Assembly (NCBI RefSeq): GCF_000012925.1
Contig: NC_007517.1
Coordinates: forward strand, 2,610,001-2,642,000
Length of the DNA stretch: 32,000 bases
Direction of reading: 5' to 3'
Source of the DNA: Geobacter metallireducens GS-15
Lineage (GTDB): Bacteria > Desulfobacterota > Desulfuromonadia > Geobacterales > Geobacteraceae
In this document: in pieces, positions 1 to 32,000 of the stretch
Layout: every line of letters begins with the position of its first letter
How positions within the stretch are numbered: the first letter of the stretch is position 1
The notes under the pieces: model-generated
Seen by the model: only the letters and a program-made list of their open reading frames with translations
What the model was told of the DNA's origin: nothing
Database searches by the model: none
Made by a program: the position numbers and the translations under genes

Positions 1-790
1 TGACGCCACCGACGAAGATACCGCTGTGGCAGCTGCCACACCCCAGCAGAGCTGTATGGATCTTATGGCTGAAGAATGCATCGCTTTTCGCGAAGGTCAC
101 ATCCCTGACAGCCGTATGACACCGGCCGCAGTCCCCCTTGACCGAGAAGGCGGTACTGCCGTTGTGACAACCGCCGCACGACTGCTGGGTCTCCATCTCC
201 AGCATGGTGTAGCGCTTGCTTTTGGGGCCGGCCACAAAGAGCTTGCTGTGGCAGTCGCCACAGACATGGCCGAATCCCAAGTGGGCAGCGTGGCTGAAGG
301 TGGCGTCGGCAGCAAAAGGGATATCCCGCACCGTGTGGCACTTGGTGCAGTCCCCCTTGACCGAGAAGGCGGTTTTGCCGTCGTGGCAGGCACCGCACGA
401 ACGTCCCCCTTCCATCTCCTTCATGGTAATGTGGGGGTTATCGGTACGGGCGCCGAAGATGGCGTTGTGGCAGTCGGCGCAACCGTAGGCGCCGAGCCCC
501 AGGTGGAATTTGTGACTAAAAATGACGGCGCCGAAATTGGGGATATCGACCGGCACCTCCTTTGTCACGTGGCAGCGGGTGCACTCGCCGAGGGCGAAGG
601 CTCGCTTCGCATTGTGGCAGGCGCCGCAGGACTTGCCCGCCTCCATCTCCTTCATGGTCACCGGCGCCGACTTGGTGCCGATCGTGAAGATCTTGTTGTG
701 GCAGAGGGTGCAGTTGTTGCCGAGGGCCTTCAGGTGGACGGGATGGCTGAAGTTAATGGCACCGGCGGTGTCGGTCTTGAAGGTAACAAC
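1..790 (-). repeat. Tandem in-frame coding repeats (c7 domain units, period 219-231 nt)
   Basis: The 24-nt string gtcccccttgaccgagaaggcggt occurs at 131 and 350, an offset of 219 nt (73 codons). The string gtggcagg occurs at 383 and 614, an offset of 231 nt (77 codons). The protein-level repeat FSVKGDC..CH is identical in units 2 and 3. Confidence 0.8.
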
Positions 791-862
791 CTGGTAATCC
801 TTGGCAAAGAGGAGCACCGGCAGAAGGAGGAGCAGCATGGCGGGAATGAACAGGCGTTTCAC
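1..862 (-). CDS. Multihaem c-type cytochrome, polymer of cytochrome c7-type trihaem domains (3' end beyond left edge of window)
   Basis: Not in the supplied ORF track because it runs off the window edge. Reverse-complement translation starts at GTG 862, with GGAG 7 nt upstream and an in-frame ATG at 838. It gives a signal peptide, VKRLFIPAMLLLLLPVLLFA, followed by 10 CXXCH haem motifs: CTLCH, CGACH, CTRCH, CADCH, CGACH, CTKCH, CGDCH, CGGCH, CGRCH, CGSCH. The motifs fall in repeated 73-77 aa units of the form FSH..H..C..CH...TM.EME.G.SCG.CH.G..AF....C..CH. This is the PpcA/c7 domain pattern known from Geobacter poly-c7 cytochromes such as GSU1996. There is no stop codon before position 1. Confidence 0.9.
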   Translation of the reverse strand, partial: MKRLFIPAMLLLLLPVLLFAKDYQVVTFKTDTAGAINFSHPVHLKALGNNCTLCHNKIFTIGTKSAPVTMKEMEAGKSCGACHNAKRAFALGECTRCHVTKEVPVDIPNFGAVIFSHKFHLGLGAYGCADCHNAIFGARTDNPHITMKEMEGGRSCGACHDGKTAFSVKGDCTKCHTVRDIPFAADATFSHAAHLGFGHVCGDCHSKLFVAGPKSKRYTMLEMETQQSCGGCHNGSTAFSVKGDCGRCHTAVRDVTFAKSDAFFSHKIHTALLGCGSCHSGIFVGGV

Positions 863-880
863 GGGAACTCCGAACAATTT

Positions 881-1264
881 TTAGCCGATTCGTAGCAATT
901 CCCTTGCCACGGCAAGGATTTTGCCGGCCTGAATCGGTTTCGTGAGATAGTCGTTGGCCCCGAGGGCAAGGCCGCGCTGGCGGTCCTCGGCAGCCCCCTC
1001 GGTGGTAATGATCACGACAGGGATGTGCCTCAGGGACGGATCGTTGCGGACAAGGCTCACGAGCTTCAGGCCATCCATGATCGGCATATTGATATCGGTA
1101 AATATCAAGTCAAAACTATCCCCTCCCAGCTTTTTCAGGGCATCAACGCCGTCGGTCGCCTCCACCAGCGCAACGCCAGGGAGCCGCCGCAGCGTGAAGG
1201 AGATAAGCTGCCGCATGGTGGGCGAGTCTTCTACGACAAGTATCCTCTTATCGGACATAGTCAT
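881..1264 (-). CDS. cheY: CheY-like single-domain response regulator (last che gene of the operon)
   Basis: Receiver motifs are present: ILVVEDS, FTDINMPIMDG, VVIITTEG, LTKP. The track ORF starts at TTG 1279. I prefer ATG 1264 or 1258, which sit downstream of a GGAG. The stop is TAA at 881-883. Confidence 0.9.
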   Translation of the reverse strand: MTMSDKRILVVEDSPTMRQLISFTLRRLPGVALVEATDGVDALKKLGGDSFDLIFTDINMPIMDGLKLVSLVRNDPSLRHIPVVIITTEGAAEDRQRGLALGANDYLTKPIQAGKILAVARELLRIG

Positions 1265-1283
1265 GGATCTCCGGTGCAATAGG

Positions 1284-2117
1284 CTACTTCGTCAGGAGAT
1301 TGATGAATCCCTGCATGGTGGAGCGCTTGCGCTCCGAATCCGAGTAAAGCCTGGAACTGAATATGGCGGTTGCCGCATGGCCGGCAAGGAGTGTGAACAG
1401 TTCATAGTCCACCGGCACAAAGGCTTTTTTCTGGATCAGGAGCTTGTAAATGACGATGACTCCGATCACTTGATCCTTGATCTTGAGGGGTATGCAGACC
1501 ATGGGATTCGAGAGGTCTCGCACGTATCCCGCCGGATCCTCGAGGAAGTGGCTCTCGCCGGTAGCGGCGATGGCCCCGATGGTCCCCTCGCCGGGCCGCA
1601 CCTTCGGCACATCATCAAGGGAAATGCCCTCGGCGGCAACGGCGCCCAGCAGGCCGGCCTTCTCGTCGATGAGCATGACGGCGAATTCCTCGGCCCCGAT
1701 CAGGTTGATGATGATCTCGGTGATGACCTTGAGAACGTCATCAAAATCGAGAATGGAGTGGAGTTGGTAGCTGGCTATGTAGAGGTTTGCCAGATTGTTG
1801 TTTTCCTCTTCGATTTCCACATAGCGGGTGGCGAAATCATTGTTCTCAGCCTCAATCTGCCTGATGCGGCCGAGAATCTCGTCCTTCTCCCGCTCCAACT
1901 CCTCGATGCGGGCGGCGAGAAGCCGGTTTTCCTCGACAAGGGAAGCCGGAGCCCCTCCCTTGCGCTGGTGTTCCTCCAGCTGAAAAATCCGATATCGAAG
2001 CCGCTCGTTCTCCTTGAGGAGATCCTGGGTAAATTCCGCGCCCTTCTTGAAGAGCTGGAGGAATTCGTCGGCCCGCACATGCATCCCTTTTTCATCACTC
2101 TTGTCATCCATCGACAT
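1284..2117 (-). CDS. Coiled-coil plus GAF domain protein
   Basis: The N-terminal ~110 aa are heptad-rich (LKENERLRYRIFQLEE, IEELEREKDEILGRIRQIEAENN, IEEENNNLANLY). The C-terminal ~160 aa look GAF-like (ITEIIINLIGAEEFAVMLIDE...GEGTIGAIAATGES...VCIPLKIKDQVIGVIVIYKL). I place the start at ATG 2117 (GGGAG 6 nt upstream), because the track start at 2231 overlaps cheB. Confidence 0.8.
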   Translation of the reverse strand: MSMDDKSDEKGMHVRADEFLQLFKKGAEFTQDLLKENERLRYRIFQLEEHQRKGGAPASLVEENRLLAARIEELEREKDEILGRIRQIEAENNDFATRYVEIEEENNNLANLYIASYQLHSILDFDDVLKVITEIIINLIGAEEFAVMLIDEKAGLLGAVAAEGISLDDVPKVRPGEGTIGAIAATGESHFLEDPAGYVRDLSNPMVCIPLKIKDQVIGVIVIYKLLIQKKAFVPVDYELFTLLAGHAATAIFSSRLYSDSERKRSTMQGFINLLTK

Positions 2118-2181
2118 GACTTGCTCCCAGCACCACACTTGTTTATACGGCGCGGCGGTTACGCAGCGGACCCTCGGCCTG

Positions 2182-3264
2182 CTAATCAAGGTCGGTGGCC
2201 ACTCCGCAACGCATACGGATTTCCCGCGCAATCAGATCGAGGGGTACCACCTTATCAACCACACCCGTGGCGATGGCCTCCCTCGGCATTCCAAACACCA
2301 CTGCCGAACTCTCGGCTTCGGCAAGGGCTTGTCCTCCCGCGCCTTTGATGGCCCGCACCCCCCGGCTCCCATCGTTCCCCATGCCCGTAAGCACTACGCC
2401 AAGGGTCCGCGGTCCAAAGACTTCCGCACAGGAGGCAAGCATGGCGTCGACCGATGGGATGTAGCGATCCTCGGGAGATGGTTTGCGCACCCTCACCACC
2501 ACTGAGCCGGAACTCTTCTCGAACACCATGTTGTGGCCGCCGGGAGCAATCAGCACCCGCCCCGGCCACACCGTATCGCCGTCGGCCGCTTCCTTGACCT
2601 CGAAAACGGAGAGGCGGTTGAGGCGCTCCGCGAAGGTTCGCGTGAAACCGGCGGGCATGTGTTGAGAAATAACGATCGCCAGGGGAAGGGCCTCGCGGAA
2701 CGAAGAGAGAATCCGCTGGATGGCGGGGGGGCCGCCGGTGGAAGAACCGATGGCCACCACATCGAGACGGCACGGCACCACACGTCGCGGCTCCGCTTCC
2801 GCCTTTTTCGGGGCGACAGGAGGGGGAGCCAAAACCTCCACTTTCTCACGGCGGATGATCTCCTTCATGTTCAGGGAAAAGACGCCCCGCACCTTCTGCT
2901 GGATATCGTCGGTTATGGTAAGGAGTTCCTCGGAAATCCCCTGGCTCGGCTTGGCGACGAAATCGACCGCTCCCAGTTCAAGAGCCTTGAAGACCTTCTC
3001 GTCATCACTCTTGGCGCTGATCACAATGACCGGTGTCGGACAGTACCCCATGATGATCCGCAGGAGAGTGAAGCCGTCCATCTTGGGCATCTCGAGGTCA
3101 AGGGTCACGAGGTCGGGCTTCAGATCAATGACTTTTCTGATCCCCTCCTCGCCGTCGTTGGCGTATCCCGCCACCACCACCTCGGGCATGCTTTCAAGCA
3201 TTTTGATAATGGCCCGCCGGTTGAAGGCGGAATCGTCGATGACGACAACCCTGATTTTTCTCAT
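2182..3264 (-). CDS. cheB: Protein-glutamate methylesterase/glutaminase CheB (receiver + methylesterase)
   Basis: N-terminal receiver motifs [18 protein letters not shown]. Catalytic Ser/His/Asp contexts are present: [25 protein letters not shown]. The ATG at 3264 overlaps the cheR stop as ATGA. Confidence 0.95.
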
Positions 3265-4136
3265 AATCCACCCCCTGCCCCGCCCGGGAAGGGCTTCTGG
3301 TAGACCATGTCGTTCTTGAAGTGTTTAAGGGTGAAGGCCGTGGAGATATTCATGAGCGATTCGGAGTGACCCAGGAGGAGATATCCCCCTTCGTGCAGGG
3401 TCCGGTAAAAGGAGTCAATCACCTTCCGCCGTGCCAGCTGGTCGAAGTAGATGATGACGTTGCGGCAGTATATCACGTCCATGCAGCCCAGCAGCGCGAT
3501 GCGGTTCGCGTCGAGGAGGTTCAGGTGGCTTATGGTGACCAGTTCCCTCACCTTGTCGTTCACCCGGTACATTCCGTCCTGTTCGGTGAAGTAGCGACGG
3601 ATGTAGCTGTCGTCGGTCACCCGGAAGGAAGACTTGCCGTAGAGACCCTTGCGGGCCTGCTGAATCACCCGCTGACAGATGTCGGTGCCGATAATTTCCA
3701 CCTGCCAGCCGGCGAAACCGCCCATTTCCAGAAGGAGCATGGCGATTGTGTAAGGCTCTTCACCGCTGGAGCAGCCGGCGCTCCAGATGCGGAGCGTCCG
3801 GTCGCCGCTCTTCATTTTCATCGCGCGCAGAGCGGGAATGATCTCGTCGGTAAACGCCTTGAGCTGGAACGCCTCGCGGAAGAAGTAGGTCTCGTTGGTG
3901 GTGAGGAGATCCATGATATCCGAGAGTTCCTGGTCCCTGTTCCGGTTATACTTGAGGAAGTGGTAGTAGTCCCTGAACCCTGCGAAATGGTGAAACTGCA
4001 GACGCTTGGAGAGGCGCTTTTCCAGCAGGTAGGTTGCATCGCTATCAAAGTAGAGGCCACAATGATTGTAGATGAGATCCCGAATCAGGCGGAACTCCTC
4101 ATCGGATAGCGGTATTTCCGGTTCCAGGGTGAACAT
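3261..4136 (-). CDS. cheR: Chemotaxis protein methyltransferase CheR
   Basis: CheR N-terminal helical region ([25 protein letters not shown]) and SAM-binding region ([33 protein letters not shown]). ATG 4136 overlaps the upstream stop as TAATG and has GGAAGGTGG upstream. GTG 4145 is an alternative start. Confidence 0.93.
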
Positions 4137-6136
4137 TACCGCCACCTTCCGAGAAGGTCCCGGAGCTCACCCCGTACGAGTTCGTCCTGCTCGGCTTCCA
4201 GAGCCTTGCGCAGGTGCTCGGCCGCTCCCTCGCCGAGAAGATGCGCCATGGCACGGGCAGTGGCACACCGCACGTCCCAGTGGGGGTGTCGGAGAAGGCT
4301 GTCCCGGTACTCGTCAATCCAGGAGGAACCGCTGCGGGAGAGGATGTCGATGGCAGATTTCACCACCTCCTCGTCACTGCTCTCAAGGCCCCTTCTCACG
4401 AGCAGAAGTGCCCGGTCGTCCCCAAGACCGGCCAAGGCTTCGAGCGCAGTGATAAGCACGACCCCATCCGCCTTGCCCAACAGATCCTCGATGGCATCAA
4501 GCGCCCGCTCGCCGCCCATCTTGCCGAGGCTCCTGAGGGCAGCGCAGCGGACCCACGGATCTTCATCGTTGAGCGAAAGGATCAGAGAGTCCACGCTCCC
4601 CTCACCCTGCATCTCACCGAGTCCCGTAGCGGCGGCGATCCGCACATCAGGGTCCTCGTCCACCAGCGCCATGACCAGGTTCCCGAGGCATTCGGGAAGG
4701 CGCAGGCCCGCAAGAGCGGTCACAGCACTACGCCTCACAAGGGGGCTCTCATCCTTCACCAGAAGGGCAAGGCGCTCCGGATCGGCCAGAGCCGCGAATA
4801 TCCGCGCGGCATCCTGTCGGTTATCGGGGTTGGGCGACGTGGAAAGAGTCCTGGCGATGGCAGCCACCTTCTCCCGGCCGGTGGGGGCAAGACGCACAAG
4901 AGCATCCACGGCCCCCTTGCGCACGTCTTGCTCGCTGTCGTCAAGCAGCACTCGAATCTGATCCAGCAACCCGGTAAGGCCGATCTTACCTGCAGCCACC
5001 ACAGCGGCATTGCGGACCGAGTACCGGTTACTCGCCATGGCCTCGCCAAGATACGGCGCCGCACCACCAAAGCCCATTTCTCCCCACAGATAAATGATGA
5101 AGGTTTTTTCCTCATCATCGGCTTTGGAGAAAGCTGCAAGCAATGCGGCCATCCCACCCTCTCCCATAATCCGGAAACCCTGGAGACACGTGCGCCGAAG
5201 CCGCTCGTCGCGGCATCCCTCCAGAAGGGGCAGGGCCGCACGCTCATCACCGATAAGCGCCAGAATCCCCACAAGTGACTCTCTCACCTGCCGATCGGTG
5301 GTATCAAGGGATGCGATGAGATCATCCACGCACGGTTTCCCCCTGAAACCCGTGAGATGGTCATCAACCTCCCGTGCGTACACCGCGGGGAGTCTCCCCC
5401 TGAGGCGCGCCAGGGCGCAGGCCGCCGCTTCACGGACTGCCCGGACACGGTCCTGGAGCCCCTCCAGGATTACAGGTACGGCATCACGGTCTCCCACTGC
5501 GCCAAGGCACTCTATGACGGGACGCTTCAGGAGAGGATCCGCTACAAGGGGAGCAAACACCGGGATGGGAACCGGTTCCCCAATCCGGGTAAGGGCGCCG
5601 AGAACCGAAAAGCGGAACCAGACATCACCCGTTGCCAGGGCCTCAACCAGAGGCGCAACCGCGCGAGGGTCGCCGATCTTGCCGAGATTCTCCGCCGCTG
5701 CGGCAGAAACGTTGGCATCGGGATCCTGCAGTGCTTCCACGAGGGATGGGATGGATGAACGGTCGCCGATGCTGCCGAGGATGTCGGCGACAAATTTCCG
5801 TACGTCATGATCAGGGTCTTTGAGGTGGTCAAGGAGAAGCGGCACACTCCGGGATTCCAGGCGCTCCAGGGCCTCCACCGCCGAGTTCCGGAGCCCGGCG
5901 TTGTCGGAGGATGCAAGCAGGCCGATGAGCCCGTTCAGGGTTGAGTCATCAAGGGGCACGGTGAGAAGCGTGTTGACCGCCTCCTTGCGTACCCGCCAGC
6001 TCCCGTCCCCCATGGCTGAAAAAAAGAGTTCACGACTCCTGGCGAGAGGATGGCGACCCAGGCCGATGACGGCCTGTCGACGCTCCTCGTCGTCGGCACC
6101 AGTAAGTTGAGTACGTATGTGTTCAAGATCGCCCAC
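4136..6136 (-). CDS. Large HEAT-repeat (PBS-lyase HEAT-like) protein, about 666 aa
   Basis: About 18-19 iterations by eye of a ~31 aa unit of the type D.D..VR..A..AL..(I/L)G. Examples are DHDVRKFVADILGSIG, DPDVRIAAATGLGEMQG, DPWVRCAALRSLGKMGG, HWDVRCATARAMAHLLG. I saw no enzymatic motif. I prefer GTG 6136, which has AGGAG 7 nt upstream. The track start GTG 6175 lies in the loop of a hairpin. Confidence 0.85.
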   Translation of the reverse strand: MGDLEHIRTQLTGADDEERRQAVIGLGRHPLARSRELFFSAMGDGSWRVRKEAVNTLLTVPLDDSTLNGLIGLLASSDNAGLRNSAVEALERLESRSVPLLLDHLKDPDHDVRKFVADILGSIGDRSSIPSLVEALQDPDANVSAAAAENLGKIGDPRAVAPLVEALATGDVWFRFSVLGALTRIGEPVPIPVFAPLVADPLLKRPVIECLGAVGDRDAVPVILEGLQDRVRAVREAAACALARLRGRLPAVYAREVDDHLTGFRGKPCVDDLIASLDTTDRQVRESLVGILALIGDERAALPLLEGCRDERLRRTCLQGFRIMGEGGMAALLAAFSKADDEEKTFIIYLWGEMGFGGAAPYLGEAMASNRYSVRNAAVVAAGKIGLTGLLDQIRVLLDDSEQDVRKGAVDALVRLAPTGREKVAAIARTLSTSPNPDNRQDAARIFAALADPERLALLVKDESPLVRRSAVTALAGLRLPECLGNLVMALVDEDPDVRIAAATGLGEMQGEGSVDSLILSLNDEDPWVRCAALRSLGKMGGERALDAIEDLLGKADGVVLITALEALAGLGDDRALLLVRRGLESSDEEVVKSAIDILSRSGSSWIDEYRDSLLRHPHWDVRCATARAMAHLLGEGAAEHLRKALEAEQDELVRGELRDLLGRWR

Positions 6137-6166
6137 TGACGGTCTCCTTGTCGAACTGTCAGGATT

Positions 6167-6183
6167 CCCGCACACACTGCGGG
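6167..6183 (-). other. Intercistronic hairpin between cheW and the HEAT-repeat gene
   Basis: On the minus strand: CCCGCA-GTGTG-TGCGGG, a 6-bp stem with a 5-nt loop. No U-tract follows, so it is not a typical terminator. It may be a processing or stability element. Confidence 0.3.
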
Positions 6184-6201
6184 TATCCTCTTTTTCCGGA
6201 A

Positions 6202-6699
6202 TTATCGGGCGGGAGTTGCGCCCGATGCCCGTGAGAAGCCGGCGAGAGCCGATGTTTCACGGCTGTTCAGAATAGTGTCAAGATTGAGAAGCATGATGAG
6301 GCTGTCGCGGACAAGACAGACGCCGATCAGGTACTCGGTGCTGATCCCCTCGGCCACATGGGGAGGGGGCTTGATGTCATGGGCTTGGACCGTAACGACC
6401 TCGGTGACGTCGTCCACGACGAGCCCCACGAGTTGGCGGGACACGGTTACCACCAAAAGCCGTGATTCCTCCAGCGGAGCGCGTTCAGGAAGCTCGAACC
6501 GCTTGCGCAGATCCATAACCGGAATGACCGTGCCGCGAAGATTGATTACCCCTTCCACAAAGGACGGTGTCCTGGGTAGCTTCGTCAGGTGCTGAGGCTT
6601 GAGGATTTCCTTGATCCTCATGATGTCAGCGGCAAAATTCGCATCACCCAGACGGAAACAGGCAAGCTGAATTTCCTGGATGTCGGTTTCCATCATCAT
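6202..6699 (-). CDS. cheW: Chemotaxis coupling protein CheW
   Basis: A single CheW domain: LACFRLGDANFAADIMRIKEI, PSFVEGVINLRGTVIPVMDLRKRF, VGLVVDDVTEVV. AGGGGGG lies upstream of an ATGATGATG start. Confidence 0.93.
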   Translation of the reverse strand: MMMETDIQEIQLACFRLGDANFAADIMRIKEILKPQHLTKLPRTPSFVEGVINLRGTVIPVMDLRKRFELPERAPLEESRLLVVTVSRQLVGLVVDDVTEVVTVQAHDIKPPPHVAEGISTEYLIGVCLVRDSLIMLLNLDTILNSRETSALAGFSRASGATPAR

Positions 6700-6747
6700 C
6701 CCCCCTGGGGCAGCACATTTAAATGGTTTCTGTCTGGCTCCCTCCCG

Positions 6748-7119
6748 TTAAGGAGAGAGGAGATCCTGAATTATCTCAATGATCTTTGCCGACTTGAACG
6801 GTTTGGTGACGTAGGCCGACGCGCCCGCCGCCATCCCTCGCGCGCAGTCCTGCTCGCTCTTCTTGGCCGTAAGCATCACGACGGGAGTGTGTGCCGTTTC
6901 GGGATTCTGCTTGATGCGCCGGCAGACCTCAAAGCCATCTATCTCCGGAAGCATGATGTCGAGGATGACCAGATCGGGCCTGGTCAAGCCGACCTGTTCA
7001 AGGGCGGCCACCCCGTCGGTGGCACCCACCACTTCATACCCCCTGGACGTGAGGAGAATGCTTTCAAGCTTGAGAAGGCTTTCCTCATCCTCGACGATCA
7101 GAATTTTTTTCTTCGTCAT
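6748..7119 (-). CDS. Stand-alone response regulator receiver protein (non-CheY-like subtype)
   Basis: Receiver motifs KILIVEDE, LVILDIMLPEIDG, PVVMLTAK, YVTKPF. ATG 7119 has AAAGGG 7 nt upstream. The track start ATG 7140 has no SD and remains an alternative. Confidence 0.88.
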   Translation of the reverse strand: MTKKKILIVEDEESLLKLESILLTSRGYEVVGATDGVAALEQVGLTRPDLVILDIMLPEIDGFEVCRRIKQNPETAHTPVVMLTAKKSEQDCARGMAAGASAYVTKPFKSAKIIEIIQDLLSP

Positions 7120-7157
7120 GTCTGGACCCTTTCGCGCCATTAAAATGGGGCACGATT

Positions 7158-7874
7158 TCAGAGCAGCAACACGTCAAGAACCTTTTCCATTGCGAGCATA
7201 ATGACGATCTTTCCGTCATGGCGTCCGATACCGGAGACAAATTCACGATCTATGCCATCGAGAACCGCAGGGGGCTGTTCCACGGTGTCTGCAGCAATCC
7301 GAACCACCTGGGTCACCTCGTCCACAAGAATACCACAGAGACCATCACCTTTCTTCACCACGATGATGCGCTCTTTCCCTCCCCCTTCTTCCCGGCACAG
7401 GCCAAGGCGCTCCCGGAGGGCGAATACGGGGATAATGATGCCGCGCAACGAGAGCACACCGGCGATGAAGGGGGGTGCATGGGGAACCTCCGTTGTCTCC
7501 CGGGGCTTGATGATCTCCTTCAGTTCCATGATGTCGATGCCGTAAATCTCGTCGGCAACCCTGAAGCAAAGAATTTCGAGGGAAGACGAAGCTTGGACCG
7601 GGAGGTCGGCATCGTCTTCAACAGGGAGAACCTCATCAACAAGGGCAGACTTCCGCCCTTCGAGGATAACGGTCAAGGGGTCGCGAACAACCGGCGGAGC
7701 AAAGCTGGCCTGGATGATCTCATCCTGGGGAAAGGACTCGTCATAGTGGCCATCATCGGTCTCCTCCAGCGGAGGAGCGGAGGGGGTAACCGGTGATTGC
7801 GCAGCCTGGGGTTCCTCGCGTCGCCCTTCGCGTTCCCTTTGGGCCTTTTTCCTGATTTCGGCTATATCCATCAT
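7158..7874 (-). CDS. CheW-domain protein with ~95 aa acidic/Pro-rich N-terminal extension
   Basis: C-terminal CheW domain: ILCFRVADEIYGIDIMELKEI, PPFIAGVLSLRGIIIPVFALRERL, CGILVDEVTQVV. I place the start at ATGATG 7874, with AAGGA upstream. The track start at 8120 overlaps the upstream ATPase gene. Confidence 0.85.
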   Translation of the reverse strand: MMDIAEIRKKAQREREGRREEPQAAQSPVTPSAPPLEETDDGHYDESFPQDEIIQASFAPPVVRDPLTVILEGRKSALVDEVLPVEDDADLPVQASSSLEILCFRVADEIYGIDIMELKEIIKPRETTEVPHAPPFIAGVLSLRGIIIPVFALRERLGLCREEGGGKERIIVVKKGDGLCGILVDEVTQVVRIAADTVEQPPAVLDGIDREFVSGIGRHDGKIVIMLAMEKVLDVLLL

Positions 7875-7893
7875 GGCAGTCGATCCTTTGACC

Positions 7894-8697
7894 TCAGTAG
7901 AGGCTCGCTTCGTCACGCAACTCTTCCACCAGCGATGCATCGATCCAGGCAGAGTCCTTCCCGAACCCCACCAACAGCGCATTGGTCGCCAGGATGTTGA
8001 TCTTGCGCGGCACCCCGCCCGACAACTCGTAAATCCTCCGGATGGCATCCGGAGAGAAGAGCCCCTGGGGTCCGCCGGCCACCTCCACCCGGAAGTCCAC
8101 ATACTCGAGGGTTTCCTCAAGGCTCAGGGGCTGGAGGTGGTAGTGCATGGCAATCCGCTGCCGCAGGGCTTCATGGGCCGGCTCGGACAGTATCTGCCGC
8201 AGCTCCGGCTGCCCCATGAGAATAACACTCATGAGGTTGCGGTCGTCCAGCTGAAAGTTGGTCAGGAGCCTGATCTCGTCGAACACCTCCTGGTCGGGGA
8301 TCAGCTGGGCCTCGTCAATGATGATGACCGGGCAGCGCTTCTCCCCCTCGAGCCGGTAAACCGCCTCGGTGAGCTGCCGCAGGAGTTCGTCCTTGGCCGC
8401 GGCCGGCTCAGCGATGCCGAGACTGCGGGCCACCGTGCGGAGGAATTCCACGGCCGAGAGTCGCGGGTTGACGATGAAACAGAAACAGCCGTCATTCCCC
8501 ACGGCGTCCATGAGCGCCCGGGAGATGGTGGTCTTGCCGCAGCCGATGTCGCCAGTGAGGAGCGCCAGTTCCCGCTCCTCCACCGCATACTGGAGCCGTG
8601 CCAGGGCTTCCCGGTGTCCCCGCGACAGAAAGAGGTAGCGCGGGTCCGGGGTCTTCGAGAACGGCTTTTCGGTCAGACCGTAGAACTCCCTGTACAT
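7894..8697 (-). CDS. ExeA/GspA/MshM-like AAA+ ATPase (AAA_22-type)
   Basis: N-terminus MYREFYGLTEKPFSKTPDPRYLF is typical of ExeA-like proteins. Walker A is GDIGCGKTT and Walker B is VIIIDEAQ. GQPEL and GGVPRKIN motifs are also present. The ATG at 8697 directly abuts the cheA stop (TAG|ATG, zero gap). Confidence 0.85.
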   Translation of the reverse strand: MYREFYGLTEKPFSKTPDPRYLFLSRGHREALARLQYAVEERELALLTGDIGCGKTTISRALMDAVGNDGCFCFIVNPRLSAVEFLRTVARSLGIAEPAAAKDELLRQLTEAVYRLEGEKRCPVIIIDEAQLIPDQEVFDEIRLLTNFQLDDRNLMSVILMGQPELRQILSEPAHEALRQRIAMHYHLQPLSLEETLEYVDFRVEVAGGPQGLFSPDAIRRIYELSGGVPRKINILATNALLVGFGKDSAWIDASLVEELRDEASLY

Positions 8698-10770
8698 CTA
8701 CCCTCCGCTCCGGAACGCCTCGCCGATGATCCCCCCCACGTCGAGCACGAGGATCGTCCGCTGGTCCCCCAGGTCCGCCGCTCCGGTGATCCCCCGGTAC
8801 CCCTTGAACATGTCCCCCAGGGATTTGATGACAATATCCTGCTGCCCCATGAGATCGTCGACAATGACCCCGAGCCGTTTCTCCGCCACCCCCACCACCA
8901 CCACGTAGAACTCGGCGGAATCCGGTTTTGTGCGCGGGACGCCGAAAAAGCGCTCCAGCCGCACGAGCGGCAGGGTCGTTTGCCTGAGCTGGTAGACCTC
9001 CTTGCGCTCCACGGTATCGATGTCATTCTCGGTGACGATGATCGTTTCAAGCACCGACGTGATCGGGAGGGCGTAGGTGCGCCCGGCGGTGGAAACCAGC
9101 AGCGCCTTGATGATGGCCAGGGTGATGGGAAGGGTGATGATGACCTTGCTCCCCTGGCCGAAGATGCTCTCGATGTCCACCATCCCCGAGACGGCGGCGA
9201 TGTTGTTTTTCACCACATCCATGCCGACGCCGCGGCCCGACAGCTCGCTCACCTTGTCGGCGGTGGAAAAGCCGGGGAGAAAGATGAAATCGAGGGCCTC
9301 CCGGTCGGATACCCCTTCCAAGGTCTTGATGAGCCCCTTTTCCAGGGCCTTCTTCTTCACCTTTTCGATATTGAACCCGTGCCCGTCGTCCGACACTTCG
9401 ATGACGACGTGGTTTCCCTTCTGGTAGGAGGAGAGACGGATGGTTCCCCGCTCGGGCTTGCCGGCGGCCACCCGCTCTTCCGTGGTCTCCAGTCCATGGT
9501 CGATGGCGTTGCGGATGATGTGAACCATGGGGTCGGCGATATCCTCGATGATGAGCTTGTCCAGCTCAGTGTCCGCGCCAAAGGTCTTGAGGTCGACCTT
9601 TTTCCCCTGTTCCCGGGAGACCTTCCGGACAATGCGGGCCATCTTCTCGAAAAGTTGCCCAACCGGGATCATCCGGATCTCCATGACCCCCTTCTGCAGT
9701 TCCGTGAGCTTGCGGTCGAGCCCCTTGGCCGCCTTGCCCAGCTCGATGGCCAGGGACGAGAACCCTTCGAGTCTCATGCGTGTCGCCAGCATCGAGATGA
9801 TGGAATGGGAGAGGACCAGCTCGCCCACGATGTTCATGAGATCGTCCAGCTTGCCGATGTCGACCCGCACCGTCCGGCTCATGCTCTTGGCGGTCATGTC
9901 GTCGCCCTGGCCGACAGGAGCGGAGACCTCTGCCGGAGCCGAAGTCGGAACCGACGCCTGCGCTGTAGCGGGGATTGCCACGGCAACACCGGCCGCGATG
10001 GCCGAGGGTGGAGAGGCAGCCGCACCGATCCGGGTGACCTCGACATTATCCCGGTCAATGAGTCCGGTAACATCATCAAGCGCGAGGTCGGTGCCGTAGA
10101 GGATCTCGAAGTCGATCATCGACTCGGGAGTGGCACTGGCACTGGGGAGAGTACTCACCACCTCTCCAGACTTCTTCAGGACTTCCGTGATCTCCCCCAG
10201 ATCCTGATCGAAGGACATGAGGTTGAAGGAGGCATGGATGGAGTAAATGGTCCGCCCCTTCTTCACATTCTCCAGCAGCCGGTGTTCCTCGTATTCGGTG
10301 AGGGAGTTGAGGACCTTCTCCGGCAGGCCGAGCTTCTGGAGGGGTGACTCGCCGCCACTCTCCTGGGCTGTGGCGCAGTCATTGAGCCGCTGAATCGCGT
10401 CGGCAATGGCGGAAGAGAAGTTTTCTCCGGTGCCGAGCCCCCGCACCACGGAACCGAGAAGTTCCATGGCATCGAAGAGGATGTTCATGGTGGCATTGGT
10501 GAGGGGTATTTTGCCGAGGCGAAGTGAATCGAGAAGGTTTTCCAGGTTATGGGAGAGCTGCTGGATGTCGGCGAAACCGAACATGCCGGCGAGCCCCTTG
10601 AGGGAGTGGGCGCCGCGGAAAATGGCATTGAGCAGGTCCGGATCACACTCCCCGCTGTCGGCGCAGTCGCCGAGGGTTCCCAAGTCGGTGCTCAGTCGAT
10701 CGACAATCTCTTCGGCTTCGGCCAGGAAGTCTTCCACGGCCCTGCCGGACGTATCATTTGAATTTGCCAT
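8698..10770 (-). CDS. cheA: Chemotaxis histidine kinase CheA (P1 HPt, dimerisation, HATPase, CheW-like P5; no fused receiver)
   Basis: HPt motif FRGAHSLKGLAGMFG. Dimerisation region RVDIGKLDDLMNIVGELV. ATPase boxes HIIRNAIDHG, VSDDGHGF, GRGVGMDVV. The C-terminal P5 region has ADLGDQRTILVLDV. Confidence 0.95.
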   Translation of the reverse strand: MANSNDTSGRAVEDFLAEAEEIVDRLSTDLGTLGDCADSGECDPDLLNAIFRGAHSLKGLAGMFGFADIQQLSHNLENLLDSLRLGKIPLTNATMNILFDAMELLGSVVRGLGTGENFSSAIADAIQRLNDCATAQESGGESPLQKLGLPEKVLNSLTEYEEHRLLENVKKGRTIYSIHASFNLMSFDQDLGEITEVLKKSGEVVSTLPSASATPESMIDFEILYGTDLALDDVTGLIDRDNVEVTRIGAAASPPSAIAAGVAVAIPATAQASVPTSAPAEVSAPVGQGDDMTAKSMSRTVRVDIGKLDDLMNIVGELVLSHSIISMLATRMRLEGFSSLAIELGKAAKGLDRKLTELQKGVMEIRMIPVGQLFEKMARIVRKVSREQGKKVDLKTFGADTELDKLIIEDIADPMVHIIRNAIDHGLETTEERVAAGKPERGTIRLSSYQKGNHVVIEVSDDGHGFNIEKVKKKALEKGLIKTLEGVSDREALDFIFLPGFSTADKVSELSGRGVGMDVVKNNIAAVSGMVDIESIFGQGSKVIITLPITLAIIKALLVSTAGRTYALPITSVLETIIVTENDIDTVERKEVYQLRQTTLPLVRLERFFGVPRTKPDSAEFYVVVVGVAEKRLGVIVDDLMGQQDIVIKSLGDMFKGYRGITGAADLGDQRTILVLDVGGIIGEAFRSGG

Positions 10771-10779
10771 GGATAACCC

Positions 10780-11145
10780 TCAGGCCGTGTACTGTTTGAT
10801 CAACTCCTGCAAACGCGCCGGATCGAACGGCTTCACCAGATATTCGTTGGCACCGAGAGCGAGCCCCTTTTCCCGGTCACGCTCGCTCCCTTCGGTGGAT
10901 ATGATGAAGAGTGGGATATGGCGGTAATTTTCACTTCCACGGACAAAGCTCACAAGCTCAAGCCCGTTGATGTCGGGCATATTGATATCGGTTATGATCA
11001 GGTCAACGGGTTCCCGAGGCAGAAGCCGAAGGGCTTCGAACCCGCTCGCCGCCTCGGAAACCAGATATCCGCCGAGGGACTCGATGGTCGCCACCAGAAG
11101 GGACCGCATGGTCGACGAGTCTTCCGCTATAAGGATTTTCTTCAC
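10780..11145 (-). CDS. cheY: CheY-like single-domain response regulator
   Basis: Receiver motifs ILIAEDS, ITDINMPDINGLE, FIISTEG, LVKPF. The GTG start at 11145 overlaps the upstream stop as GTGA. Confidence 0.92.
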   Translation of the reverse strand: MKKILIAEDSSTMRSLLVATIESLGGYLVSEAASGFEALRLLPREPVDLIITDINMPDINGLELVSFVRGSENYRHIPLFIISTEGSERDREKGLALGANEYLVKPFDPARLQELIKQYTA

Positions 11146-12326
11146 GTTACACTCCGAAGTTTACTTTCCAGCAGCGCTTTTTCCATGACCAGCCCGGCTT
11201 GGGACAGAAAAATCTCCAGGGCCTCCGTCCCGACGATTGGCCTGCGCTCGGCCTGATTGTCACCGTAGAGGACAGCGATCACCTCTCCACCACTTACGAT
11301 CGGCCCGAGGAAAACCTCGTGGGGAATCTCCACGCCGATACGGCCGAACAGATAACGATTCCATTCATTCGCTTCGGGACGGACCACTGCCGGGTGTTTC
11401 GCTTCAATAACCCCGCTGAACAGCGATGGCTCTCCTCTCGGTATGCGGAGCGACCTGATCCGCTCGTCGGCACCGCCTCCGCGGTCGTCGAGGCCAAACT
11501 GACCGAGCCCCACAACCTCTTCCTTCAGTACCCTGAAGATTACCGCCCGGTCCATGAACTCCGCGGCAAGCCGCAGGACCAGCAGGGTAATGCCGCATCC
11601 CAGCTCGGGATTGTGCAGCTCTTCGAGCATCCCCCGCAACAGGGTCATCCGGTCAGCGTGGCTGTAACCCTCCTCACCGGTCTTTGCCAGCTCCTCTCCC
11701 ATTTCGAGACGAAGCTCCTCACCGATGTTGATGTGCCCCGGCGGCGGCGCAGGCACCACGGTACGCCCTTCAGGAGGCTGGGGAACCCGGAGGGGCTCCT
11801 CATCCCGGGGAATATCCCTTCTGCGGCGGTCCTGGTTCGCCTCCGCCATCAGGAGCCGGGGATTGAGCCCCTGTTCCAGCATGAACTGGAGGGGATCCAT
11901 CCTGATGGTGCCGGCAGTGGCCACGTTGTCCTGGAGAATGAATTCGAATGTCCCTTCCACCCAGGCAAAGAGCGTATAGACTACCCGCTCCACCTGCTCC
12001 CGGGCCACATCTTCGACAACGGTGGCAGGCACGCCGAATCGTCGCACCAGGATCGATCCGAGCCGTTCCTGGAATCCCTCGCTTTCCTGGCATGCAAGGG
12101 CTGACCGCAGGGTTGCGAGATCGAGCTTCCCCTTGCGGATCAGGACCTCGCCGATATTCTCCAGGAGGGTGCTGGAGGTGGCCTGGATCACCTGACCGAG
12201 ACGGAAGACGATGGTCCCTTCACGCCCCCGGCTCTTGATCCGCAGAATCCCCGACTTTGATGAAAGGCTGATGATCTGTAAGATCTCACCCAGCCCCAGA
12301 TCTTCAAGACTCCCGACAAGGCTCAT
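11142..12326 (-). CDS. DUF4388 (PATAN-like) N-terminal domain protein with C-terminal GAF-like domain
   Basis: The N-terminus SLVGSLEDLGLGEILQIISLSSKSGILRIKSRGREGTIVFRLGQV matches my memory of the DUF4388/PATAN signature. A Pro/Arg-rich linker follows. The C-terminal ~150 aa look GAF-like (ITLLVLRLAAEFMDRAVIFRV...GGEVIAVLYGDN). This is the first gene of the che-like operon. Confidence 0.75.
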   Translation of the reverse strand: MSLVGSLEDLGLGEILQIISLSSKSGILRIKSRGREGTIVFRLGQVIQATSSTLLENIGEVLIRKGKLDLATLRSALACQESEGFQERLGSILVRRFGVPATVVEDVAREQVERVVYTLFAWVEGTFEFILQDNVATAGTIRMDPLQFMLEQGLNPRLLMAEANQDRRRRDIPRDEEPLRVPQPPEGRTVVPAPPPGHINIGEELRLEMGEELAKTGEEGYSHADRMTLLRGMLEELHNPELGCGITLLVLRLAAEFMDRAVIFRVLKEEVVGLGQFGLDDRGGGADERIRSLRIPRGEPSLFSGVIEAKHPAVVRPEANEWNRYLFGRIGVEIPHEVFLGPIVSGGEVIAVLYGDNQAERRPIVGTEALEIFLSQAGLVMEKALLESKLRSVT

Positions 12327-12374
12327 GGCATGAGAGGGTCAAAAACCCGGAAAACAGTGGTAGAAACGGCGCTC

Positions 12375-12404
12375 ATCATAAACTACTCGTCCGGTTCAAG
12401 TAAA
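12375..12404 (-). promoter_or_regulatory. Candidate sigma70-type promoter for the che-like operon
   Basis: On the minus strand: TTTACT (12404-12399), an 18-nt spacer, then TATGAT (12380-12375), about 50 nt upstream of the ATG at 12326. The -35 is a weak match, and readthrough from der is equally possible. Confidence 0.25.
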
Positions 12405-12410
12405 GCACGT

Positions 12411-13730
12411 TTACTCCCGGCGATCCCTGCCCCGGAAGATGATCTTGAGCGGGCTGCCGGTGAAATCGAACGCCTCGCGGAACTTGTTCATGAGGTACCG
12501 CTCGTAGGAAAAATGCACCCCCTCCGGCTGATTGGTGAACAGTACGAATGTCGGCGGCTTCGTCCCCACCTGAGTGGCGAAGTAGAACTTCACCCGCCGC
12601 CCGTGGGAAAGGGGGGCGTGGTGTTTCTCCACCGCCTCGGAGAAGACCCGGTTCAGGTCGGAGGTGCTTACCCGCTTGGAATACTGGGCCATGACCCGCT
12701 CCACCTCCTCCATGACCCGGTTGATCCGCTGGCCACTCTTGGCTGATACAAATACTATCGGCGCGAATGAGAGATACTTGAATTCCGTCTTGATCTGGTC
12801 GACGAATTTCCCAAGGGTGCTGTTGTCCTTGGCCAGGGTATCCCACTTGTTGACCACGAAGATGCAGGCCTTGCCCGCCTCAAAGGCGTAGCCGGCGATC
12901 CGCTCGTCCTGTTCCGTCACCCCTTCCTCGGCATTGATGATGATGAGCACCACGTCGGCCCGCTCGATACTCCGCAGGCTGTCCACCACGCTGTACTTCT
13001 CCAGCTTCTGGGTGGTCTTACCTTTGCGCCGGATGCCGGCCGTGTCGATGAGGAGGTAGCGCTTCTTGTTGCAGGCGAAGAGAGTATCGACGGAATCCCG
13101 GGTGGTGCCGGGGGTGGGGTTGGCCACCACCCGCTCGAAACCGAGGAGCCGGTTCACCAGGGACGACTTCCCCACGTTGGGGCGCCCCACCACGGCGATC
13201 CGGGTGATATCCTCGTCATCAAGGCGGGTCGAGCTTTTGGGAAGGGCCGCCACCACCTCCTCCATGAGGTCGTTCACCCCCCGGTTGTGCTCGGCGGAGA
13301 TGGTGTGAAGGGTGCCGATCCCCAGGGTGTAGAAATCGGCCGCCTCGTTCTCGATCTTTTCGCCGTCCACCTTGTTGACCACGAAGAAAACGGGCTTTTT
13401 CACCCGACGGAGCATCTCCACCACCTCCACGTCGGATGGGGTGAGCCCGGCCCGGCCATCCATGAGGAAGATGATGACGTCCGCCTCCTCCATGGCGAGC
13501 TGGGACTGCTCCCTCATCTGCTGCAGGAGCCGGTCTTCGCTCACCGGCTCGAAGCCGCCGGTGTCGATGAGAATGAACGGCGCCTCGAAGCGGGTGACGG
13601 TTTCGTAGTTCCGGTCCCGGGTGACGCCGGGCATGTCGTCGACAATGGCCTTGCGGCGCCCCACGAGACGGTTGAACAGGGTCGATTTCCCCACGTTGGG
13701 GCGACCCACTATGGCAACGAGTGGCATCAT
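12411..13730 (-). CDS. der: Ribosome-associated GTPase Der/EngA (tandem G domains + KH-like)
   Basis: Two G domains are present: [12 protein letters not shown] with DTGG and NKVD, then [12 protein letters not shown] with DTAG and NKWD. The ATG overlaps the era stop as ATGA. Confidence 0.96.
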
Positions 13731-14623
13731 GTGTATCCAAGCTCCTTCAGCATCCGCTCGTCTTCGCTCCAGTCCTTGCGGACCCGGACGAAGAGTTCCA
13801 GGAAAACTTTCGTATTGAGTAGTTTCTCGATCTCGACCCGGGCTGCCGAGCCGATCTTTTTCAGCATCGCCCCCTTTTTGCCGATGATGATCCCCTTCTG
13901 GGAATCCCGTTCCACGGTGATGGTGGCGGCAATGGAGACGAGGCCTCCGTCCTCCCGCTCCTTGAAGCTGTCCACCTCCACGGCGGTGGCGTAGGGGACC
14001 TCGTCGCGGGTCATGCGAAAGACCTTCTCCCGGATGATCTCCGCGGCAATGAAGCGCTCCGGCACGTCGGTCAGGATGTCGTCGGGAAAGTAGACCGGTC
14101 CCTGGGGGAGGGCCTTGCGAACCAGTTCCACCAGATGGTCGACACCGTCGCCGGTGCCGGCCGAAATGGGCACGATCTCCCGGAATGGATAGCGGTCCTT
14201 GTAGGCGGCGATCCGCTCCAGCACCGCCCCCTTCTCCGTCAGGTCCACCTTGTTGATGACAAGGAAGACCGGCGCCGTGGCCCCGGCAAGAACGTCGATG
14301 ATCTCCTGCTCCTGCTCCCCCGGCTTCTGATTAGCCTCAACAAGGAAGAGGACCAGGTCCACCTCCCGGATGGCGGACAGGGCCACCTCCACCATGTACT
14401 TGTTGAGCCGCGAGCGGGCCTGGTGGATTCCCGGCGTGTCGATGAAAACGATCTGGGCGCCGGGGACGTTGTGGATCCCCTGTATCCGGTTACGGGTCGT
14501 CTGGGGCTTGTCCGAGGTAATAACAATCTTTTCGCCGAGAATCCGGTTCAGCAGAGTCGATTTCCCTACGTTGGGGCGCCCGATGATGGACACGAATCCG
14601 GATCGGAACGGGTTATCTGACAA
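13727..14623 (-). CDS. era: GTPase Era
   Basis: G domain motifs [20 protein letters not shown], and a C-terminal KH domain ([15 protein letters not shown]). I prefer TTG 14623, which has AAGGAG 7 nt upstream and gives 8 residues before GF, as in E. coli Era. The track start TTG 14656 overlaps the upstream stop. Confidence 0.95.
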
Positions 14624-14652
14624 AGTGCAACTCCTTTCGTGAAACGTGCAGG

Positions 14653-15693
14653 TCAATCCAGCACGTTGCCGGCAATGGTTCCGCCGGCATAAACAACTTC
14701 GAGATCGTAGGGGGAGAGGTGCGAACTGCCGGTGACCCGCGTCACCGCCACGCCGGACCGCTCCCTGAGACGGACGAGATTACGGCGGTGCTGCCCCGCC
14801 ACGTCGGACAACCGCCGGGGCGCGCAGACAACCACCAGATCGGAACCGGCGGGAATCCCCGCTGTCAGTCGCTGGAGAAGATCGAAAAAGAGTTCGCTTT
14901 CCGCAAGCTGCCGAAATGCCGGATGCCACGGACCAGCCAGGACCGTCCCGGGCCGCTCCAGTTCCTCCGTGGGCTGGAGACCAATCCGGATCACCGGCAC
15001 GCCGGCAGAGATACACCGGCGGAGCATGGCCGCGCAGAGGGAGACGGCATCGTCGAGGGCCAGGGGGGTGTAGTCCCCGGAGCGCCAGAGTTCCGCCAAC
15101 CGGGTCCCCTCCACAACCAACGTGGGATAGATGCGCATAAAGGCCGGAGACAGGGCAAGGACCCGTTCGAGGGATTCAAGGGTCGAATCTGCGGTATCGC
15201 CGGGAAGCCCCGGCATCAGTTGGGCGCCGACGTCGATGCCGGCCCCGCAAAGGGACGCGAACGCCTGCTCCACATGGGCCGCCCCATGCCCCCTGCCGGC
15301 CGCGGTGAGAACAGCATCATCCATGGACTGGACCCCCAACTCCACGGTGGCCACGCCACGGCTCGCGAGAAAGCGCGCCGTTTCACCGTCAACCGCATCG
15401 GGCCGGGTGGAAAGCCTCACCCGGGCCACGCTCCCCGTTGCCATGAGGGGCTGCAGCGGCGCCAGGAGCCGTTCCTGGTCGCTCCGAGGGAGGCTCGTGA
15501 AGGTGCCGCCATAGAAGGCCACTTCCAGAGGCCTCCCCCGTCCGGACGCGGCATGGCGGTCGATGGTGGCGATCATCTCCTCCGGCTCAGGAAGCCCGGG
15601 CCGCTGGCCGGAAATCCGCTCCTGGTCGCAGAAGACACACTGATGGGGACATCCCTGGTGGGAGATAAAAAAGGGGACAATGAGCGGCTTCAT
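14653..15693 (-). CDS. Radical SAM domain protein (ELP3/COG1243-like core, no acetyltransferase domain)
   Basis: The N-terminus [18 protein letters not shown] contains a CX3CX2C 4Fe-4S/SAM motif. YGGTF and ELGVQS-type core strands are present. The ATG at 15693 overlaps the rnc stop as ATGA. Confidence 0.85.
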
Positions 15694-16430
15694 CCTTCTC
15701 CTTCGGCAGCGAACCGCGCGAGCACCTGCCGGGCAGCCGCCTGCTCCGCCTCCTTCTTGCTCCTCCCAGCCCCCTCCCCCATCCGTTTTCCGGCCACCAT
15801 GGCAATTACCGTGAAGCGCCGGTCATGGGGAGGGCCGTCCGTAGCGATTAACTCATAGGTGGGCGCCGTCCCGAATCGGGTCTGAACCATTTCCTGAAAC
15901 TCGGTCTTGAAATCCCGCCCCGTGGCCCCCGAAGCAATGCCGGCCAGCAGGGGAGAGAAGTCCTGCTCCACGATCCGTTCGACGGGGCCAAGGCCGCCAT
16001 CCAGGTAGACTGCTGCTAGCAGGGCCTCGTAGGTATTGGCCAGAAGCGACCGGCGCTCCCGCCCGCCGCTCCGCTCCTCGCCCCGCCCCAGGAGCAGATG
16101 TCGTCCAAGGCCGCGGGCCGAGGCCAGCGCCGCAAGAGTTTCCTCCCCCACGAGCGACGCCTTCATCCGGGCCAGCACCCCCTCGCGGCTCTGGGGAAAG
16201 CGGGCAAAAAGCATCTTTCCCACCAGGAGCCCGAGCACCGCATCACCCAGAAATTCCAGGCGCTCGTTGTCTCGAATCCCCTCCTCGCCGCGGCGCTCGT
16301 TCACCCAGGAACGATGGGTAAGGGCCTCAGCCAGGAACTGCCGATTGACGAAGCGGTAGCCGATGCCCGCCTCCAGTTCAGTCGCGCTCTCCTGAACCGC
16401 GCTTTTGTCCTCTACGCCCCGTTCTCCCAT
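15690..16430 (-). CDS. rnc: Ribonuclease III
   Basis: RNase III signature NERLEFLGDAVLGLLV preceded by EALTHRS. The C-terminal dsRBD has DFKTEFQE, GPPHDRRF and GRSKKEAEQAAA. I use ATG 16430. The track start is TTG 16436. Confidence 0.95.
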   Translation of the reverse strand: MGERGVEDKSAVQESATELEAGIGYRFVNRQFLAEALTHRSWVNERRGEEGIRDNERLEFLGDAVLGLLVGKMLFARFPQSREGVLARMKASLVGEETLAALASARGLGRHLLLGRGEERSGGRERRSLLANTYEALLAAVYLDGGLGPVERIVEQDFSPLLAGIASGATGRDFKTEFQEMVQTRFGTAPTYELIATDGPPHDRRFTVIAMVAGKRMGEGAGRSKKEAEQAAARQVLARFAAEGEG

Positions 16431-16438
16431 GACCAAAC

Positions 16439-16468
16439 ACTATAACCTGAATCCGCCGTATTTATCAA
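16439..16468 (-). promoter_or_regulatory. Candidate sigma70 promoter for rnc operon (possibly yielding a leaderless or near-leaderless mRNA)
   Basis: On the minus strand: TTGATA (16468-16463), an 18-nt spacer, then TATAGT (16444-16439). Only 8 nt (gtttggtc) separate the -10 from ATG 16430. There is no SD. Confidence 0.45.
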
Positions 16469-16498
16469 TAATTATGCGACTTGTCGGGGATTTTTGCC

Positions 16499-16527
16499 TT
16501 GATTTACCCTTGCCACTTCCCTATAAT
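16499..16527 (+). promoter_or_regulatory. Candidate sigma70 promoter for tmk-holB-PSP1-metG
   Basis: TTGATT (16499-16504), a 17-nt spacer, then consensus TATAAT (16522-16527), 36 nt upstream of the tmk ATG. GGAAGGG lies between. Confidence 0.5.
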
Positions 16528-16563
16528 TCAGCTTTTACAAAATGGAAGGGCAATGCAACCCCC

Positions 16564-17217
16564 ATGGGTTTTTTCATCACATTCGAAGGAATCGAGGGAT
16601 GCGGCAAGTCGACCCAGGTCCGACTGGTCGCCGAACGGCTCAGCCGGGCCGGCCACGGGGTGGTGGTGACCCGCGAACCGGGAGGATGCCCCATCGCCGA
16701 CGCCATCAGGGCAATTCTTCTGGACGCCCGCAACAGCGCCATGGTGCCCATGGCCGAACTCCTCCTCTACGCGGCGGCCCGGGCCCAGCACGTGGCGGAG
16801 GTGATCGAACCGGCCCTGGCAGCGGGGAAGATCGTCCTCTGCGATCGCTTCACCGACTCCACCATGGCCTACCAGGGATTCGGCCGCAAGCTGGACCGGG
16901 AACTGATTGCCCAGCTCAACAGCCTGGCCGCCGGCAGCATCAGACCGGATCTGACCCTCCTTCTGGACTGTTCCGTGGAGACGGGGCTCGCCCGGGCCAT
17001 GGCCCGGATCAACACAAGCAGCGCGGCCCGGGAGGAGCGGTTCGAGCAGGAGTCCATCCTCTTCCACGAGCGGATCAGGGACGGCTTCCTCTCCCTCGCC
17101 GCTGCCGAACCGGGGCGGTTCGTGGTTCTGGACGGCAGTGGCGGCATCGAAGAGACCGAGGCCCTCGTGACGGAGGCGATCCTTGCCCGCCTTCCCGCAT
17201 CCCCTGCAAGGAGGTAG
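16564..17217 (+). CDS. tmk: Thymidylate kinase
   Basis: The protein begins MGFFITFEGIEGCGKSTQ (P-loop). DRF and LID-region motifs are present. I place the start at ATG 16564, because the track start at 16405 lies inside the rnc coding region and promoter region. Confidence 0.95.
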   Translation: MGFFITFEGIEGCGKSTQVRLVAERLSRAGHGVVVTREPGGCPIADAIRAILLDARNSAMVPMAELLLYAAARAQHVAEVIEPALAAGKIVLCDRFTDSTMAYQGFGRKLDRELIAQLNSLAAGSIRPDLTLLLDCSVETGLARAMARINTSSAAREERFEQESILFHERIRDGFLSLAAAEPGRFVVLDGSGGIEETEALVTEAILARLPASPARR

Positions 17218-17220
17218 GCG

Positions 17221-18177
17221 GTGCCCTTCTCCCGCGTCATTGGCCAGGATACCCCCGTCAACGTTCTGCGGCGTGCGCTTCGCTCCGGCAAGACGGCCCA
17301 TGCCTACCTGTTCGAGGGAATCGGGGGATGCGGCAAGGGAACCACGGCTCTCGCTTTTGTGGAGGCTGCCTTCTGCGGCCGGGATGATGGGTGCGGCACC
17401 TGCCCCTCCTGCCGGAAGATGGCGACGCTGCAGCACCCCGATCTCCACCCGGTGGAACCCGACGGGGCGTTCATCAAGATAGACCAGGTCCGGGAACTCC
17501 AGCGGGAACTGGTGCTTCGCCCCATCGAGGCGCCGCTCAAGGCATGCATCATCAGGGATGCGGACCGGCTCAATCCGGCAGCAGGCAACGCCCTCCTGAA
17601 GACCCTGGAGGAACCGCCGGGCAATGCCCTGATGATCCTCCTCACCACGAACCTGGACGGGGTCCTTCCCACGATCCGCTCCCGCTGCCAGCTCCTGCGC
17701 TTTGCGCCCCTTCCCGAGGAGCTCATCGAGGAGCGACTGGTGGCAGCCGGACGGGACCGGGCCGCAGCACGCCTTGCCGCATCCCTTGCGGGTGGAAGCC
17801 TGGGGAAAGCCCTTGGGGATGAGGAAGCGGACACGGTGGACCGGCAAGCGCTCCTGGAACGGCTCAGGACCCTCTCCCTCAGCGACACGGCCTCCCTCTT
17901 CGCCGCTGCCGAAGAGATGGCCGCCAACCGCGAACAGGCCCTGAAGCAGTTGGACGTGCTCGCGTCGCTTCTGCGCGACATCCTCCTCATCCAGGGGGGG
18001 AGCGATGCCGTGGTCAACCGCGACATCATGCCATTTCTGGAAAGCGAGGCGGCGCGCCTGTCGCGGGAAAAGAATCTCGAACGAATAAGCAACACCATGG
18101 AGGCCCGCCAGGCCCTCATGCGCAACGCCAACCCGCGGCTCACCCTCGACGTGCTCCTGATGCGTCTGGCGGGGTAA
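17221..18177 (+). CDS. holB: DNA polymerase III delta-prime subunit
   Basis: HAYLFEGIGGCGKGTTA (degenerate P-loop), zinc module CGTCPSCRK, and LLKTLEEPP and SRCQ motifs. The GTG start has AAGGAGG 6 nt upstream. Confidence 0.9.
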   Translation: MPFSRVIGQDTPVNVLRRALRSGKTAHAYLFEGIGGCGKGTTALAFVEAAFCGRDDGCGTCPSCRKMATLQHPDLHPVEPDGAFIKIDQVRELQRELVLRPIEAPLKACIIRDADRLNPAAGNALLKTLEEPPGNALMILLTTNLDGVLPTIRSRCQLLRFAPLPEELIEERLVAAGRDRAAARLAASLAGGSLGKALGDEEADTVDRQALLERLRTLSLSDTASLFAAAEEMAANREQALKQLDVLASLLRDILLIQGGSDAVVNRDIMPFLESEAARLSREKNLERISNTMEARQALMRNANPRLTLDVLLMRLAG

Positions 18178-18207
18178 ACGCCGCTTGTATTTTTTTCGGA
18201 GGACAAC

Positions 18208-19254
18208 TTGGTAAAGATTGTGAAGGCCCAGTTCCACACCGCCGGCAAACTCTACGACTTCGGGGCGGGCGATCTCGACCTCAAGCCGGGAGACAAGATC
18301 ATCGTCGAGACAGAGCGGGGGCGGAGCATCGCCACCGTCGTCACCCCCCCCCGGGAATACGAAGAGGCCCATGTACCCGAAGGGCTCAAGACCGCCATCC
18401 GGATCGCCGAACCGTCGGATCTCGCCTCGGCTGCCCGCAACGACGCCCGGGAGCAGGAAGCCCACGCGTTCTGCCTCCGCAAGATCAAGGAGCGGGGGAT
18501 GGAGATGAAACTCGTCAAGGTGGAATACCTTTTTGACGGGAGCAAGGCCATCTTCTACTTCACCGCCGACGGGCGGGTCGATTTCCGGGAACTGGTCAAG
18601 GATCTGGCCCATCAGTTCCACACCCGCATCGAGATGCGTCAGATCGGCGTCCGTGACGAATCGAAGATGATAGGCGGCATCGGCATCTGCGGGCGAGAAC
18701 TCTGCTGTTCGTCGTTTTTGCGCGAGTTCGAGCCCGTATCGGTCAAAATGGCCAAGGAGCAGAACCTGGCCCTCAACCCCACGAAAATCTCCGGACAGTG
18801 CGGCCGACTCCTCTGCTGTCTCGGCTACGAGTACGAGACCTACTGCTCCCTCAAGAAATGCCTTCCCAAATGCGGTAAAGTTGTGAAGTGCGGCAGCACC
18901 GAAGGGGAAGTCATCAAGCAGAACATCATCGAGGGGACCGTCTTCGTCAAGACCGACGACGACCGGATTGTAGAGCTCAAGGGGGAGAGCATCAAGCCCG
19001 AGGACATCTCGGAGCGCCCCAAGTCCCCACGCCGGGAGGGTGGCACTAGGGAGAGGGAGAAGGAACCGCAAAGCTCTTCCGACAATCAGCGGCGGGAAAA
19101 ACCCCGGGACCGTGAGCAGAAACCGGGAGACGACGGCGAGCAGCGCCGGGAGCGCGATACTAAAAAGAACCAGGACCAGCAGCGCGGAGAACGCGGCAAC
19201 CGTGATCGACGCGGCGGCAAAGGCAGGGACAAGGATAAAAAGGAGCCGAAATGA
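18208..19254 (+). CDS. PSP1 domain protein (YaaT/RicT-like) with long Arg/Glu/Asp/Lys-rich C-terminal tail
   Basis: PSP1 core (FYFTADGRVDFRELVKDLA) and Cys-rich motifs ICGRELCCSSFL and GQCGRLLCCLGYE. TTG start after GGAGGA. The order tmk-holB-PSP1 matches the Bacillus tmk...holB-ricT arrangement. Confidence 0.88.
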   Translation: MVKIVKAQFHTAGKLYDFGAGDLDLKPGDKIIVETERGRSIATVVTPPREYEEAHVPEGLKTAIRIAEPSDLASAARNDAREQEAHAFCLRKIKERGMEMKLVKVEYLFDGSKAIFYFTADGRVDFRELVKDLAHQFHTRIEMRQIGVRDESKMIGGIGICGRELCCSSFLREFEPVSVKMAKEQNLALNPTKISGQCGRLLCCLGYEYETYCSLKKCLPKCGKVVKCGSTEGEVIKQNIIEGTVFVKTDDDRIVELKGESIKPEDISERPKSPRREGGTREREKEPQSSSDNQRREKPRDREQKPGDDGEQRRERDTKKNQDQQRGERGNRDRRGGKGRDKDKKEPK

Positions 19255-20780
19255 GCCGAACGTTCTATGTCACGACCCCCATCTACTACGTAAATGACGT
19301 ACCGCACATCGGCCATGCGTACACGACCCTCGCCGCCGATGTCCTTGCCCGCTACAAGCGGCTCAAGGGGTATGATGTCTTTTTCCTGACCGGGACCGAC
19401 GAGCACGGCCAGAAGGTGGAGAAGGCCGCCAACGCCGCCGGCGAGACCCCCCTGGAGCTGGCCGATCGGGTGGTGAAGCGTTTCCAGGCCCTCTGGGAAA
19501 AACTTGACATCAGCTACAACGACTTCATCCGCACCACCCAGGAGCGCCACAAGAAGGGGGTAACCCACCTCTTCCGGGAGGTCATGGCCAAGGGGGACAT
19601 CTATCTCGGCGAGTATGAGGACTGGTACTGCACCCCGTGCGAAACCTTCTGGACCGAAACCCAGCTCATCGACGGCAAATGCCCCGACTGCAACCGTCCC
19701 GTGGAAAAGCTCAAGGAAGAGTCCTACTTCTTCCGGATGAGCAAGTACCAGGAGCAGCTCCTGGCCCACATCGAAGCGAACCCCGACTTCATCCAGCCCA
19801 AGAGCCGGCGCAACGAAATTATCTCTTTCGTCAAGGAAGGGCTCCGGGATCTCTCGGTTTCCCGCACCTCCTTCAACTGGGGGATTCCGGTACCGGGGAA
19901 CGAGCGGCACGTGATCTACGTCTGGTTCGACGCCCTCACCAACTACATCACAGCCCTCGGCTATCCCGACCAGGCCGGTAATTACGGGAAATTCTGGCCC
20001 GTGGACGCCCACCTCATCGGCAAGGATATCCTCCGCTTCCACGCGGTCTACTGGCCCACCTTCCTCATGGCCGCCGGACTTCCGGTGCCGAGGAAAGTAT
20101 TTGCCCACGGCTGGTGGACCGTCGAAGGGCAGAAGATGAGCAAGAGCCTCCAGAATGTGGTGGAGCCCAACATGCTCGTGGACAAGTACGGCATCGACGC
20201 GGTCCGCTACTTCCTCCTGCGGGAGGTCCCCTTCGGCCTCGACGGCGACTTCTCCCACGCGGCCCTCGTCCACCGGATCAACTCGGACCTGGCCAACGAC
20301 CTGGGGAACCTCCTCAGCCGCTCTACCGCCATGGTGAACAAGTACTTCGGCGGCACCCTCCCCCAGCCGGGAGCCATGACCGAACTGGACGCCGCCTTCC
20401 GGGCCAGGACCGAGGCGATGATCAGCCAACTCGAGTCATGCATGGACGAAATGGCCTTCAGTAAGGGCCTCCAGGCAATCTGGGAAGTGATCTCCGCCGG
20501 AAACAAATACATCGACGAGAGCGCCCCCTGGACCCTGGCCAAGGATCCGGCCCAGAAGGAGCGTCTCGGCACCATCATGTACACCCTCTTGGAGGCCCAG
20601 CGGATCGTGCATACGCTCTTGTCTGCCTTCATGCCGCGCACCGCGGCCAAAGCCCTCGGCTATCTGGGCTGCATGGAGGCACTCAGGGACGAAGACCTGG
20701 CGTGGGGCAAACTGGTTCCGGGAACACAGATTGCCAAGGCAGAGGCGCTTTTCCCGCGAATCGAAGACAAAGCCGAATAG
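19251..20780 (+). CDS. metG: Methionyl-tRNA synthetase (short form, no C-terminal tRNA-binding appendix)
   Basis: HIGH motif (VPHIGHAYT), KMSKS motif (GQKMSKSLQN) and a zinc knuckle (CTPCE...CPDCNRP). The ATG overlaps the PSP1 stop as ATGA. Confidence 0.97.
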   Translation: MSRTFYVTTPIYYVNDVPHIGHAYTTLAADVLARYKRLKGYDVFFLTGTDEHGQKVEKAANAAGETPLELADRVVKRFQALWEKLDISYNDFIRTTQERHKKGVTHLFREVMAKGDIYLGEYEDWYCTPCETFWTETQLIDGKCPDCNRPVEKLKEESYFFRMSKYQEQLLAHIEANPDFIQPKSRRNEIISFVKEGLRDLSVSRTSFNWGIPVPGNERHVIYVWFDALTNYITALGYPDQAGNYGKFWPVDAHLIGKDILRFHAVYWPTFLMAAGLPVPRKVFAHGWWTVEGQKMSKSLQNVVEPNMLVDKYGIDAVRYFLLREVPFGLDGDFSHAALVHRINSDLANDLGNLLSRSTAMVNKYFGGTLPQPGAMTELDAAFRARTEAMISQLESCMDEMAFSKGLQAIWEVISAGNKYIDESAPWTLAKDPAQKERLGTIMYTLLEAQRIVHTLLSAFMPRTAAKALGYLGCMEALRDEDLAWGKLVPGTQIAKAEALFPRIEDKAE

Positions 20781-20790
20781 GTACAATGAG

Positions 20791-20810
20791 GGGCGCTGCT
20801 TGCTGCGCCC
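20791..20810. terminator. Hairpin between convergent metG and DUF218 genes (possible bidirectional terminator)
   Basis: GGGCGC-tgcttgct-GCGCCC, a 6-bp GC stem with an 8-nt loop. Only weak T-richness follows (GTATTG). Confidence 0.35.
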
Positions 20811-20842
20811 GTATTGCTGCCCCCATGGAGCAAGCGCAGACC

Positions 20843-21445
20843 CTACGGTCCCGCAGGTGGTCTCAGTTCTCCAGAGGCGAAAAGAAAGAAGAACCTGAAG
20901 AGGCAGTACTTGTAGAACTCGCTGAAGAGGAGCCGGAAACTCCCCTGGTCACGCCACCACGCTTCCTTGAGATTGATCGTATCGACCGGATGGGGGTAGA
21001 TGGCTATGTCCCGGGGAAGCGTGCTCCTGAAGATGAGGGTCGCCCGTTTCATGTGGTAGCGGGAAGTGATGAGACTAATCGAGCGGATATCCTTTCGATC
21101 AATGATCTCCCTGCCATAAAGGGCATTTTCCAGAGTGTTCCGCGATGCATTTTCCAGGACCACCCGGTCGGCGAGGCTTTCCCCCTTCCGCTCCTGGAAG
21201 AGTTCCTGCTTCCGCACCATGGGGTCGACCCCGATGAGAAAGAGGTACTTTCCCTTCTTCGCCCTGAAGAGCCGTATCCCCTCTTCCACTCTCCCCCGTC
21301 CCCCGGCAAGGACCACGATGGCGTCGGTGGCGATGTCACGCTGCCGCACGGAAAAGGTCTTGTAGGCGAAGTCCACGAAGAGGACCGTCGCCACTACCAG
21401 AAAGATCACCAAAAGCGAGAAAAGGCCACGAAAAAAGAGCGCCAT
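20843..21445 (-). CDS. DUF218 (YdcF/SanA/ElyC-like) membrane-anchored protein
   Basis: N-terminal TM helix ([16 protein letters not shown]). DUF218-type motifs [18 protein letters not shown] and [11 protein letters not shown]. Confidence 0.8.
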
Positions 21446-21471
21446 TGCACCACCTTACCAGAATATTTCAC

Positions 21472-21500
21472 TTGCAAAGCCGGTTACTGTCTGCTATAAG
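21472..21500 (+). promoter_or_regulatory. Candidate sigma70 promoter for rpmB
   Basis: TTGCAA (21472-21477), a 17-nt spacer, then TATAAG (21495-21500). GAGGGAG SD lies upstream of ATG 21537. Confidence 0.5.
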
Positions 21501-21536
21501 AGAGAGCTTCAGAAACCATCGAGAGGGAGTAGAGCC

Positions 21537-21728
21537 ATGTCGAGAAAATGTGAAATCTGCGGCAAAGGTCCCAGTTTCGGTAACAATGTCAGCCACGCCA
21601 ACAACAAGACCCGCACCACGTGGTACCCGAACCTGCAGAAGGTGAAGGCCGTCAGGAACGGTAGCGTCCAGACCATCAAGGTCTGCACCCGCTGCATCCG
21701 CTCCGGCCACGTCACCAAGGCCATCTAA
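21537..21728 (+). CDS. rpmB: 50S ribosomal protein L28 (Cys4 zinc-ribbon form)
   Basis: The 63 aa protein [34 protein letters not shown] is a classic L28 sequence. It has CxxC...CxxC. Confidence 0.95.
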
Positions 21729-21783
21729 GAACCGGGGGGCTCGTTGCCCCTCGGGCACGTTTCCGCACCCAACAAACGACTCA

Positions 21784-21819
21784 GCCGCAGCGCATCCGCG
21801 TCTGCGGCTTTTGTCGTTT
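21784..21819 (+). terminator. Rho-independent terminator after rpmB
   Basis: GCCGCAG(CGC-ATCC-GCG,T)CTGCGGC stem (7+3 bp with a one-nucleotide bulge and a tetraloop), followed by TTTTGTCGTTT. Confidence 0.6.
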
Positions 21820-21841
21820 CTTATTCTCCCGGGGAAACCTC

Positions 21842-22219
21842 TCAGCAGAGGGCAAGCACCTCGATTTCCACCAGGGCGCCGCGAGGAAGACCTTTCACCT
21901 CCACCGTGGAACGTGCCGGCGGCTCTGCGGAAAAACGGCTCCCATACACCTCGTTGACCACCCCGAAATTGGCCAGATCGGTCAGAAAGATGGTCGTCTT
22001 CACGACGGCGTCAAAACCGAGGCCGGCCTCGGCCAATACCGCGGCAATATTGTCCATGACCCGGTCGGTCTGCTCCCTGATCCCACCGGGCACAAATTCT
22101 CCGGTTGCAGGATCCAGCGGTATCTGCCCCGAGAGGAACAGGAAGCCCCCCGCCTTCACTGCCTGAGAATAGGGCCCGATCGCCTTGGGTGCCTTGTCGG
22201 TGGCAATAATCTCTTTCAT
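21842..22219 (-). CDS. ridA: RidA/YjgF-family reactive enamine/imine deaminase
   Basis: APKAIGPYSQAV, FLSGQIPLDP, PARSTVEV, and a 125 aa length. It starts 12 nt downstream of the rel stop. Confidence 0.92.
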   Translation of the reverse strand: MKEIIATDKAPKAIGPYSQAVKAGGFLFLSGQIPLDPATGEFVPGGIREQTDRVMDNIAAVLAEAGLGFDAVVKTTIFLTDLANFGVVNEVYGSRFSAEPPARSTVEVKGLPRGALVEIEVLALC

Positions 22220-22232
22220 CGCATGCTCCTTC

Positions 22233-24383
22233 CTACGACTTCATCCGTTCCACATGGGTGACGCCGCTTACCTTCATGATGTTGTTCATGACCCGGGTCA
22301 GGTGCTCAAGGCTCGTGACGTCCACCTCGAAAATGTTCACCCCTCGCCGGTCCACGGTGCTCTGGATGGAGGCGCTCGATATGTTCGCCTCACAGTTGGT
22401 AATGGCCAGGGTGATATTGGCCAGAATCCCCTTCTGGTCGTGACAGGAGACCTTGATCTTCACCGGCAGGGCCGCCTTCCGCTCCCGGTTCCAGTCAACG
22501 GCGATGCGCCGCTCCGGATCGTTCTCCAGGGCAATGGGACAGTCGGCGGTGTGGACGGTCACACCCCGTCCCCTGGTGATGAACCCGACGATTTCGTCAC
22601 CGGGGACCGGATTGCAGCACTTGCCGAAGCGAACGAGCACATCGTCAACGCCGCCTATCTGAATGGCGCTCGTGGATTTTCCCGTCAGCTTGCTGATGGC
22701 CTTGCCGATCCGCGATTCCTTCAGTTCCTGCTTCTCGGCGAGCTTTTCCTCGGGCAGCAGTTTGCCGAGCACCTGGTTGCAGGAGAGCTTTCCATATCCC
22801 ACGGCCGCCATGAGATCGTCGTCGCCTACATAGCCGAATTCCGTGGCCACCCTCTTCAGCTCCCCCGTCTTCTGGAGCTTGCCCAGGTTCAAGGAGAAAC
22901 GTCGGAATTCCTTCTCCATGATCTCCTTGCCAAGGGAGATGCTCCGGACCCGCTCTTCGGTCTTTATCCAGGCCCGGATCTTGTTCCGCGCCCGGGAGCT
23001 CCTGACGATCTTGAGCCAATCCTTGCTGGGGGTGTGGTGGGGAGAGGTGATAACCTCGACGATATCGCCGTTCTTGAGCTCGTACTTGAGGGGGACCAGC
23101 TTGCCGTTCACCTTGGCGCCGACGCAGCGATGCCCCAGGTCGGTGTGGATGGTGTAGGCGAAGTCGATGGGGGTCGACCCCTTGGGAAAGCTCTTCACAT
23201 CGCCGTTCGGCGTGAAGACGTAGACCTCCTCGGGAAAAAGCTCCACCTTGACGGTGCTCATGAACTCATGGGAGTCCTGGAGCTCCTGCTGCCATTCAAG
23301 GAGCTGACGCAGCCAGGCAAAGCGCTTCACCTCCTTCTCGTCGTACCCCTTCCCCTCCTTGTACTTCCAGTGAGCCGCGATCCCCGCCTCCGCAACCCCG
23401 TGCATGTCATAGGTGCGGATCTGCACCTCCATCCGCTCCCCGTGGGGACCGATGACCGTCGTGTGGAGCGACTGGTACATGTTCCCCTTGGGCATGGCGA
23501 TGTAGTCCTTGAAGCGGCCGGGGATCGGCTTCCAGGTGGAATGGATGAGACCCAGCACCTCATAGCACTCGCGGATATCGTTCACCATGACGCGAATGGC
23601 GATCAGGTCGTAGATCTGGTCGATATCGACACTGCGGCTCTGCATCTTGCGCCAGATGGAGTAGAGATGCTTGCTCCGGCCGAAGACCTCCCCCTTGATG
23701 TCGTGCTCCACAAGCTTGTCGACGATGATCTTCCGCACCTCATCGACATAGCTCTCCCGCTCCTTCTTCTTCTTGGTCACCTTGGAGGCGAGATCGTAGT
23801 AGATCTGTGGCTCCAGGTACCGGAAGGAGAGATCCTCCAGTTCGCTCTTGATCCAGGAAATACCGAGACGGTTAGCGATAGGTGCGTAGATGTCGAGGGT
23901 TTCGCGGGCGATGGAGCGCTGCTTCGGCTCGGGCTGGTACTGGAGGGTCCGCATGTTGTGGAGGCGGTCGGCCAGCTTCACTAGAATGACCCGGATGTCA
24001 TTGGCCATGGCCAGGAGCATCTTGCGGAAGTTCTCGGCCTGGCTCTCTTCCTTGGTCTTGAAGTGGATTTTGCTGATCTTGGTGACACCGTCCACGAGGT
24101 TGGCCACCTCGGCACCGAACAGCCCTTCCAGTTCCTCGCGGGTGGTCAGGGTATCCTCGATGGTGTCATGGAGAAGCCCCGTCACCACGGTGGGGACATC
24201 GAGCCGGAGGTCGGCCAGAAGCCCCGCCACCTCCATGGGGTGAACCAGATAGGGCTCGCCCGAAAGACGGGTCTGCCCCTGGTGGACCTTGGCGCAGTAT
24301 ACGTAGGCCTTGCGCACCAGGTCCAGGTCCGGCGCGGGGTTGTATGAACCAACCTTATCGAGGATATCGTTGAGTCTGATCAT
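22233..24383 (-). CDS. rel: Bifunctional (p)ppGpp synthetase/hydrolase, long RSH (Rel/SpoT)
   Basis: HD hydrolase domain (HQGQTRLSGEPYLVHP, LLHDTIEDT). Synthetase domain (GRSKHLYSIWRKM, YQSLHTTV). TGS domain (VFTPNGDV...G.TPIDFAY) and a C-terminal ACT-like region. The N-terminus aligns with E. coli SpoT to within a residue or two. Confidence 0.97.
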   Translation of the reverse strand: MIRLNDILDKVGSYNPAPDLDLVRKAYVYCAKVHQGQTRLSGEPYLVHPMEVAGLLADLRLDVPTVVTGLLHDTIEDTLTTREELEGLFGAEVANLVDGVTKISKIHFKTKEESQAENFRKMLLAMANDIRVILVKLADRLHNMRTLQYQPEPKQRSIARETLDIYAPIANRLGISWIKSELEDLSFRYLEPQIYYDLASKVTKKKKERESYVDEVRKIIVDKLVEHDIKGEVFGRSKHLYSIWRKMQSRSVDIDQIYDLIAIRVMVNDIRECYEVLGLIHSTWKPIPGRFKDYIAMPKGNMYQSLHTTVIGPHGERMEVQIRTYDMHGVAEAGIAAHWKYKEGKGYDEKEVKRFAWLRQLLEWQQELQDSHEFMSTVKVELFPEEVYVFTPNGDVKSFPKGSTPIDFAYTIHTDLGHRCVGAKVNGKLVPLKYELKNGDIVEVITSPHHTPSKDWLKIVRSSRARNKIRAWIKTEERVRSISLGKEIMEKEFRRFSLNLGKLQKTGELKRVATEFGYVGDDDLMAAVGYGKLSCNQVLGKLLPEEKLAEKQELKESRIGKAISKLTGKSTSAIQIGGVDDVLVRFGKCCNPVPGDEIVGFITRGRGVTVHTADCPIALENDPERRIAVDWNRERKAALPVKIKVSCHDQKGILANITLAITNCEANISSASIQSTVDRRGVNIFEVDVTSLEHLTRVMNNIMKVSGVTHVERMKS

Positions 24384-24385
24384 GG

Positions 24386-24428
24386 AAAAAAGGACAAAAA
24401 AAGGGCGGAAGCATTACGCTTCTGCCCC
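24386..24428 (-). terminator. Rho-independent terminator/attenuator between rpoZ and rel
   Basis: On the minus strand: GGGGCAGAAGC-GUAAU-GCUUCCGCCC(U) (5 bp, one A/C mismatch, then 4-5 bp), followed by UUUUUUUGUCCUUUUUUCC, which runs directly into the rel AUG. Confidence 0.6.
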
Positions 24429-24442
24429 TGTAGCCAGGCTTA

Positions 24443-24652
24443 CTACTTTGCCTTGCGCGAAGTCAGCTCGTACCCTACCTTGCCCGAGGCGATTTCGCGA
24501 AGCGATACCACCACGTTCTTGTTGGCTGCCTTGTTGTCGATGAGAGGCGAAGCTCCTTTGTAGAGTTGCTTGACGCGCTTTGACGCCAGCATGACAAGCA
24601 GGAAGCGATTATCCACTTTTTCAAGGCAATCTTCAACTGTTACCCGTGCCAT
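24443..24652 (-). CDS. rpoZ: DNA-directed RNA polymerase omega subunit
   Basis: [30 protein letters not shown] is a canonical omega N-terminus. ATG 24652 has AAAGGAG 7 nt upstream. The track start at 24679 is over-extended. Confidence 0.93.
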
Positions 24653-24666
24653 TGTGCTACTCCTTT

Positions 24667-24688
24667 CAAAAACCGGCATCTGTGCCGG
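24667..24688 (-). terminator. Terminator-like hairpin between gmk and rpoZ
   Basis: On the minus strand: CCGGCA-CAGA-UGCCGG followed by UUUUUG, immediately before the rpoZ SD. The stem is short (6 bp). Confidence 0.4.
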
Positions 24689-24730
24689 CCGGTGTCTCAG
24701 TGCTTATGGGATGTTGGTTCCTGGTCTGTC

Positions 24731-25342
24731 TCAGCCCATGTCGAACCGTTCGGTCACCGTTTCAAGAACCCGGAACGTCCGGCACCGCTCTGCAACCACG
24801 ACCGATTTGAGTTCTTCTACTGCCCGGCTGAACTGATCGTTGACTATAATGTAGTCGTACCAGCGGGATTCGCGAATCTCGCCGGCAGCGGCATCAATGC
24901 GCCGGCTAATGACATCGTCGCTGTCGGAGGAACGGCCGTTGAGCCGACGACGGAGTTCCTCGTAGCTGGGGGGGAGAATGAATATGTAGACGCCGCCCTC
25001 GTAACGCTCCTTGAGCTGACGCGCGCCCTGGATGTCAATATCGAGAATCAGGTCGATTCCCGTGATGCGGCACTCCTCAAGGGTGCGAATGGACGTACCG
25101 TAACAGTTGCCGTGAACCTCGGCCCACTCGGCAAACTCACCCTTATCGACCATGCTCCGGAACTCGTCCATGGAAATAAAATAATAGTCTTTTCCATGCA
25201 CTTCACCGGCTCGGGGCTGCCGCGTCGTATAGCTGACAGAATGCCGGAGGTGCGGAAAGATGTCAATTATTTCCTTGCAGAGCGTAGTCTTACCCGCCCC
25301 CGACGGCGCCGAGATGATGTAGAGAACCCCTTCGCGTTTCAT
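24731..25342 (-). CDS. gmk: Guanylate kinase
   Basis: P-loop ISAPSGAGKTTL. GMP-binding motifs SVSYTTRQPRAGEVHGKDYYF and EWAEVHGNCYGT. Confidence 0.96.
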   Translation of the reverse strand: MKREGVLYIISAPSGAGKTTLCKEIIDIFPHLRHSVSYTTRQPRAGEVHGKDYYFISMDEFRSMVDKGEFAEWAEVHGNCYGTSIRTLEECRITGIDLILDIDIQGARQLKERYEGGVYIFILPPSYEELRRRLNGRSSDSDDVISRRIDAAAGEIRESRWYDYIIVNDQFSRAVEELKSVVVAERCRTFRVLETVTERFDMG

Positions 25343-25353
25343 GGTAACCCCGG

Positions 25354-25418
25354 GGACCAGGGACCGGGGACCGGGGACCAGTGAAATCCAACGACACTTT
25401 CCTGGTCCCTGGTTCCCC
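25354..25418. repeat. Heptamer array: four tandem GGACC(A/G)G units plus two inverted copies 20 nt away
   Basis: Plus strand 25354-25381 reads GGACCAG GGACCGG GGACCGG GGACCAG. Positions 25402-25418 read CTGGTCC CTGGTTCCCC, which is the inverted orientation. On the minus-strand RNA the arms can form a stem of about 16 bp with 2 mismatches and a 20-nt loop. The array lies in the 87-nt yicC-gmk spacer. Confidence 0.7.
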
Positions 25419-25429
25419 GCCCGTGGCCC

Positions 25430-26308
25430 CTATTCTATGTTCTGTACCTGTTCACGGATCTTTTCCAGTTCGGCCTTCAGTTCAACCACGATGGCGGCCA
25501 TGGCGGCGTCATTGGCCTTGGACCCGATGGTATTGACCTCGCGGTTCAGCTCCTGCATGAGGAAATCCAGCTTGCGCCCCACCGGCTCCGCAAGGGCAAG
25601 GGTCTCGTCGAACTGGATCAGGTGGCTCCGGAAACGGACCAACTCCTCGGTAACATCGCACCGGTCGGCCAGTAGCGCCACCTCCTGGGCGAGCCGCGCT
25701 TCGTCGAGGGTCGTATCGGCGAGAAGCTGCGCAAGCCGCTCCCGCAGCTTCTGGGCATAGTCAGCGACCACGGCGGGTGCACGCTCGGCCACCCGGTCAA
25801 TGAGCGTCGCAAGGGTCTGGCGGCGGTCCCTGAGATCGGCCAGGAGCGCTTCGCCTTCGCGCATCCTCATGGCCTCCATGGCCTCCACCGCGCCACGAAC
25901 CGCCTGGAGAAGCTCGCCCCGGAGGATATCCTCATCGGCCCCCTCCTCCCGGGCAGCCAGGACGTCCCGCTGGGAGAGGAGGAGCGGCAGGGTCACCGGA
26001 TCAGCCAGACCAAGTTCGGACCGCATCCGCTCGAACGCATCACGGTAGGCCCGTGCCAGGGGAAGGTTCACCAGCGGCTGATTCTGACCGCCAACTCCCT
26101 CCTCACGCTGCACGAAGACTTCGATCTTTCCCCGCTTCAGACGGTCCCCCACGGCCTTGCGCACGTCATTCTCGAAGGCCAGGAACGAGCGGGGCATCTT
26201 GACGAAGACCTCGCCGTAGCGGTGGTTCACCGACCGTATCTCGACGGTGGTCCGCCCTGTTTCCGTTTCGACCACGGCCTTGCCGTAGCCGGTCATACTC
26301 TTGATCAT
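25430..26308 (-). CDS. yicC: YicC-family protein (stress-induced; YicC-type endoribonuclease family)
   Basis: The N-terminus MIKSMTGYGKA matches E. coli YicC MIRSMTAYAR. The C-terminal motif KLDFLMQELNREVNTIGSKA is present. I use ATG 26308, 4 nt after the galE stop. Confidence 0.9.
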   Translation of the reverse strand: MIKSMTGYGKAVVETETGRTTVEIRSVNHRYGEVFVKMPRSFLAFENDVRKAVGDRLKRGKIEVFVQREEGVGGQNQPLVNLPLARAYRDAFERMRSELGLADPVTLPLLLSQRDVLAAREEGADEDILRGELLQAVRGAVEAMEAMRMREGEALLADLRDRRQTLATLIDRVAERAPAVVADYAQKLRERLAQLLADTTLDEARLAQEVALLADRCDVTEELVRFRSHLIQFDETLALAEPVGRKLDFLMQELNREVNTIGSKANDAAMAAIVVELKAELEKIREQVQNIE

Positions 26309-26312
26309 AGAA

Positions 26313-27293
26313 TCACCGTTTGTTGAGTTTAGCTTCCCATCGCCACGCATCGGCGACAATGGTTTCAAGATCGTCATAGTGCGGGGTCCAGCCGAGGACC
26401 GTCCTGGCCCGGTCCGCCTTTGCCACCAGCATGGCCGGATCGCCGGGACGCCGGGGAGCTTCCTCGGCCGGGAAATGGACTCCTGACACCCGGCGCACCA
26501 TCTCGATCACCTCACGGACGCTGGCCCCCTTGCCATAACCGACGTTGATCCGCGTCGTCTCCCCGCCCCTTTCCAGATACGCCAGGGCAGCCAGGTGGGC
26601 TGAGGCAAGATCCTCAATGTGGATGTAGTCGCGGATGCCGGTGCCGTCGGGGGTGGCGTAGTCGGTGCCGAAGATGGAGACCTTCTCCCGCATCCCCAGG
26701 GCGGCCTGGCTGGAGACCTTGATGAGGTGGGTCGCCTCCGGGGTCCGCTGTCCCATCCGGGCCTGGGGGTCTGCCCCCGCCACGTTGAAGTAGCGTAGCG
26801 CCACCGAGCGCATGCCATGGGCGGCACAGACGTCGCGGAGCATCCATTCACTCATGAGCTTCGACGTGCCATAGGGGTTGATGGGGACTGTGGGACTCTC
26901 TTCCGCAGCAATGCCGTTCTCGGGCATGCCGTACACCGCCGCGGTACTGGAGAAGATGAACCGCTCGACCCCATGCTTCACGCAGGCCGTGAGGAGATTG
27001 AGGGTATTGCGGGTATTATTGCTGTAATACTTGAGGGGATCGGTCACCGACTCGGGCGCCACGATGGAGGCTGCGAAATGGAGCACCGTCTTGAACCCGT
27101 GCTCTGCGAAGAGGGCATCAAGCCGGTCAGAATCAGCCAGCTCACCCACAACAAGCCGCTCGCCATGCACCAAGGCGTCGGCGAAGCCGGTGGAGAGATT
27201 GTCGTAGACAACCACGGTATAGCCGGCCTCGGAAAGCTGTCGGACCACATGGCTCCCGATGTACCCGGCACCGCCAGTAACGAGAACAGTCAT
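26313..27293 (-). CDS. galE: UDP-glucose 4-epimerase
   Basis: MTVLVTGGAGYIGSH Rossmann motif, SSTAAVYG, YGTSKLM (YxxxK) and LRYFNVAG. ATG 27293 has AGGAGA upstream. Confidence 0.9.
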   Translation of the reverse strand: MTVLVTGGAGYIGSHVVRQLSEAGYTVVVYDNLSTGFADALVHGERLVVGELADSDRLDALFAEHGFKTVLHFAASIVAPESVTDPLKYYSNNTRNTLNLLTACVKHGVERFIFSSTAAVYGMPENGIAAEESPTVPINPYGTSKLMSEWMLRDVCAAHGMRSVALRYFNVAGADPQARMGQRTPEATHLIKVSSQAALGMREKVSIFGTDYATPDGTGIRDYIHIEDLASAHLAALAYLERGGETTRINVGYGKGASVREVIEMVRRVSGVHFPAEEAPRRPGDPAMLVAKADRARTVLGWTPHYDDLETIVADAWRWEAKLNKR

Positions 27294-27312
27294 CCCTTCT
27301 CCTTTCCTGACC

Positions 27313-28323
27313 TCAGACATGGTAATACTCCCGATACCACTCAACAAACCGCCGTATCCCTTCCCCGATGGGAGTGGCCGGTTTGAAACCCACATCGTTC
27401 ATCAGATCGTCCACGTCGGCGTAGGTGGCCGGCACGTCCCCCGCCTGAATGGGGAGGAAGTTCTTCTCCGCCGGCTTGCCGATGCACTTCTCGATGGTCT
27501 CGATGAACGTCAAGAGCTCCACCGGGCTGTTGTTGCCGATGTTGTAGATCCGGTAGGGGGCGTAGCTGGTGCCCGGGTCGGGATGGTCGCCGCTCCAGGA
27601 TGGGTTGGGCTCGGCGGTCCGGTCCATGACCCGCATGACCCCCTCGACGATGTCGTCGATGTAGGTGAAGTCCCGCTGCATTTTGCCGTGGTTGTAGACG
27701 TCTATGGGACGCCCCTCAAGGATAGCCTTGGTAAAGAGGAAGAGCGCCATGTCGGGCCGCCCCCAGGGTCCGTAAACCGTGAAGAACCGCAATCCCGTAG
27801 TAGGAAGTCCGTAGAGGCTCGAATAGGTGTGGGCCATGAGTTCGTTGGCCTTCTTGGTGGCCGCGTAGAGGGAGACCGGATGGTCCACGTTGTGGTGGAC
27901 TGAAAAGGGCATGGCCGTGTTGGCCCCGTAGACGGAGCTGGACGAGGCGTAGACCAGATGCTTCACGCCGTGGTGGCGGCACCCTTCCAGGATGTTCATA
28001 AAGCCGACCAGATTGCTCTCCACGTAGGCGTGGGGATTCTTGAGGGAATAACGGACCCCGGCCTGGGCCGCTAGGTTCACCACCGCGTCGAAGCGCTCGC
28101 CGCTAAAGAGCTCTTCCAGGGCCGGTCGGTCAGCCAGGCTCGCCCGGATAAAACGGAACCCCTCCCGCCCCTCCAACTGGCGAAGCCGGTCCAGCTTCAG
28201 ATTTACATCGTAGTAGTCGTTGAGATTGTCGAGACCCACCACGCGGTCGCCCCGAGCGAGGAGTCTCTGGGAGAGGTGAAATCCGATGAAGCCGGCGGCG
28301 CCGGTGACGAGAACCGTGGACAT
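27313..28323 (-). CDS. NAD-dependent epimerase, UDP-glucuronate 4-epimerase-like
   Basis: [39 protein letters not shown] (YxxxK) and [16 protein letters not shown]. This pattern is typical of the Cap1J/WbnF-type UDP-GlcA 4-epimerases. Confidence 0.85.
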
Positions 28324-28377
28324 GGTGCGCTATCCTTCTGATTTATCGGGCTATTGAAGAGGAGGCAGTGTAACACA

Positions 28378-29445
28378 TCACCCGGCCGATGGAAAGGGGG
28401 GCGTCAGGAGCTTTTCGATGCCTGACATAAGAACATCCGCAGTGATGCTGGCGCGGCAGGGAGCATCCTTGTCGCACGACTTGCGCAGACAGGCCGTGCA
28501 GTCGAGTGGTGACTGGATGACCACATGCTGGTCGCCCAGGGGACCGTTGCGTCTCCCGTCAGTGGAGCGGTAGAAGGAAACCGTCGGAGTCCCCACTGCG
28601 GCGGCCATGTGAATCGGCCCGGTGTCCCCTCCGACCACCAGATCGACCTTTTTGAGTAGGGCGCAGAAACCCTTGAGACTCAATTTCGGCAAAACCCTCA
28701 CGCCTCGGCCGATGCCGGCGGCTATGGTTTCGGCAGCATTTTTCTCCTGTTCGTTTCCCCAGGAGAGGAGAATGGTTGAGTCCGGGTATCTGCCGAGGAC
28801 CTTTCTGCCCAGCCCGATCCACCCTTCCTCGTACCAGAGCTTGGTGGTCCAGGTGGTGCCGTTGTGGAAAAGGAAGGCAAGGCCGTCATCGAGGGTTGCC
28901 AGGAGCGCTTCGGCAGCGGCATCGTCCTCGGGAGAGGTGAAAATGTCGGGCCCGATGGTCATCCCCGTGTAGTCTCGACCCAGGGGGACACTGACTACCC
29001 GGAGGGAGCGGTGCGAAATGTGATGGTCCTGCCGGCGGAGGGGCACCTGGTTCGTGGTAAAGAGAAGATTGAGCGATTCCCTCACCCCTTCGCGGTCGAA
29101 GCCGTAGCGGCGCCGGGCACCGGAGAGCCACGTGATGATGCCGCTCTTGACGTTCCCCTGGAGGTCGAAAGCGATGTCGTAGTCGGCTTCGCGCAATTCC
29201 CGGCGGATGGCGGAGATTTCCCGGCGGGTCGTGTCGGACAGGGGATCGCGCCGCCATGCCTTGGTGCGGACAACATGGAGCCGGCGCAGCAACGGGTGCC
29301 CCTCCAGGATATCCCGGTTCCCTTCCTCCACCACCCAGTCGATCTCAATGCCGGACGATACCTGGTGGAGATAGTCGAGGACCGGCAGGGCGTGGATGAC
29401 GTCGCCGAGGGCGGAGACTTTGACGATGAGGACACGGAGCGGCAT
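28378..29445 (-). CDS. waaC: Glycosyltransferase family 9, LPS heptosyltransferase I-like
   Basis: MPLRVLIVKVSALGDVIHALPVL, IDWVVEEG, LPKLSLKG and GGDTGPIHMAAAVG run parallel to E. coli WaaC (MRVLIVKTSSMGDVLHTLP, FDWVVEEG, LPKMSLEG). I use ATG 29445. The track start at 29478 overlaps the upstream gene. Confidence 0.82.
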   Translation of the reverse strand: MPLRVLIVKVSALGDVIHALPVLDYLHQVSSGIEIDWVVEEGNRDILEGHPLLRRLHVVRTKAWRRDPLSDTTRREISAIRRELREADYDIAFDLQGNVKSGIITWLSGARRRYGFDREGVRESLNLLFTTNQVPLRRQDHHISHRSLRVVSVPLGRDYTGMTIGPDIFTSPEDDAAAEALLATLDDGLAFLFHNGTTWTTKLWYEEGWIGLGRKVLGRYPDSTILLSWGNEQEKNAAETIAAGIGRGVRVLPKLSLKGFCALLKKVDLVVGGDTGPIHMAAAVGTPTVSFYRSTDGRRNGPLGDQHVVIQSPLDCTACLRKSCDKDAPCRASITADVLMSGIEKLLTPPFPSAG

Positions 29446-29461
29446 GGGATTGAGTTCCGGG

Positions 29462-30676
29462 TTACGTGTTTTTACCATTGGCCAAGGCGTTAGTCACTTC
29501 AACCCCATTCTTTAGTACAAGCCGAATAATTGAGCAGATATCGACAATATCCTCTTCCGATACGGCTGTTCCCGTCGGCAGTGACAATACTCGCTCAGCA
29601 AGTCGTTCGGTCTCAGGAAGCAGCATGCCGGCATTCGGGAAATATGACCGGTACGGCTCCATACGATGGCAGCCGGGATAGAAATATCGCCGAGCCATGA
29701 TATTTTCGGCATGAAGCGCCTGCAGCAGCATGTCGCGGTGGATGCCCGCAGCCTGCTCATCTACCTCAAGGACCACATACTGGTAGTTGTAGCGATCAGC
29801 CCCCTCATAGGGGACGAGGCGAATGCCTTGCACATTGGCAAGGCCACTGGCATAAGCTGCATAGTTTCGGCGATTGATGGTAATGATTTCCTCCAAATGA
29901 TCGAGCGATGTGAGCCCCATTGCCGCCGAGATTTCAGACATCTTGCCGTTCGTCCCGATATAGACGACGTTATCGTAGCCCGCAAACCCGAAATTCTTCA
30001 TCAGTCTGATCCGTGCGGCCAGGTCATCGTCGTTGGTGGCAACCGCTCCCCCCTCGAAGGTATTGAAGAATTTCGTCGCGTGAAAGCTGAAGACCTCGGC
30101 ATCGCCGAAACTTCCTATCATGCGTCCGTTATGGGAGCAGCCGAACGCATGTGCCGCATCGAAGAGCAATCTCAGATTGCGCCTACCGGCGATCTCAGCC
30201 AACGCCTCGATCTTGCACGGCTTCCCCCACAGATGAACACCAATGATTCCTGTCGTGCGGGGGGTAATGAGCGACTCGACCCGACGCGGGTCGATGGAGT
30301 GTGTTTCTGGATCGATATCACAGAAAACGGGGGTAATCTGCTGCCACTGGAGTGAATGGGGAGTGGCGACAAACGTAAATGAAGGAACGATCACTTCCCC
30401 CGTCATCCCCAGGGCTCTGATGGTAATTTCCAGAGCCACCGTTGCATTGCACATGGCGATACAGTGTTTGACCCCCAGCAACGCCTCAAGCCGCCGCTCG
30501 AACTCCTGGACGCAGATGCCGTTATTGGTGAGCCAGCGCCGGTCAAGGATGCCGTTGACCCTTTCCAAAAACTCAGAGCGGTCTCCAATGTTGGGCCGGC
30601 CCACGTGGAGAGTATCCGAAAAGGCCGGAGAACCTCCCATAACAGCAAGCTCATCACAAGAAGTCTTCAGTTTCAT
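29462..30676 (-). CDS. DegT/DnrJ/EryC1/StrS-family PLP-dependent sugar aminotransferase
   Basis: CNATVALEI, PSFTFVAT, DAAHAFG and FSFHATK (PLP lysine). ATG 30676 overlaps the upstream stop as TAATG. The Arg/Cys-rich 74 aa N-terminal extension in the track is rejected. Confidence 0.9.
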   Translation of the reverse strand: MKLKTSCDELAVMGGSPAFSDTLHVGRPNIGDRSEFLERVNGILDRRWLTNNGICVQEFERRLEALLGVKHCIAMCNATVALEITIRALGMTGEVIVPSFTFVATPHSLQWQQITPVFCDIDPETHSIDPRRVESLITPRTTGIIGVHLWGKPCKIEALAEIAGRRNLRLLFDAAHAFGCSHNGRMIGSFGDAEVFSFHATKFFNTFEGGAVATNDDDLAARIRLMKNFGFAGYDNVVYIGTNGKMSEISAAMGLTSLDHLEEIITINRRNYAAYASGLANVQGIRLVPYEGADRYNYQYVVLEVDEQAAGIHRDMLLQALHAENIMARRYFYPGCHRMEPYRSYFPNAGMLLPETERLAERVLSLPTGTAVSEEDIVDICSIIRLVLKNGVEVTNALANGKNT

Positions 30677-31317
30677 TATTCGATCCTTTTTCTGATTTTT
30701 GCCGGCACACCGTACGCAAGCGCGTTGTCCGGAATATCGCCCACAACAACCGAACCGGCGCCTATGAACGAGCCTGCCCCGATACGAACCCTGTCTATAA
30801 TCGATGATCCTATGCCGATCCAGGCACCCTCGCCCACAGCCACGCGTCCTGCAAGGCGGACGCCGGGGCAGATGTGGGCACCGTCTTCGATTGTGCACTC
30901 ATGATCCACACTGGCTGAAGTGTTGATGATGACGTTCGCCCCGACGTGAACGCCAGGGTTGATGACAGCGCCAGCCGCAACAACCGTTCCCTCTCCGATC
31001 ACCACATCGCGGGCGACAACTGCAGAGGGGTGCACCGCCGTCACAAGCTCAAGTCCCTGTGCTCTGAGATATTCCGCCACCTTGAGCCGTGCAGGGCAAT
31101 TCCCGAAGGCAACGATCGCATGGCGTACCCCCTGCCCGCAGAGCATAGCGAGTGAGTCTCTGCCGCTGAAGACCGGGAGACCAAAGAACTCTTCCCCATT
31201 TCTCCCTTCGGTGACATCGTCCAGAAACCCAACAATATCATACTCGCCCCGCAGTCTGACAATATCCGCCACGACCATCGCATGACCCGAGGCTCCCCAG
31301 ACAACAAGCTTTTTCAC
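30676..31317 (-). CDS. NeuD/PglD-type hexapeptide-repeat sugar N/O-acetyltransferase
   Basis: KKLVVWGASGHAMVVADIV (NeuD-type N-terminal Rossmann-like domain), then a left-handed beta-helix with repeats (IGEGTVV, INPGVHVGANVII, IEDGAHICPGVRL, VGEGAWIGIGSSI). I prefer GTG 31317, with GGGGG upstream. ATG 31338 and GTG 31347 are alternatives. Confidence 0.85.
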   Translation of the reverse strand: MKKLVVWGASGHAMVVADIVRLRGEYDIVGFLDDVTEGRNGEEFFGLPVFSGRDSLAMLCGQGVRHAIVAFGNCPARLKVAEYLRAQGLELVTAVHPSAVVARDVVIGEGTVVAAGAVINPGVHVGANVIINTSASVDHECTIEDGAHICPGVRLAGRVAVGEGAWIGIGSSIIDRVRIGAGSFIGAGSVVVGDIPDNALAYGVPAKIRKRIE

Positions 31318-31352
31318 ATTGTTACCCCCAGGCCACATTCTACACACCTACG

Positions 31353-32000
31353 TCAGTAGCGAAATATATAGCGCTTCCAGAAGGGAGTTTTTAACAAACA
31401 ATAAAGCCAATCGGATTTTCGCTTGGTAAACAATGTATTCCAAGGTTTAGTCGAAGTTGCGTAATGGATAATAGCTGGGCTTTCAAAAGCTTCTAACAAC
31501 TCTTTTTCGCTGTAGATAGTGTCAAATCCAAGATTCTTTCTATATCCCTTAAACAGGTAATTAAACAAATTACCCTTTACTTTCAATTTCATTTTATGTC
31601 TGTCTTTAAACAAATTATACATATATGTGCAAAAGCAATAACGTAACGGGATATAATCAATTTTGTCTTTTAAGACTATATTCAATATATCCTGCTCTGG
31701 CTGAACAACAATAGAACTCATTCCCTGCAATGCAATCATAATATCGTCATATATATTATCTTCTCTCATTTTTTTGAGATTATAGACAAGAATCCCTGCT
31801 CCTATGCCGTTTTTAAGGATGGATTTAATTTCCGCGGGCATATTCATATTTTCATAATATTTATCAAGTTTTCCACACACCCTAACACCGGCAATATAAT
31901 TTTCTTCACTTAACATAAAGAAGACATCAGATATATCATCCTTGAATACAACATCAACGTCAGACCATATTATTTTGTCATACTGAGGAAATTCAAGCAT
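31353..32000 (-). CDS. Glycosyltransferase family 8 (LPS/glycan alpha-glycosyltransferase-like), 5' end probably beyond window
   Basis: DxD context IIWSDVDVVF, GILVYNL, EQDILN and IIHYATSTKPW are GT8 hallmarks. GT8 enzymes normally have ~80-100 aa before the DxD, so the ATG at 32000 is probably internal. The gene is strikingly AT-rich. Confidence 0.8.
   Translation of the reverse strand: MLEFPQYDKIIWSDVDVVFKDDISDVFFMLSEENYIAGVRVCGKLDKYYENMNMPAEIKSILKNGIGAGILVYNLKKMREDNIYDDIMIALQGMSSIVVQPEQDILNIVLKDKIDYIPLRYCFCTYMYNLFKDRHKMKLKVKGNLFNYLFKGYRKNLGFDTIYSEKELLEAFESPAIIHYATSTKPWNTLFTKRKSDWLYCLLKTPFWKRYIFRY

Follow-up and report, generated by a model that had tools for sequence, protein, structure and literature searches.

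The window, i.e. the whole 32,000-nt stretch of the Geobacter metallireducens GS-15 genome that we analysed, carries at its left end, on the minus strand, a poly-c7 cytochrome gene. This gene is the last of a block of 13 same-strand genes, which encode in order DUF4388, a response regulator, CheA, an AAA ATPase, CheW, CheY, CheW, a HEAT-repeat protein, CheR, CheB, a GAF protein, CheY and the cytochrome (Table 1). The che-like cluster corresponds by orthology to the GSU2212–2224 'Esn' cluster, and the gene order is the same in G. sulfurreducens PCA. A Pfam search of the cluster detected no MCP domain, and neither an mcp gene nor an HD-domain gene is present; because both genes are absent, its content probably assigns it, by elimination, to the 'beta-group' of Tran et al. 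2008, in whose text the word 'cytochrome' occurs zero times. The only sigma-70-like promoter match lay ahead of the gene that opens the cluster.

Table 1. Features at the cytochrome locus and in the adjoining che-like cluster (positions in the window)
Feature	Position	Strand	Basis or remark
27-haem poly-c7 cytochrome, 5′ part	1..862	-	Putative signal peptide, domains A–C, start of domain D
Shadow ORF of 289 aa, opposite the cytochrome	26..895	+	ORF list; Pfam match absent
Intergenic spacer, 18 nt	863..880	-	GGAG at 871..868, 5 nt, then GTG start 862..860
Terminal CheY-type response regulator, 125 aa (cheY40H-4 / GSU2212 orthologue)	881..1258	-	Pfam, orthology
Sigma-54-like -24/-12 motif TGGCAAGGGAATTGCT, candidate internal promoter	894..909	-	3′ end of cheY, ends 31 nt before the GTG of the cytochrome
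Coiled-coil and GAF domain protein, 277 aa (GSU2213 orthologue)	1284..2117	-	Pfam, annotation
CheB methylesterase with receiver domain	2182..3264	-	Pfam, annotation
CheR methyltransferase	3261..4136	-	Pfam, annotation
HEAT-repeat protein, 666 aa	4136..6136	-	Pfam, annotation
CheW	6202..6696	-	Pfam, annotation
CheY-type response regulator	6748..7119	-	Pfam, annotation
CheW with N-terminal extension	7158..7874	-	58% identity to GSU2220 (EsnB)
AAA_22 ATPase (GSU2221 orthologue)	7894..8697	-	Pfam, annotation
CheA histidine kinase	8698..10770	-	79% identity to GSU2222 (EsnC)
Response regulator receiver protein	10780..11145	-	Pfam, annotation
DUF4388/PatA_N protein, first gene of the same-strand cluster	11142..12326	-	Pfam, annotation
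Sigma-70-like promoter match TTTACT-18-TATGAT	12375..12404	-	84-nt gap upstream of the cluster; consensus match only

Identity and architecture of the cytochrome

The minus-strand translation of the cytochrome region gave 287 stop-free codons with exactly 10 CXXCH motifs, corresponding to three complete trihaem units and the first motif of a fourth (3 1/3 c7-type units). This fragment matched Pfam Cytochrome_C7 (PF14522) in three stretches with E = 8.4e-63, and the GSU1996 structure (PDB 3OV0_A) with E = 9.9e-70. Some 1.27 kb of the gene lie outside the window, to its left, and we read it in full from the public contig AGJM01000048.1, which showed 0 mismatches over 3264 nt in comparison with the window. 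The complete protein has 709 aa, 27 CXXCH motifs and nine GSU1996-type c7 domains; it matches 3OV0_A with E = 1.6e-121, and the exact protein is present in GS-15 as ABB32526.1 / WP_004514497.1. A preliminary description, made from the sequence before this analysis, had proposed a minus-strand gene with a signal peptide and at least 10 CXXCH motifs, of the GSU1996 poly-c7 type and continuing past the window edge; the Pfam result, the alignment to 3OV0 and the leftward extension bear out the strand, the motif count, the family and the continuation.

Each of the nine domains (units of about 72–81 aa) contains three CXXCH motifs, two distal His residues (FSHxxH) and one conserved Met. In the alignment to 3OV0 the TM of a TMxEM motif stands opposite Met209, and the Met is kept in 9/9 domains; on this basis it is predicted to occupy the ligand position of a His-Met haem. 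The N-terminus, VKRLFIPAMLLLLLPVLLFA followed by KDY after the cleavage site, has a KR n-region, a hydrophobic core and LFA ahead of the cleavage site. On inspection, MKRLFIPAMLLLLLPVLLFA ahead of KDY has the layout of a signal peptide, in which a lipobox Cys is absent, and the cytochrome is predicted to be Sec-exported, non-lipoprotein and periplasmic. The computed mass of the mature protein is about 74 kDa as apoprotein and about 90 kDa with 27 haems. Its domain content consists of the nine c7 domains only; MCP, PAS and transmembrane signalling modules are absent.

A homologue search with the 287-aa fragment returned only paralogues with 12–18 haems (36–60% identity) and missed the true orthologues because of its word-based candidate step; these were recovered by exact-sequence look-up and by a full-length search. 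We consider it almost certain that the gene is the G. metallireducens orthologue of GSU2210, a nine-domain, 27-haem cytochrome. The gene is already annotated and its context is already known, and no new gene, family or mechanism is added here.

The cytochrome gene was missing from the list of open reading frames because the program used leaves out frames that are cut by the window edge. The only long frame listed for this stretch was the plus-strand one of 289 aa, which could in principle be the real gene, with the CXXCH pattern on the opposite strand due to chance. We give this reading practically no weight: a Pfam search of the plus-strand frame gave no match, comparable long shadow ORFs were found elsewhere in the same G+C-rich window, and the opposite frame has the Cytochrome_C7 match and the exact annotated protein reported above. 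The plus-strand frame had in fact been called a shadow from the beginning, in agreement with these results.

Junction with cheY and transcription

The stop codon of the terminal cheY (TAA, 883..881) lies directly ahead of the 18-nt spacer. The ribosome-binding block CGGAGTTCCCGTG is kept in most Geobacter s.s. sequences, while the rest of the spacer is unconserved. Terminator scans found no terminator-like site at the junction, a sigma-70 promoter scan gave no match near it, and folding of positions 840..930 showed no unusual structure (z = +0.10). Coordinates and scans thus agree with the initial account of a start 18 nt past the cheY stop, with its own GGAG and no terminator hairpin. Downstream of the cytochrome, a hairpin GCCGGCC...GGCCGGC followed by GTTTTT was found some 40 nt past the stop by our own scan and RNAfold; a stricter terminator scan did not list it, as its stem is interrupted. 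Hairpin and T-run are kept in five Geobacter s.s. loci (L004, L007, L008, L009 and L012 of the survey described below). An Rfam scan of the window and of L004 at the gathering threshold gave no match, and therefore neither the junction nor the hairpin after the gene corresponds to a known RNA family.

We infer that at least part of the cytochrome transcription would be read-through from cheY, because an 18-nt gap is too small for a terminator and the hairpin with its T-run comes after the cytochrome stop. Translation would start from the gene's own GGAG and weak GTG. On these grounds co-transcription with cheY is probable. The preliminary description had stated it without reserve: the common strand, the 18-nt gap, the lack of a terminator at the junction and the hairpin behind the cytochrome speak for it, and two observations weaken it. 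The sigma-54-like motif within cheY is one of them. The other is that the gap of 18 nt is specific to G. metallireducens; in the relatives it ranges from 5 to 115 nt (89 in G. hydrogenophilus and 94 in G. sulfurreducens), so that the wider gaps leave room for a promoter there. It also counts against our explanation that in some lineages the gap between the cytochrome and leuS is just 21–41 nt and a terminator is absent.

Conservation of the adjacency among relatives

We surveyed the loci of 80 related species, 77 of which were informative. The cytochrome lies between cheY and leuS in 21 of the 77; these loci form one near-monophyletic clade in the LeuS tree, and all 18 complete cytochrome copies have exactly 27 haems. 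In the other 56 loci the che cluster and leuS are present and the cytochrome is absent. No remnants of the cytochrome gene were found in the loci that lack it, and therefore a gain and a clean loss are not directly separable; the tree favours a single gain. In Pelotalea and in one Desulfuromonadaceae MAG the order is cheB–cyt27–leuS, with cheB in place of cheY. Among homologues of 690–745 aa, exactly 27 CXXCH motifs were counted in every case (111/111), and more distant homologues with 27, 30 or 36 haems are located far from any che genes.

The linkage that the preliminary description had proposed to look for in relatives is thus kept in one clade and absent from most of the informative loci. 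How much it says on function is limited. In fact, the che–leuS adjacency is kept in all loci despite the unrelated functions of these genes, and because it is equally conserved, synteny here is weak evidence of function; the 56 loci without the cytochrome likewise leave synteny with little to say on it.

Interpretation and alternatives

The explanation that we prefer takes the gene as the GSU2210 orthologue at the end of the Esn-type cluster, transcribed at least partly from cheY, and we assign to this statement as a whole a probability of about 0.6. In the periplasm the long protein would carry or store electrons, a role that has been proposed for GSU1996. Its placement at the operon end might bring about co-expression with the chemosensory pathway that governs electrode colonisation in G. 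sulfurreducens, and the cytochrome could be an accessory, outside the core of the signalling system, that the Geobacter/Geomobilimonas/Geoanaerobacter lineage gained a single time; both of these steps are speculative.

A different origin of the transcript has to be weighed against this explanation, namely that most cytochrome transcripts start from an RpoN (sigma-54) -24/-12 promoter in the last codons of cheY, and that the position of the gene is a historical accident without any regulatory or functional tie to Che, i.e. one insertion behind the che cluster and ahead of leuS that was then kept by synteny. The motif TGGCAAGGGAATTGCT is the sole match to TGGCA-N6-TTGCW on both strands of the 32 kb, where 0.06 matches were expected, and it resembles the RpoN consensus TTGGCACGGTTTTTGCT of G. 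sulfurreducens (PMC2725144). It is retained in six Geobacter s.s. sequences with at most 1–2 substitutions, which fall outside the GG/GC dinucleotides, and its three fully conserved degenerate codons (GCA, GAA and TTG) are identical in 6/6, compared with only 14/66 such codons in cheY overall. The predicted start would give a leader of about 20 nt that includes the GGAG. An accidental position would also suit the frequent occurrence of che clusters that lack the cytochrome and the finding that distant homologues of the cytochrome stand alone elsewhere. However, the peptide V-A-R/K-x-L-L by itself yields TGGC...CTGCT, and sigma-54-like scores of 9–10/12 occur also in loci without the cytochrome, while in many loci with it the motif is degraded (6–9/12). 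As the motif does not separate loci with and without the cytochrome, we kept it only as a rival, and its significance as a candidate internal promoter is uncertain. Moreover, no gene for an enhancer-binding protein lies nearby, the RpoN-regulon supplements of PMC2725144 (a study that searched non-coding regions only) do not list any of GSU2209–2213, and an internal promoter is compatible with read-through. We regard this explanation as unlikely, though deserving more weight than the one that follows.

The preliminary description had gone further in the opposite direction, suggesting that the Che-like system senses or regulates electron transfer. The gene does lie where stated, and one clade has kept this placement; control of electron transfer by the signalling system does not follow from it, since sensing or regulation is not supported by synteny. 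The connection of the cluster with electrodes, moreover, was already published: according to PMC5585712, esnB and esnC (GSU2220 and GSU2222) of G. sulfurreducens are required for growth on electrodes and not for Fe(III) oxide reduction. The 27-haem protein could inform the Esn-type pathway on the redox state of the periplasm or on the availability of electron acceptors, or be the regulated output of that pathway. That it comes last in a cluster whose CheA and CheW orthologues have this phenotype would fit such a role, as would the persistence of the adjacency behind a different upstream gene (cheB in Pelotalea). Other poly-c7 paralogues sit behind Cbc-like cytochrome genes, and therefore only the 27-haem orthologue has the che context. 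Against such a role, the protein has nine c7 domains and no MCP, PAS or transmembrane signalling module, the partner MCP of the G. sulfurreducens cluster, EsnA, is described without a putative periplasmic domain, and the cytochrome is missing from 56 of the 77 related che clusters. Nor is GSU2210 mentioned in the consulted part of Chan et al. 2017, or among the electrode-growth Tn-seq genes reported there (PMC5585712, for EsnA as well). We consider a reporting or output role improbable, and equally so the related proposal that the cytochrome is a lineage-specific working part of the Esn-type system. As an electron store of periplasmic length, it would have its abundance controlled jointly with the pathway for colonisation of electrodes or surfaces, or read out by that pathway. 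If the latter proposal were true, the fixed count of 27 haems would be an adaptation to periplasmic width. A functional link between the cytochrome and Che signalling is, on balance, a hypothesis of modest strength. The locus is of interest in that proteins of the GSU2210 type rank with the largest haem wires that Geobacter builds from a single chain, and that a cluster genetically tied to electrode growth is physically joined to such a cytochrome across a whole clade, with the haem count invariant at 27.

Comparison with known systems

The unit from which the protein is built is that of the PpcA-family trihaem cytochromes c7, with the same fold and the same spacing of three CXXCH (PF14522); PpcA-type proteins, however, have a single domain in which all haems are bis-His (PMC10138318), whereas here nine domains are fused, each with a Met ligand position. 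The dodecahaem poly-c7 cytochromes GSU1996 and GSU0592 (PDB 3OV0, 3OUE, 3OUQ and 1RWJ) share with it the domain type and one conserved Met per domain (PMC10138318). They are periplasmic, as is predicted for the G. metallireducens protein, and have been proposed as an electron store or 'nanowire', but they have four domains and 12 haems in comparison with nine and 27. The 12- and 18-haem paralogues that we examined lie behind a gene pair for a multihaem cytochrome and a cytochrome b (Cbc-like), not behind che genes.

For the signalling genes, the closest system is the Esn cluster itself (CheA 79% and CheW 58% identical to EsnC and EsnB), which has the same order, including AAA ATPase, HEAT, CheR, CheB, GAF and CheY, and likewise no mcp gene in the cluster. 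It differs in a zinc-ribbon response regulator between cheW and the HEAT gene, which the G. metallireducens cluster is without, and in the cheY–cytochrome gap, where G. sulfurreducens has 94 nt with a called 33-aa ORF instead of 18 nt. GSU2210 has been listed as a 27-haem periplasmic 'nanowire', with GSU1996 proposed as a capacitor (PMC10138318), and has been detected as a protein by proteomics (PMC9248073). The G. metallireducens cytochrome aligns to it gaplessly over 707 aa with 72% identity, and the two have in common the 27 CXXCH, the nine c7-type domains, a predicted signal peptide, the ribosome-binding site and the GTG start, as well as the order cheY–cytochrome–leuS–lptE–holA, in which cheY is cheY40H-4 (GSU2212).

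Identification of the cytochrome gene and its full-length product

On the minus strand at the left edge of the window, 287 codons are open from a GTG start (862..1), encoding a product that begins with VKRLFIPAMLLLLLPVLLFAKDY, has the layout of a signal peptide at this end and continues with ten CXXCH motifs. The fragment matched Pfam Cytochrome_C7 (E = 8.4e-63, three stretches) and the dodecahaem GSU1996 structure 3OV0 (E = 9.9e-70). We therefore considered the poly-c7 gene as real and the 289 aa plus-strand ORF opposite to it, which has no family match, as a shadow, both as proposed in the preliminary description. The gene is missing from the ORF list for the sole reason that the list omits ORFs running off the window. 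Longer shadow ORFs of 847 and 447 aa, facing tmk, holB, a PSP1-domain gene and metG on the plus strand at 16.5–20.4 kb, indicate that this artefact is typical of the window. The region from 21.8 to 32 kb consists of ordinary housekeeping genes, all on the minus strand. The features considered are collected in the table.

Features of the window and of related loci (positions refer to the window unless a locus is named)
Feature	Position	Strand	Basis or remark
Cytochrome GTG start	860..862	-	translation
cheY stop TAA	883..881	-	sequence
cheY–cytochrome spacer, exactly 18 nt	863..880	-	between TAA and GTG
GGAG in spacer	871..868	-	sequence
Candidate sigma-54 -24/-12 element TGGCAAGGGAATTGCT	909..894	-	consensus; last cheY codons, ends 31 nt before cytochrome start
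Sigma-70-like match TTTACT-18-TATGAT	12404..12375	-	consensus; 84-nt gap from der (engA) to DUF4388 gene
Shadow ORF, 289 aa	26..895	+	ORF list; no family match
Shadow ORF, 847 aa	16528..19071	-	opposite real plus-strand genes; no family match
Shadow ORF, 447 aa	19086..20429	-	opposite real plus-strand genes; no family match
Hairpin GCCGGCC-N18-GGCCGGC + GTTTTT	L004 4637..4680 (outside window)		also in loci L007, L008, L009, L012
RidA-like, RelA/SpoT, guanylate kinase, YicC, two sugar epimerases	21.8–32 kb	-	
Heptosyltransferase, DegT aminotransferase, PglD-like acetyltransferase, GT8 glycosyltransferase	21.8–32 kb	-	
Homologous proteins, including distant relatives with 30 and 36 CXXCH			P0242–P0354; P0275, P0356, P0358, P0361, P0363, P0365

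A public contig, AGJM01000048.1 of G. metallireducens RCH3 (locus L004), was reached by exact-sequence look-up of the CheB protein and agrees with the window at each of the 3264 bases compared. In this contig the gene runs past the window edge, as had been expected, to a total of 709 codons, and the full haem count, for which a leftward extension had been suggested, is 27 CXXCH motifs. The identical protein (ABB32526.1 in strain GS-15, WP_004514497.1) is annotated as 'cytochrome c / cytochrome c3 family protein'. Its domain architecture consists of nine units of 72–81 residues, mutually 40–59% identical, every one with the pattern [F]-S-H-x-x-H ... CxxCH ... T-M-x-E-M ... S-C-G-x-C-H ... CxxCH. 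As for ligand positions, the Met of 'TM' aligns with Met209 of GSU1996, an axial ligand of the His-Met haem that sets GSU1996-type domains apart from PpcA-type c7 (PMC10138318). The mass of the mature apoprotein is ~74 kDa, or ~90 kDa with haems.

By analogy with the work on GSU1996 (PMC10138318), the product would be soluble and periplasmic, with its 27 haems in a closely spaced chain that takes up, stores and passes on electrons. In the full-length search, all the 111 homologues of 690–745 aa had exactly 27 CXXCH motifs, an invariant count that is compatible with selection on length. GSU1996, with 12 haems, is ~12 nm long, and nine domains could reach ~25–30 nm, about as far as the periplasm is wide. 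Most orthologues start with GTG or TTG and rarely with ATG (loci L009–L083), and this consistently kept weak start may hold down the translation of a very costly protein.

Transcription at the cheY–cytochrome junction, with probable read-through from cheY

The cytochrome starts exactly 18 nt after the cheY stop and has its own GGAG, and there is no terminator-like site at the junction, in agreement with what had been claimed; the fold of 840..930 is no more stable than that of shuffled sequence (z = 0.10). Such a gap between genes on the same strand counts for co-transcription, since it leaves no room for a terminator, and so does the scan for sigma-70-like matches: its one match precedes the first gene of the block and may mark the point where transcription of all 13 genes begins. 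Co-transcription is complicated by the spacing, which is 18 nt in G. metallireducens alone and 5–115 nt in relatives: the spacer measures 89 nt in G. hydrogenophilus (L007 11238..11326), despite a GAF protein 98% identical, and 94 nt in G. sulfurreducens (L089 11240..11333), where a 33-aa ORF is called. The ribosome-binding block CGGAGTTCCCGTG is the sole part that these three spacers have in common; that the rest of the spacer is unconserved counts for co-transcription.

It is possible, and in our view rather unlikely, that the cytochrome is driven mainly from its own sigma-54 promoter in the 3′ end of cheY. The candidate TGGCAAGGGAATTGCT is the sole sigma-54-type match in 32 kb, where 0.06 were expected. 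Six Geobacter sensu stricto genomes keep it with at most 1–2 substitutions, none of them in the GG or GC dinucleotide; at its three invariant degenerate codons 6/6 genomes have the same triplet, versus 14/66 such codons across the whole cheY. However, the encoded peptide V-A-R/K-x-L-L gives near-matches in cytochrome-less loci too, and the motif is degraded in many cytochrome-bearing loci. Additional read-through could occur alongside such an internal promoter. The fully conserved codons in the motif include the uncommon GCA and TTG.

The end of the unit also counts for co-transcription with the che block. A hairpin followed by GUUUUU lies ~40 nt past the cytochrome stop, upstream of leuS, and is kept in five Geobacter sensu stricto loci, loop sequence included; it had no Rfam match. 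A hairpin with a CCGGC stem and a T-run precedes leuS also in Desulfuromonadales loci without the cytochrome, which suggests insertion of the cytochrome gene ahead of a pre-existing operon end. The hairpin may terminate the che operon or act as a leader element of leuS; an operon end at this point is complicated by some lineages in which the cytochrome–leuS gap is 21–41 nt without a terminator.

Conservation of the adjacency

With the GAF protein, which is highly conserved, as the anchor, 80 species-level loci were retrieved from GTDB genomes. The GAF–cheY–leuS–lptE backbone was present in nearly all of them; in six loci there was either no cheY match or leuS directly 3′ of the GAF gene (as in L015). 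A c7-type cytochrome separated cheY from leuS in 21/80 loci, with 18 complete copies of exactly 27 CXXCH each, one 6-haem copy, one split and one truncated by the contig end. The 6-haem, two-domain copy belongs to a Geobacteraceae MAG (L010 4356..4895), and the split one, with 8 + 17 motifs, to Geotalea toluenoxydans (L018 11318..13503), where the split reflects a frameshift or else an error in the assembly. In 56/80 loci leuS directly followed cheY (the GAF gene in L015), and three were uninformative. Conservation of the linkage in relatives, which had been suggested as a check, thus holds within one clade, but not in the 56 loci with leuS and no cytochrome.

In a neighbour-joining tree of LeuS, the loci with the 27-haem gene fall into a single, nearly monophyletic group (Geobacter sensu stricto, Geomobilimonas, Geoanaerobacter and related MAGs), and the cytochrome is absent from the Geomonas/Citrifermentans clade, a Desulfuromonadales clade and another Geobacteraceae clade. 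No cytochrome remnants were found in the loci lacking the gene. In Pelotalea chapellei (L093 3904..7166) and a Desulfuromonadaceae MAG (L094 3899..7163), the GAF gene and the terminal cheY are absent, and the 27-haem gene lies directly behind cheB, with gaps of ~35–42 nt, and is followed by leuS.

The che context is stable within the clade and specific to the 27-haem orthologous group: distant homologues (40–44% identity; 27, 30 or 36 haems) are located elsewhere with no che genes nearby, and the 12- and 18-haem paralogues examined (L090, L091, L092) follow a pair of multihaem cytochrome and Ni_hydr_CYTB (cytochrome b) genes, which is a Cbc-like setting of respiratory type. One of them also has a gene for a sigma-54 activator response regulator upstream. 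The metagenome relatives with 30 and 36 CXXCH have 10 and 12 c7 domains and reach 962 aa. In most relatives the che cluster clearly works with no cytochrome beside it; the che–leuS adjacency is equally stable, which shows that gene order in this region is simply retained.

Comparison with G. sulfurreducens and published systems

In G. sulfurreducens PCA (L089, AE017180.2) the genes are arranged in the same way: response regulator, CheA, AAA ATPase, CheW, CheY, CheW, zinc-ribbon response regulator, HEAT, CheR, CheB, GAF, CheY, 33-aa ORF, 711-aa cytochrome, leuS, lptE and holA. The zinc-ribbon response regulator (316 aa, L089 4993..5943), between cheW and the HEAT-repeat gene, is an addition in G. 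sulfurreducens and is lacking in G. metallireducens at window positions 6136..6202. The two cytochromes are 72% identical with zero gaps, CheA 79% and CheW 58%. By gene order and published names, these genes correspond to GSU2222 (esnC), GSU2220 (esnB), GSU2212 (cheY40H-4) and GSU2210.

GSU2210 is described as one of three periplasmic 'nanowire' cytochromes of G. sulfurreducens, with 27 haems (PMC10138318). It was seen in proteomes, and Table 1 of PMC9248073 gives it no EET annotation from the literature. With neither an HD-domain gene nor an mcp gene, the che cluster probably corresponds to the 'beta-group' cluster of Tran et al. 2008 (PMC2577667); these authors gave preliminary evidence that it affects the extracellular matrix. 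In Chan et al. 2017 (PMC5585712), deletions of esnB and esnC impaired growth on electrodes but did not affect the reduction of Fe(III) oxide; the connection of the che cluster with electrode respiration is established genetically. Neither of these two papers mentions the GSU2210 cytochrome. That the cytochrome is co-expressed with the Esn-type pathway, or takes part in signalling at all, is speculative.

In the searchable literature we found no account that treats the cytochrome as the terminal gene of the che cluster, and none of the clade-wide conservation of this adjacency. Existing annotation or publications already cover the gene, its product family, the 27-haem orthologue and the adjacent che cluster, and the association of che cluster and cytochrome is a useful, testable lead rather than a new kind of system.

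Follow-up and report, generated by a model that had tools for sequence, protein, structure and literature searches.

The window, by which we mean the whole stretch of 32,000 nucleotides from Geobacter metallireducens GS-15 analysed here, carries twelve tightly packed minus-strand genes at 881-12326, as established from the ORF listing and Pfam scans. The gene order and domains given in the original prediction were borne out by Pfam, and the features run as follows from the upstream end.

12375..12404, minus strand: candidate sigma-70-like promoter (TTTACT-18-TATGAT), lying within the 84 nt that separate der from gene 01, from a consensus scan that found 3 sites against 2.9 expected by chance
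11142..12326, minus strand: gene 01, DUF4388/PATAN domain, linker and C-terminal GAF fold (Pfam DUF4388, 3.6e-24)
10780..11145, minus strand: gene 02, single-domain CheY-like receiver (Pfam Response_reg, 7e-27)
8698..10770, minus strand: gene 03, CheA with Hpt, H-kinase_dim, HATPase_c and CheW domains (Pfam), identical to ABB32536
7894..8697, minus strand: gene 04, short ExeA/GspA-like AAA_22 ATPase of 267 aa (Pfam AAA_22, 2.5e-23)
7158..7874, minus strand: gene 05, CheW with an N-terminal extension of ~100 aa (Pfam CheW, 1e-35)
6748..7119, minus strand: gene 06, stand-alone receiver (Pfam Response_reg, 8e-31), its 123-aa form matching ABB32533
6202..6696, minus strand: gene 07, second CheW, of canonical length (Pfam CheW, 5e-39)
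4136..6136, minus strand: gene 08, HEAT-repeat protein of ~666 aa (Pfam HEAT_2, 8e-86; HEAT_PBS, 1e-29)
3261..4136, minus strand: gene 09, CheR methyltransferase (Pfam CheR, 3e-56; CheR_N, 4e-13)
2182..3264, minus strand: gene 10, CheB methylesterase with N-terminal receiver (Pfam CheB_methylest, 3e-63; Response_reg, 1e-22)
1284..2117, minus strand: gene 11, coiled-coil and GAF protein (Pfam GAF_2, 3e-13; GAF_3, 6e-13)
881..1264, minus strand: gene 12, third CheY-like receiver, phospho-acceptor residues intact (Pfam Response_reg, 5e-28)
1..868, minus strand: gene 13, partial and running off the window, signal peptide and c7-type multihaem cytochrome polymer (Cytochrome_C7, 9e-63)

After start-codon refinement the intergenic gaps are 0-65 nt, which agrees with the limit of 65 nt predicted, and coding regions overlap between genes 01 and 02 (GTGA), between the HEAT gene and cheR, and between cheR and cheB (both ATGA). 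The cluster had been described as a twelve-gene operon; a thirteenth co-directional gene, encoding the cytochrome with its repeated CxxCH motifs, starts 12-18 nt downstream of the gene 12 stop codon and is probably co-transcribed with the cluster. Upstream lies der (12411-13730), and Pfam places every scanned ORF in the rest of the window among housekeeping or LPS/sugar genes; as predicted, no flagellar or pilus genes were seen among the Pfam-scanned ORFs of the 32 kb. All four receiver (REC) domains retain their phospho-acceptor residues, CheA retains HSLKG, and the ATPase retains Walker A (GCGKT) and Walker B (IIIDEAQ).

The product of gene 01 is identical to ABB32538, publicly named 'Regulator, PATAN and FRGAF domain-containing'; its GAF part gives a weak GAF_2 match in Pfam, and its predicted structure matches GAF domains by Foldseek at E 7e-8. 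Its PATAN domain contains an alpha-helical 'alpha-clip' insertion (residues ~55-112) that is MshEN_N-like, with an hhalign probability of 94.7%. In an alignment of orthologues, most gene 01 proteins carry a REC between PATAN and GAF, and this has been lost in G. metallireducens. Gene 02 begins with a GTG that overlaps the gene 01 stop codon and has the equivalents of Asp57, Lys109 and Ser87. The gene 04 ATPase has no membrane or peptidoglycan-binding part and scores 239 bits against NCBIfam TIGR03015, under the cutoff of 324.5, while public sources place it in the ExeA family. The N-extended CheW of gene 05 is real, but its extension is ~100 aa rather than the ~180 predicted, because the long-ORF start at 8120 falls within the ATPase gene and 7874 is the likely start; the protein opens with the motif MxDIAEIRKKA, conserved among the 53 sequences compared. 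Gene 08 has at least 10 HEAT_2 units with PBS-lyase-like repeats, and its scores against NCBIfam NblB and CpcE lie far under their cutoffs. CheB exceeds the cutoff of NF001965 (382 bits; cutoff 293).

We searched by tblastn with three MCP signalling-domain queries, two of them real Geobacter class-40H domains and the third a sequence validated as Pfam MCPsignal (212 bits). Sensitivity was adequate, because this third query detects the two Geobacter domains at E 9e-24. Neither the window nor any of 83 related loci gave a match better than E 0.5, 5 further loci gave nothing at a cut-off of E <= 1e-3, and a hairpin-tip regex run over all six reading frames of the window and of those 83 loci had 0 matches. 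No MCP gene lies in or beside this cluster, which does encode CheR and CheB.

The gene-neighbourhood comparison proposed with the original prediction shows the gene order to be conserved in 80 Geobacterales genomes, with synteny also in 5 more distant loci and an MCP in none; given this conservation, the arrangement is not due to chance. The ATPase occurs in all 88 related loci, which were collected by searching with it or its relatives, and it adjoins cheA wherever cheA falls within the stored stretch. PATAN-CheY-CheA-ATPase-CheW forms an invariant core. Among the 81 sequences searched (window plus 80 loci), CheR is found in 77, and CheB and the HEAT protein in 76 each; the coiled-coil GAF gene is optional (36/81), gene 12 travels with it, and a receiver stands at the position of gene 06 in about half of the related loci. 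Among the related loci whose gene content was inspected, CheR and CheB are missing from one only. In one distant relative (L088), HEAT protein and CheR are fused. Another (L085) keeps the core and has no CheR, CheB or HEAT protein, and therefore the core may work without methylation-based adaptation. The cytochrome, which had been offered as one of three possible outputs, follows the cluster in only 28 of the 80 Geobacterales loci and is for that reason unlikely in such a role; the HEAT protein and the ATPase may still be outputs or adaptors.

Seven of ten window proteins queried are identical to G. metallireducens GS-15/RCH3 entries (including ABB32529, ABB32535, ABB32536, ABB32538 and ABB32539), and the cluster at 881-12326 is very probably the beta-group chemotaxis-like cluster of GS-15, cluster 2 by the number used in the text of Tran et al. 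(2008). The delta-proteobacterial beta-group clusters as listed there (Gsul 5, Gmet 2 and, in G. uraniireducens, Gura 5; BMC Genomics 9:471) are conserved in Geobacter and its relatives and contain cheA, cheW, cheB and cheR, and mcp is absent; preliminary beta-group knockouts, cited as unpublished observations, affected the extracellular matrix. The alpha group, the other mcp-less type, was excluded because none of the 12 proteins has the HD domain (Pfam) of the protein typical of that group. Guo (2021) repeated the beta-group definition for Desulfuromonas and reported EsnA homologues in 5/5 strains studied. The observation is real, yet already published: comparative characterisations of the module date from 2008 and 2021, and a genetic one from 2017.

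The genetic work concerns G. sulfurreducens, whose GSU2212-GSU2224 cluster is in all likelihood orthologous to ours and is the source of EsnB and EsnC in the Esn network (Chan et al. 2017, J Bacteriol 199:e00340-17). This network comprises EsnA (GSU1704), EsnB (the CheW GSU2220), EsnC (the CheA GSU2222), EsnD (the GGDEF regulator GSU3376) and the ATPase GSU2221. Two G. sulfurreducens-type loci (L081 and L082) share the gene order of the window, with proteins 57-84% identical, and their CheA-ATPase-CheW order matches GSU2222-2221-2220. By identity to such a locus and by position (for CheA, in L081), gene 03 is the EsnC orthologue (79%), gene 04 the GSU2221 orthologue (82%) and gene 05 the EsnB orthologue (57%). 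Tn-Seq scores on electrodes were -2.4 for GSU2220, -2.1 for GSU2221, -2.8 for GSU2222 and -2.4 for GSU1704 (Chan 2017, PMC5585712). Colonisation of electrodes requires EsnB and EsnC, and strains from which esnA, esnB, esnC or esnD has been cleanly deleted show a defect on electrodes but none on Fe(III) oxide. EsnA is an unlinked, GAF-containing class-40H MCP; its loss gives the phenotype seen on loss of EsnB or EsnC, and the protein binds both in a single two-hybrid assay that the authors call 'preliminary' (PMC5585712). In G. metallireducens its counterpart is Gmet1641, whose methyl-accepting domain is nearly identical to that of GSU1704 (supplement of PMC2577667).

Because an unlinked EsnA works with this CheW and CheA in G. 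sulfurreducens, 'MCP-less' most likely describes the locus only, with a receptor gene elsewhere in the genome. Geobacter MCP genes are generally scattered away from che clusters, so their absence from the locus is the norm and no signal. The original prediction suggested that the input may come from the two cytoplasmic GAF proteins instead of a receptor. In such a receptor-independent pathway, the PATAN-GAF and coiled-coil-GAF proteins would detect a small molecule and, by way of the two CheWs, exert direct control over CheA, with CheR and CheB acting on a non-MCP substrate or being vestigial. The lack of an MCP gene within ~10 kb in all 88 loci, lineages outside Geobacterales included, would fit this, as would the invariant core, the relative without CheR and CheB, and what the structure prediction suggests is a true GAF fold in gene 01. 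However, CheR and CheB are intact and widely kept, and no substrates other than MCPs are established for them; the coiled-coil GAF gene is optional; and the unlinked receptor shares the mutant phenotype and binds the cluster's CheW and CheA. The GAF-input claim is therefore unsupported, and we consider a receptor-independent pathway quite improbable.

G. metallireducens can be motile, and the complete set of CheA, CheW, CheY, CheR and CheB could belong to a conventional flagellar chemotaxis operon with receptors merely elsewhere. This is extremely improbable given that no flagellar genes stand among the Pfam-scanned ORFs of the window, that the accessory genes are not those of flagellar systems, that CheZ, CheC, CheX, CheD and CheV are absent among the cluster proteins, that other clusters are the ones named E. 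coli-like by Tran et al. (2008), and that the G. sulfurreducens mutants are defective in colonising electrodes while their growth on fumarate and Fe(III) oxide is normal. The evidence supports the predicted non-flagellar, alternative-function Che pathway with an unusual, conserved accessory set.

We propose a non-motility pathway whose receptors would be class-40H MCPs encoded elsewhere, above all the membrane-anchored GAF-MCP Gmet1641, as has been shown for its counterpart in G. sulfurreducens. The N-extended CheW, the second CheW and CheA would couple to these receptors, and CheR and CheB, from the known activities of their families, would adapt them. Phosphorylated CheA would pass phosphate to the three cluster CheYs and CheB and may also phosphorylate an orphan REC-GGDEF protein, by analogy with EsnD, which would raise c-di-GMP and favour matrix production and the colonisation of surfaces or electrodes; EsnD as a direct target of EsnC is itself a hypothesis of Chan 2017 (PMC5585712). 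The ExeA-like ATPase is probably a required core component, as Tn-Seq in G. sulfurreducens indicates. The HEAT protein may partner either CheR or a CheY, given the fusion in the distant relative and the Cpc7-CheY7 pair of M. xanthus. By analogy with cyanobacterial PatA-type proteins, the most likely role of the PATAN-GAF protein is that of an output or adaptor in contact with the motor of a type IV pilus or of type II secretion.

A related reading shares this input and differs in output: the PATAN protein, with help from the ATPase, would bind directly to a PilB/GspE-type motor or secretin assembly factor and so direct pili or matrix export, with c-di-GMP not the main output. The PATAN of Synechocystis is a PatA-type output domain that binds PilB1 and PilC (bioRxiv 10.1101/2021.06.11.447907), a PATAN(-REC) gene followed by cheY opens the cluster as in cyanobacterial tax/pix clusters, and the PATAN insertion is homologous to the MshE/PilB ATPase N-terminal motif (PDB matches PilF and PilB). 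In addition, the ATPase is a member of the ExeA/GspA/PEP-CTERM ATPase family, the electrode Tn-Seq picked out pilus genes as well (PMC5585712), and Tran 2008 describes an extracellular-matrix phenotype. Against this, pilus or secretion genes are linked to the cluster in no locus, the ATPase has no C-terminal membrane and peptidoglycan-binding region, which is what defines functional ExeA, an earlier transposon screen did not recover these genes as attachment mutants (PMC5585712), and a PATAN-motor contact from this cluster type is argued by analogy with cyanobacteria. We regard a pilus- or secretion-directed output as a tentative possibility, and retain the class-40H receptor pathway with a possible c-di-GMP output.

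Among known systems, the beta-group cluster of Tran et al. (2008) is the same object, with nothing substantive different, although its accessory proteins were not dissected there. The Esn cluster is collinear throughout; the G. metallireducens version differs in that its first gene has no REC and that no Zn-ribbon-REC gene (GSU2217-like) precedes the HEAT gene, and these two differences could rewire the output. An electrode-type function may apply here too, as a transfer wholly from G. sulfurreducens. Cyanobacterial Tax/Pix clusters likewise open with a PATAN-containing gene and a cheY gene, and their PATAN shares the two-repeat alpha-clip insertion; in contrast, they have their own MCP and a CheA-REC hybrid and lack CheR and CheB, whereas the PATAN protein of our window ends in GAF.

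In M. xanthus, the Che7 cluster, which also encodes a desaturase, has its own soluble receptor, Mcp7, and lacks an ExeA-like ATPase and a PATAN protein. As described in PMC11514114 and PMC9040617, it is nevertheless a non-motility Che cluster with a PBS-lyase-type HEAT protein, Cpc7, which we liken to gene 08 by description, and which binds the cluster's single-domain CheY (Darnell et al. 2014, as cited there). Alone among the M. xanthus Che operons, Che8 (MXAN_4751-4759; Moine et al. 2014) encodes no MCP of its own, and it has two CheWs, two CheYs, a CheA unfused to REC, CheR and CheB in an order that mirrors our cluster; its cheA8 and cheW8b are adjacent, so no ATPase gene stands between them. 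CheA8 reportedly phosphorylates the orphan response regulator MXAN_4468 (PMC9040617), and the M. xanthus cluster that Tran et al. place in the beta group is probably Che8.

The 12-gene set and gene order predicted from the sequence were borne out by an ORF map and Pfam scans, which place 12 consecutive genes on the minus strand with the domains as claimed; the sequence observation is correct, well above chance. The predicted close packing also stood, with intergenic gaps of 0-65 nt once start codons were refined and three start/stop overlaps (genes 01/02, HEAT/CheR, and CheR/CheB). CheA, CheW, CheB, and CheR all score above the Pfam gathering score.

The cluster, window positions 881-12326, minus strand, in gene order
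Gene 01, 11142-12326: DUF4388/PATAN protein with a C-terminal GAF-like region
Gene 02: CheY
Gene 03: CheA
Gene 04, 7894-8697: AAA_22 ATPase
Gene 05, 7158-7874: N-extended CheW
Gene 06: stand-alone receiver
Gene 07: CheW
Gene 08, 4136-6136: HEAT-repeat protein
Gene 09: CheR
Gene 10: CheB
Gene 11: coiled-coil GAF protein
Gene 12, 881-1264: CheY

Because the longest ORF of the N-extended CheW begins within the ATPase gene, we moved its likely start to 7874, which gives a protein of 238 aa with an extension of ~100 aa. The protein opens with a conserved MxDIAEIRKKA motif and carries a second conserved patch, RDPL..IL.GR; the linker between the two is variable, acidic, and proline-rich, and overall length varies widely among relatives. 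The phosphorelay residues are in place: CheA keeps its HSLKG histidine site, and the four receiver domains all keep the acidic pocket, the phospho-acceptor Asp, the Thr/Ser, and the Lys. A 13th gene on the same strand starts 12-18 nt past the last CheY and continues beyond the window; in its product, repeated c7-type multihaem domains come after a signal peptide.

Upstream of the cluster lie der and era, and other Pfam-scanned ORFs of the window include tmk, holB, a PSP1 protein, metG, relA/spoT, gmk, yicC, and LPS/sugar genes. As originally described, der is the upstream neighbor, and neither flagellar nor pilus genes were seen among the Pfam-scanned ORFs of the 32-kb window. Rfam and tRNA scans found no RNA elements in the window, so there is no riboswitch ahead of the cytochrome gene. 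A promoter/terminator scan of the window performed at chance level and speaks neither for nor against a single transcript. At the far end of the window, positions 31001-32000 have a G+C content of 41% (~60% elsewhere) and fall within a gene for a family-8 glycosyltransferase, which lies at the end of a block of LPS/sugar-modification genes. This stretch may be horizontally acquired surface-polysaccharide DNA.

Related loci were collected by a genome scan with an ATPase profile, using one genome per species. The best 80 loci were all from Geobacterales, with ATPase identities of 63-95%, and all window proteins were compared to them by tblastn. The order common to these loci is der, PATAN protein, CheY, CheA, ATPase, N-extended CheW, an optional receiver, and CheW, followed by the HEAT protein, CheR, CheB, an optional coiled-coil GAF-CheY pair, and an optional c7 cytochrome. 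Since the ATPase served as the search query, all loci contain it.

Occurrence of cluster genes in the window plus the best 80 loci (many of the 80 lie on truncated contigs, and tblastn cannot always separate CheY or CheW paralogues)
CheY (gene 02), CheA, N-extended CheW, and second CheW: 80/81 each
CheR: 77/81
HEAT protein: 76/81
CheB: 76/81
PATAN protein: 70/81
Coiled-coil GAF protein: 36/81
c7 cytochrome: 28/80 best loci, the window's own match left out

The neighborhood is thus conserved across Geobacterales, and the same module occurs with more distant short ATPases in a Desulfuromonas, in several genomes named “Deltaproteobacteria bacterium”, and in one 2-Mb genome. The downstream cytochrome had been proposed as a possible output of the pathway; with its presence in only 28 of the 80 best loci, we reject it as a core feature.

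The upstream housekeeping block is syntenic with the che cluster. In the window it occupies 12411-19254 (PSP1-holB-tmk / rnc-radical SAM-era-der), and der and era were found in 70 and 67 of the best 80 Geobacterales loci, respectively, where stored flanks cover part of the block. Among further loci, holB to der are present in L081-L083 and L086, and PSP1 in L087. Because this synteny holds in Geobacterales and Desulfuromonas but der and era are missing beside the cluster in the more distant L084, L085, and L088, we rejected a functional tie of the cluster to der.

Several relatives depart from the window in gene content. The loci of G. sulfurreducens type and more distant ones carry a Zn-ribbon-REC gene that separates the second CheW gene from the HEAT gene:

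L081, 12541-13491: Zn-ribbon-REC gene
L084, 11725-12675: Zn-ribbon-REC gene
L086, 12627-13550: Zn-ribbon-REC gene
L087, 12717-13604: Zn-ribbon-REC gene

Most relatives carry this gene, and it is absent from the window (6136-6202), where the CheW-HEAT gap is 26-65 nt. In a 2.03-Mb genome (CP070698.1; L085, 5608-12507), the module is reduced to the PATAN protein, CheY, CheA, ATPase, N-extended CheW, and Zn-ribbon-REC protein, without the HEAT protein, CheR, CheB, or GAF protein; FHA, VWA, and Ser/Thr kinase genes come next. In AP028967.1, one of two near-identical genomes of G. sulfurreducens type, gene calls split cheB in two, with a REC part of 167 aa and a methylesterase part of 162 aa (L081 16388-17328, compared to L082 16388-17503), which suggests a frameshift or deletion in that strain's adaptation enzyme.

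The absence of a chemoreceptor (MCP) from the cluster was a central part of the original prediction, and we find the same by three approaches. First, MCPsignal was not matched in any Pfam-scanned ORF of the window, the 12 cluster proteins included. Second, we ran tblastn with three MCP queries: one enteric-type domain, which is Pfam MCPsignal at 212 bits, and two Geobacter class-40H domains, those of Gmet1641 and Gmet2478 in the supplementary data of Tran et al. The enteric-type query finds the Geobacter class-40H domains at E 9e-24, so the sensitivity of the search is adequate, and no MCP signalling domain was matched at better than E 0.5 in the window and 83 related loci, or at E <= 1e-3 in five further loci. 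Third, a regular expression for the hairpin tip had no match when the window and the first 83 loci were translated in six frames. No MCP was found in or beside the cluster within the window.

Where a receptor might come from is indicated by G. sulfurreducens. Two related loci, L081 and L082, are collinear with the window, with protein identities of 57-84% (CheA 79%, ATPase 82%, N-extended CheW 57%, in the same consecutive order). Their gene count reproduces the GSU2224 to GSU2212 numbering, with CheA, ATPase, and CheW at the GSU2222, GSU2221, and GSU2220 positions, and from this match we infer that they are G. sulfurreducens. In an electrode Tn-Seq study, GSU2220, GSU2221, and GSU2222 scored -2.4, -2.1, and -2.8, and the unlinked GAF-containing class-40H MCP GSU1704 scored -2.4 (Chan et al. 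2017, PMC5585712). Clean deletions of esnA (the MCP GSU1704), esnB (the CheW GSU2220), esnC (the CheA GSU2222), and esnD (GSU3376, a REC-GGDEF enzyme) were electrode-defective with normal growth on Fe(III) oxide and fumarate, and EsnA bound both EsnB and EsnC in a two-hybrid assay (PMC5585712). The CheA, ATPase, and N-extended CheW genes of the window are orthologous to GSU2222-2220 of this Esn network and are consecutive in both. MCP genes of Geobacter genomes are generally dispersed, and the receptor genes stand apart from this module in hundreds of genomes. Exactly two GAF-MCPs, GSU1704 and Gmet1641, appear in the supplement of Tran et al., and their methyl-accepting domains are nearly identical (PMC2577667), which would place a receptor in the G. 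metallireducens genome, unlinked to the cluster.

The original prediction had instead suggested that the input might be the two cytoplasmic GAF proteins. The lack of an MCP in the window is what this explanation starts from, yet the adaptation enzymes CheR and CheB are conserved, the EsnA receptor data from G. sulfurreducens point the opposite way (PMC5585712), and the coiled-coil GAF gene is optional, being present in fewer than half of the loci. A receptor-free pathway is therefore disfavored. A flagellar (F-class) reading was also rejected, since the 32-kb window holds no linked flagellar genes or MCPs and the phenotype of the G. sulfurreducens counterpart is one of electrode colonization, growth on fumarate and Fe(III) oxide being normal (PMC5585712).

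The best-supported mechanism is one in which receptors act in trans; it is carried over to G. metallireducens by orthology, and its experimental part consists of G. sulfurreducens genetics and two-hybrid data. Class-40H receptors encoded elsewhere, chiefly the GAF-MCP Gmet1641, would couple via both CheWs to CheA, which would phosphorylate the CheYs of the cluster and CheB, and probably also an orphan REC-GGDEF protein. CheR and CheB would adapt the unlinked receptors, and the physiological output would be surface or electrode colonization and matrix production. The PATAN-GAF protein might serve as an output or adaptor in contact with a motor for pili or secretion, and c-di-GMP may modulate it. 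The ATPase could be an assembly or positioning factor at the kinase, a placement suggested by its gene always adjoining cheA and scoring with cheA in Tn-Seq. The HEAT protein may be a partner of CheR, given their fusion in one related locus and their translational coupling in the window, or of a CheY, following the Cpc7-CheY7 precedent reported for Myxococcus xanthus. The cluster is relevant to Geobacter biology because electrode colonization in G. sulfurreducens requires its CheA and CheW along with an unlinked receptor; this touches on bioelectrochemical systems and on the way cells distinguish electrodes from mineral oxides.

Among the four conserved accessory proteins, it is the ATPase whose biochemistry is most urgent: it and the kinase scored together in the G. 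sulfurreducens Tn-Seq, and its gene always lies next to cheA. The protein matches AAA_22 at 2.5e-23 and has Walker A (GCGKT) and Walker B (IIIDEAQ) motifs. Public sources name it as ExeA family; it has 267 aa, scores below the TIGR03015 cutoff, and is without the C-terminal transmembrane and peptidoglycan-binding region of ExeA/GspA (the nearest long relatives have 550-850 aa). In a library-wide profile search it belongs to a small clade of short proteins (~265-287 aa) beside the long ExeA/GspA proteins. Structure prediction and comparison gave little: an AlphaFold model based on 15 sequences was of poor quality (mean pLDDT of 62, and <50 over residues 1-60), and PDB sequences gave generic P-loop matches only (SRP54, midasin; E about 0.003-0.008), which are uninformative. 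The HEAT protein has 10 HEAT_2 stretches (Pfam HEAT_2 8e-86, HEAT_PBS 1e-29); it is of the PBS-lyase repeat type and lies far below the CpcE and NblB cutoffs. In the distant locus L088 (13819-15777), one 652-aa open reading frame joins a shortened HEAT domain (38% identity to the N-terminal part of the HEAT protein in the window) and a CheR part with 47.5% identity. This fusion, seen in one locus, suggests joint action of the HEAT protein and the methyltransferase.

Gene 01 has changed its architecture within the lineage. Orthologues are mostly ~560 aa with a REC domain between PATAN and GAF (alignment A2; for example L081 5856-7541), whereas the proteins of G. metallireducens and of a few close relatives (385-437 aa) have cleanly lost the REC, with a Pro/Arg-rich linker left behind. 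The predicted model is of moderate quality (pLDDT 70-87 inside domains), and in its C-terminal half it matches GAF domains of known structure (5w10, E 7e-8). The PATAN domain carries the following insertion:

11991-12162, minus strand: residues ~55-112 of gene 01, four helices, the “alpha-clip”

The insertion aligns with the c-di-GMP-binding MshEN_N motif at an hhalign probability of 94.7%, its match to NCBIfam NF053729 is weak (23.7 bits, cutoff 38), as are PDB matches to PilF and PilB, and the motif is kept in 45 gene 01 orthologues. Compared to the MshEN consensus, a tandem 24-residue RLGxx(L/V/I)(L/V/I)xxG(L/V/I)(L/V/I)xxxxLxxxLxxQ with a 5-residue spacer, the first Arg is replaced by Asn/Ser, the spacer has 7 residues, and Gly10 is Phe in repeat 2. 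PATAN alpha-clips are not known to bind c-di-GMP or other nucleotides. That the alpha-clip is related to the N-termini of ATPases from type II secretion and type IV pili is already on record, and the PATAN domains of Synechocystis act as output domains, binding PilB1 and PilC (bioRxiv 10.1101/2021.06.11.447907).

Taken jointly, these features allow a speculative reading that we consider rather unlikely, in which gene 01 would be a c-di-GMP receptor via its alpha-clip, its GAF domain might take a second ligand, and the protein would provide feedback within a distinct class of array. If true, the second messenger of an EsnD-type GGDEF enzyme would feed back on the chemosensory complex or on a pilus/secretion motor. 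Together with the ExeA-like ATPase and the CheR-associated HEAT scaffold, this would make for a distinct and widespread chemosensory array class, with receptors always encoded in trans and assembly needing an AAA ATPase.

The cluster itself is already known. In an exact-sequence look-up, 7 of 10 window proteins correspond to Geobacter metallireducens GS-15/RCH3 entries, among them CheB (ABB32529), the ATPase (ABB32535), CheA (ABB32536), the PATAN protein (ABB32538), and Der (ABB32539). Tran et al. 2008 (PMC2577667) distinguished an alpha group of che clusters, marked by an HD-domain protein and restricted to Geobacteraceae, from a beta group comprising G. sulfurreducens cluster 5, G. metallireducens cluster 2, and G. 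uraniireducens cluster 5, with members beyond Geobacter in Myxococcus, Stigmatella, Anaeromyxobacter, and Plesiocystis. Preliminary knockouts in the beta group pointed to control of extracellular matrix (PMC2577667), and Guo et al. 2021 applied the same definition to Desulfuromonas (PMC8235581). Pfam found no HD domain in any of the 12 cluster proteins, so by its gene content the window cluster is assigned to the beta group and not the alpha group. With comparative descriptions from 2008 and 2021, partial genetic characterization from 2017, and the electrode role of the cluster already published, our finding adds no new object. The beta group probably also includes Che8 of M. xanthus. The Che7 system of that organism offers a likeness and a difference: its operon is listed with its own soluble MCP, Mcp7, whereas the window cluster is without one, and what Che7 has in common with the window cluster is a HEAT-repeat protein, Cpc7, encoded in the che cluster.

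What the first reader, a model, noticed from the sequence alone, without database searches (positions are those of the whole stretch)
4136..6136. Giant HEAT-repeat protein inside the che operon (Cpc7-like candidate output)
A ~666 aa protein made almost entirely of ~31 aa PBS-lyase-type HEAT repeats (about 18-19 by eye). It lies between cheW and cheR and overlaps cheR as TAATG. The one precedent I know is the Myxococcus xanthus Che7 system, where CheY7 is reported to act through the HEAT-repeat protein Cpc7. The protein here looks, to my recollection, larger than Cpc7. It coexists with three receivers, so it may be a scaffold that phospho-CheY docks onto.
Basis: partly seen in the sequence, partly recalled or inferred. 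Interest (0 to 1): 0.55.

Follow-up and report, generated by a model that had tools for sequence, protein, structure and literature searches.

The report
Conserved HEAT-repeat partner of CheR/CheY
The gene is real and encodes a 666-residue protein made of 21 HEAT repeats. It is the standard, functionally uncharacterised accessory subunit of a chemotaxis-like signalling operon shared by Geobacter relatives and myxobacteria, and it most likely acts as a docking platform tied to the methyltransferase CheR and one CheY.

Summary
On the minus strand, 6136..4136 encodes a 666-aa all-HEAT protein with a 31-residue period. The gene lies between cheW and cheR, its stop overlaps the cheR start as TAATG, and the operon has three stand-alone receivers.

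It is not unusual. The protein is 97% identical to an annotated Geobacter hydrogenophilus protein. Its signature GDxSWRVRK occurs in at least 588 species genomes. In all 80+ loci inspected, from Desulfuromonadales and Myxococcota, it sits directly upstream of cheR-cheB. These loci are the known 'group beta' / M. xanthus Che8 / G. sulfurreducens Esn type of che cluster.

Three results are new here:
- HEAT->cheR->cheB are the only junctions that overlap consistently (83% and 95% of loci).
- The concave face of repeats 2-5 is invariant across the family, while the middle repeats vary freely.
- HEAT divergence covaries specifically with CheR and with the cheA-adjacent CheY, not with CheA, CheW or the other receivers.

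The best reading is a scaffold that links a phospho-CheY to the adaptation enzymes. The Cpc7 analogy is plausible because Che7 is the sister system, but I could not obtain the Cpc7 sequence, so it is untested. This is a new member of a known kind, of moderate interest.

The parts
4136..6136 (-). HEAT-repeat protein gene: 666 aa, 21 PBS-lyase-type HEAT repeats, GTG start, TAA stop
   Evidence: ORF; Pfam HEAT_2 8e-86; 31-aa period; AF2 pLDDT 94.2, all helical; 97% identical to a G. hydrogenophilus 666-aa protein.
6144..6149 (-). Shine-Dalgarno-like AAGGAG, 7 nt upstream of the GTG start at 6136
   Evidence: sequence read directly.
5675..6046 (-). Repeats 2-5 (aa 31-154), forming a family-invariant concave groove: W47 R48 K51 / A80 G81 N84 E88 / D111 K114 F115 D118 / N142 A146 E149
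   Evidence: Positions 18, 19, 22, 23 and 26 of the 31-aa unit are the variable, concave binding positions in alphaRep proteins (PMC3754942). Here they are 0.71-0.83 conserved across 77 sequences that share 30-51% identity.
4424..4603 (-). Repeats 17-18 (aa 512-571): a second, weaker conserved concave patch (W528, A532, R535, G558, I562, E566)
   Evidence: mean conservation of concave positions 0.53-0.59.
5351..5386 (-). Extra helix (aa 251-262) inserted between repeats 8 and 9
4134..4138 (-). TAATG junction where the HEAT stop overlaps the cheR start by one base
   Evidence: The overlap is conserved: 66 of 84 loci overlap by 1 or 4 nt, and 83% overlap in the independent count.
3261..4136 (-). 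cheR (CheR_N plus CheR SAM-binding domain, 291 aa, no TPR extension)
   Evidence: Its distances covary with HEAT (partial r 0.41-0.62).
2182..3264 (-). cheB (receiver plus methylesterase); overlaps cheR by 4 nt
   Evidence: (the cheR->cheB junction overlaps in 95% of loci).
10780..11145 (-). CheY1, the single-domain receiver next to cheA and the best candidate receiver partner of the HEAT protein
   Evidence: Response_reg; partial r 0.41-0.51 with HEAT, permutation p = 0.001.
8698..10770 (-). cheA (Hpt, dimerisation, HATPase_c and CheW-like domains)
7894..8697 (-). AAA_22 ATPase abutting cheA (counterpart of GSU2221)
7158..7874 (-). CheW with an N-terminal extension (counterpart of GSU2220/EsnB); start taken as ATG 7874
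6748..7140 (-). Second single-domain receiver (RR2)
6202..6699 (-). Second CheW, directly upstream of the HEAT gene (65-nt spacer)
1284..2117 (-). Coiled-coil plus GAF protein downstream of cheB
881..1264 (-). Third single-domain receiver (RR3), the last gene of the cluster
11142..12326 (-). PatA_N (DUF4388) protein with a GAF-like C-terminal half, the first gene of the cluster

Best explanation
The protein is the HEAT-repeat subunit of the MCP-less 'group beta' / Che8 / Esn-type chemosensory operon of Desulfuromonadales and Myxococcota. It is a 21-repeat alpha-solenoid with no catalytic domain, and it most likely works as a docking platform.

Shown here:
- It is made in fixed proportion with CheR and CheB, because the three genes are translationally coupled.
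- It carries a conserved binding groove on the concave face of repeats 2-5. The middle repeats act as a variable spacer.

Inferred:
- The groove, together with a second patch on repeats 17-18, binds the cheA-adjacent CheY (CheY1). This would probably depend on phosphorylation, as reported for CheY7-Cpc7.
- It also binds CheR.
- Kinase output would therefore be coupled to the receptor-methylation (adaptation) branch, or to a still unknown downstream target.

The confidence given (0.5) is for the specific CheY1/CheR docking model. That the protein is an integral scaffold subunit of this pathway I hold at about 0.85.
For: 1. All-HEAT, high-confidence solenoid with no other domain.
2. An orthologous family with lengths in a few discrete classes (about 514-527, about 600-613 and 660-690 aa, with occasional 716-746-aa forms). 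Members align end to end at 31-51% identity and carry the signature GDxSWRVRK in at least 588 species genomes.
3. In 86 loci from two phyla, HEAT is always immediately followed by cheR-cheB.
4. HEAT->cheR overlaps in 83% of loci and cheR->cheB in 95%, while the other junctions are typically 16-60 nt.
5. The concave positions of repeats 2-5 are invariant or nearly so across the family. The same positions in repeats 9-16 and 19-21 are free to vary. These are the binding positions of alphaRep proteins.
6. After removing the common signal, HEAT distances covary with CheR (partial r 0.41-0.62) and CheY1 (0.41-0.51), both with permutation p = 0.001. They do not covary with CheA, either CheW or RR3. 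The result holds with polynomial and rank backgrounds. The known partners CheA-CheW score similarly, which serves as a positive control.
7. In most relatives a receiver protein (Zn-ribbon RR / RR250 family) is encoded directly upstream of HEAT and often overlaps it.
8. Precedents exist: CheY7 binds the HEAT protein Cpc7, and a haloarchaeal HEAT_PBS protein is required for CheY-P action.
Against: - No binding has been tested. Covariation by partial Mantel tests is known to be anticonservative when sequences share a phylogeny.
- Gene overlap shows co-expression, not contact.
- The receiver gene that precedes HEAT in most relatives is absent from this window. Yet the groove residues are intact, so that receiver cannot be the groove's only ligand.
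- In the G. sulfurreducens Tn-seq table of genes with at least 50% electrode growth defect, only the CheA, ATPase and CheW genes of this cluster are listed. The HEAT orthologue therefore did not score as strongly, although its actual value was not readable.
- Sequence relatedness to Cpc7 was not tested.
Confidence: 0.5

Rival explanations
1. Pure Cpc7-type output effector. A phosphorylated CheY binds the HEAT protein, which then acts on a target outside the operon. The position next to cheR is only operon history.
For: The Cpc7/CheY7 precedent in the sister Che7 system. Covariation with CheY1. A receiver gene directly upstream of HEAT in most lineages.
Against: Covariation with CheR is as strong or stronger. 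The HEAT->cheR overlap is maintained across two phyla while other junctions drift. No candidate downstream target is encoded nearby.
Confidence: 0.22
2. Adaptation-module tether only. The solenoid recruits or regulates CheR and CheB at receptors that lack a tethering pentapeptide. It would play in trans the role that TPR extensions play in other myxobacterial CheRs, with no receiver input.
For: The coupled HEAT-cheR-cheB trio. Covariation with CheR, and in one subset with CheB. CheR here is short with no extra domain. In M. xanthus the CheRs of Frz, Che3, Che4 and Che6 carry TPR domains, whereas CheR7 and CheR8 do not (Table 3 of PMC3945109).
Against: Covariation with CheY1 is unexplained. Receiver genes adjoin HEAT in most relatives. 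The only experimental precedent for a che-cluster HEAT protein is CheY binding.
Confidence: 0.2
3. Array-assembly or localisation scaffold. The protein organises the cytoplasmic CheA-CheW-receptor lattice together with the AAA_22 ATPase.
For: Large HEAT solenoids are typical assembly scaffolds. The operon contains an unusual ATPase and two CheWs.
Against: HEAT does not covary with CheA, either CheW or the ATPase, which form their own covarying group. Myxococcota clusters keep HEAT but lack the ATPase.
Confidence: 0.08
4. A bilin or tetrapyrrole lyase-type enzyme related to CpcE/CpcF/NblB.
For: The repeats are of the PBS-lyase type. The best NCBIfam matches are NblB and CpcE, and PDB sequence hits include CpcE/F.
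Against: All scores are far below the family cut-offs (129.6 vs 300; 107.7 vs 330). The similarity is repeat-level only. There is no phycobiliprotein context, and the protein always sits inside a che operon.
Confidence: 0.03

Closest known systems
HEAT-repeat gene of the 'group beta' che clusters (Tran et al. 2008, PMC2577667), i.e. the G. sulfurreducens Esn cluster around GSU2212-GSU2224 and M. xanthus Che8 (MXAN_4751-4759)
   Same: Same operon type: several cheY, cheA, two cheW, cheR and cheB, with no mcp. The CheA-ATPase-CheW order matches GSU2222-2220. The protein is 97% identical to the G. hydrogenophilus orthologue, and HEAT lies upstream of cheR in every relative.
   Different: The window's lineage lacks the receiver gene that precedes HEAT in most relatives. 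In G. sulfurreducens that position appears to be GSU2217, cheY40H-3. The published descriptions do not discuss the HEAT gene: 'HEAT' occurs 0 times in the main text of PMC2577667. The numbering GSU2216 and MXAN_4754 for the orthologues is my inference from gaps in published tables and was not verified.
Cpc7 of the Myxococcus xanthus Che7 system (Darnell et al. 2014)
   Same: A HEAT/PBS-lyase-type repeat protein encoded in a chemosensory cluster and reported to bind the cluster's single-domain CheY. Che7 and Che8 group together phylogenetically.
   Different: Cpc7 is described with 27 helices, against 43 here. Che7 carries its own MCP, while this cluster has none. Sequence similarity was not tested because the Cpc7 sequence was not obtainable. 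Cpc7's position just upstream of cheR7 is from my memory only.
Haloarchaeal HEAT_PBS protein OE2401F (Schlesner et al. 2009, PMC2666748)
   Same: A HEAT_PBS-only protein in a che gene region. It is required for CheY-P to act and it interacts with Che proteins.
   Different: It is archaeal. It works with CheF (DUF439) and the archaellum and binds CheD and CheF. Neither partner exists here.
alphaRep / MTH187-type 31-residue HEAT-like repeats
   Same: The same repeat unit and consensus; these are the best PDB sequence matches. Binding is through concave-face positions 18, 19, 22, 23 and 26.
   Different: alphaReps are short designed proteins with 2 to about 10 repeats. This is a natural 21-repeat protein in which only repeats 2-5, and more weakly 17-18, have a fixed concave face.

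Membership tests
PBS-lyase-type HEAT-like repeat proteins (Pfam HEAT_2/HEAT_PBS; alphaRep archetype) | Tandem units of about 31 residues (helix-turn-helix) with the D..VR..AA.ALG consensus | tested here: met
   Pfam HEAT_2 8e-86 and HEAT_PBS 1e-29; period 31; repeats visible in register; alphaRep chains are the top PDB sequence hits.
PBS-lyase-type HEAT-like repeat proteins (Pfam HEAT_2/HEAT_PBS; alphaRep archetype) | All-alpha solenoid fold | tested here: met
   AF2 pLDDT 94.2 with 43 helices. Foldseek matches only HEAT solenoids.
Group beta / Che8 / Esn-type che cluster component | Operon with cheA, two cheW, cheR, cheB and several cheY, but no mcp | tested here: met
   Pfam on all cluster ORFs. 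No MCPsignal ORF was recognised among the window's ORFs, read by eye; only the cluster ORFs were scanned with Pfam. Definition.
Group beta / Che8 / Esn-type che cluster component | HEAT gene conserved at the same position (upstream of cheR-cheB) in Geobacteraceae and in Myxococcota | tested here: met
   86 loci; Myxococcota loci L084-L086, L089 and L090.
Group beta / Che8 / Esn-type che cluster component | Family signature at the N-terminus (DEExRR ... GDxSWRVRK) and end-to-end alignment with the family | tested here: met
Cpc7-type CheY-binding HEAT protein (M. xanthus Che7) | HEAT-only protein encoded inside a chemosensory cluster together with a single-domain CheY | tested here: met
Cpc7-type CheY-binding HEAT protein (M. 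xanthus Che7) | Detectable sequence orthology or similarity to Cpc7 beyond the generic repeat | not tested
   The Cpc7 sequence was not obtainable. The paper is not held, and the searches never returned Myxococcus.
Cpc7-type CheY-binding HEAT protein (M. xanthus Che7) | Phosphorylation-dependent binding to the cluster's CheY | not testable with these tools
   Only indirect evidence: covariation with CheY1.
Cpc7-type CheY-binding HEAT protein (M. xanthus Che7) | Che7-like cluster make-up (own MCP in the cluster) and Cpc7-like size (27 helices) | tested here: not met
   No mcp in the window, whereas Mcp7 is in che7. 43 helices against 27.
CpcE/CpcF/NblB bilin-lyase family | Score above the NCBIfam equivalog cut-off | tested here: not met
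   NblB 129.6 vs 300; CpcE 107.7 vs 330; CpcF 58.6 vs 220.
Haloarchaeal OE2401F-type HEAT_PBS chemotaxis protein | Adjacent to a CheF (DUF439) gene in an archaeal che/fla region | tested here: not met
   No such gene in the cluster. Definition.

The most novel reading that the evidence does not exclude
The HEAT protein is a phospho-CheY-gated adaptor for the methyltransferase. CheY1~P would bind the invariant groove of repeats 2-5 and change how the solenoid presents CheR (and CheB) to the cognate cytoplasmic 40H receptor. This would give a direct feedback from kinase output to adaptation. It would replace the pentapeptide tether of enteric receptors and the cis TPR domains of other myxobacterial CheRs.
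Probability: 0.2. Interest if true: 0.7.

Novelty: new member of a known kind. Interest (0 to 1): 0.4.

Why it matters
In G. sulfurreducens this operon type is needed for electrode colonisation (the Esn genes). In M. xanthus its function is still unknown (Che8). Its HEAT subunit has never been analysed. This work gives concrete handles for doing so: a defined invariant groove (W47, R48, K51, N84, K114, D118, N142, E149) and two ranked candidate partners, CheR and the cheA-adjacent CheY. It also suggests that Cpc7-type CheY-HEAT signalling could be a general feature of a whole class of chemosensory systems rather than a Myxococcus oddity. If the link to CheR is real, it would be a new way to couple output and adaptation.

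Tried and rejected
1. Cpc7 sequence. Darnell 2014 and Sharma 2018 are not held. Locus-tag searches gave nothing useful. The three homologue searches (window protein, P0253, P0179) returned Geobacteraceae, Polyangia/Kofleriaceae and uncultured deltaproteobacteria, but never Myxococcus. The 80 loci kept from the single genome scan were all Desulfuromonadales. The direct Cpc7 alignment therefore remains undone.

2. HEAT-CheR fusion. An apparent fusion protein (P0343, 808 aa) looked like a Rosetta-stone link. It sits on a contig of 2.33x coverage in which cheA is also split, and the junction alignment was uninformative. I treat it as a probable indel artefact and did not use it.

3. DNA-level repeats. 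None were found.

4. Foldseek against the PDB returned only generic large HEAT solenoids with TM below 0.5. This gives no functional lead.

5. NCBIfam has no dedicated model for the family.

6. Contrast of HEAT conservation between loci with and without the upstream receiver gene. It gave only a weak signal in the C-terminal repeats 19-21. The signal is confounded by phylogeny, and two loci were misclassified. It was not used.

7. Tn-seq value of the G. sulfurreducens orthologue. The supplementary table is truncated before that gene.

8. Bilin-lyase function was considered and rejected.
Full report
**Observation**

On the minus strand, an ORF runs from GTG 6136 to TAA 4138..4136. AAGGAG lies 7 nt upstream of the start, and the longest possible ORF starts at GTG 6175. 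The 666-aa product matches Pfam HEAT_2 (8e-86, ten stretches), HEAT and HEAT_PBS, and nothing else of substance.

A BLOSUM autocorrelation peaks at lags 31, 62, 93, 155 and 186. The repeats are visible in register when the sequence is printed 31 residues per line. There is no tandem repeat at the DNA level, so the repeats are old.

AlphaFold2 was run on a 47-sequence alignment. The model has pLDDT 94.2 and pTM 0.75 and is entirely helical. I count 43 helices, which makes 21 hairpins plus one extra helix (251-262) after repeat 8.

The neighbours are as described. CheW lies upstream (6699..6202). CheR lies downstream, and its ATG shares one base with the HEAT stop, giving TAATG. The cluster holds three single-domain receivers plus the receiver domain of CheB.

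**What the locus is**

The minus-strand operon reads, in order:
- PatA_N/DUF4388 protein
- CheY1
- CheA
- AAA_22 ATPase
- CheW with an N-terminal extension
- RR2
- CheW
- HEAT
- CheR
- CheB
- coiled-coil GAF protein
- RR3

It is flanked by der/era on one side and a multihaem c7-type cytochrome on the other. I recognised no MCP gene among the window's ORFs, read by eye; only the cluster ORFs were scanned with Pfam.

The window is about 95% identical in DNA to Geobacter hydrogenophilus DSM 13691. The HEAT protein is 97% identical to that organism's annotated 'HEAT repeat domain-containing protein'.

This is the 'group beta' che cluster of Tran et al. 2008. [quoted passage not shown] It is conserved in Geobacter, Anaeromyxobacter, Stigmatella, Plesiocystis and M. 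xanthus, and preliminary data linked it to extracellular matrix.

In G. sulfurreducens the CheA, ATPase and CheW genes of this cluster (GSU2222, GSU2221, GSU2220) are required for electrode colonisation. They work with the orphan GAF-containing 40H receptor EsnA.

In M. xanthus the MCP-less Che8 cluster has the matching order. Two unnamed genes lie between cheW8a and cheR8, and the function of Che8 is still unknown.

**How widespread and how constant**

Against 1.84 billion cluster representatives there are about 77,000 generic HEAT hits. About 75 representatives at 31-51% identity align end to end in a single stretch. Most are 660-690 aa long, and a second class of 600-613 aa lacks the last two repeats.

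All of these carry an N-terminal DEExRR ... GDxSWRVRK signature. That signature alone matched at least 588 species genomes.

I mapped the operon proteins onto 86 loci. Wherever flanking sequence was available, the HEAT gene was followed immediately by cheR and cheB. Upstream lay the second cheW or a receiver protein.

Myxococcota loci (Polyangia, Kofleriaceae and others) read CheY-CheA-CheW-CheW-RR-HEAT-CheR-CheB(-GAF-RR), with HEAT proteins of 514 to 746 aa. One complete deltaproteobacterial genome has an MCP inside the cluster, in the order CheW-MCP-ZnRR-HEAT-CheR.

The receiver encoded upstream of HEAT carries a Zn ribbon in Desulfuromonadales and is a 250-aa form in Myxococcota. The two forms are one family, 35% identical including a shared C-terminal domain. 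This receiver gene is missing from the window and its closest relatives. G. sulfurreducens lists a cheY (GSU2217) at that position.

**Evidence that bears on mechanism**

1. *Gene junctions.* In 66 of 84 loci the HEAT stop overlaps the cheR start by 1 or 4 nt, and almost all the others lie within 14 nt. An independent count over all junctions gives these results:

| Junction | Result |
|---|---|
| HEAT->cheR | 83% of loci overlap |
| cheR->cheB | 95% of loci overlap |
| cheA->ATPase | median gap 2 nt |
| all other junctions | median gaps of 6 to about 60 nt, plus an apparent 215 nt before the extended CheW, whose N-terminal extension was not in the query |

HEAT-CheR-CheB is therefore a specifically coupled trio and not just part of a compact operon.

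2. *Surface conservation.* In alphaRep proteins, which are built from the same 31-residue unit and are the best PDB sequence matches, positions 18, 19, 22, 23 and 26 lie on the concave face and form the binding surface. I scored these positions across 77 family members that share 30-51% identity:
   - In repeats 2-5 they are the most conserved residues of the protein (mean 0.71-0.83). W47, R48, K51, K114, N142 and E149 are invariant. A80, G81, N84, E88, D111, F115, D118 and A146 are at least 86% conserved.
   - In repeats 9-16 and 19-21 the same positions are variable (0.27-0.43), although the core positions are kept.
   - Repeats 17-18 form a weaker second patch.
   
   This is the pattern of a solenoid with a fixed ligand site near the N-terminus and a spacer in the middle.

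3. *Covariation.* I used pairwise protein distances across 37-57 loci and removed the signal common to the other operon proteins:
   - HEAT covaries with CheR (partial r 0.41-0.62) and CheY1 (0.41-0.51), both with permutation p = 0.001.
   - CheA, both CheWs and RR3 give about zero or negative values. RR2 is weak (0.21). In the full 57-locus set the ATPase is near zero (0.09). CheB gives 0.13-0.18 in two sets and 0.44 in the 37-locus set; GAF, present only in that set, gives 0.34.
   - The result does not change with quadratic, cubic or rank backgrounds.
   - It is not a rate artefact: CheY1 and CheR are the slowest proteins and HEAT is the fastest.
   - Among all pairs, the known partners CheA-CheW score 0.42, comparable with HEAT-CheR (0.45) and HEAT-CheY1 (0.41).
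   - Caveat: Mantel-type tests are anticonservative with shared phylogeny, so I treat this as a ranking of candidates and not as proof.

**Best explanation**

Shown:
- The protein is an all-HEAT scaffold.
- It is an obligatory, syntenic and translationally coupled companion of CheR/CheB in this operon type.
- It has a family-invariant concave groove.

Inferred:
- It docks CheR and the cheA-adjacent CheY. CheY binding would probably depend on phosphorylation, by analogy with CheY7-Cpc7 and with the haloarchaeal HEAT_PBS protein needed for CheY-P action.
- It thereby couples kinase output to the adaptation enzymes or to an unknown target.

The groove's ligand must be present in every lineage. 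That excludes the upstream Zn-ribbon receiver as its only partner, because the window lacks that gene but keeps the groove.

**Rival explanations**

- A pure output effector, on the Cpc7 model.
- A pure CheR/CheB tether. It is notable that the M. xanthus CheRs of Frz, Che3, Che4 and Che6 carry TPR domains, while CheR7 and CheR8 do not.
- An array-assembly scaffold. This is disfavoured by the lack of covariation with CheA, CheW and the ATPase, and by Myxococcota clusters that lack the ATPase.
- A bilin-lyase-type enzyme. This is rejected because the NblB and CpcE scores are far below their cut-offs and the context is wrong.

**Comparison with Cpc7**

I could not test sequence similarity to Cpc7.

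- Che7 and Che8 are sister systems. By gene order the window's protein corresponds to the Che8-type HEAT gene.
- Cpc7 is smaller (27 helices) and sits in a cluster that has its own MCP.
- From memory, cpc7 lies just upstream of cheR7. That would make it a positional paralogue. The published locus-tag tables leave exactly one unnamed gene there, but I could not verify what it is.

**Verdict**

It is ordinary in the sense that it is a widespread, already annotated component of a known cluster type, although its function is uncharacterised. The Cpc7-like reading is plausible but incomplete, because the link to CheR is at least as strong. I classify it as a new member of a known kind, with moderate interest. 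That interest rests on the defined groove and on the two ranked candidate partners.

Noticed in passing
window 7894-8697 (-): An AAA_22 ATPase gene abuts cheA with no gap. It resembles the XrtA/PEP-CTERM-associated ATPase TIGR03015 (239 bits, cut-off 324.5). Its distances covary most with CheA (partial r 0.49). The G. sulfurreducens counterpart GSU2221 had an electrode-growth defect in Tn-seq. Myxococcota versions of the cluster lack it.
   Followed up: partly
window 6137-6201 (-), hairpin at 6167-6183: The 65-nt cheW-HEAT spacer is the place where most relatives encode a receiver protein (the Zn-ribbon RR / 250-aa RR family, with a conserved C-terminal domain). This lineage has lost the gene, and a GC-rich 6-bp hairpin sits in the spacer.
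   Followed up: partly
window 11142-12326 (-): The first gene of the operon encodes a PatA_N (DUF4388) protein with a GAF-like C-terminal half. It has a weak, sub-threshold match (E = 3e-5) to an MshE-type c-di-GMP-binding motif at residues 58-102. In other Geobacteraceae the same position holds a PatA_N plus receiver protein.
   Followed up: no
window 1-about 870 (-): A multihaem c7-type cytochrome with repeated CxxCH motifs is cut by the window edge, directly downstream of the che cluster. The same neighbour, a Cytochrome_C7 polymer, is present in locus L002.
   Followed up: no
window 31001-32000: G+C drops to 0.41, against about 0.6 elsewhere. The region covers an ORF at the window edge (31353-32000, minus strand) that I did not annotate, next to sugar-modification genes identified by eye. 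It may be a horizontally acquired surface-polysaccharide gene.
   Followed up: no
window 7158-8120 (-): The first CheW has an N-terminal extension of about 100 residues. Its longest ORF overlaps the ATPase gene, and ATG 7874 is the likely start (238 aa). It is the counterpart of EsnB (GSU2220).
   Followed up: partly
L083:10001-12427: An 808-aa HEAT-CheR 'fusion' (P0343) occurs in a Myxococcota-like metagenome contig. The contig has 2.33x coverage and its cheA is split, so the fusion is probably an assembly indel and not a real fusion.
   Followed up: partly
L087:7031-9103 (CP070770.1): One complete deltaproteobacterial genome carries an MCP gene (HAMP plus MCPsignal) inside this otherwise MCP-less cluster type, between the second cheW and the Zn-ribbon receiver. 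It is a natural candidate for the cognate receptor class.
   Followed up: no
proteins P0121, P0129, P0138 and others: The representative library contains HEAT-repeat giants of 1,200-6,021 aa. They are built from the same 31-residue unit and match the query in up to 34 separate stretches. They are unrelated in architecture to the che-cluster family.
   Followed up: no

Follow-up and report, generated by a model that had tools for sequence, protein, structure and literature searches.

Analysis of the window, a 32,000-nucleotide stretch of the Geobacter metallireducens GS-15 genome, revealed that an ExeA-family AAA+ ATPase is encoded between the genes for the chemosensory kinase CheA and for a long CheW. 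The linkage of these three genes is obligate and extends across phyla, and the long CheW starts with a short conserved peptide, referred to below as the hook. The pairing of the ATPase with a hook-bearing CheW is a new finding, which had been missed by the earlier note on this DNA. According to our main reading, to which we assign a probability of about 0.5, the ATPase would dock on CheW and thereby assemble or position the signaling array in an ATP-dependent manner, a mechanism suggested by analogy with other ATPase-partner systems. More tentatively, the ATPase may define an unrecognized class of chemosensory accessory proteins, in which an ExeA-family AAA+ protein would dock on the hook of a long CheW and use ATP to nucleate, place, or remodel arrays. 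This class would be the AAA+ counterpart of ParC/ParP, would be present in the Desulfuromonadia and in metagenome-assembled genomes (MAGs) labeled Nitrospirota and Acidobacteriota, and would underlie the Esn pathway, by which Geobacter senses electrodes.

The host cluster is of the beta-group or Esn type, since it encodes CheA, two CheW proteins, a HEAT-repeat protein, CheR, and CheB (Table 1), contains conserved extra genes, and has no mcp gene, the receptor gene being usually absent from such clusters. Synteny was gene for gene with the clusters of Geotalea uraniireducens and of a Geobacter genome. The HEAT-repeat protein was kept in nearly all related loci, distant ones included. The DUF4388/PATAN protein of the window lacks the receiver domain found in most of its orthologues, such as the 564-residue DUF4388-REC-GAF-like protein of G. 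uraniireducens.

Table 1. Chemosensory cluster of the window, in order of transcription (positions in window numbering)
Feature	Positions	Strand	Basis
DUF4388/PATAN protein, weak GAF-like C terminus, 394 aa, first in cluster	11142..12326	-	Pfam
CheY-like single-domain response regulator	10780..11145	-	Response_reg 7.4e-27; position before cheA conserved
CheA, 690 aa (Hpt, H-kinase_dim, HATPase_c, P5/CheW-like); EsnC counterpart	8698..10770	-	Pfam
cheA-ATPase junction: GGAGG 8706-8702, G, cheA TAG 8700-8698, ATPase ATG 8697-8695	8695..8706	-	Sequence
Short, soluble AAA+ ATPase of the ExeA family, 267 aa	7894..8697	-	AAA_22, TIGR03015, AF2 model
Walker A (P-loop) GDIGCGKT, residues 49-56	8530..8553	-	Read from sequence
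Walker B IIIDEAQ, residues 125-131	8305..8325	-	Read from sequence
Long CheW, 238 aa; EsnB counterpart	7158..7874	-	Pfam CheW at residues 100-234
N-terminal peptide MMDIAEIRKKAQ of long CheW, proposed docking hook	7839..7874	-	Peptide conservation
Second single-domain response regulator	6748..7140	-	Pfam
Second CheW, ordinary length (165 aa), without N-terminal peptide	6202..6699	-	Pfam
HEAT-repeat protein, 679 aa	4136..6175	-	HEAT_2 8.3e-86
CheR methyltransferase	3261..4145	-	Pfam
CheB methylesterase with receiver domain	2182..3264	-	Pfam/NCBIfam
GAF-domain protein, conserved cluster tail	1284..2231	-	Domain search and synteny
Final response regulator of cluster	881..1279	-	Domain search and synteny

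The ATPase gene extends on the minus strand from an ATG at positions 8697-8695 to a TGA at positions 7896-7894, as read from the sequence, and its product starts with MYREFYGLTEKPF. The 267-residue open reading frame, its N terminus, both Walker motifs, and the zero-nucleotide junction were found as described in the earlier note: the TAG of cheA directly abuts the ATG of the ATPase gene (TAG/ATG), and a Shine-Dalgarno-like GGAGG (8706-8702) lies within the final cheA codons, 4 nt 5' of this ATG. A promoter and terminator scan of the cluster, in which counts did not exceed chance, detected no terminator within cheA-ATPase-cheW. The GC content of the ATPase gene is close to that of the adjacent genes. 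The following gene encodes a CheW, as also claimed (Pfam CheW). Its start codon is the ATG at position 7874, located 19 nt past the ATPase stop codon and giving a protein of 238 residues. An open reading frame with a TTG start at position 8120, which overlaps the ATPase, does not correspond to this gene.

The ATPase is an AAA+ protein of the ExeA/GspA family, the assignment made in the earlier note and borne out by the HMM search. The match to Pfam AAA_22 (83.2 bits, 2.5e-23, for a gathering cutoff of 27 bits) involved residues 41-170 and spanned the full model. The best-scoring curated NCBIfam model was that of the XrtA/PEP-CTERM ATPase (TIGR03015), which aligned end to end (ATPase residues 1-261 with model positions 1-263 of 269) with a score of 239.1 bits, below the curated cutoff of 324.5 bits. 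The family motif F/Y-G-L/F..P-F..x-P-D/N-P..F is present at the N terminus. Walker A (GxxGxGKT) and Walker B (DEAQ) were identical in an alignment with ExeA from Aeromonas, GspA from Ideonella, MshM, PEP-CTERM ATPases, and 27 long forms, as were residues R143, N147, Q163, Q180, R181, R203, R231, and N234. Residues G49, G52, G54, K55, and T56 were invariant in 148 of 148 che-linked sequences and in 35 of 35 other family members. The sensor-1 Asn, four Arg residues, and D128 and E129 of Walker B were likewise invariant among the 148 che-linked homologues, which comprise 265 to 287 residues and display no signs of decay. Residues K15, R34, E40, D64, F139, Q149, L150, D151, and N154, which include the Q149-N154 stretch, are specific to the che-linked clade, whose members are acidic (median pI, 5.2). 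The AlphaFold2 (AF2) model of the ATPase (pLDDT, 93.5) has an AAA+ fold most similar, among PDB entries, to the MuB filament, ORC/Cdc6, and TnsC (TM scores of 0.64 to 0.74 for 15 to 20% identity). No solved structure of a close relative was found in the PDB, in which the sole sequence match was MuB (E value, 2e-4). According to Pfam and the AF2 model, the chain stops at residue 267 without any domain past the core. The C-terminal peptidoglycan-binding extension is therefore missing, as the earlier note had pointed out; it is present as PG_binding_1 in a long form (P0129). Among 10 multidomain or tandem relatives, we found only tandem AAA_22 domains or peptidoglycan-binding extensions, and no fusion of the ATPase to CheW or CheA.

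Five more specific assignments were rejected. The ATPase is not a canonical ExeA or GspA of type II secretion systems (T2SS), since it lacks the transmembrane segment, the periplasmic peptidoglycan-binding domain (PF01471), and a downstream gspB or exeB gene; a domain search detected no gsp gene in the window. It is not a true XrtA/PEP-CTERM ATPase, owing to its score below the TIGR03015 cutoff and to a locus that is not of the XrtA/exopolysaccharide (EPS) type, for which genes for a chain-length determinant, a tyrosine kinase, and a TIGR03016 outer membrane protein are typical, nor an MshM, as it has no C-terminal membrane anchor and is not encoded between mshL and mshN/mshE. A transposition regulator of the MuB/TnsC/TniB type was discarded because the likeness is in fold only and no transposase gene adjoins the ATPase or is found elsewhere in the window. 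Finally, the GDIGCGKT P-loop and the AAA+ fold exclude a ParA/MinD-type ATPase such as ParC or PpfA, in keeping with the lack of a deviant Walker A (KGGxxK[ST]) and of a ParA/CbiA Pfam match. We propose a subfamily of che-linked short ExeA-like ATPases defined by their length, their cheA and hook-CheW flanks, and the signature residues, all of which are found here.

Conservation of the gene order was investigated in 80 species-representative loci from the Geobacterales and Desulfuromonadales, which are the most similar 80 of at least 595 relatives and sample that part of the family. Within these best 80 of at least 595 relatives, cheA was directly 5' and a cheW directly 3' of the ATPase gene in all 80 loci. 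In 73 of these, the cheA stop and the ATPase start were separated by -8 to +5 nt, and the distance was exactly 0 in 6. Relatives with 41 to 52% identity, including some from MAGs labeled Thermodesulfovibrionales/Nitrospirota and Vicinamibacteria (Acidobacteriota), kept the same core layout. Metagenomes were scanned with the back-translated hook peptide as the sole query, which retrieved 100 cheW genes bearing the peptide, 90 of them in a decidable context. An ATPase gene (41 to 89% identity of the products) was located directly upstream in 89 of these 90 cases, often with a 20-nt overlap, and cheA preceded the ATPase gene in 48 of the 49 loci with sufficient DNA. Thus, the position of the ATPase gene beside cheA is not accidental, and the co-occurrence with cheA on which the earlier note had made its proposal depend was found both in the genomes and in the metagenomes. 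The conserved junction of -8 to +5 nt strongly suggests translational coupling, as had been put forward, but the matched stoichiometry with the kinase that the note had deduced does not follow from coupling. There were exceptions. In locus L089, the ATPase gene is 6 kb from cheA, yet directly 5' of a long peptide-bearing cheW, indicating that the ATPase-CheW pairing survives the loss of cheA adjacency. Locus L221 has the order REC-CheA-ATPase with no cheW after the ATPase gene, and locus L181 has a peptide-bearing cheW with no ATPase gene upstream. A 44% identical relative (P0140), which may or may not be che-linked, is encoded on a short contig (locus L090) next to genes for a ParA-like protein and a response regulator. 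A Myxococcus cluster of the same group appears to have no ATPase gene, the locus tags of CheW8b and CheA8 being consecutive (PMC3945109), indicating that the ATPase is not essential in every such system.

The long CheW consists of the N-terminal hook, a low-complexity linker of about 85 residues, and the CheW domain. At other loci, this protein comprises 194 to 366 residues, and its linker varies in length and sequence. The hook stands out from the remainder of the N-terminal half by its much stronger conservation, with a near-invariant form, M-D/N-L/I-A-E/K-I-R-K-K-A, and a consensus, [DNE]-[LI]-[AV]-[EKD]-I-R-[KQN]-K-[AS], deduced from 72 unique peptides, in which the R was invariant (72/72) and the I and K were each found 70 times. 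It occurs once per locus, at the N terminus of the long CheW only. The peptide is basic and the ATPases of the che clade are acidic, their clade-specific invariant residues including E40, D64, and D151.

Partners of other family members were compared at real loci, at which the protein encoded downstream of the ATPase starts with MSYILDALRRADAERERE in Ideonella, with MSTLLKALRRAD in Aeromonas, and, for the MshN-like protein of Legionella, with MSLLNEMLKDL. The N-terminal 20-mer of GspB was identical in 104 of 120 GspBs from Burkholderiales. Homology of the hook to the N termini of GspB, ExeB, or MshN was rejected because, with an HMM built from the 72 CheW peptides, 6 to 28% of decoy N termini scored as well. 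The idea that the hook is a docking site therefore rests on analogy rather than on homology. The genes gspA and gspB of E. coli K-12 were dropped as comparators, both being degenerate and devoid of the motif. The hook-bearing CheW and the GspB-type partners retain one likeness, as both are encoded just 3' of the ATPase.

The ATPase could act on CheA rather than through CheW, as a nucleotide-dependent regulator or an assembly chaperone that, for example, controls dimerization or incorporation of the kinase or links its activity to cellular ATP/ADP, the hook having another role. The cheA junction is the tightest and most conserved of the locus, as judged from the 73 of 80 loci reported above for the best 80 of at least 595 relatives, cheA is directly 5' in 48 of 49 metagenome cases, and locus L221 retains the kinase and the ATPase with no subsequent CheW. 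Against this, the ATPase gene of L089 remained with the hook-CheW gene at a distance from cheA, the hook predicted the ATPase in 89 of 90 cases, and we identified no cluster-specific feature of CheA. We consider direct action on CheA to be unlikely.

According to the main reading, the ATPase would be a soluble and, judging from its motifs, catalytically competent accessory subunit dedicated to one class of chemosensory systems, coproduced with CheA through the coupled junction and paired with the long CheW encoded next. In the ATP-bound form, it would oligomerize, like MuB, TnsC, and ORC/Cdc6, and bind the invariant basic hook. The hook would be carried by the flexible, nonconserved linker of a protein whose CheW domain would insert into the receptor/CheA lattice. 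The ATPase would then nucleate, cluster, position, or remodel the array in an ATP-dependent manner, and ATP hydrolysis, possibly triggered by the hook, would free it. We infer the contact with the hook, the oligomerization, and the effect on arrays from precedents. In systems of the MuB/TnsC type, the partner docks through a short peptide at its terminus, borne on a flexible, nonconserved linker, and this terminus drives ATP hydrolysis and disassembly (PMC9371665, PMC11292022). The ATPase domain of ExeA is required for the complex with ExeB, which is encoded immediately 3' (PMC4098917, PMC9239104).

Chemosensory arrays are usually viewed as lattices into which receptor, CheA, and CheW assemble by themselves, and the ParA-type proteins ParC and PpfA are, to our knowledge, the only energy-using helpers of these arrays. 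An AAA+ ATPase whose gene is tied to those of CheA and a specialized CheW in hundreds of environmental genomes would therefore represent a second, independent solution for ATP-dependent assembly or placement of arrays. In Vibrio, the che operon encodes the ATPase ParC followed by ParP, in which a long proline-rich linker joins an N-terminal ParC-interaction domain to a CheW/P5-like domain that forms the C terminus and integrates into the array (PMC5706961). A second che-operon ATPase that places arrays is PpfA, acting with TlpT in Rhodobacter (PMC9178275). ParC and PpfA have the deviant Walker A of the ParA/MinD type, whereas the ATPase of the window is an AAA+ protein of the initiator/MuB-like group with no sequence relation to them. 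The ATPase most likely works like the ParC/ParP system. With such a role, the ExeA/GspA family would serve cytoplasmic signaling in addition to the envelope machines for which it is known, with a hint that docking on a terminal peptide of the partner may be general among these ATPases.

The earlier note had also envisioned an output linking the pathway to secretion or EPS machinery, and the ATPase could in principle bridge the pathway to a T2SS, to a type IV or MSHA pilus, or to EPS synthesis, as do GspA/ExeA, MshM, and the PEP-CTERM ATPase. Relatives occur in T2SS, MSHA, and XrtA/EPS loci, as stated in that note and confirmed at real loci, and the PEP-CTERM ATPase model provided the best NCBIfam match. 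A PATAN-domain protein opens the cluster, and the PATAN domain has been linked to pilus motors in cyanobacteria. The pathway of Geobacter sulfurreducens influences biofilm growth on electrodes (PMC5585712), and an unpublished knockout is said to alter expression of the extracellular matrix (PMC2577667). Comparison with these systems argues against such an output. ExeA of Aeromonas and GspA of Ideonella are about 41% identical to the ATPase of the window and, as here, have their partner gene immediately 3'. They share with it, as does MshM, the AAA_22 core, the F/YGL..PF..PDP motif, the Walker A and B motifs, and the conserved Arg, Asn, and Gln residues. Unlike these three proteins, the ATPase of the window has no transmembrane helix, periplasmic region, or peptidoglycan-binding domain, and its partner in a cytoplasmic signaling context is CheW instead of GspB or MshN. 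The MSHA locus of Legionella has the order MshL-ATPase-MshN-like-MshE, with a hydrophobic C terminus of the ATPase, and the window has neither. The true PEP-CTERM ATPase of the Desulfovibrio vulgaris plasmid pDV, which comprises 439 residues and is 37% identical, is encoded among XrtA, Wzz, and glycosyltransferase genes, whereas the ATPase of the window, which scores below the TIGR03015 cutoff, belongs to a che cluster; the XrtA/EPS locus of Sphingomonas differs from the window cluster, too. In about 180 che-linked loci, the cluster contained no gene for a T2SS, a pilus, or EPS synthesis and, in particular, none for a secretin, GspB, MshN, Wzz, or XrtA. The ATPase is encoded between kinase and adaptor, not amid the response regulators, and has no receiver domain for signal input. 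An output to secretion or EPS machinery is thus improbable, and array assembly, the other suggestion of the earlier note, is favored.

The structural matches raised the question of a nucleoid tether or partition function, in which the ATPase would polymerize on DNA with ATP, as does MuB, and space or segregate cytoplasmic arrays with the chromosome serving as scaffold, as does PpfA. MuB, TnsC, TniB, and archaeal ORC/Cdc6 are switch-type AAA+ proteins that oligomerize with ATP and have the folds closest to that of the ATPase. The top structural match was the ATP-DNA-MuB filament, and MuB was the only sequence match in the PDB. PpfA provides a precedent (PMC9178275), and the receptors, be they encoded in the cluster or partners of it, belong to class 40H, some of them without periplasmic domains (PMC5585712). 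In comparison to MuB, TnsC, and TniB, the ATPase of the window has no transposase context and is acidic (che clade, median pI of 5.2) instead of DNA binding in character, and the che-linked proteins do not have the additional N-terminal DNA-binding domain of MuB. A tether to the nucleoid appears very unlikely, and we know of no member of the ExeA family that binds DNA. The view that the ATPase is a hitchhiker or relic of a TniB/IstB-like mobile-element AAA+ protein with no signaling role, inspired by plasmid AAA_22 relatives that often adjoin IS481 or DDE transposase genes and leaving the hook as, for example, a degradation tag (a Vibrio CheW reportedly carries an N-terminal motif recognized for ClpP degradation), is effectively refuted by the intact open reading frame, the catalytic residues invariant in 148 homologues, the fixed position over at least three phylum-level labels, the lack of a nearby transposase gene, the GC content similar to that of the neighbors, and the joint occurrence of hook and ATPase in 89 of 90 cases.

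In G. sulfurreducens, GSU2221, annotated as an ATPase, is located between esnC (GSU2222; CheA) and esnB (GSU2220; CheW), the same order as in the window. We equate it with the ATPase of the window from the synteny and the consecutive numbering of the locus tags rather than from the sequence of the G. sulfurreducens protein itself. Insertions in GSU2220, GSU2221, and GSU2222 each lowered growth on electrodes, with a Tn-Seq score of -2.1 for GSU2221, and EsnB and EsnC bound the receptor EsnA in two-hybrid assays (PMC5585712). The phenotype of the GSU2221 insertions may be due to polarity on esnB. In that study, GSU2221 was never deleted, named, or discussed (PMC5585712), and we found no functional study of this gene in the published literature, nor an earlier description of an ExeA-type or AAA_22 ATPase associated with CheW or a chemosensory system. 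The statement of the earlier note that such ATPases are not known as components of Che pathways was therefore nearly right, apart from the annotation of GSU2221 as an ATPase between esnC and esnB and its score in the Tn-Seq screen. The main reading would give a concrete role to this gene, which was passed over after scoring in the screen for growth on electrodes. The beta-group che cluster 5 of Geobacter contains no receptor gene and encodes CheA, two CheWs, a HEAT protein, CheR, and CheB (PMC2577667, PMC5585712). The cluster of the window differs from it in lacking the Zn-ribbon-REC gene and, in its PATAN protein, the receiver domain. A Geobacter genome encoding an 82% identical ATPase has the same gene order and the same zero-nucleotide junction as the window, and the closest named match to the ATPase, with 88% identity, is from a Desulfuromonadales MAG.

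The minus strand of the window, read directly, carries the ATPase gene where the earlier note placed it, with a zero-nt junction to cheA: the cheA TAG stop occupies positions 8700 to 8698, so that the ATPase ATG begins at the next base, and an SD-like GGAGG (8706 to 8702) lies within the final cheA codons. The 267-aa sequence contains the N-terminal motif MYREFYGLTEKPF as well as the Walker A (GDIGCGKT) and Walker B (IIIDEAQ) motifs that had been described. The next gene does encode a CheW, as claimed, from a corrected ATG start; a longer listed ORF starting at TTG 8120 runs into the ATPase ORF and was rejected as a gene. The tightly packed che cluster encodes, in order on the minus strand, a DUF4388/PATAN protein, a CheY-like receiver, CheA, the ATPase, the long CheW, a receiver, an ordinary CheW, a HEAT-repeat protein (679 aa), CheR, CheB, a GAF protein, and a receiver, with no receptor (MCP) gene within the cluster in the window. 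Located 5' of it on the same strand are, in order, rnc, a radical-SAM gene, era, and der.

Coordinates of the features in the window and in comparison loci (L-numbers)
Feature	Source	Position	Strand	Remarks
ATPase, 267 aa	Window	7894-8697	-	ATG 8697-8695, TGA 7896-7894
CheA, 690 aa	Window	10770..8698	-	Complete: Hpt, dimerisation, HATPase_c, P5/CheW-like domains
Long CheW, 238 aa	Window	Start ATG 7874	-	19 nt 3' of ATPase stop; AAAGGA before ATG
DUF4388/PATAN protein, 394 aa	Window	11142-12326	-	Opens cluster; weak GAF-like C-terminus, no receiver domain
Site lacking Zn-ribbon + receiver gene	Window	6175-6202		Between second CheW and HEAT genes
rnc, radical-SAM gene, era, der	Window	12411-16436	-	Directly upstream of che cluster in most Geobacterales/Desulfuromonadales loci (L001-L084)
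Antisense ORF, 824 aa	Window	7873-10347	+	Opposite CheA and ATPase
Antisense ORF, 847 aa	Window	16528-19071	-	Opposite tmk, holB, PSP1-domain gene
Low-GC stretch	Window	31001-32000		GC 41% vs 57-67% elsewhere; encodes family-8 glycosyltransferase
Rearranged cluster	L089	509-16103		Three MCPs, CheW with weak zinc-finger match, ATPase, 338-aa hook-bearing CheW, CheB, two CheR, HEAT, HDOD-HD protein, receiver, cheA last
REC-CheA-ATPase operon	L221	5619-8819		Convergent flanks: Ras-like GTPase, GAF-GGDEF protein, SecA
Hook-bearing CheW, 194 aa	L181	2754-3350		Divergent gene upstream instead of ATPase
GspB	L094	6651-7262		N-terminal 20-mer MSYILDALRRAEADRERERG

Assignment of the protein to the ExeA/GspA type was right in a broad sense, by motif alignment and by its score against Pfam AAA_22 (83 bits; cut-off, 27). 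Family members were fetched from type II secretion and MSHA systems (Aeromonas ExeA and ExeB, Ideonella GspA and GspB, and a Legionella MshL-ATPase-MshN-MshE locus) and from PEP-CTERM loci (D. vulgaris pDV and Sphingomonas) and EPS loci (Rhodovulum and Ruegeria); they were 33 to 42% identical to the window ATPase and agreed with it at all catalytic positions and in the N-terminal motif. The best NCBIfam model, TIGR03015 (XrtA/PEP-CTERM-associated ATPase), aligned end to end but scored 239 bits, below the cut-off of 324.5, and the protein is therefore not a member. Canonical ExeA/GspA proteins (such as comparison protein P0129) are ~300 residues longer and contain a membrane segment and a peptidoglycan-binding domain, whereas the window ATPase contains neither; the earlier note had recognized the absence of the latter. 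The protein failed the tests for canonical ExeA, for the PEP-CTERM ATPase, and for MshM.

The AlphaFold2 model was confident (pLDDT, 93.5), and the closest solved folds were the ATP-DNA-MuB filament, archaeal ORC/Cdc6, and TnsC (TM about 0.64 to 0.74). MuB was also the nearest PDB relative by sequence (E, 2e-4). In 148 unique che-linked sequences (265 to 287 aa; median pI of this acidic clade, 5.2), the Walker A Gly/Lys/Thr, the Walker B Asp/Glu, the sensor-1 Asn, and four Arg residues were invariant. Further invariant residues absent from other family members were K15, R34, E40, D64, and F139, together with Q149, L150, D151, and N154 in the loop following sensor 1. As judged from these alignments, the che-linked protein is a working, strongly constrained ATPase with a surface of its own.

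A GTDB scan with one genome per species identified at least 595 relatives of the ATPase. The best 80 were analyzed by placing the window proteins on their loci by tblastn; these are the nearest relatives (57 to 88% identical, all labelled Geobacter, Geomonas, Desulfuromonas, or similar) and do not represent the whole family. The cheA gene was directly upstream of the ATPase gene in 80/80 of these best loci, upholding the conserved co-occurrence on which the earlier note had staked its proposal. CheW was directly downstream wherever the contig extended far enough, and gene order was largely preserved all the way from der through the last receiver. Of these 80 loci, 73 had a cheA-stop-to-ATPase-start distance of between -8 and +5 nt; counts for 83 decidable loci, which take in three of four earlier-fetched loci (L001 to L003), were 21 at -8, 7 at -1, 8 at 0, and 39 at +1 to +5. 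Both the order and the zero-nt junction of the window recurred in a 3.79-Mb Geobacter genome (ATPase 82% identical). Among six distant short forms (41 to 52% identical) obtained by a representative-sequence search, five belonged to che clusters sharing this core. One cluster, labelled Thermodesulfovibrionales, consisted of PatA_N, REC, CheA, ATPase (8-nt overlap), CheW, class-40H MCPs, CheW, and HEAT; the other four originated from a "Deltaproteobacteria" MAG and three further metagenome contigs. A Vicinamibacteria-labelled contig displayed the order REC-CheA-ATPase-CheW...CheR-CheB. Since the same core is present in Thermodesulfovibrionales- and Vicinamibacteria-labelled contigs, the association spans at least three phylum-level labels, named as in the MAG records. 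The association of cheA with the ATPase gene is real, ancient, and tight, and the conservation data exclude that the ATPase is a mobile-element relic.

The CheW encoded after the ATPase was always long (194 to 366 aa versus ~160 aa for the second CheW) and began with an almost invariant peptide, here called the hook. Its sequence was MMDIAEIRKKAQRERE in the window, MDLAKIRKK or MNLAEIRKKA in other Geobacterales, MDIAKIRKKLRE in Nitrospirota-labelled sequences, and MDILKARKKAKK, MMDILSIRKKK, or MVDILKLRKLQKK in further lineages. Among 72 unique 12-mers, the Arg was invariant, and the preceding Ile and the second Lys after the Arg were each found in 70. The hook occurred once per locus, solely at this N-terminus, and was followed by a Pro/Ala/Glu-rich, low-complexity segment that varied in length and then by the CheW domain (residues 100 to 234 in the window). 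For the reverse test, the back-translated hook was scanned against a metagenome collection without using the ATPase. Among the 120 matches listed, 89 had an ExeA-like ATPase directly upstream, 20 were chance matches with no CheW domain, 10 were too near a contig end to decide, and a single one (locus L181) had no ATPase despite sufficient upstream DNA; its ATPase may be elsewhere in the genome or lost. The 89 ATPases among the matches listed were 41 to 89% identical to that of the window (median, 55%) and frequently overlapped the start of the CheW gene, by 20 or 32 nt, and cheA directly preceded the ATPase gene in 48 of the 49 listed loci with sufficient DNA. In the exceptional locus L089, the ATPase gene has a CheW gene on either side and is 6 kb away from cheA, and it still directly precedes the hook-bearing CheW. 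In locus L221, the operon, a possible minimal form of the module, ends after the ATPase gene, which overlaps cheA by 8 nt, and no CheW, CheR, or CheB gene is nearby.

The window cluster is the one that Tran et al. 2008 called the "beta-group" che cluster (cluster 5 of G. sulfurreducens), conserved in delta-proteobacteria, devoid of mcp, and described as being of unknown function (PMC2577667). The esnB (GSU2220, CheW) and esnC (GSU2222, CheA) genes of the "electrode sensing network" reside in it (PMC5585712). By synteny and consecutive locus tags, GSU2221 is the probable counterpart of the window ATPase. Its Tn-Seq score was -2.1 and those of its neighbours were -2.4 and -2.8; it was given merely as "ATPase" and was neither deleted, named, nor discussed (PMC5585712). 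Polarity on esnB could also account for this effect. The gene is thus already visible in annotated genomes and one Tn-Seq table; we found no other paper mentioning GSU2221 and no description in the literature of the ATPase as a conserved chemosensory component or as paired with a hook-bearing CheW. The Myxococcus Che8 cluster apparently lacks the ATPase, judging from consecutive locus tags (PMC3945109).

We consider the ATPase very probably a dedicated component of this chemosensory system. The mechanism that we propose, with a probability of roughly 0.5, is that the ATP-bound ATPase would oligomerize, that the oligomer would bind the long CheW at its basic hook, and that this binding would nucleate, cluster, position, or remodel the receptor-CheA-CheW lattice. 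The analysis itself establishes the identity and fold of the protein, its intact motifs, the gene linkage, and the conservation of the hook. It is proposed because the gene order of ExeA and ExeB, docking in TnsC and MuB, and the ParC/ParP pair all fit the anatomy. In the ExeA family, the partner gene (ExeB/GspB) is directly downstream of the ATPase gene, and ExeA requires its ATPase domain to form a complex with ExeB (PMC4098917; PMC9239104). In MuB/TnsC-type families, docking is by a short peptide at the partner's terminus, tethered through a flexible linker of non-conserved sequence, an example being the 15-residue "hook" of TnsB on TnsC filaments; the terminus of the partner also brings about hydrolysis of ATP and disassembly, as exemplified by the MuA C-terminus acting on MuB (PMC9371665; PMC11292022). 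ParC of Vibrio is an ATPase whose gene belongs to a che operon (PMC5706961), and PpfA of Rhodobacter is a second such case (PMC9178275). ParP consists of an N-terminal ParC-interaction domain, a long proline-rich linker, and a C-terminal CheW/P5-like domain that integrates into arrays (PMC5706961); the long CheW matches this three-part build exactly, and its gene is placed relative to the ATPase gene as that of ParP is to that of ParC.

An action of the ATPase on CheA, rather than through CheW, is unlikely but was kept, given that no junction is tighter than that with cheA and that the L221 operon has no CheW gene after the ATPase gene. Output to secretion or EPS machinery, as suggested in the earlier note, is improbable: membership of the protein in the ExeA family, together with Esn-pathway phenotypes of the biofilm type, argues for it, but the window ATPase has no envelope-facing part, and secretion, pilus, or EPS genes were found in none of the ~180 che-linked loci examined. 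A MuB-like tether to the nucleoid is very doubtful for a protein as acidic as the che-linked one.

Homology of the hook with the N-termini of GspB, ExeB, and MshN was rejected: the CheW-hook profile scored them no higher than decoys, and homology with GspB is therefore not claimed. The N-terminal 20-mer of GspB was identical in 104 of 120 Burkholderiales GspBs (P0301 to P0420) that were otherwise ~45% identical, and Aeromonas ExeB and a Legionella MshN-like protein have similar N-termini. This short cytoplasmic peptide may be a hitherto undescribed site at which the ATPase domain of GspA/ExeA docks. Among the comparison proteins, P0121, P0125, and P0218 are tandem AAA_22 ATPase duplications in single polypeptides of 600 to 690 aa, and P0127 joins an AAA_22 ATPase to a ParA/CbiA-like domain. 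P0448 and P0471, both from the short ExeA-like clade, are labelled tRNA t6A ATPase subunit TsaE in NCBI records, probably a mis-annotation due to a weak P-loop match to TsaE models, also seen for the window protein.

Most orthologues of the DUF4388/PATAN protein are of the DUF4388-REC-GAF-like type (e.g., 564 aa in Geotalea uraniireducens), and the short form is seemingly common to the closest relatives (L006 and L007). The Zn-ribbon plus receiver gene is present in most orthologous clusters, including those of Geotalea, Geobacter, and distant MAGs. The link between the signalling operon and the ribosome-assembly GTPase genes is unusually stable. The two antisense ORFs had no family match and were rejected as genes, shadow ORFs being expected in GC-rich DNA. 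The low-GC stretch ends a sugar/LPS block encoding two epimerases, a heptosyltransferase, a DegT aminotransferase, and a PglD-like acetyltransferase, and its glycosyltransferase gene may have been horizontally acquired.
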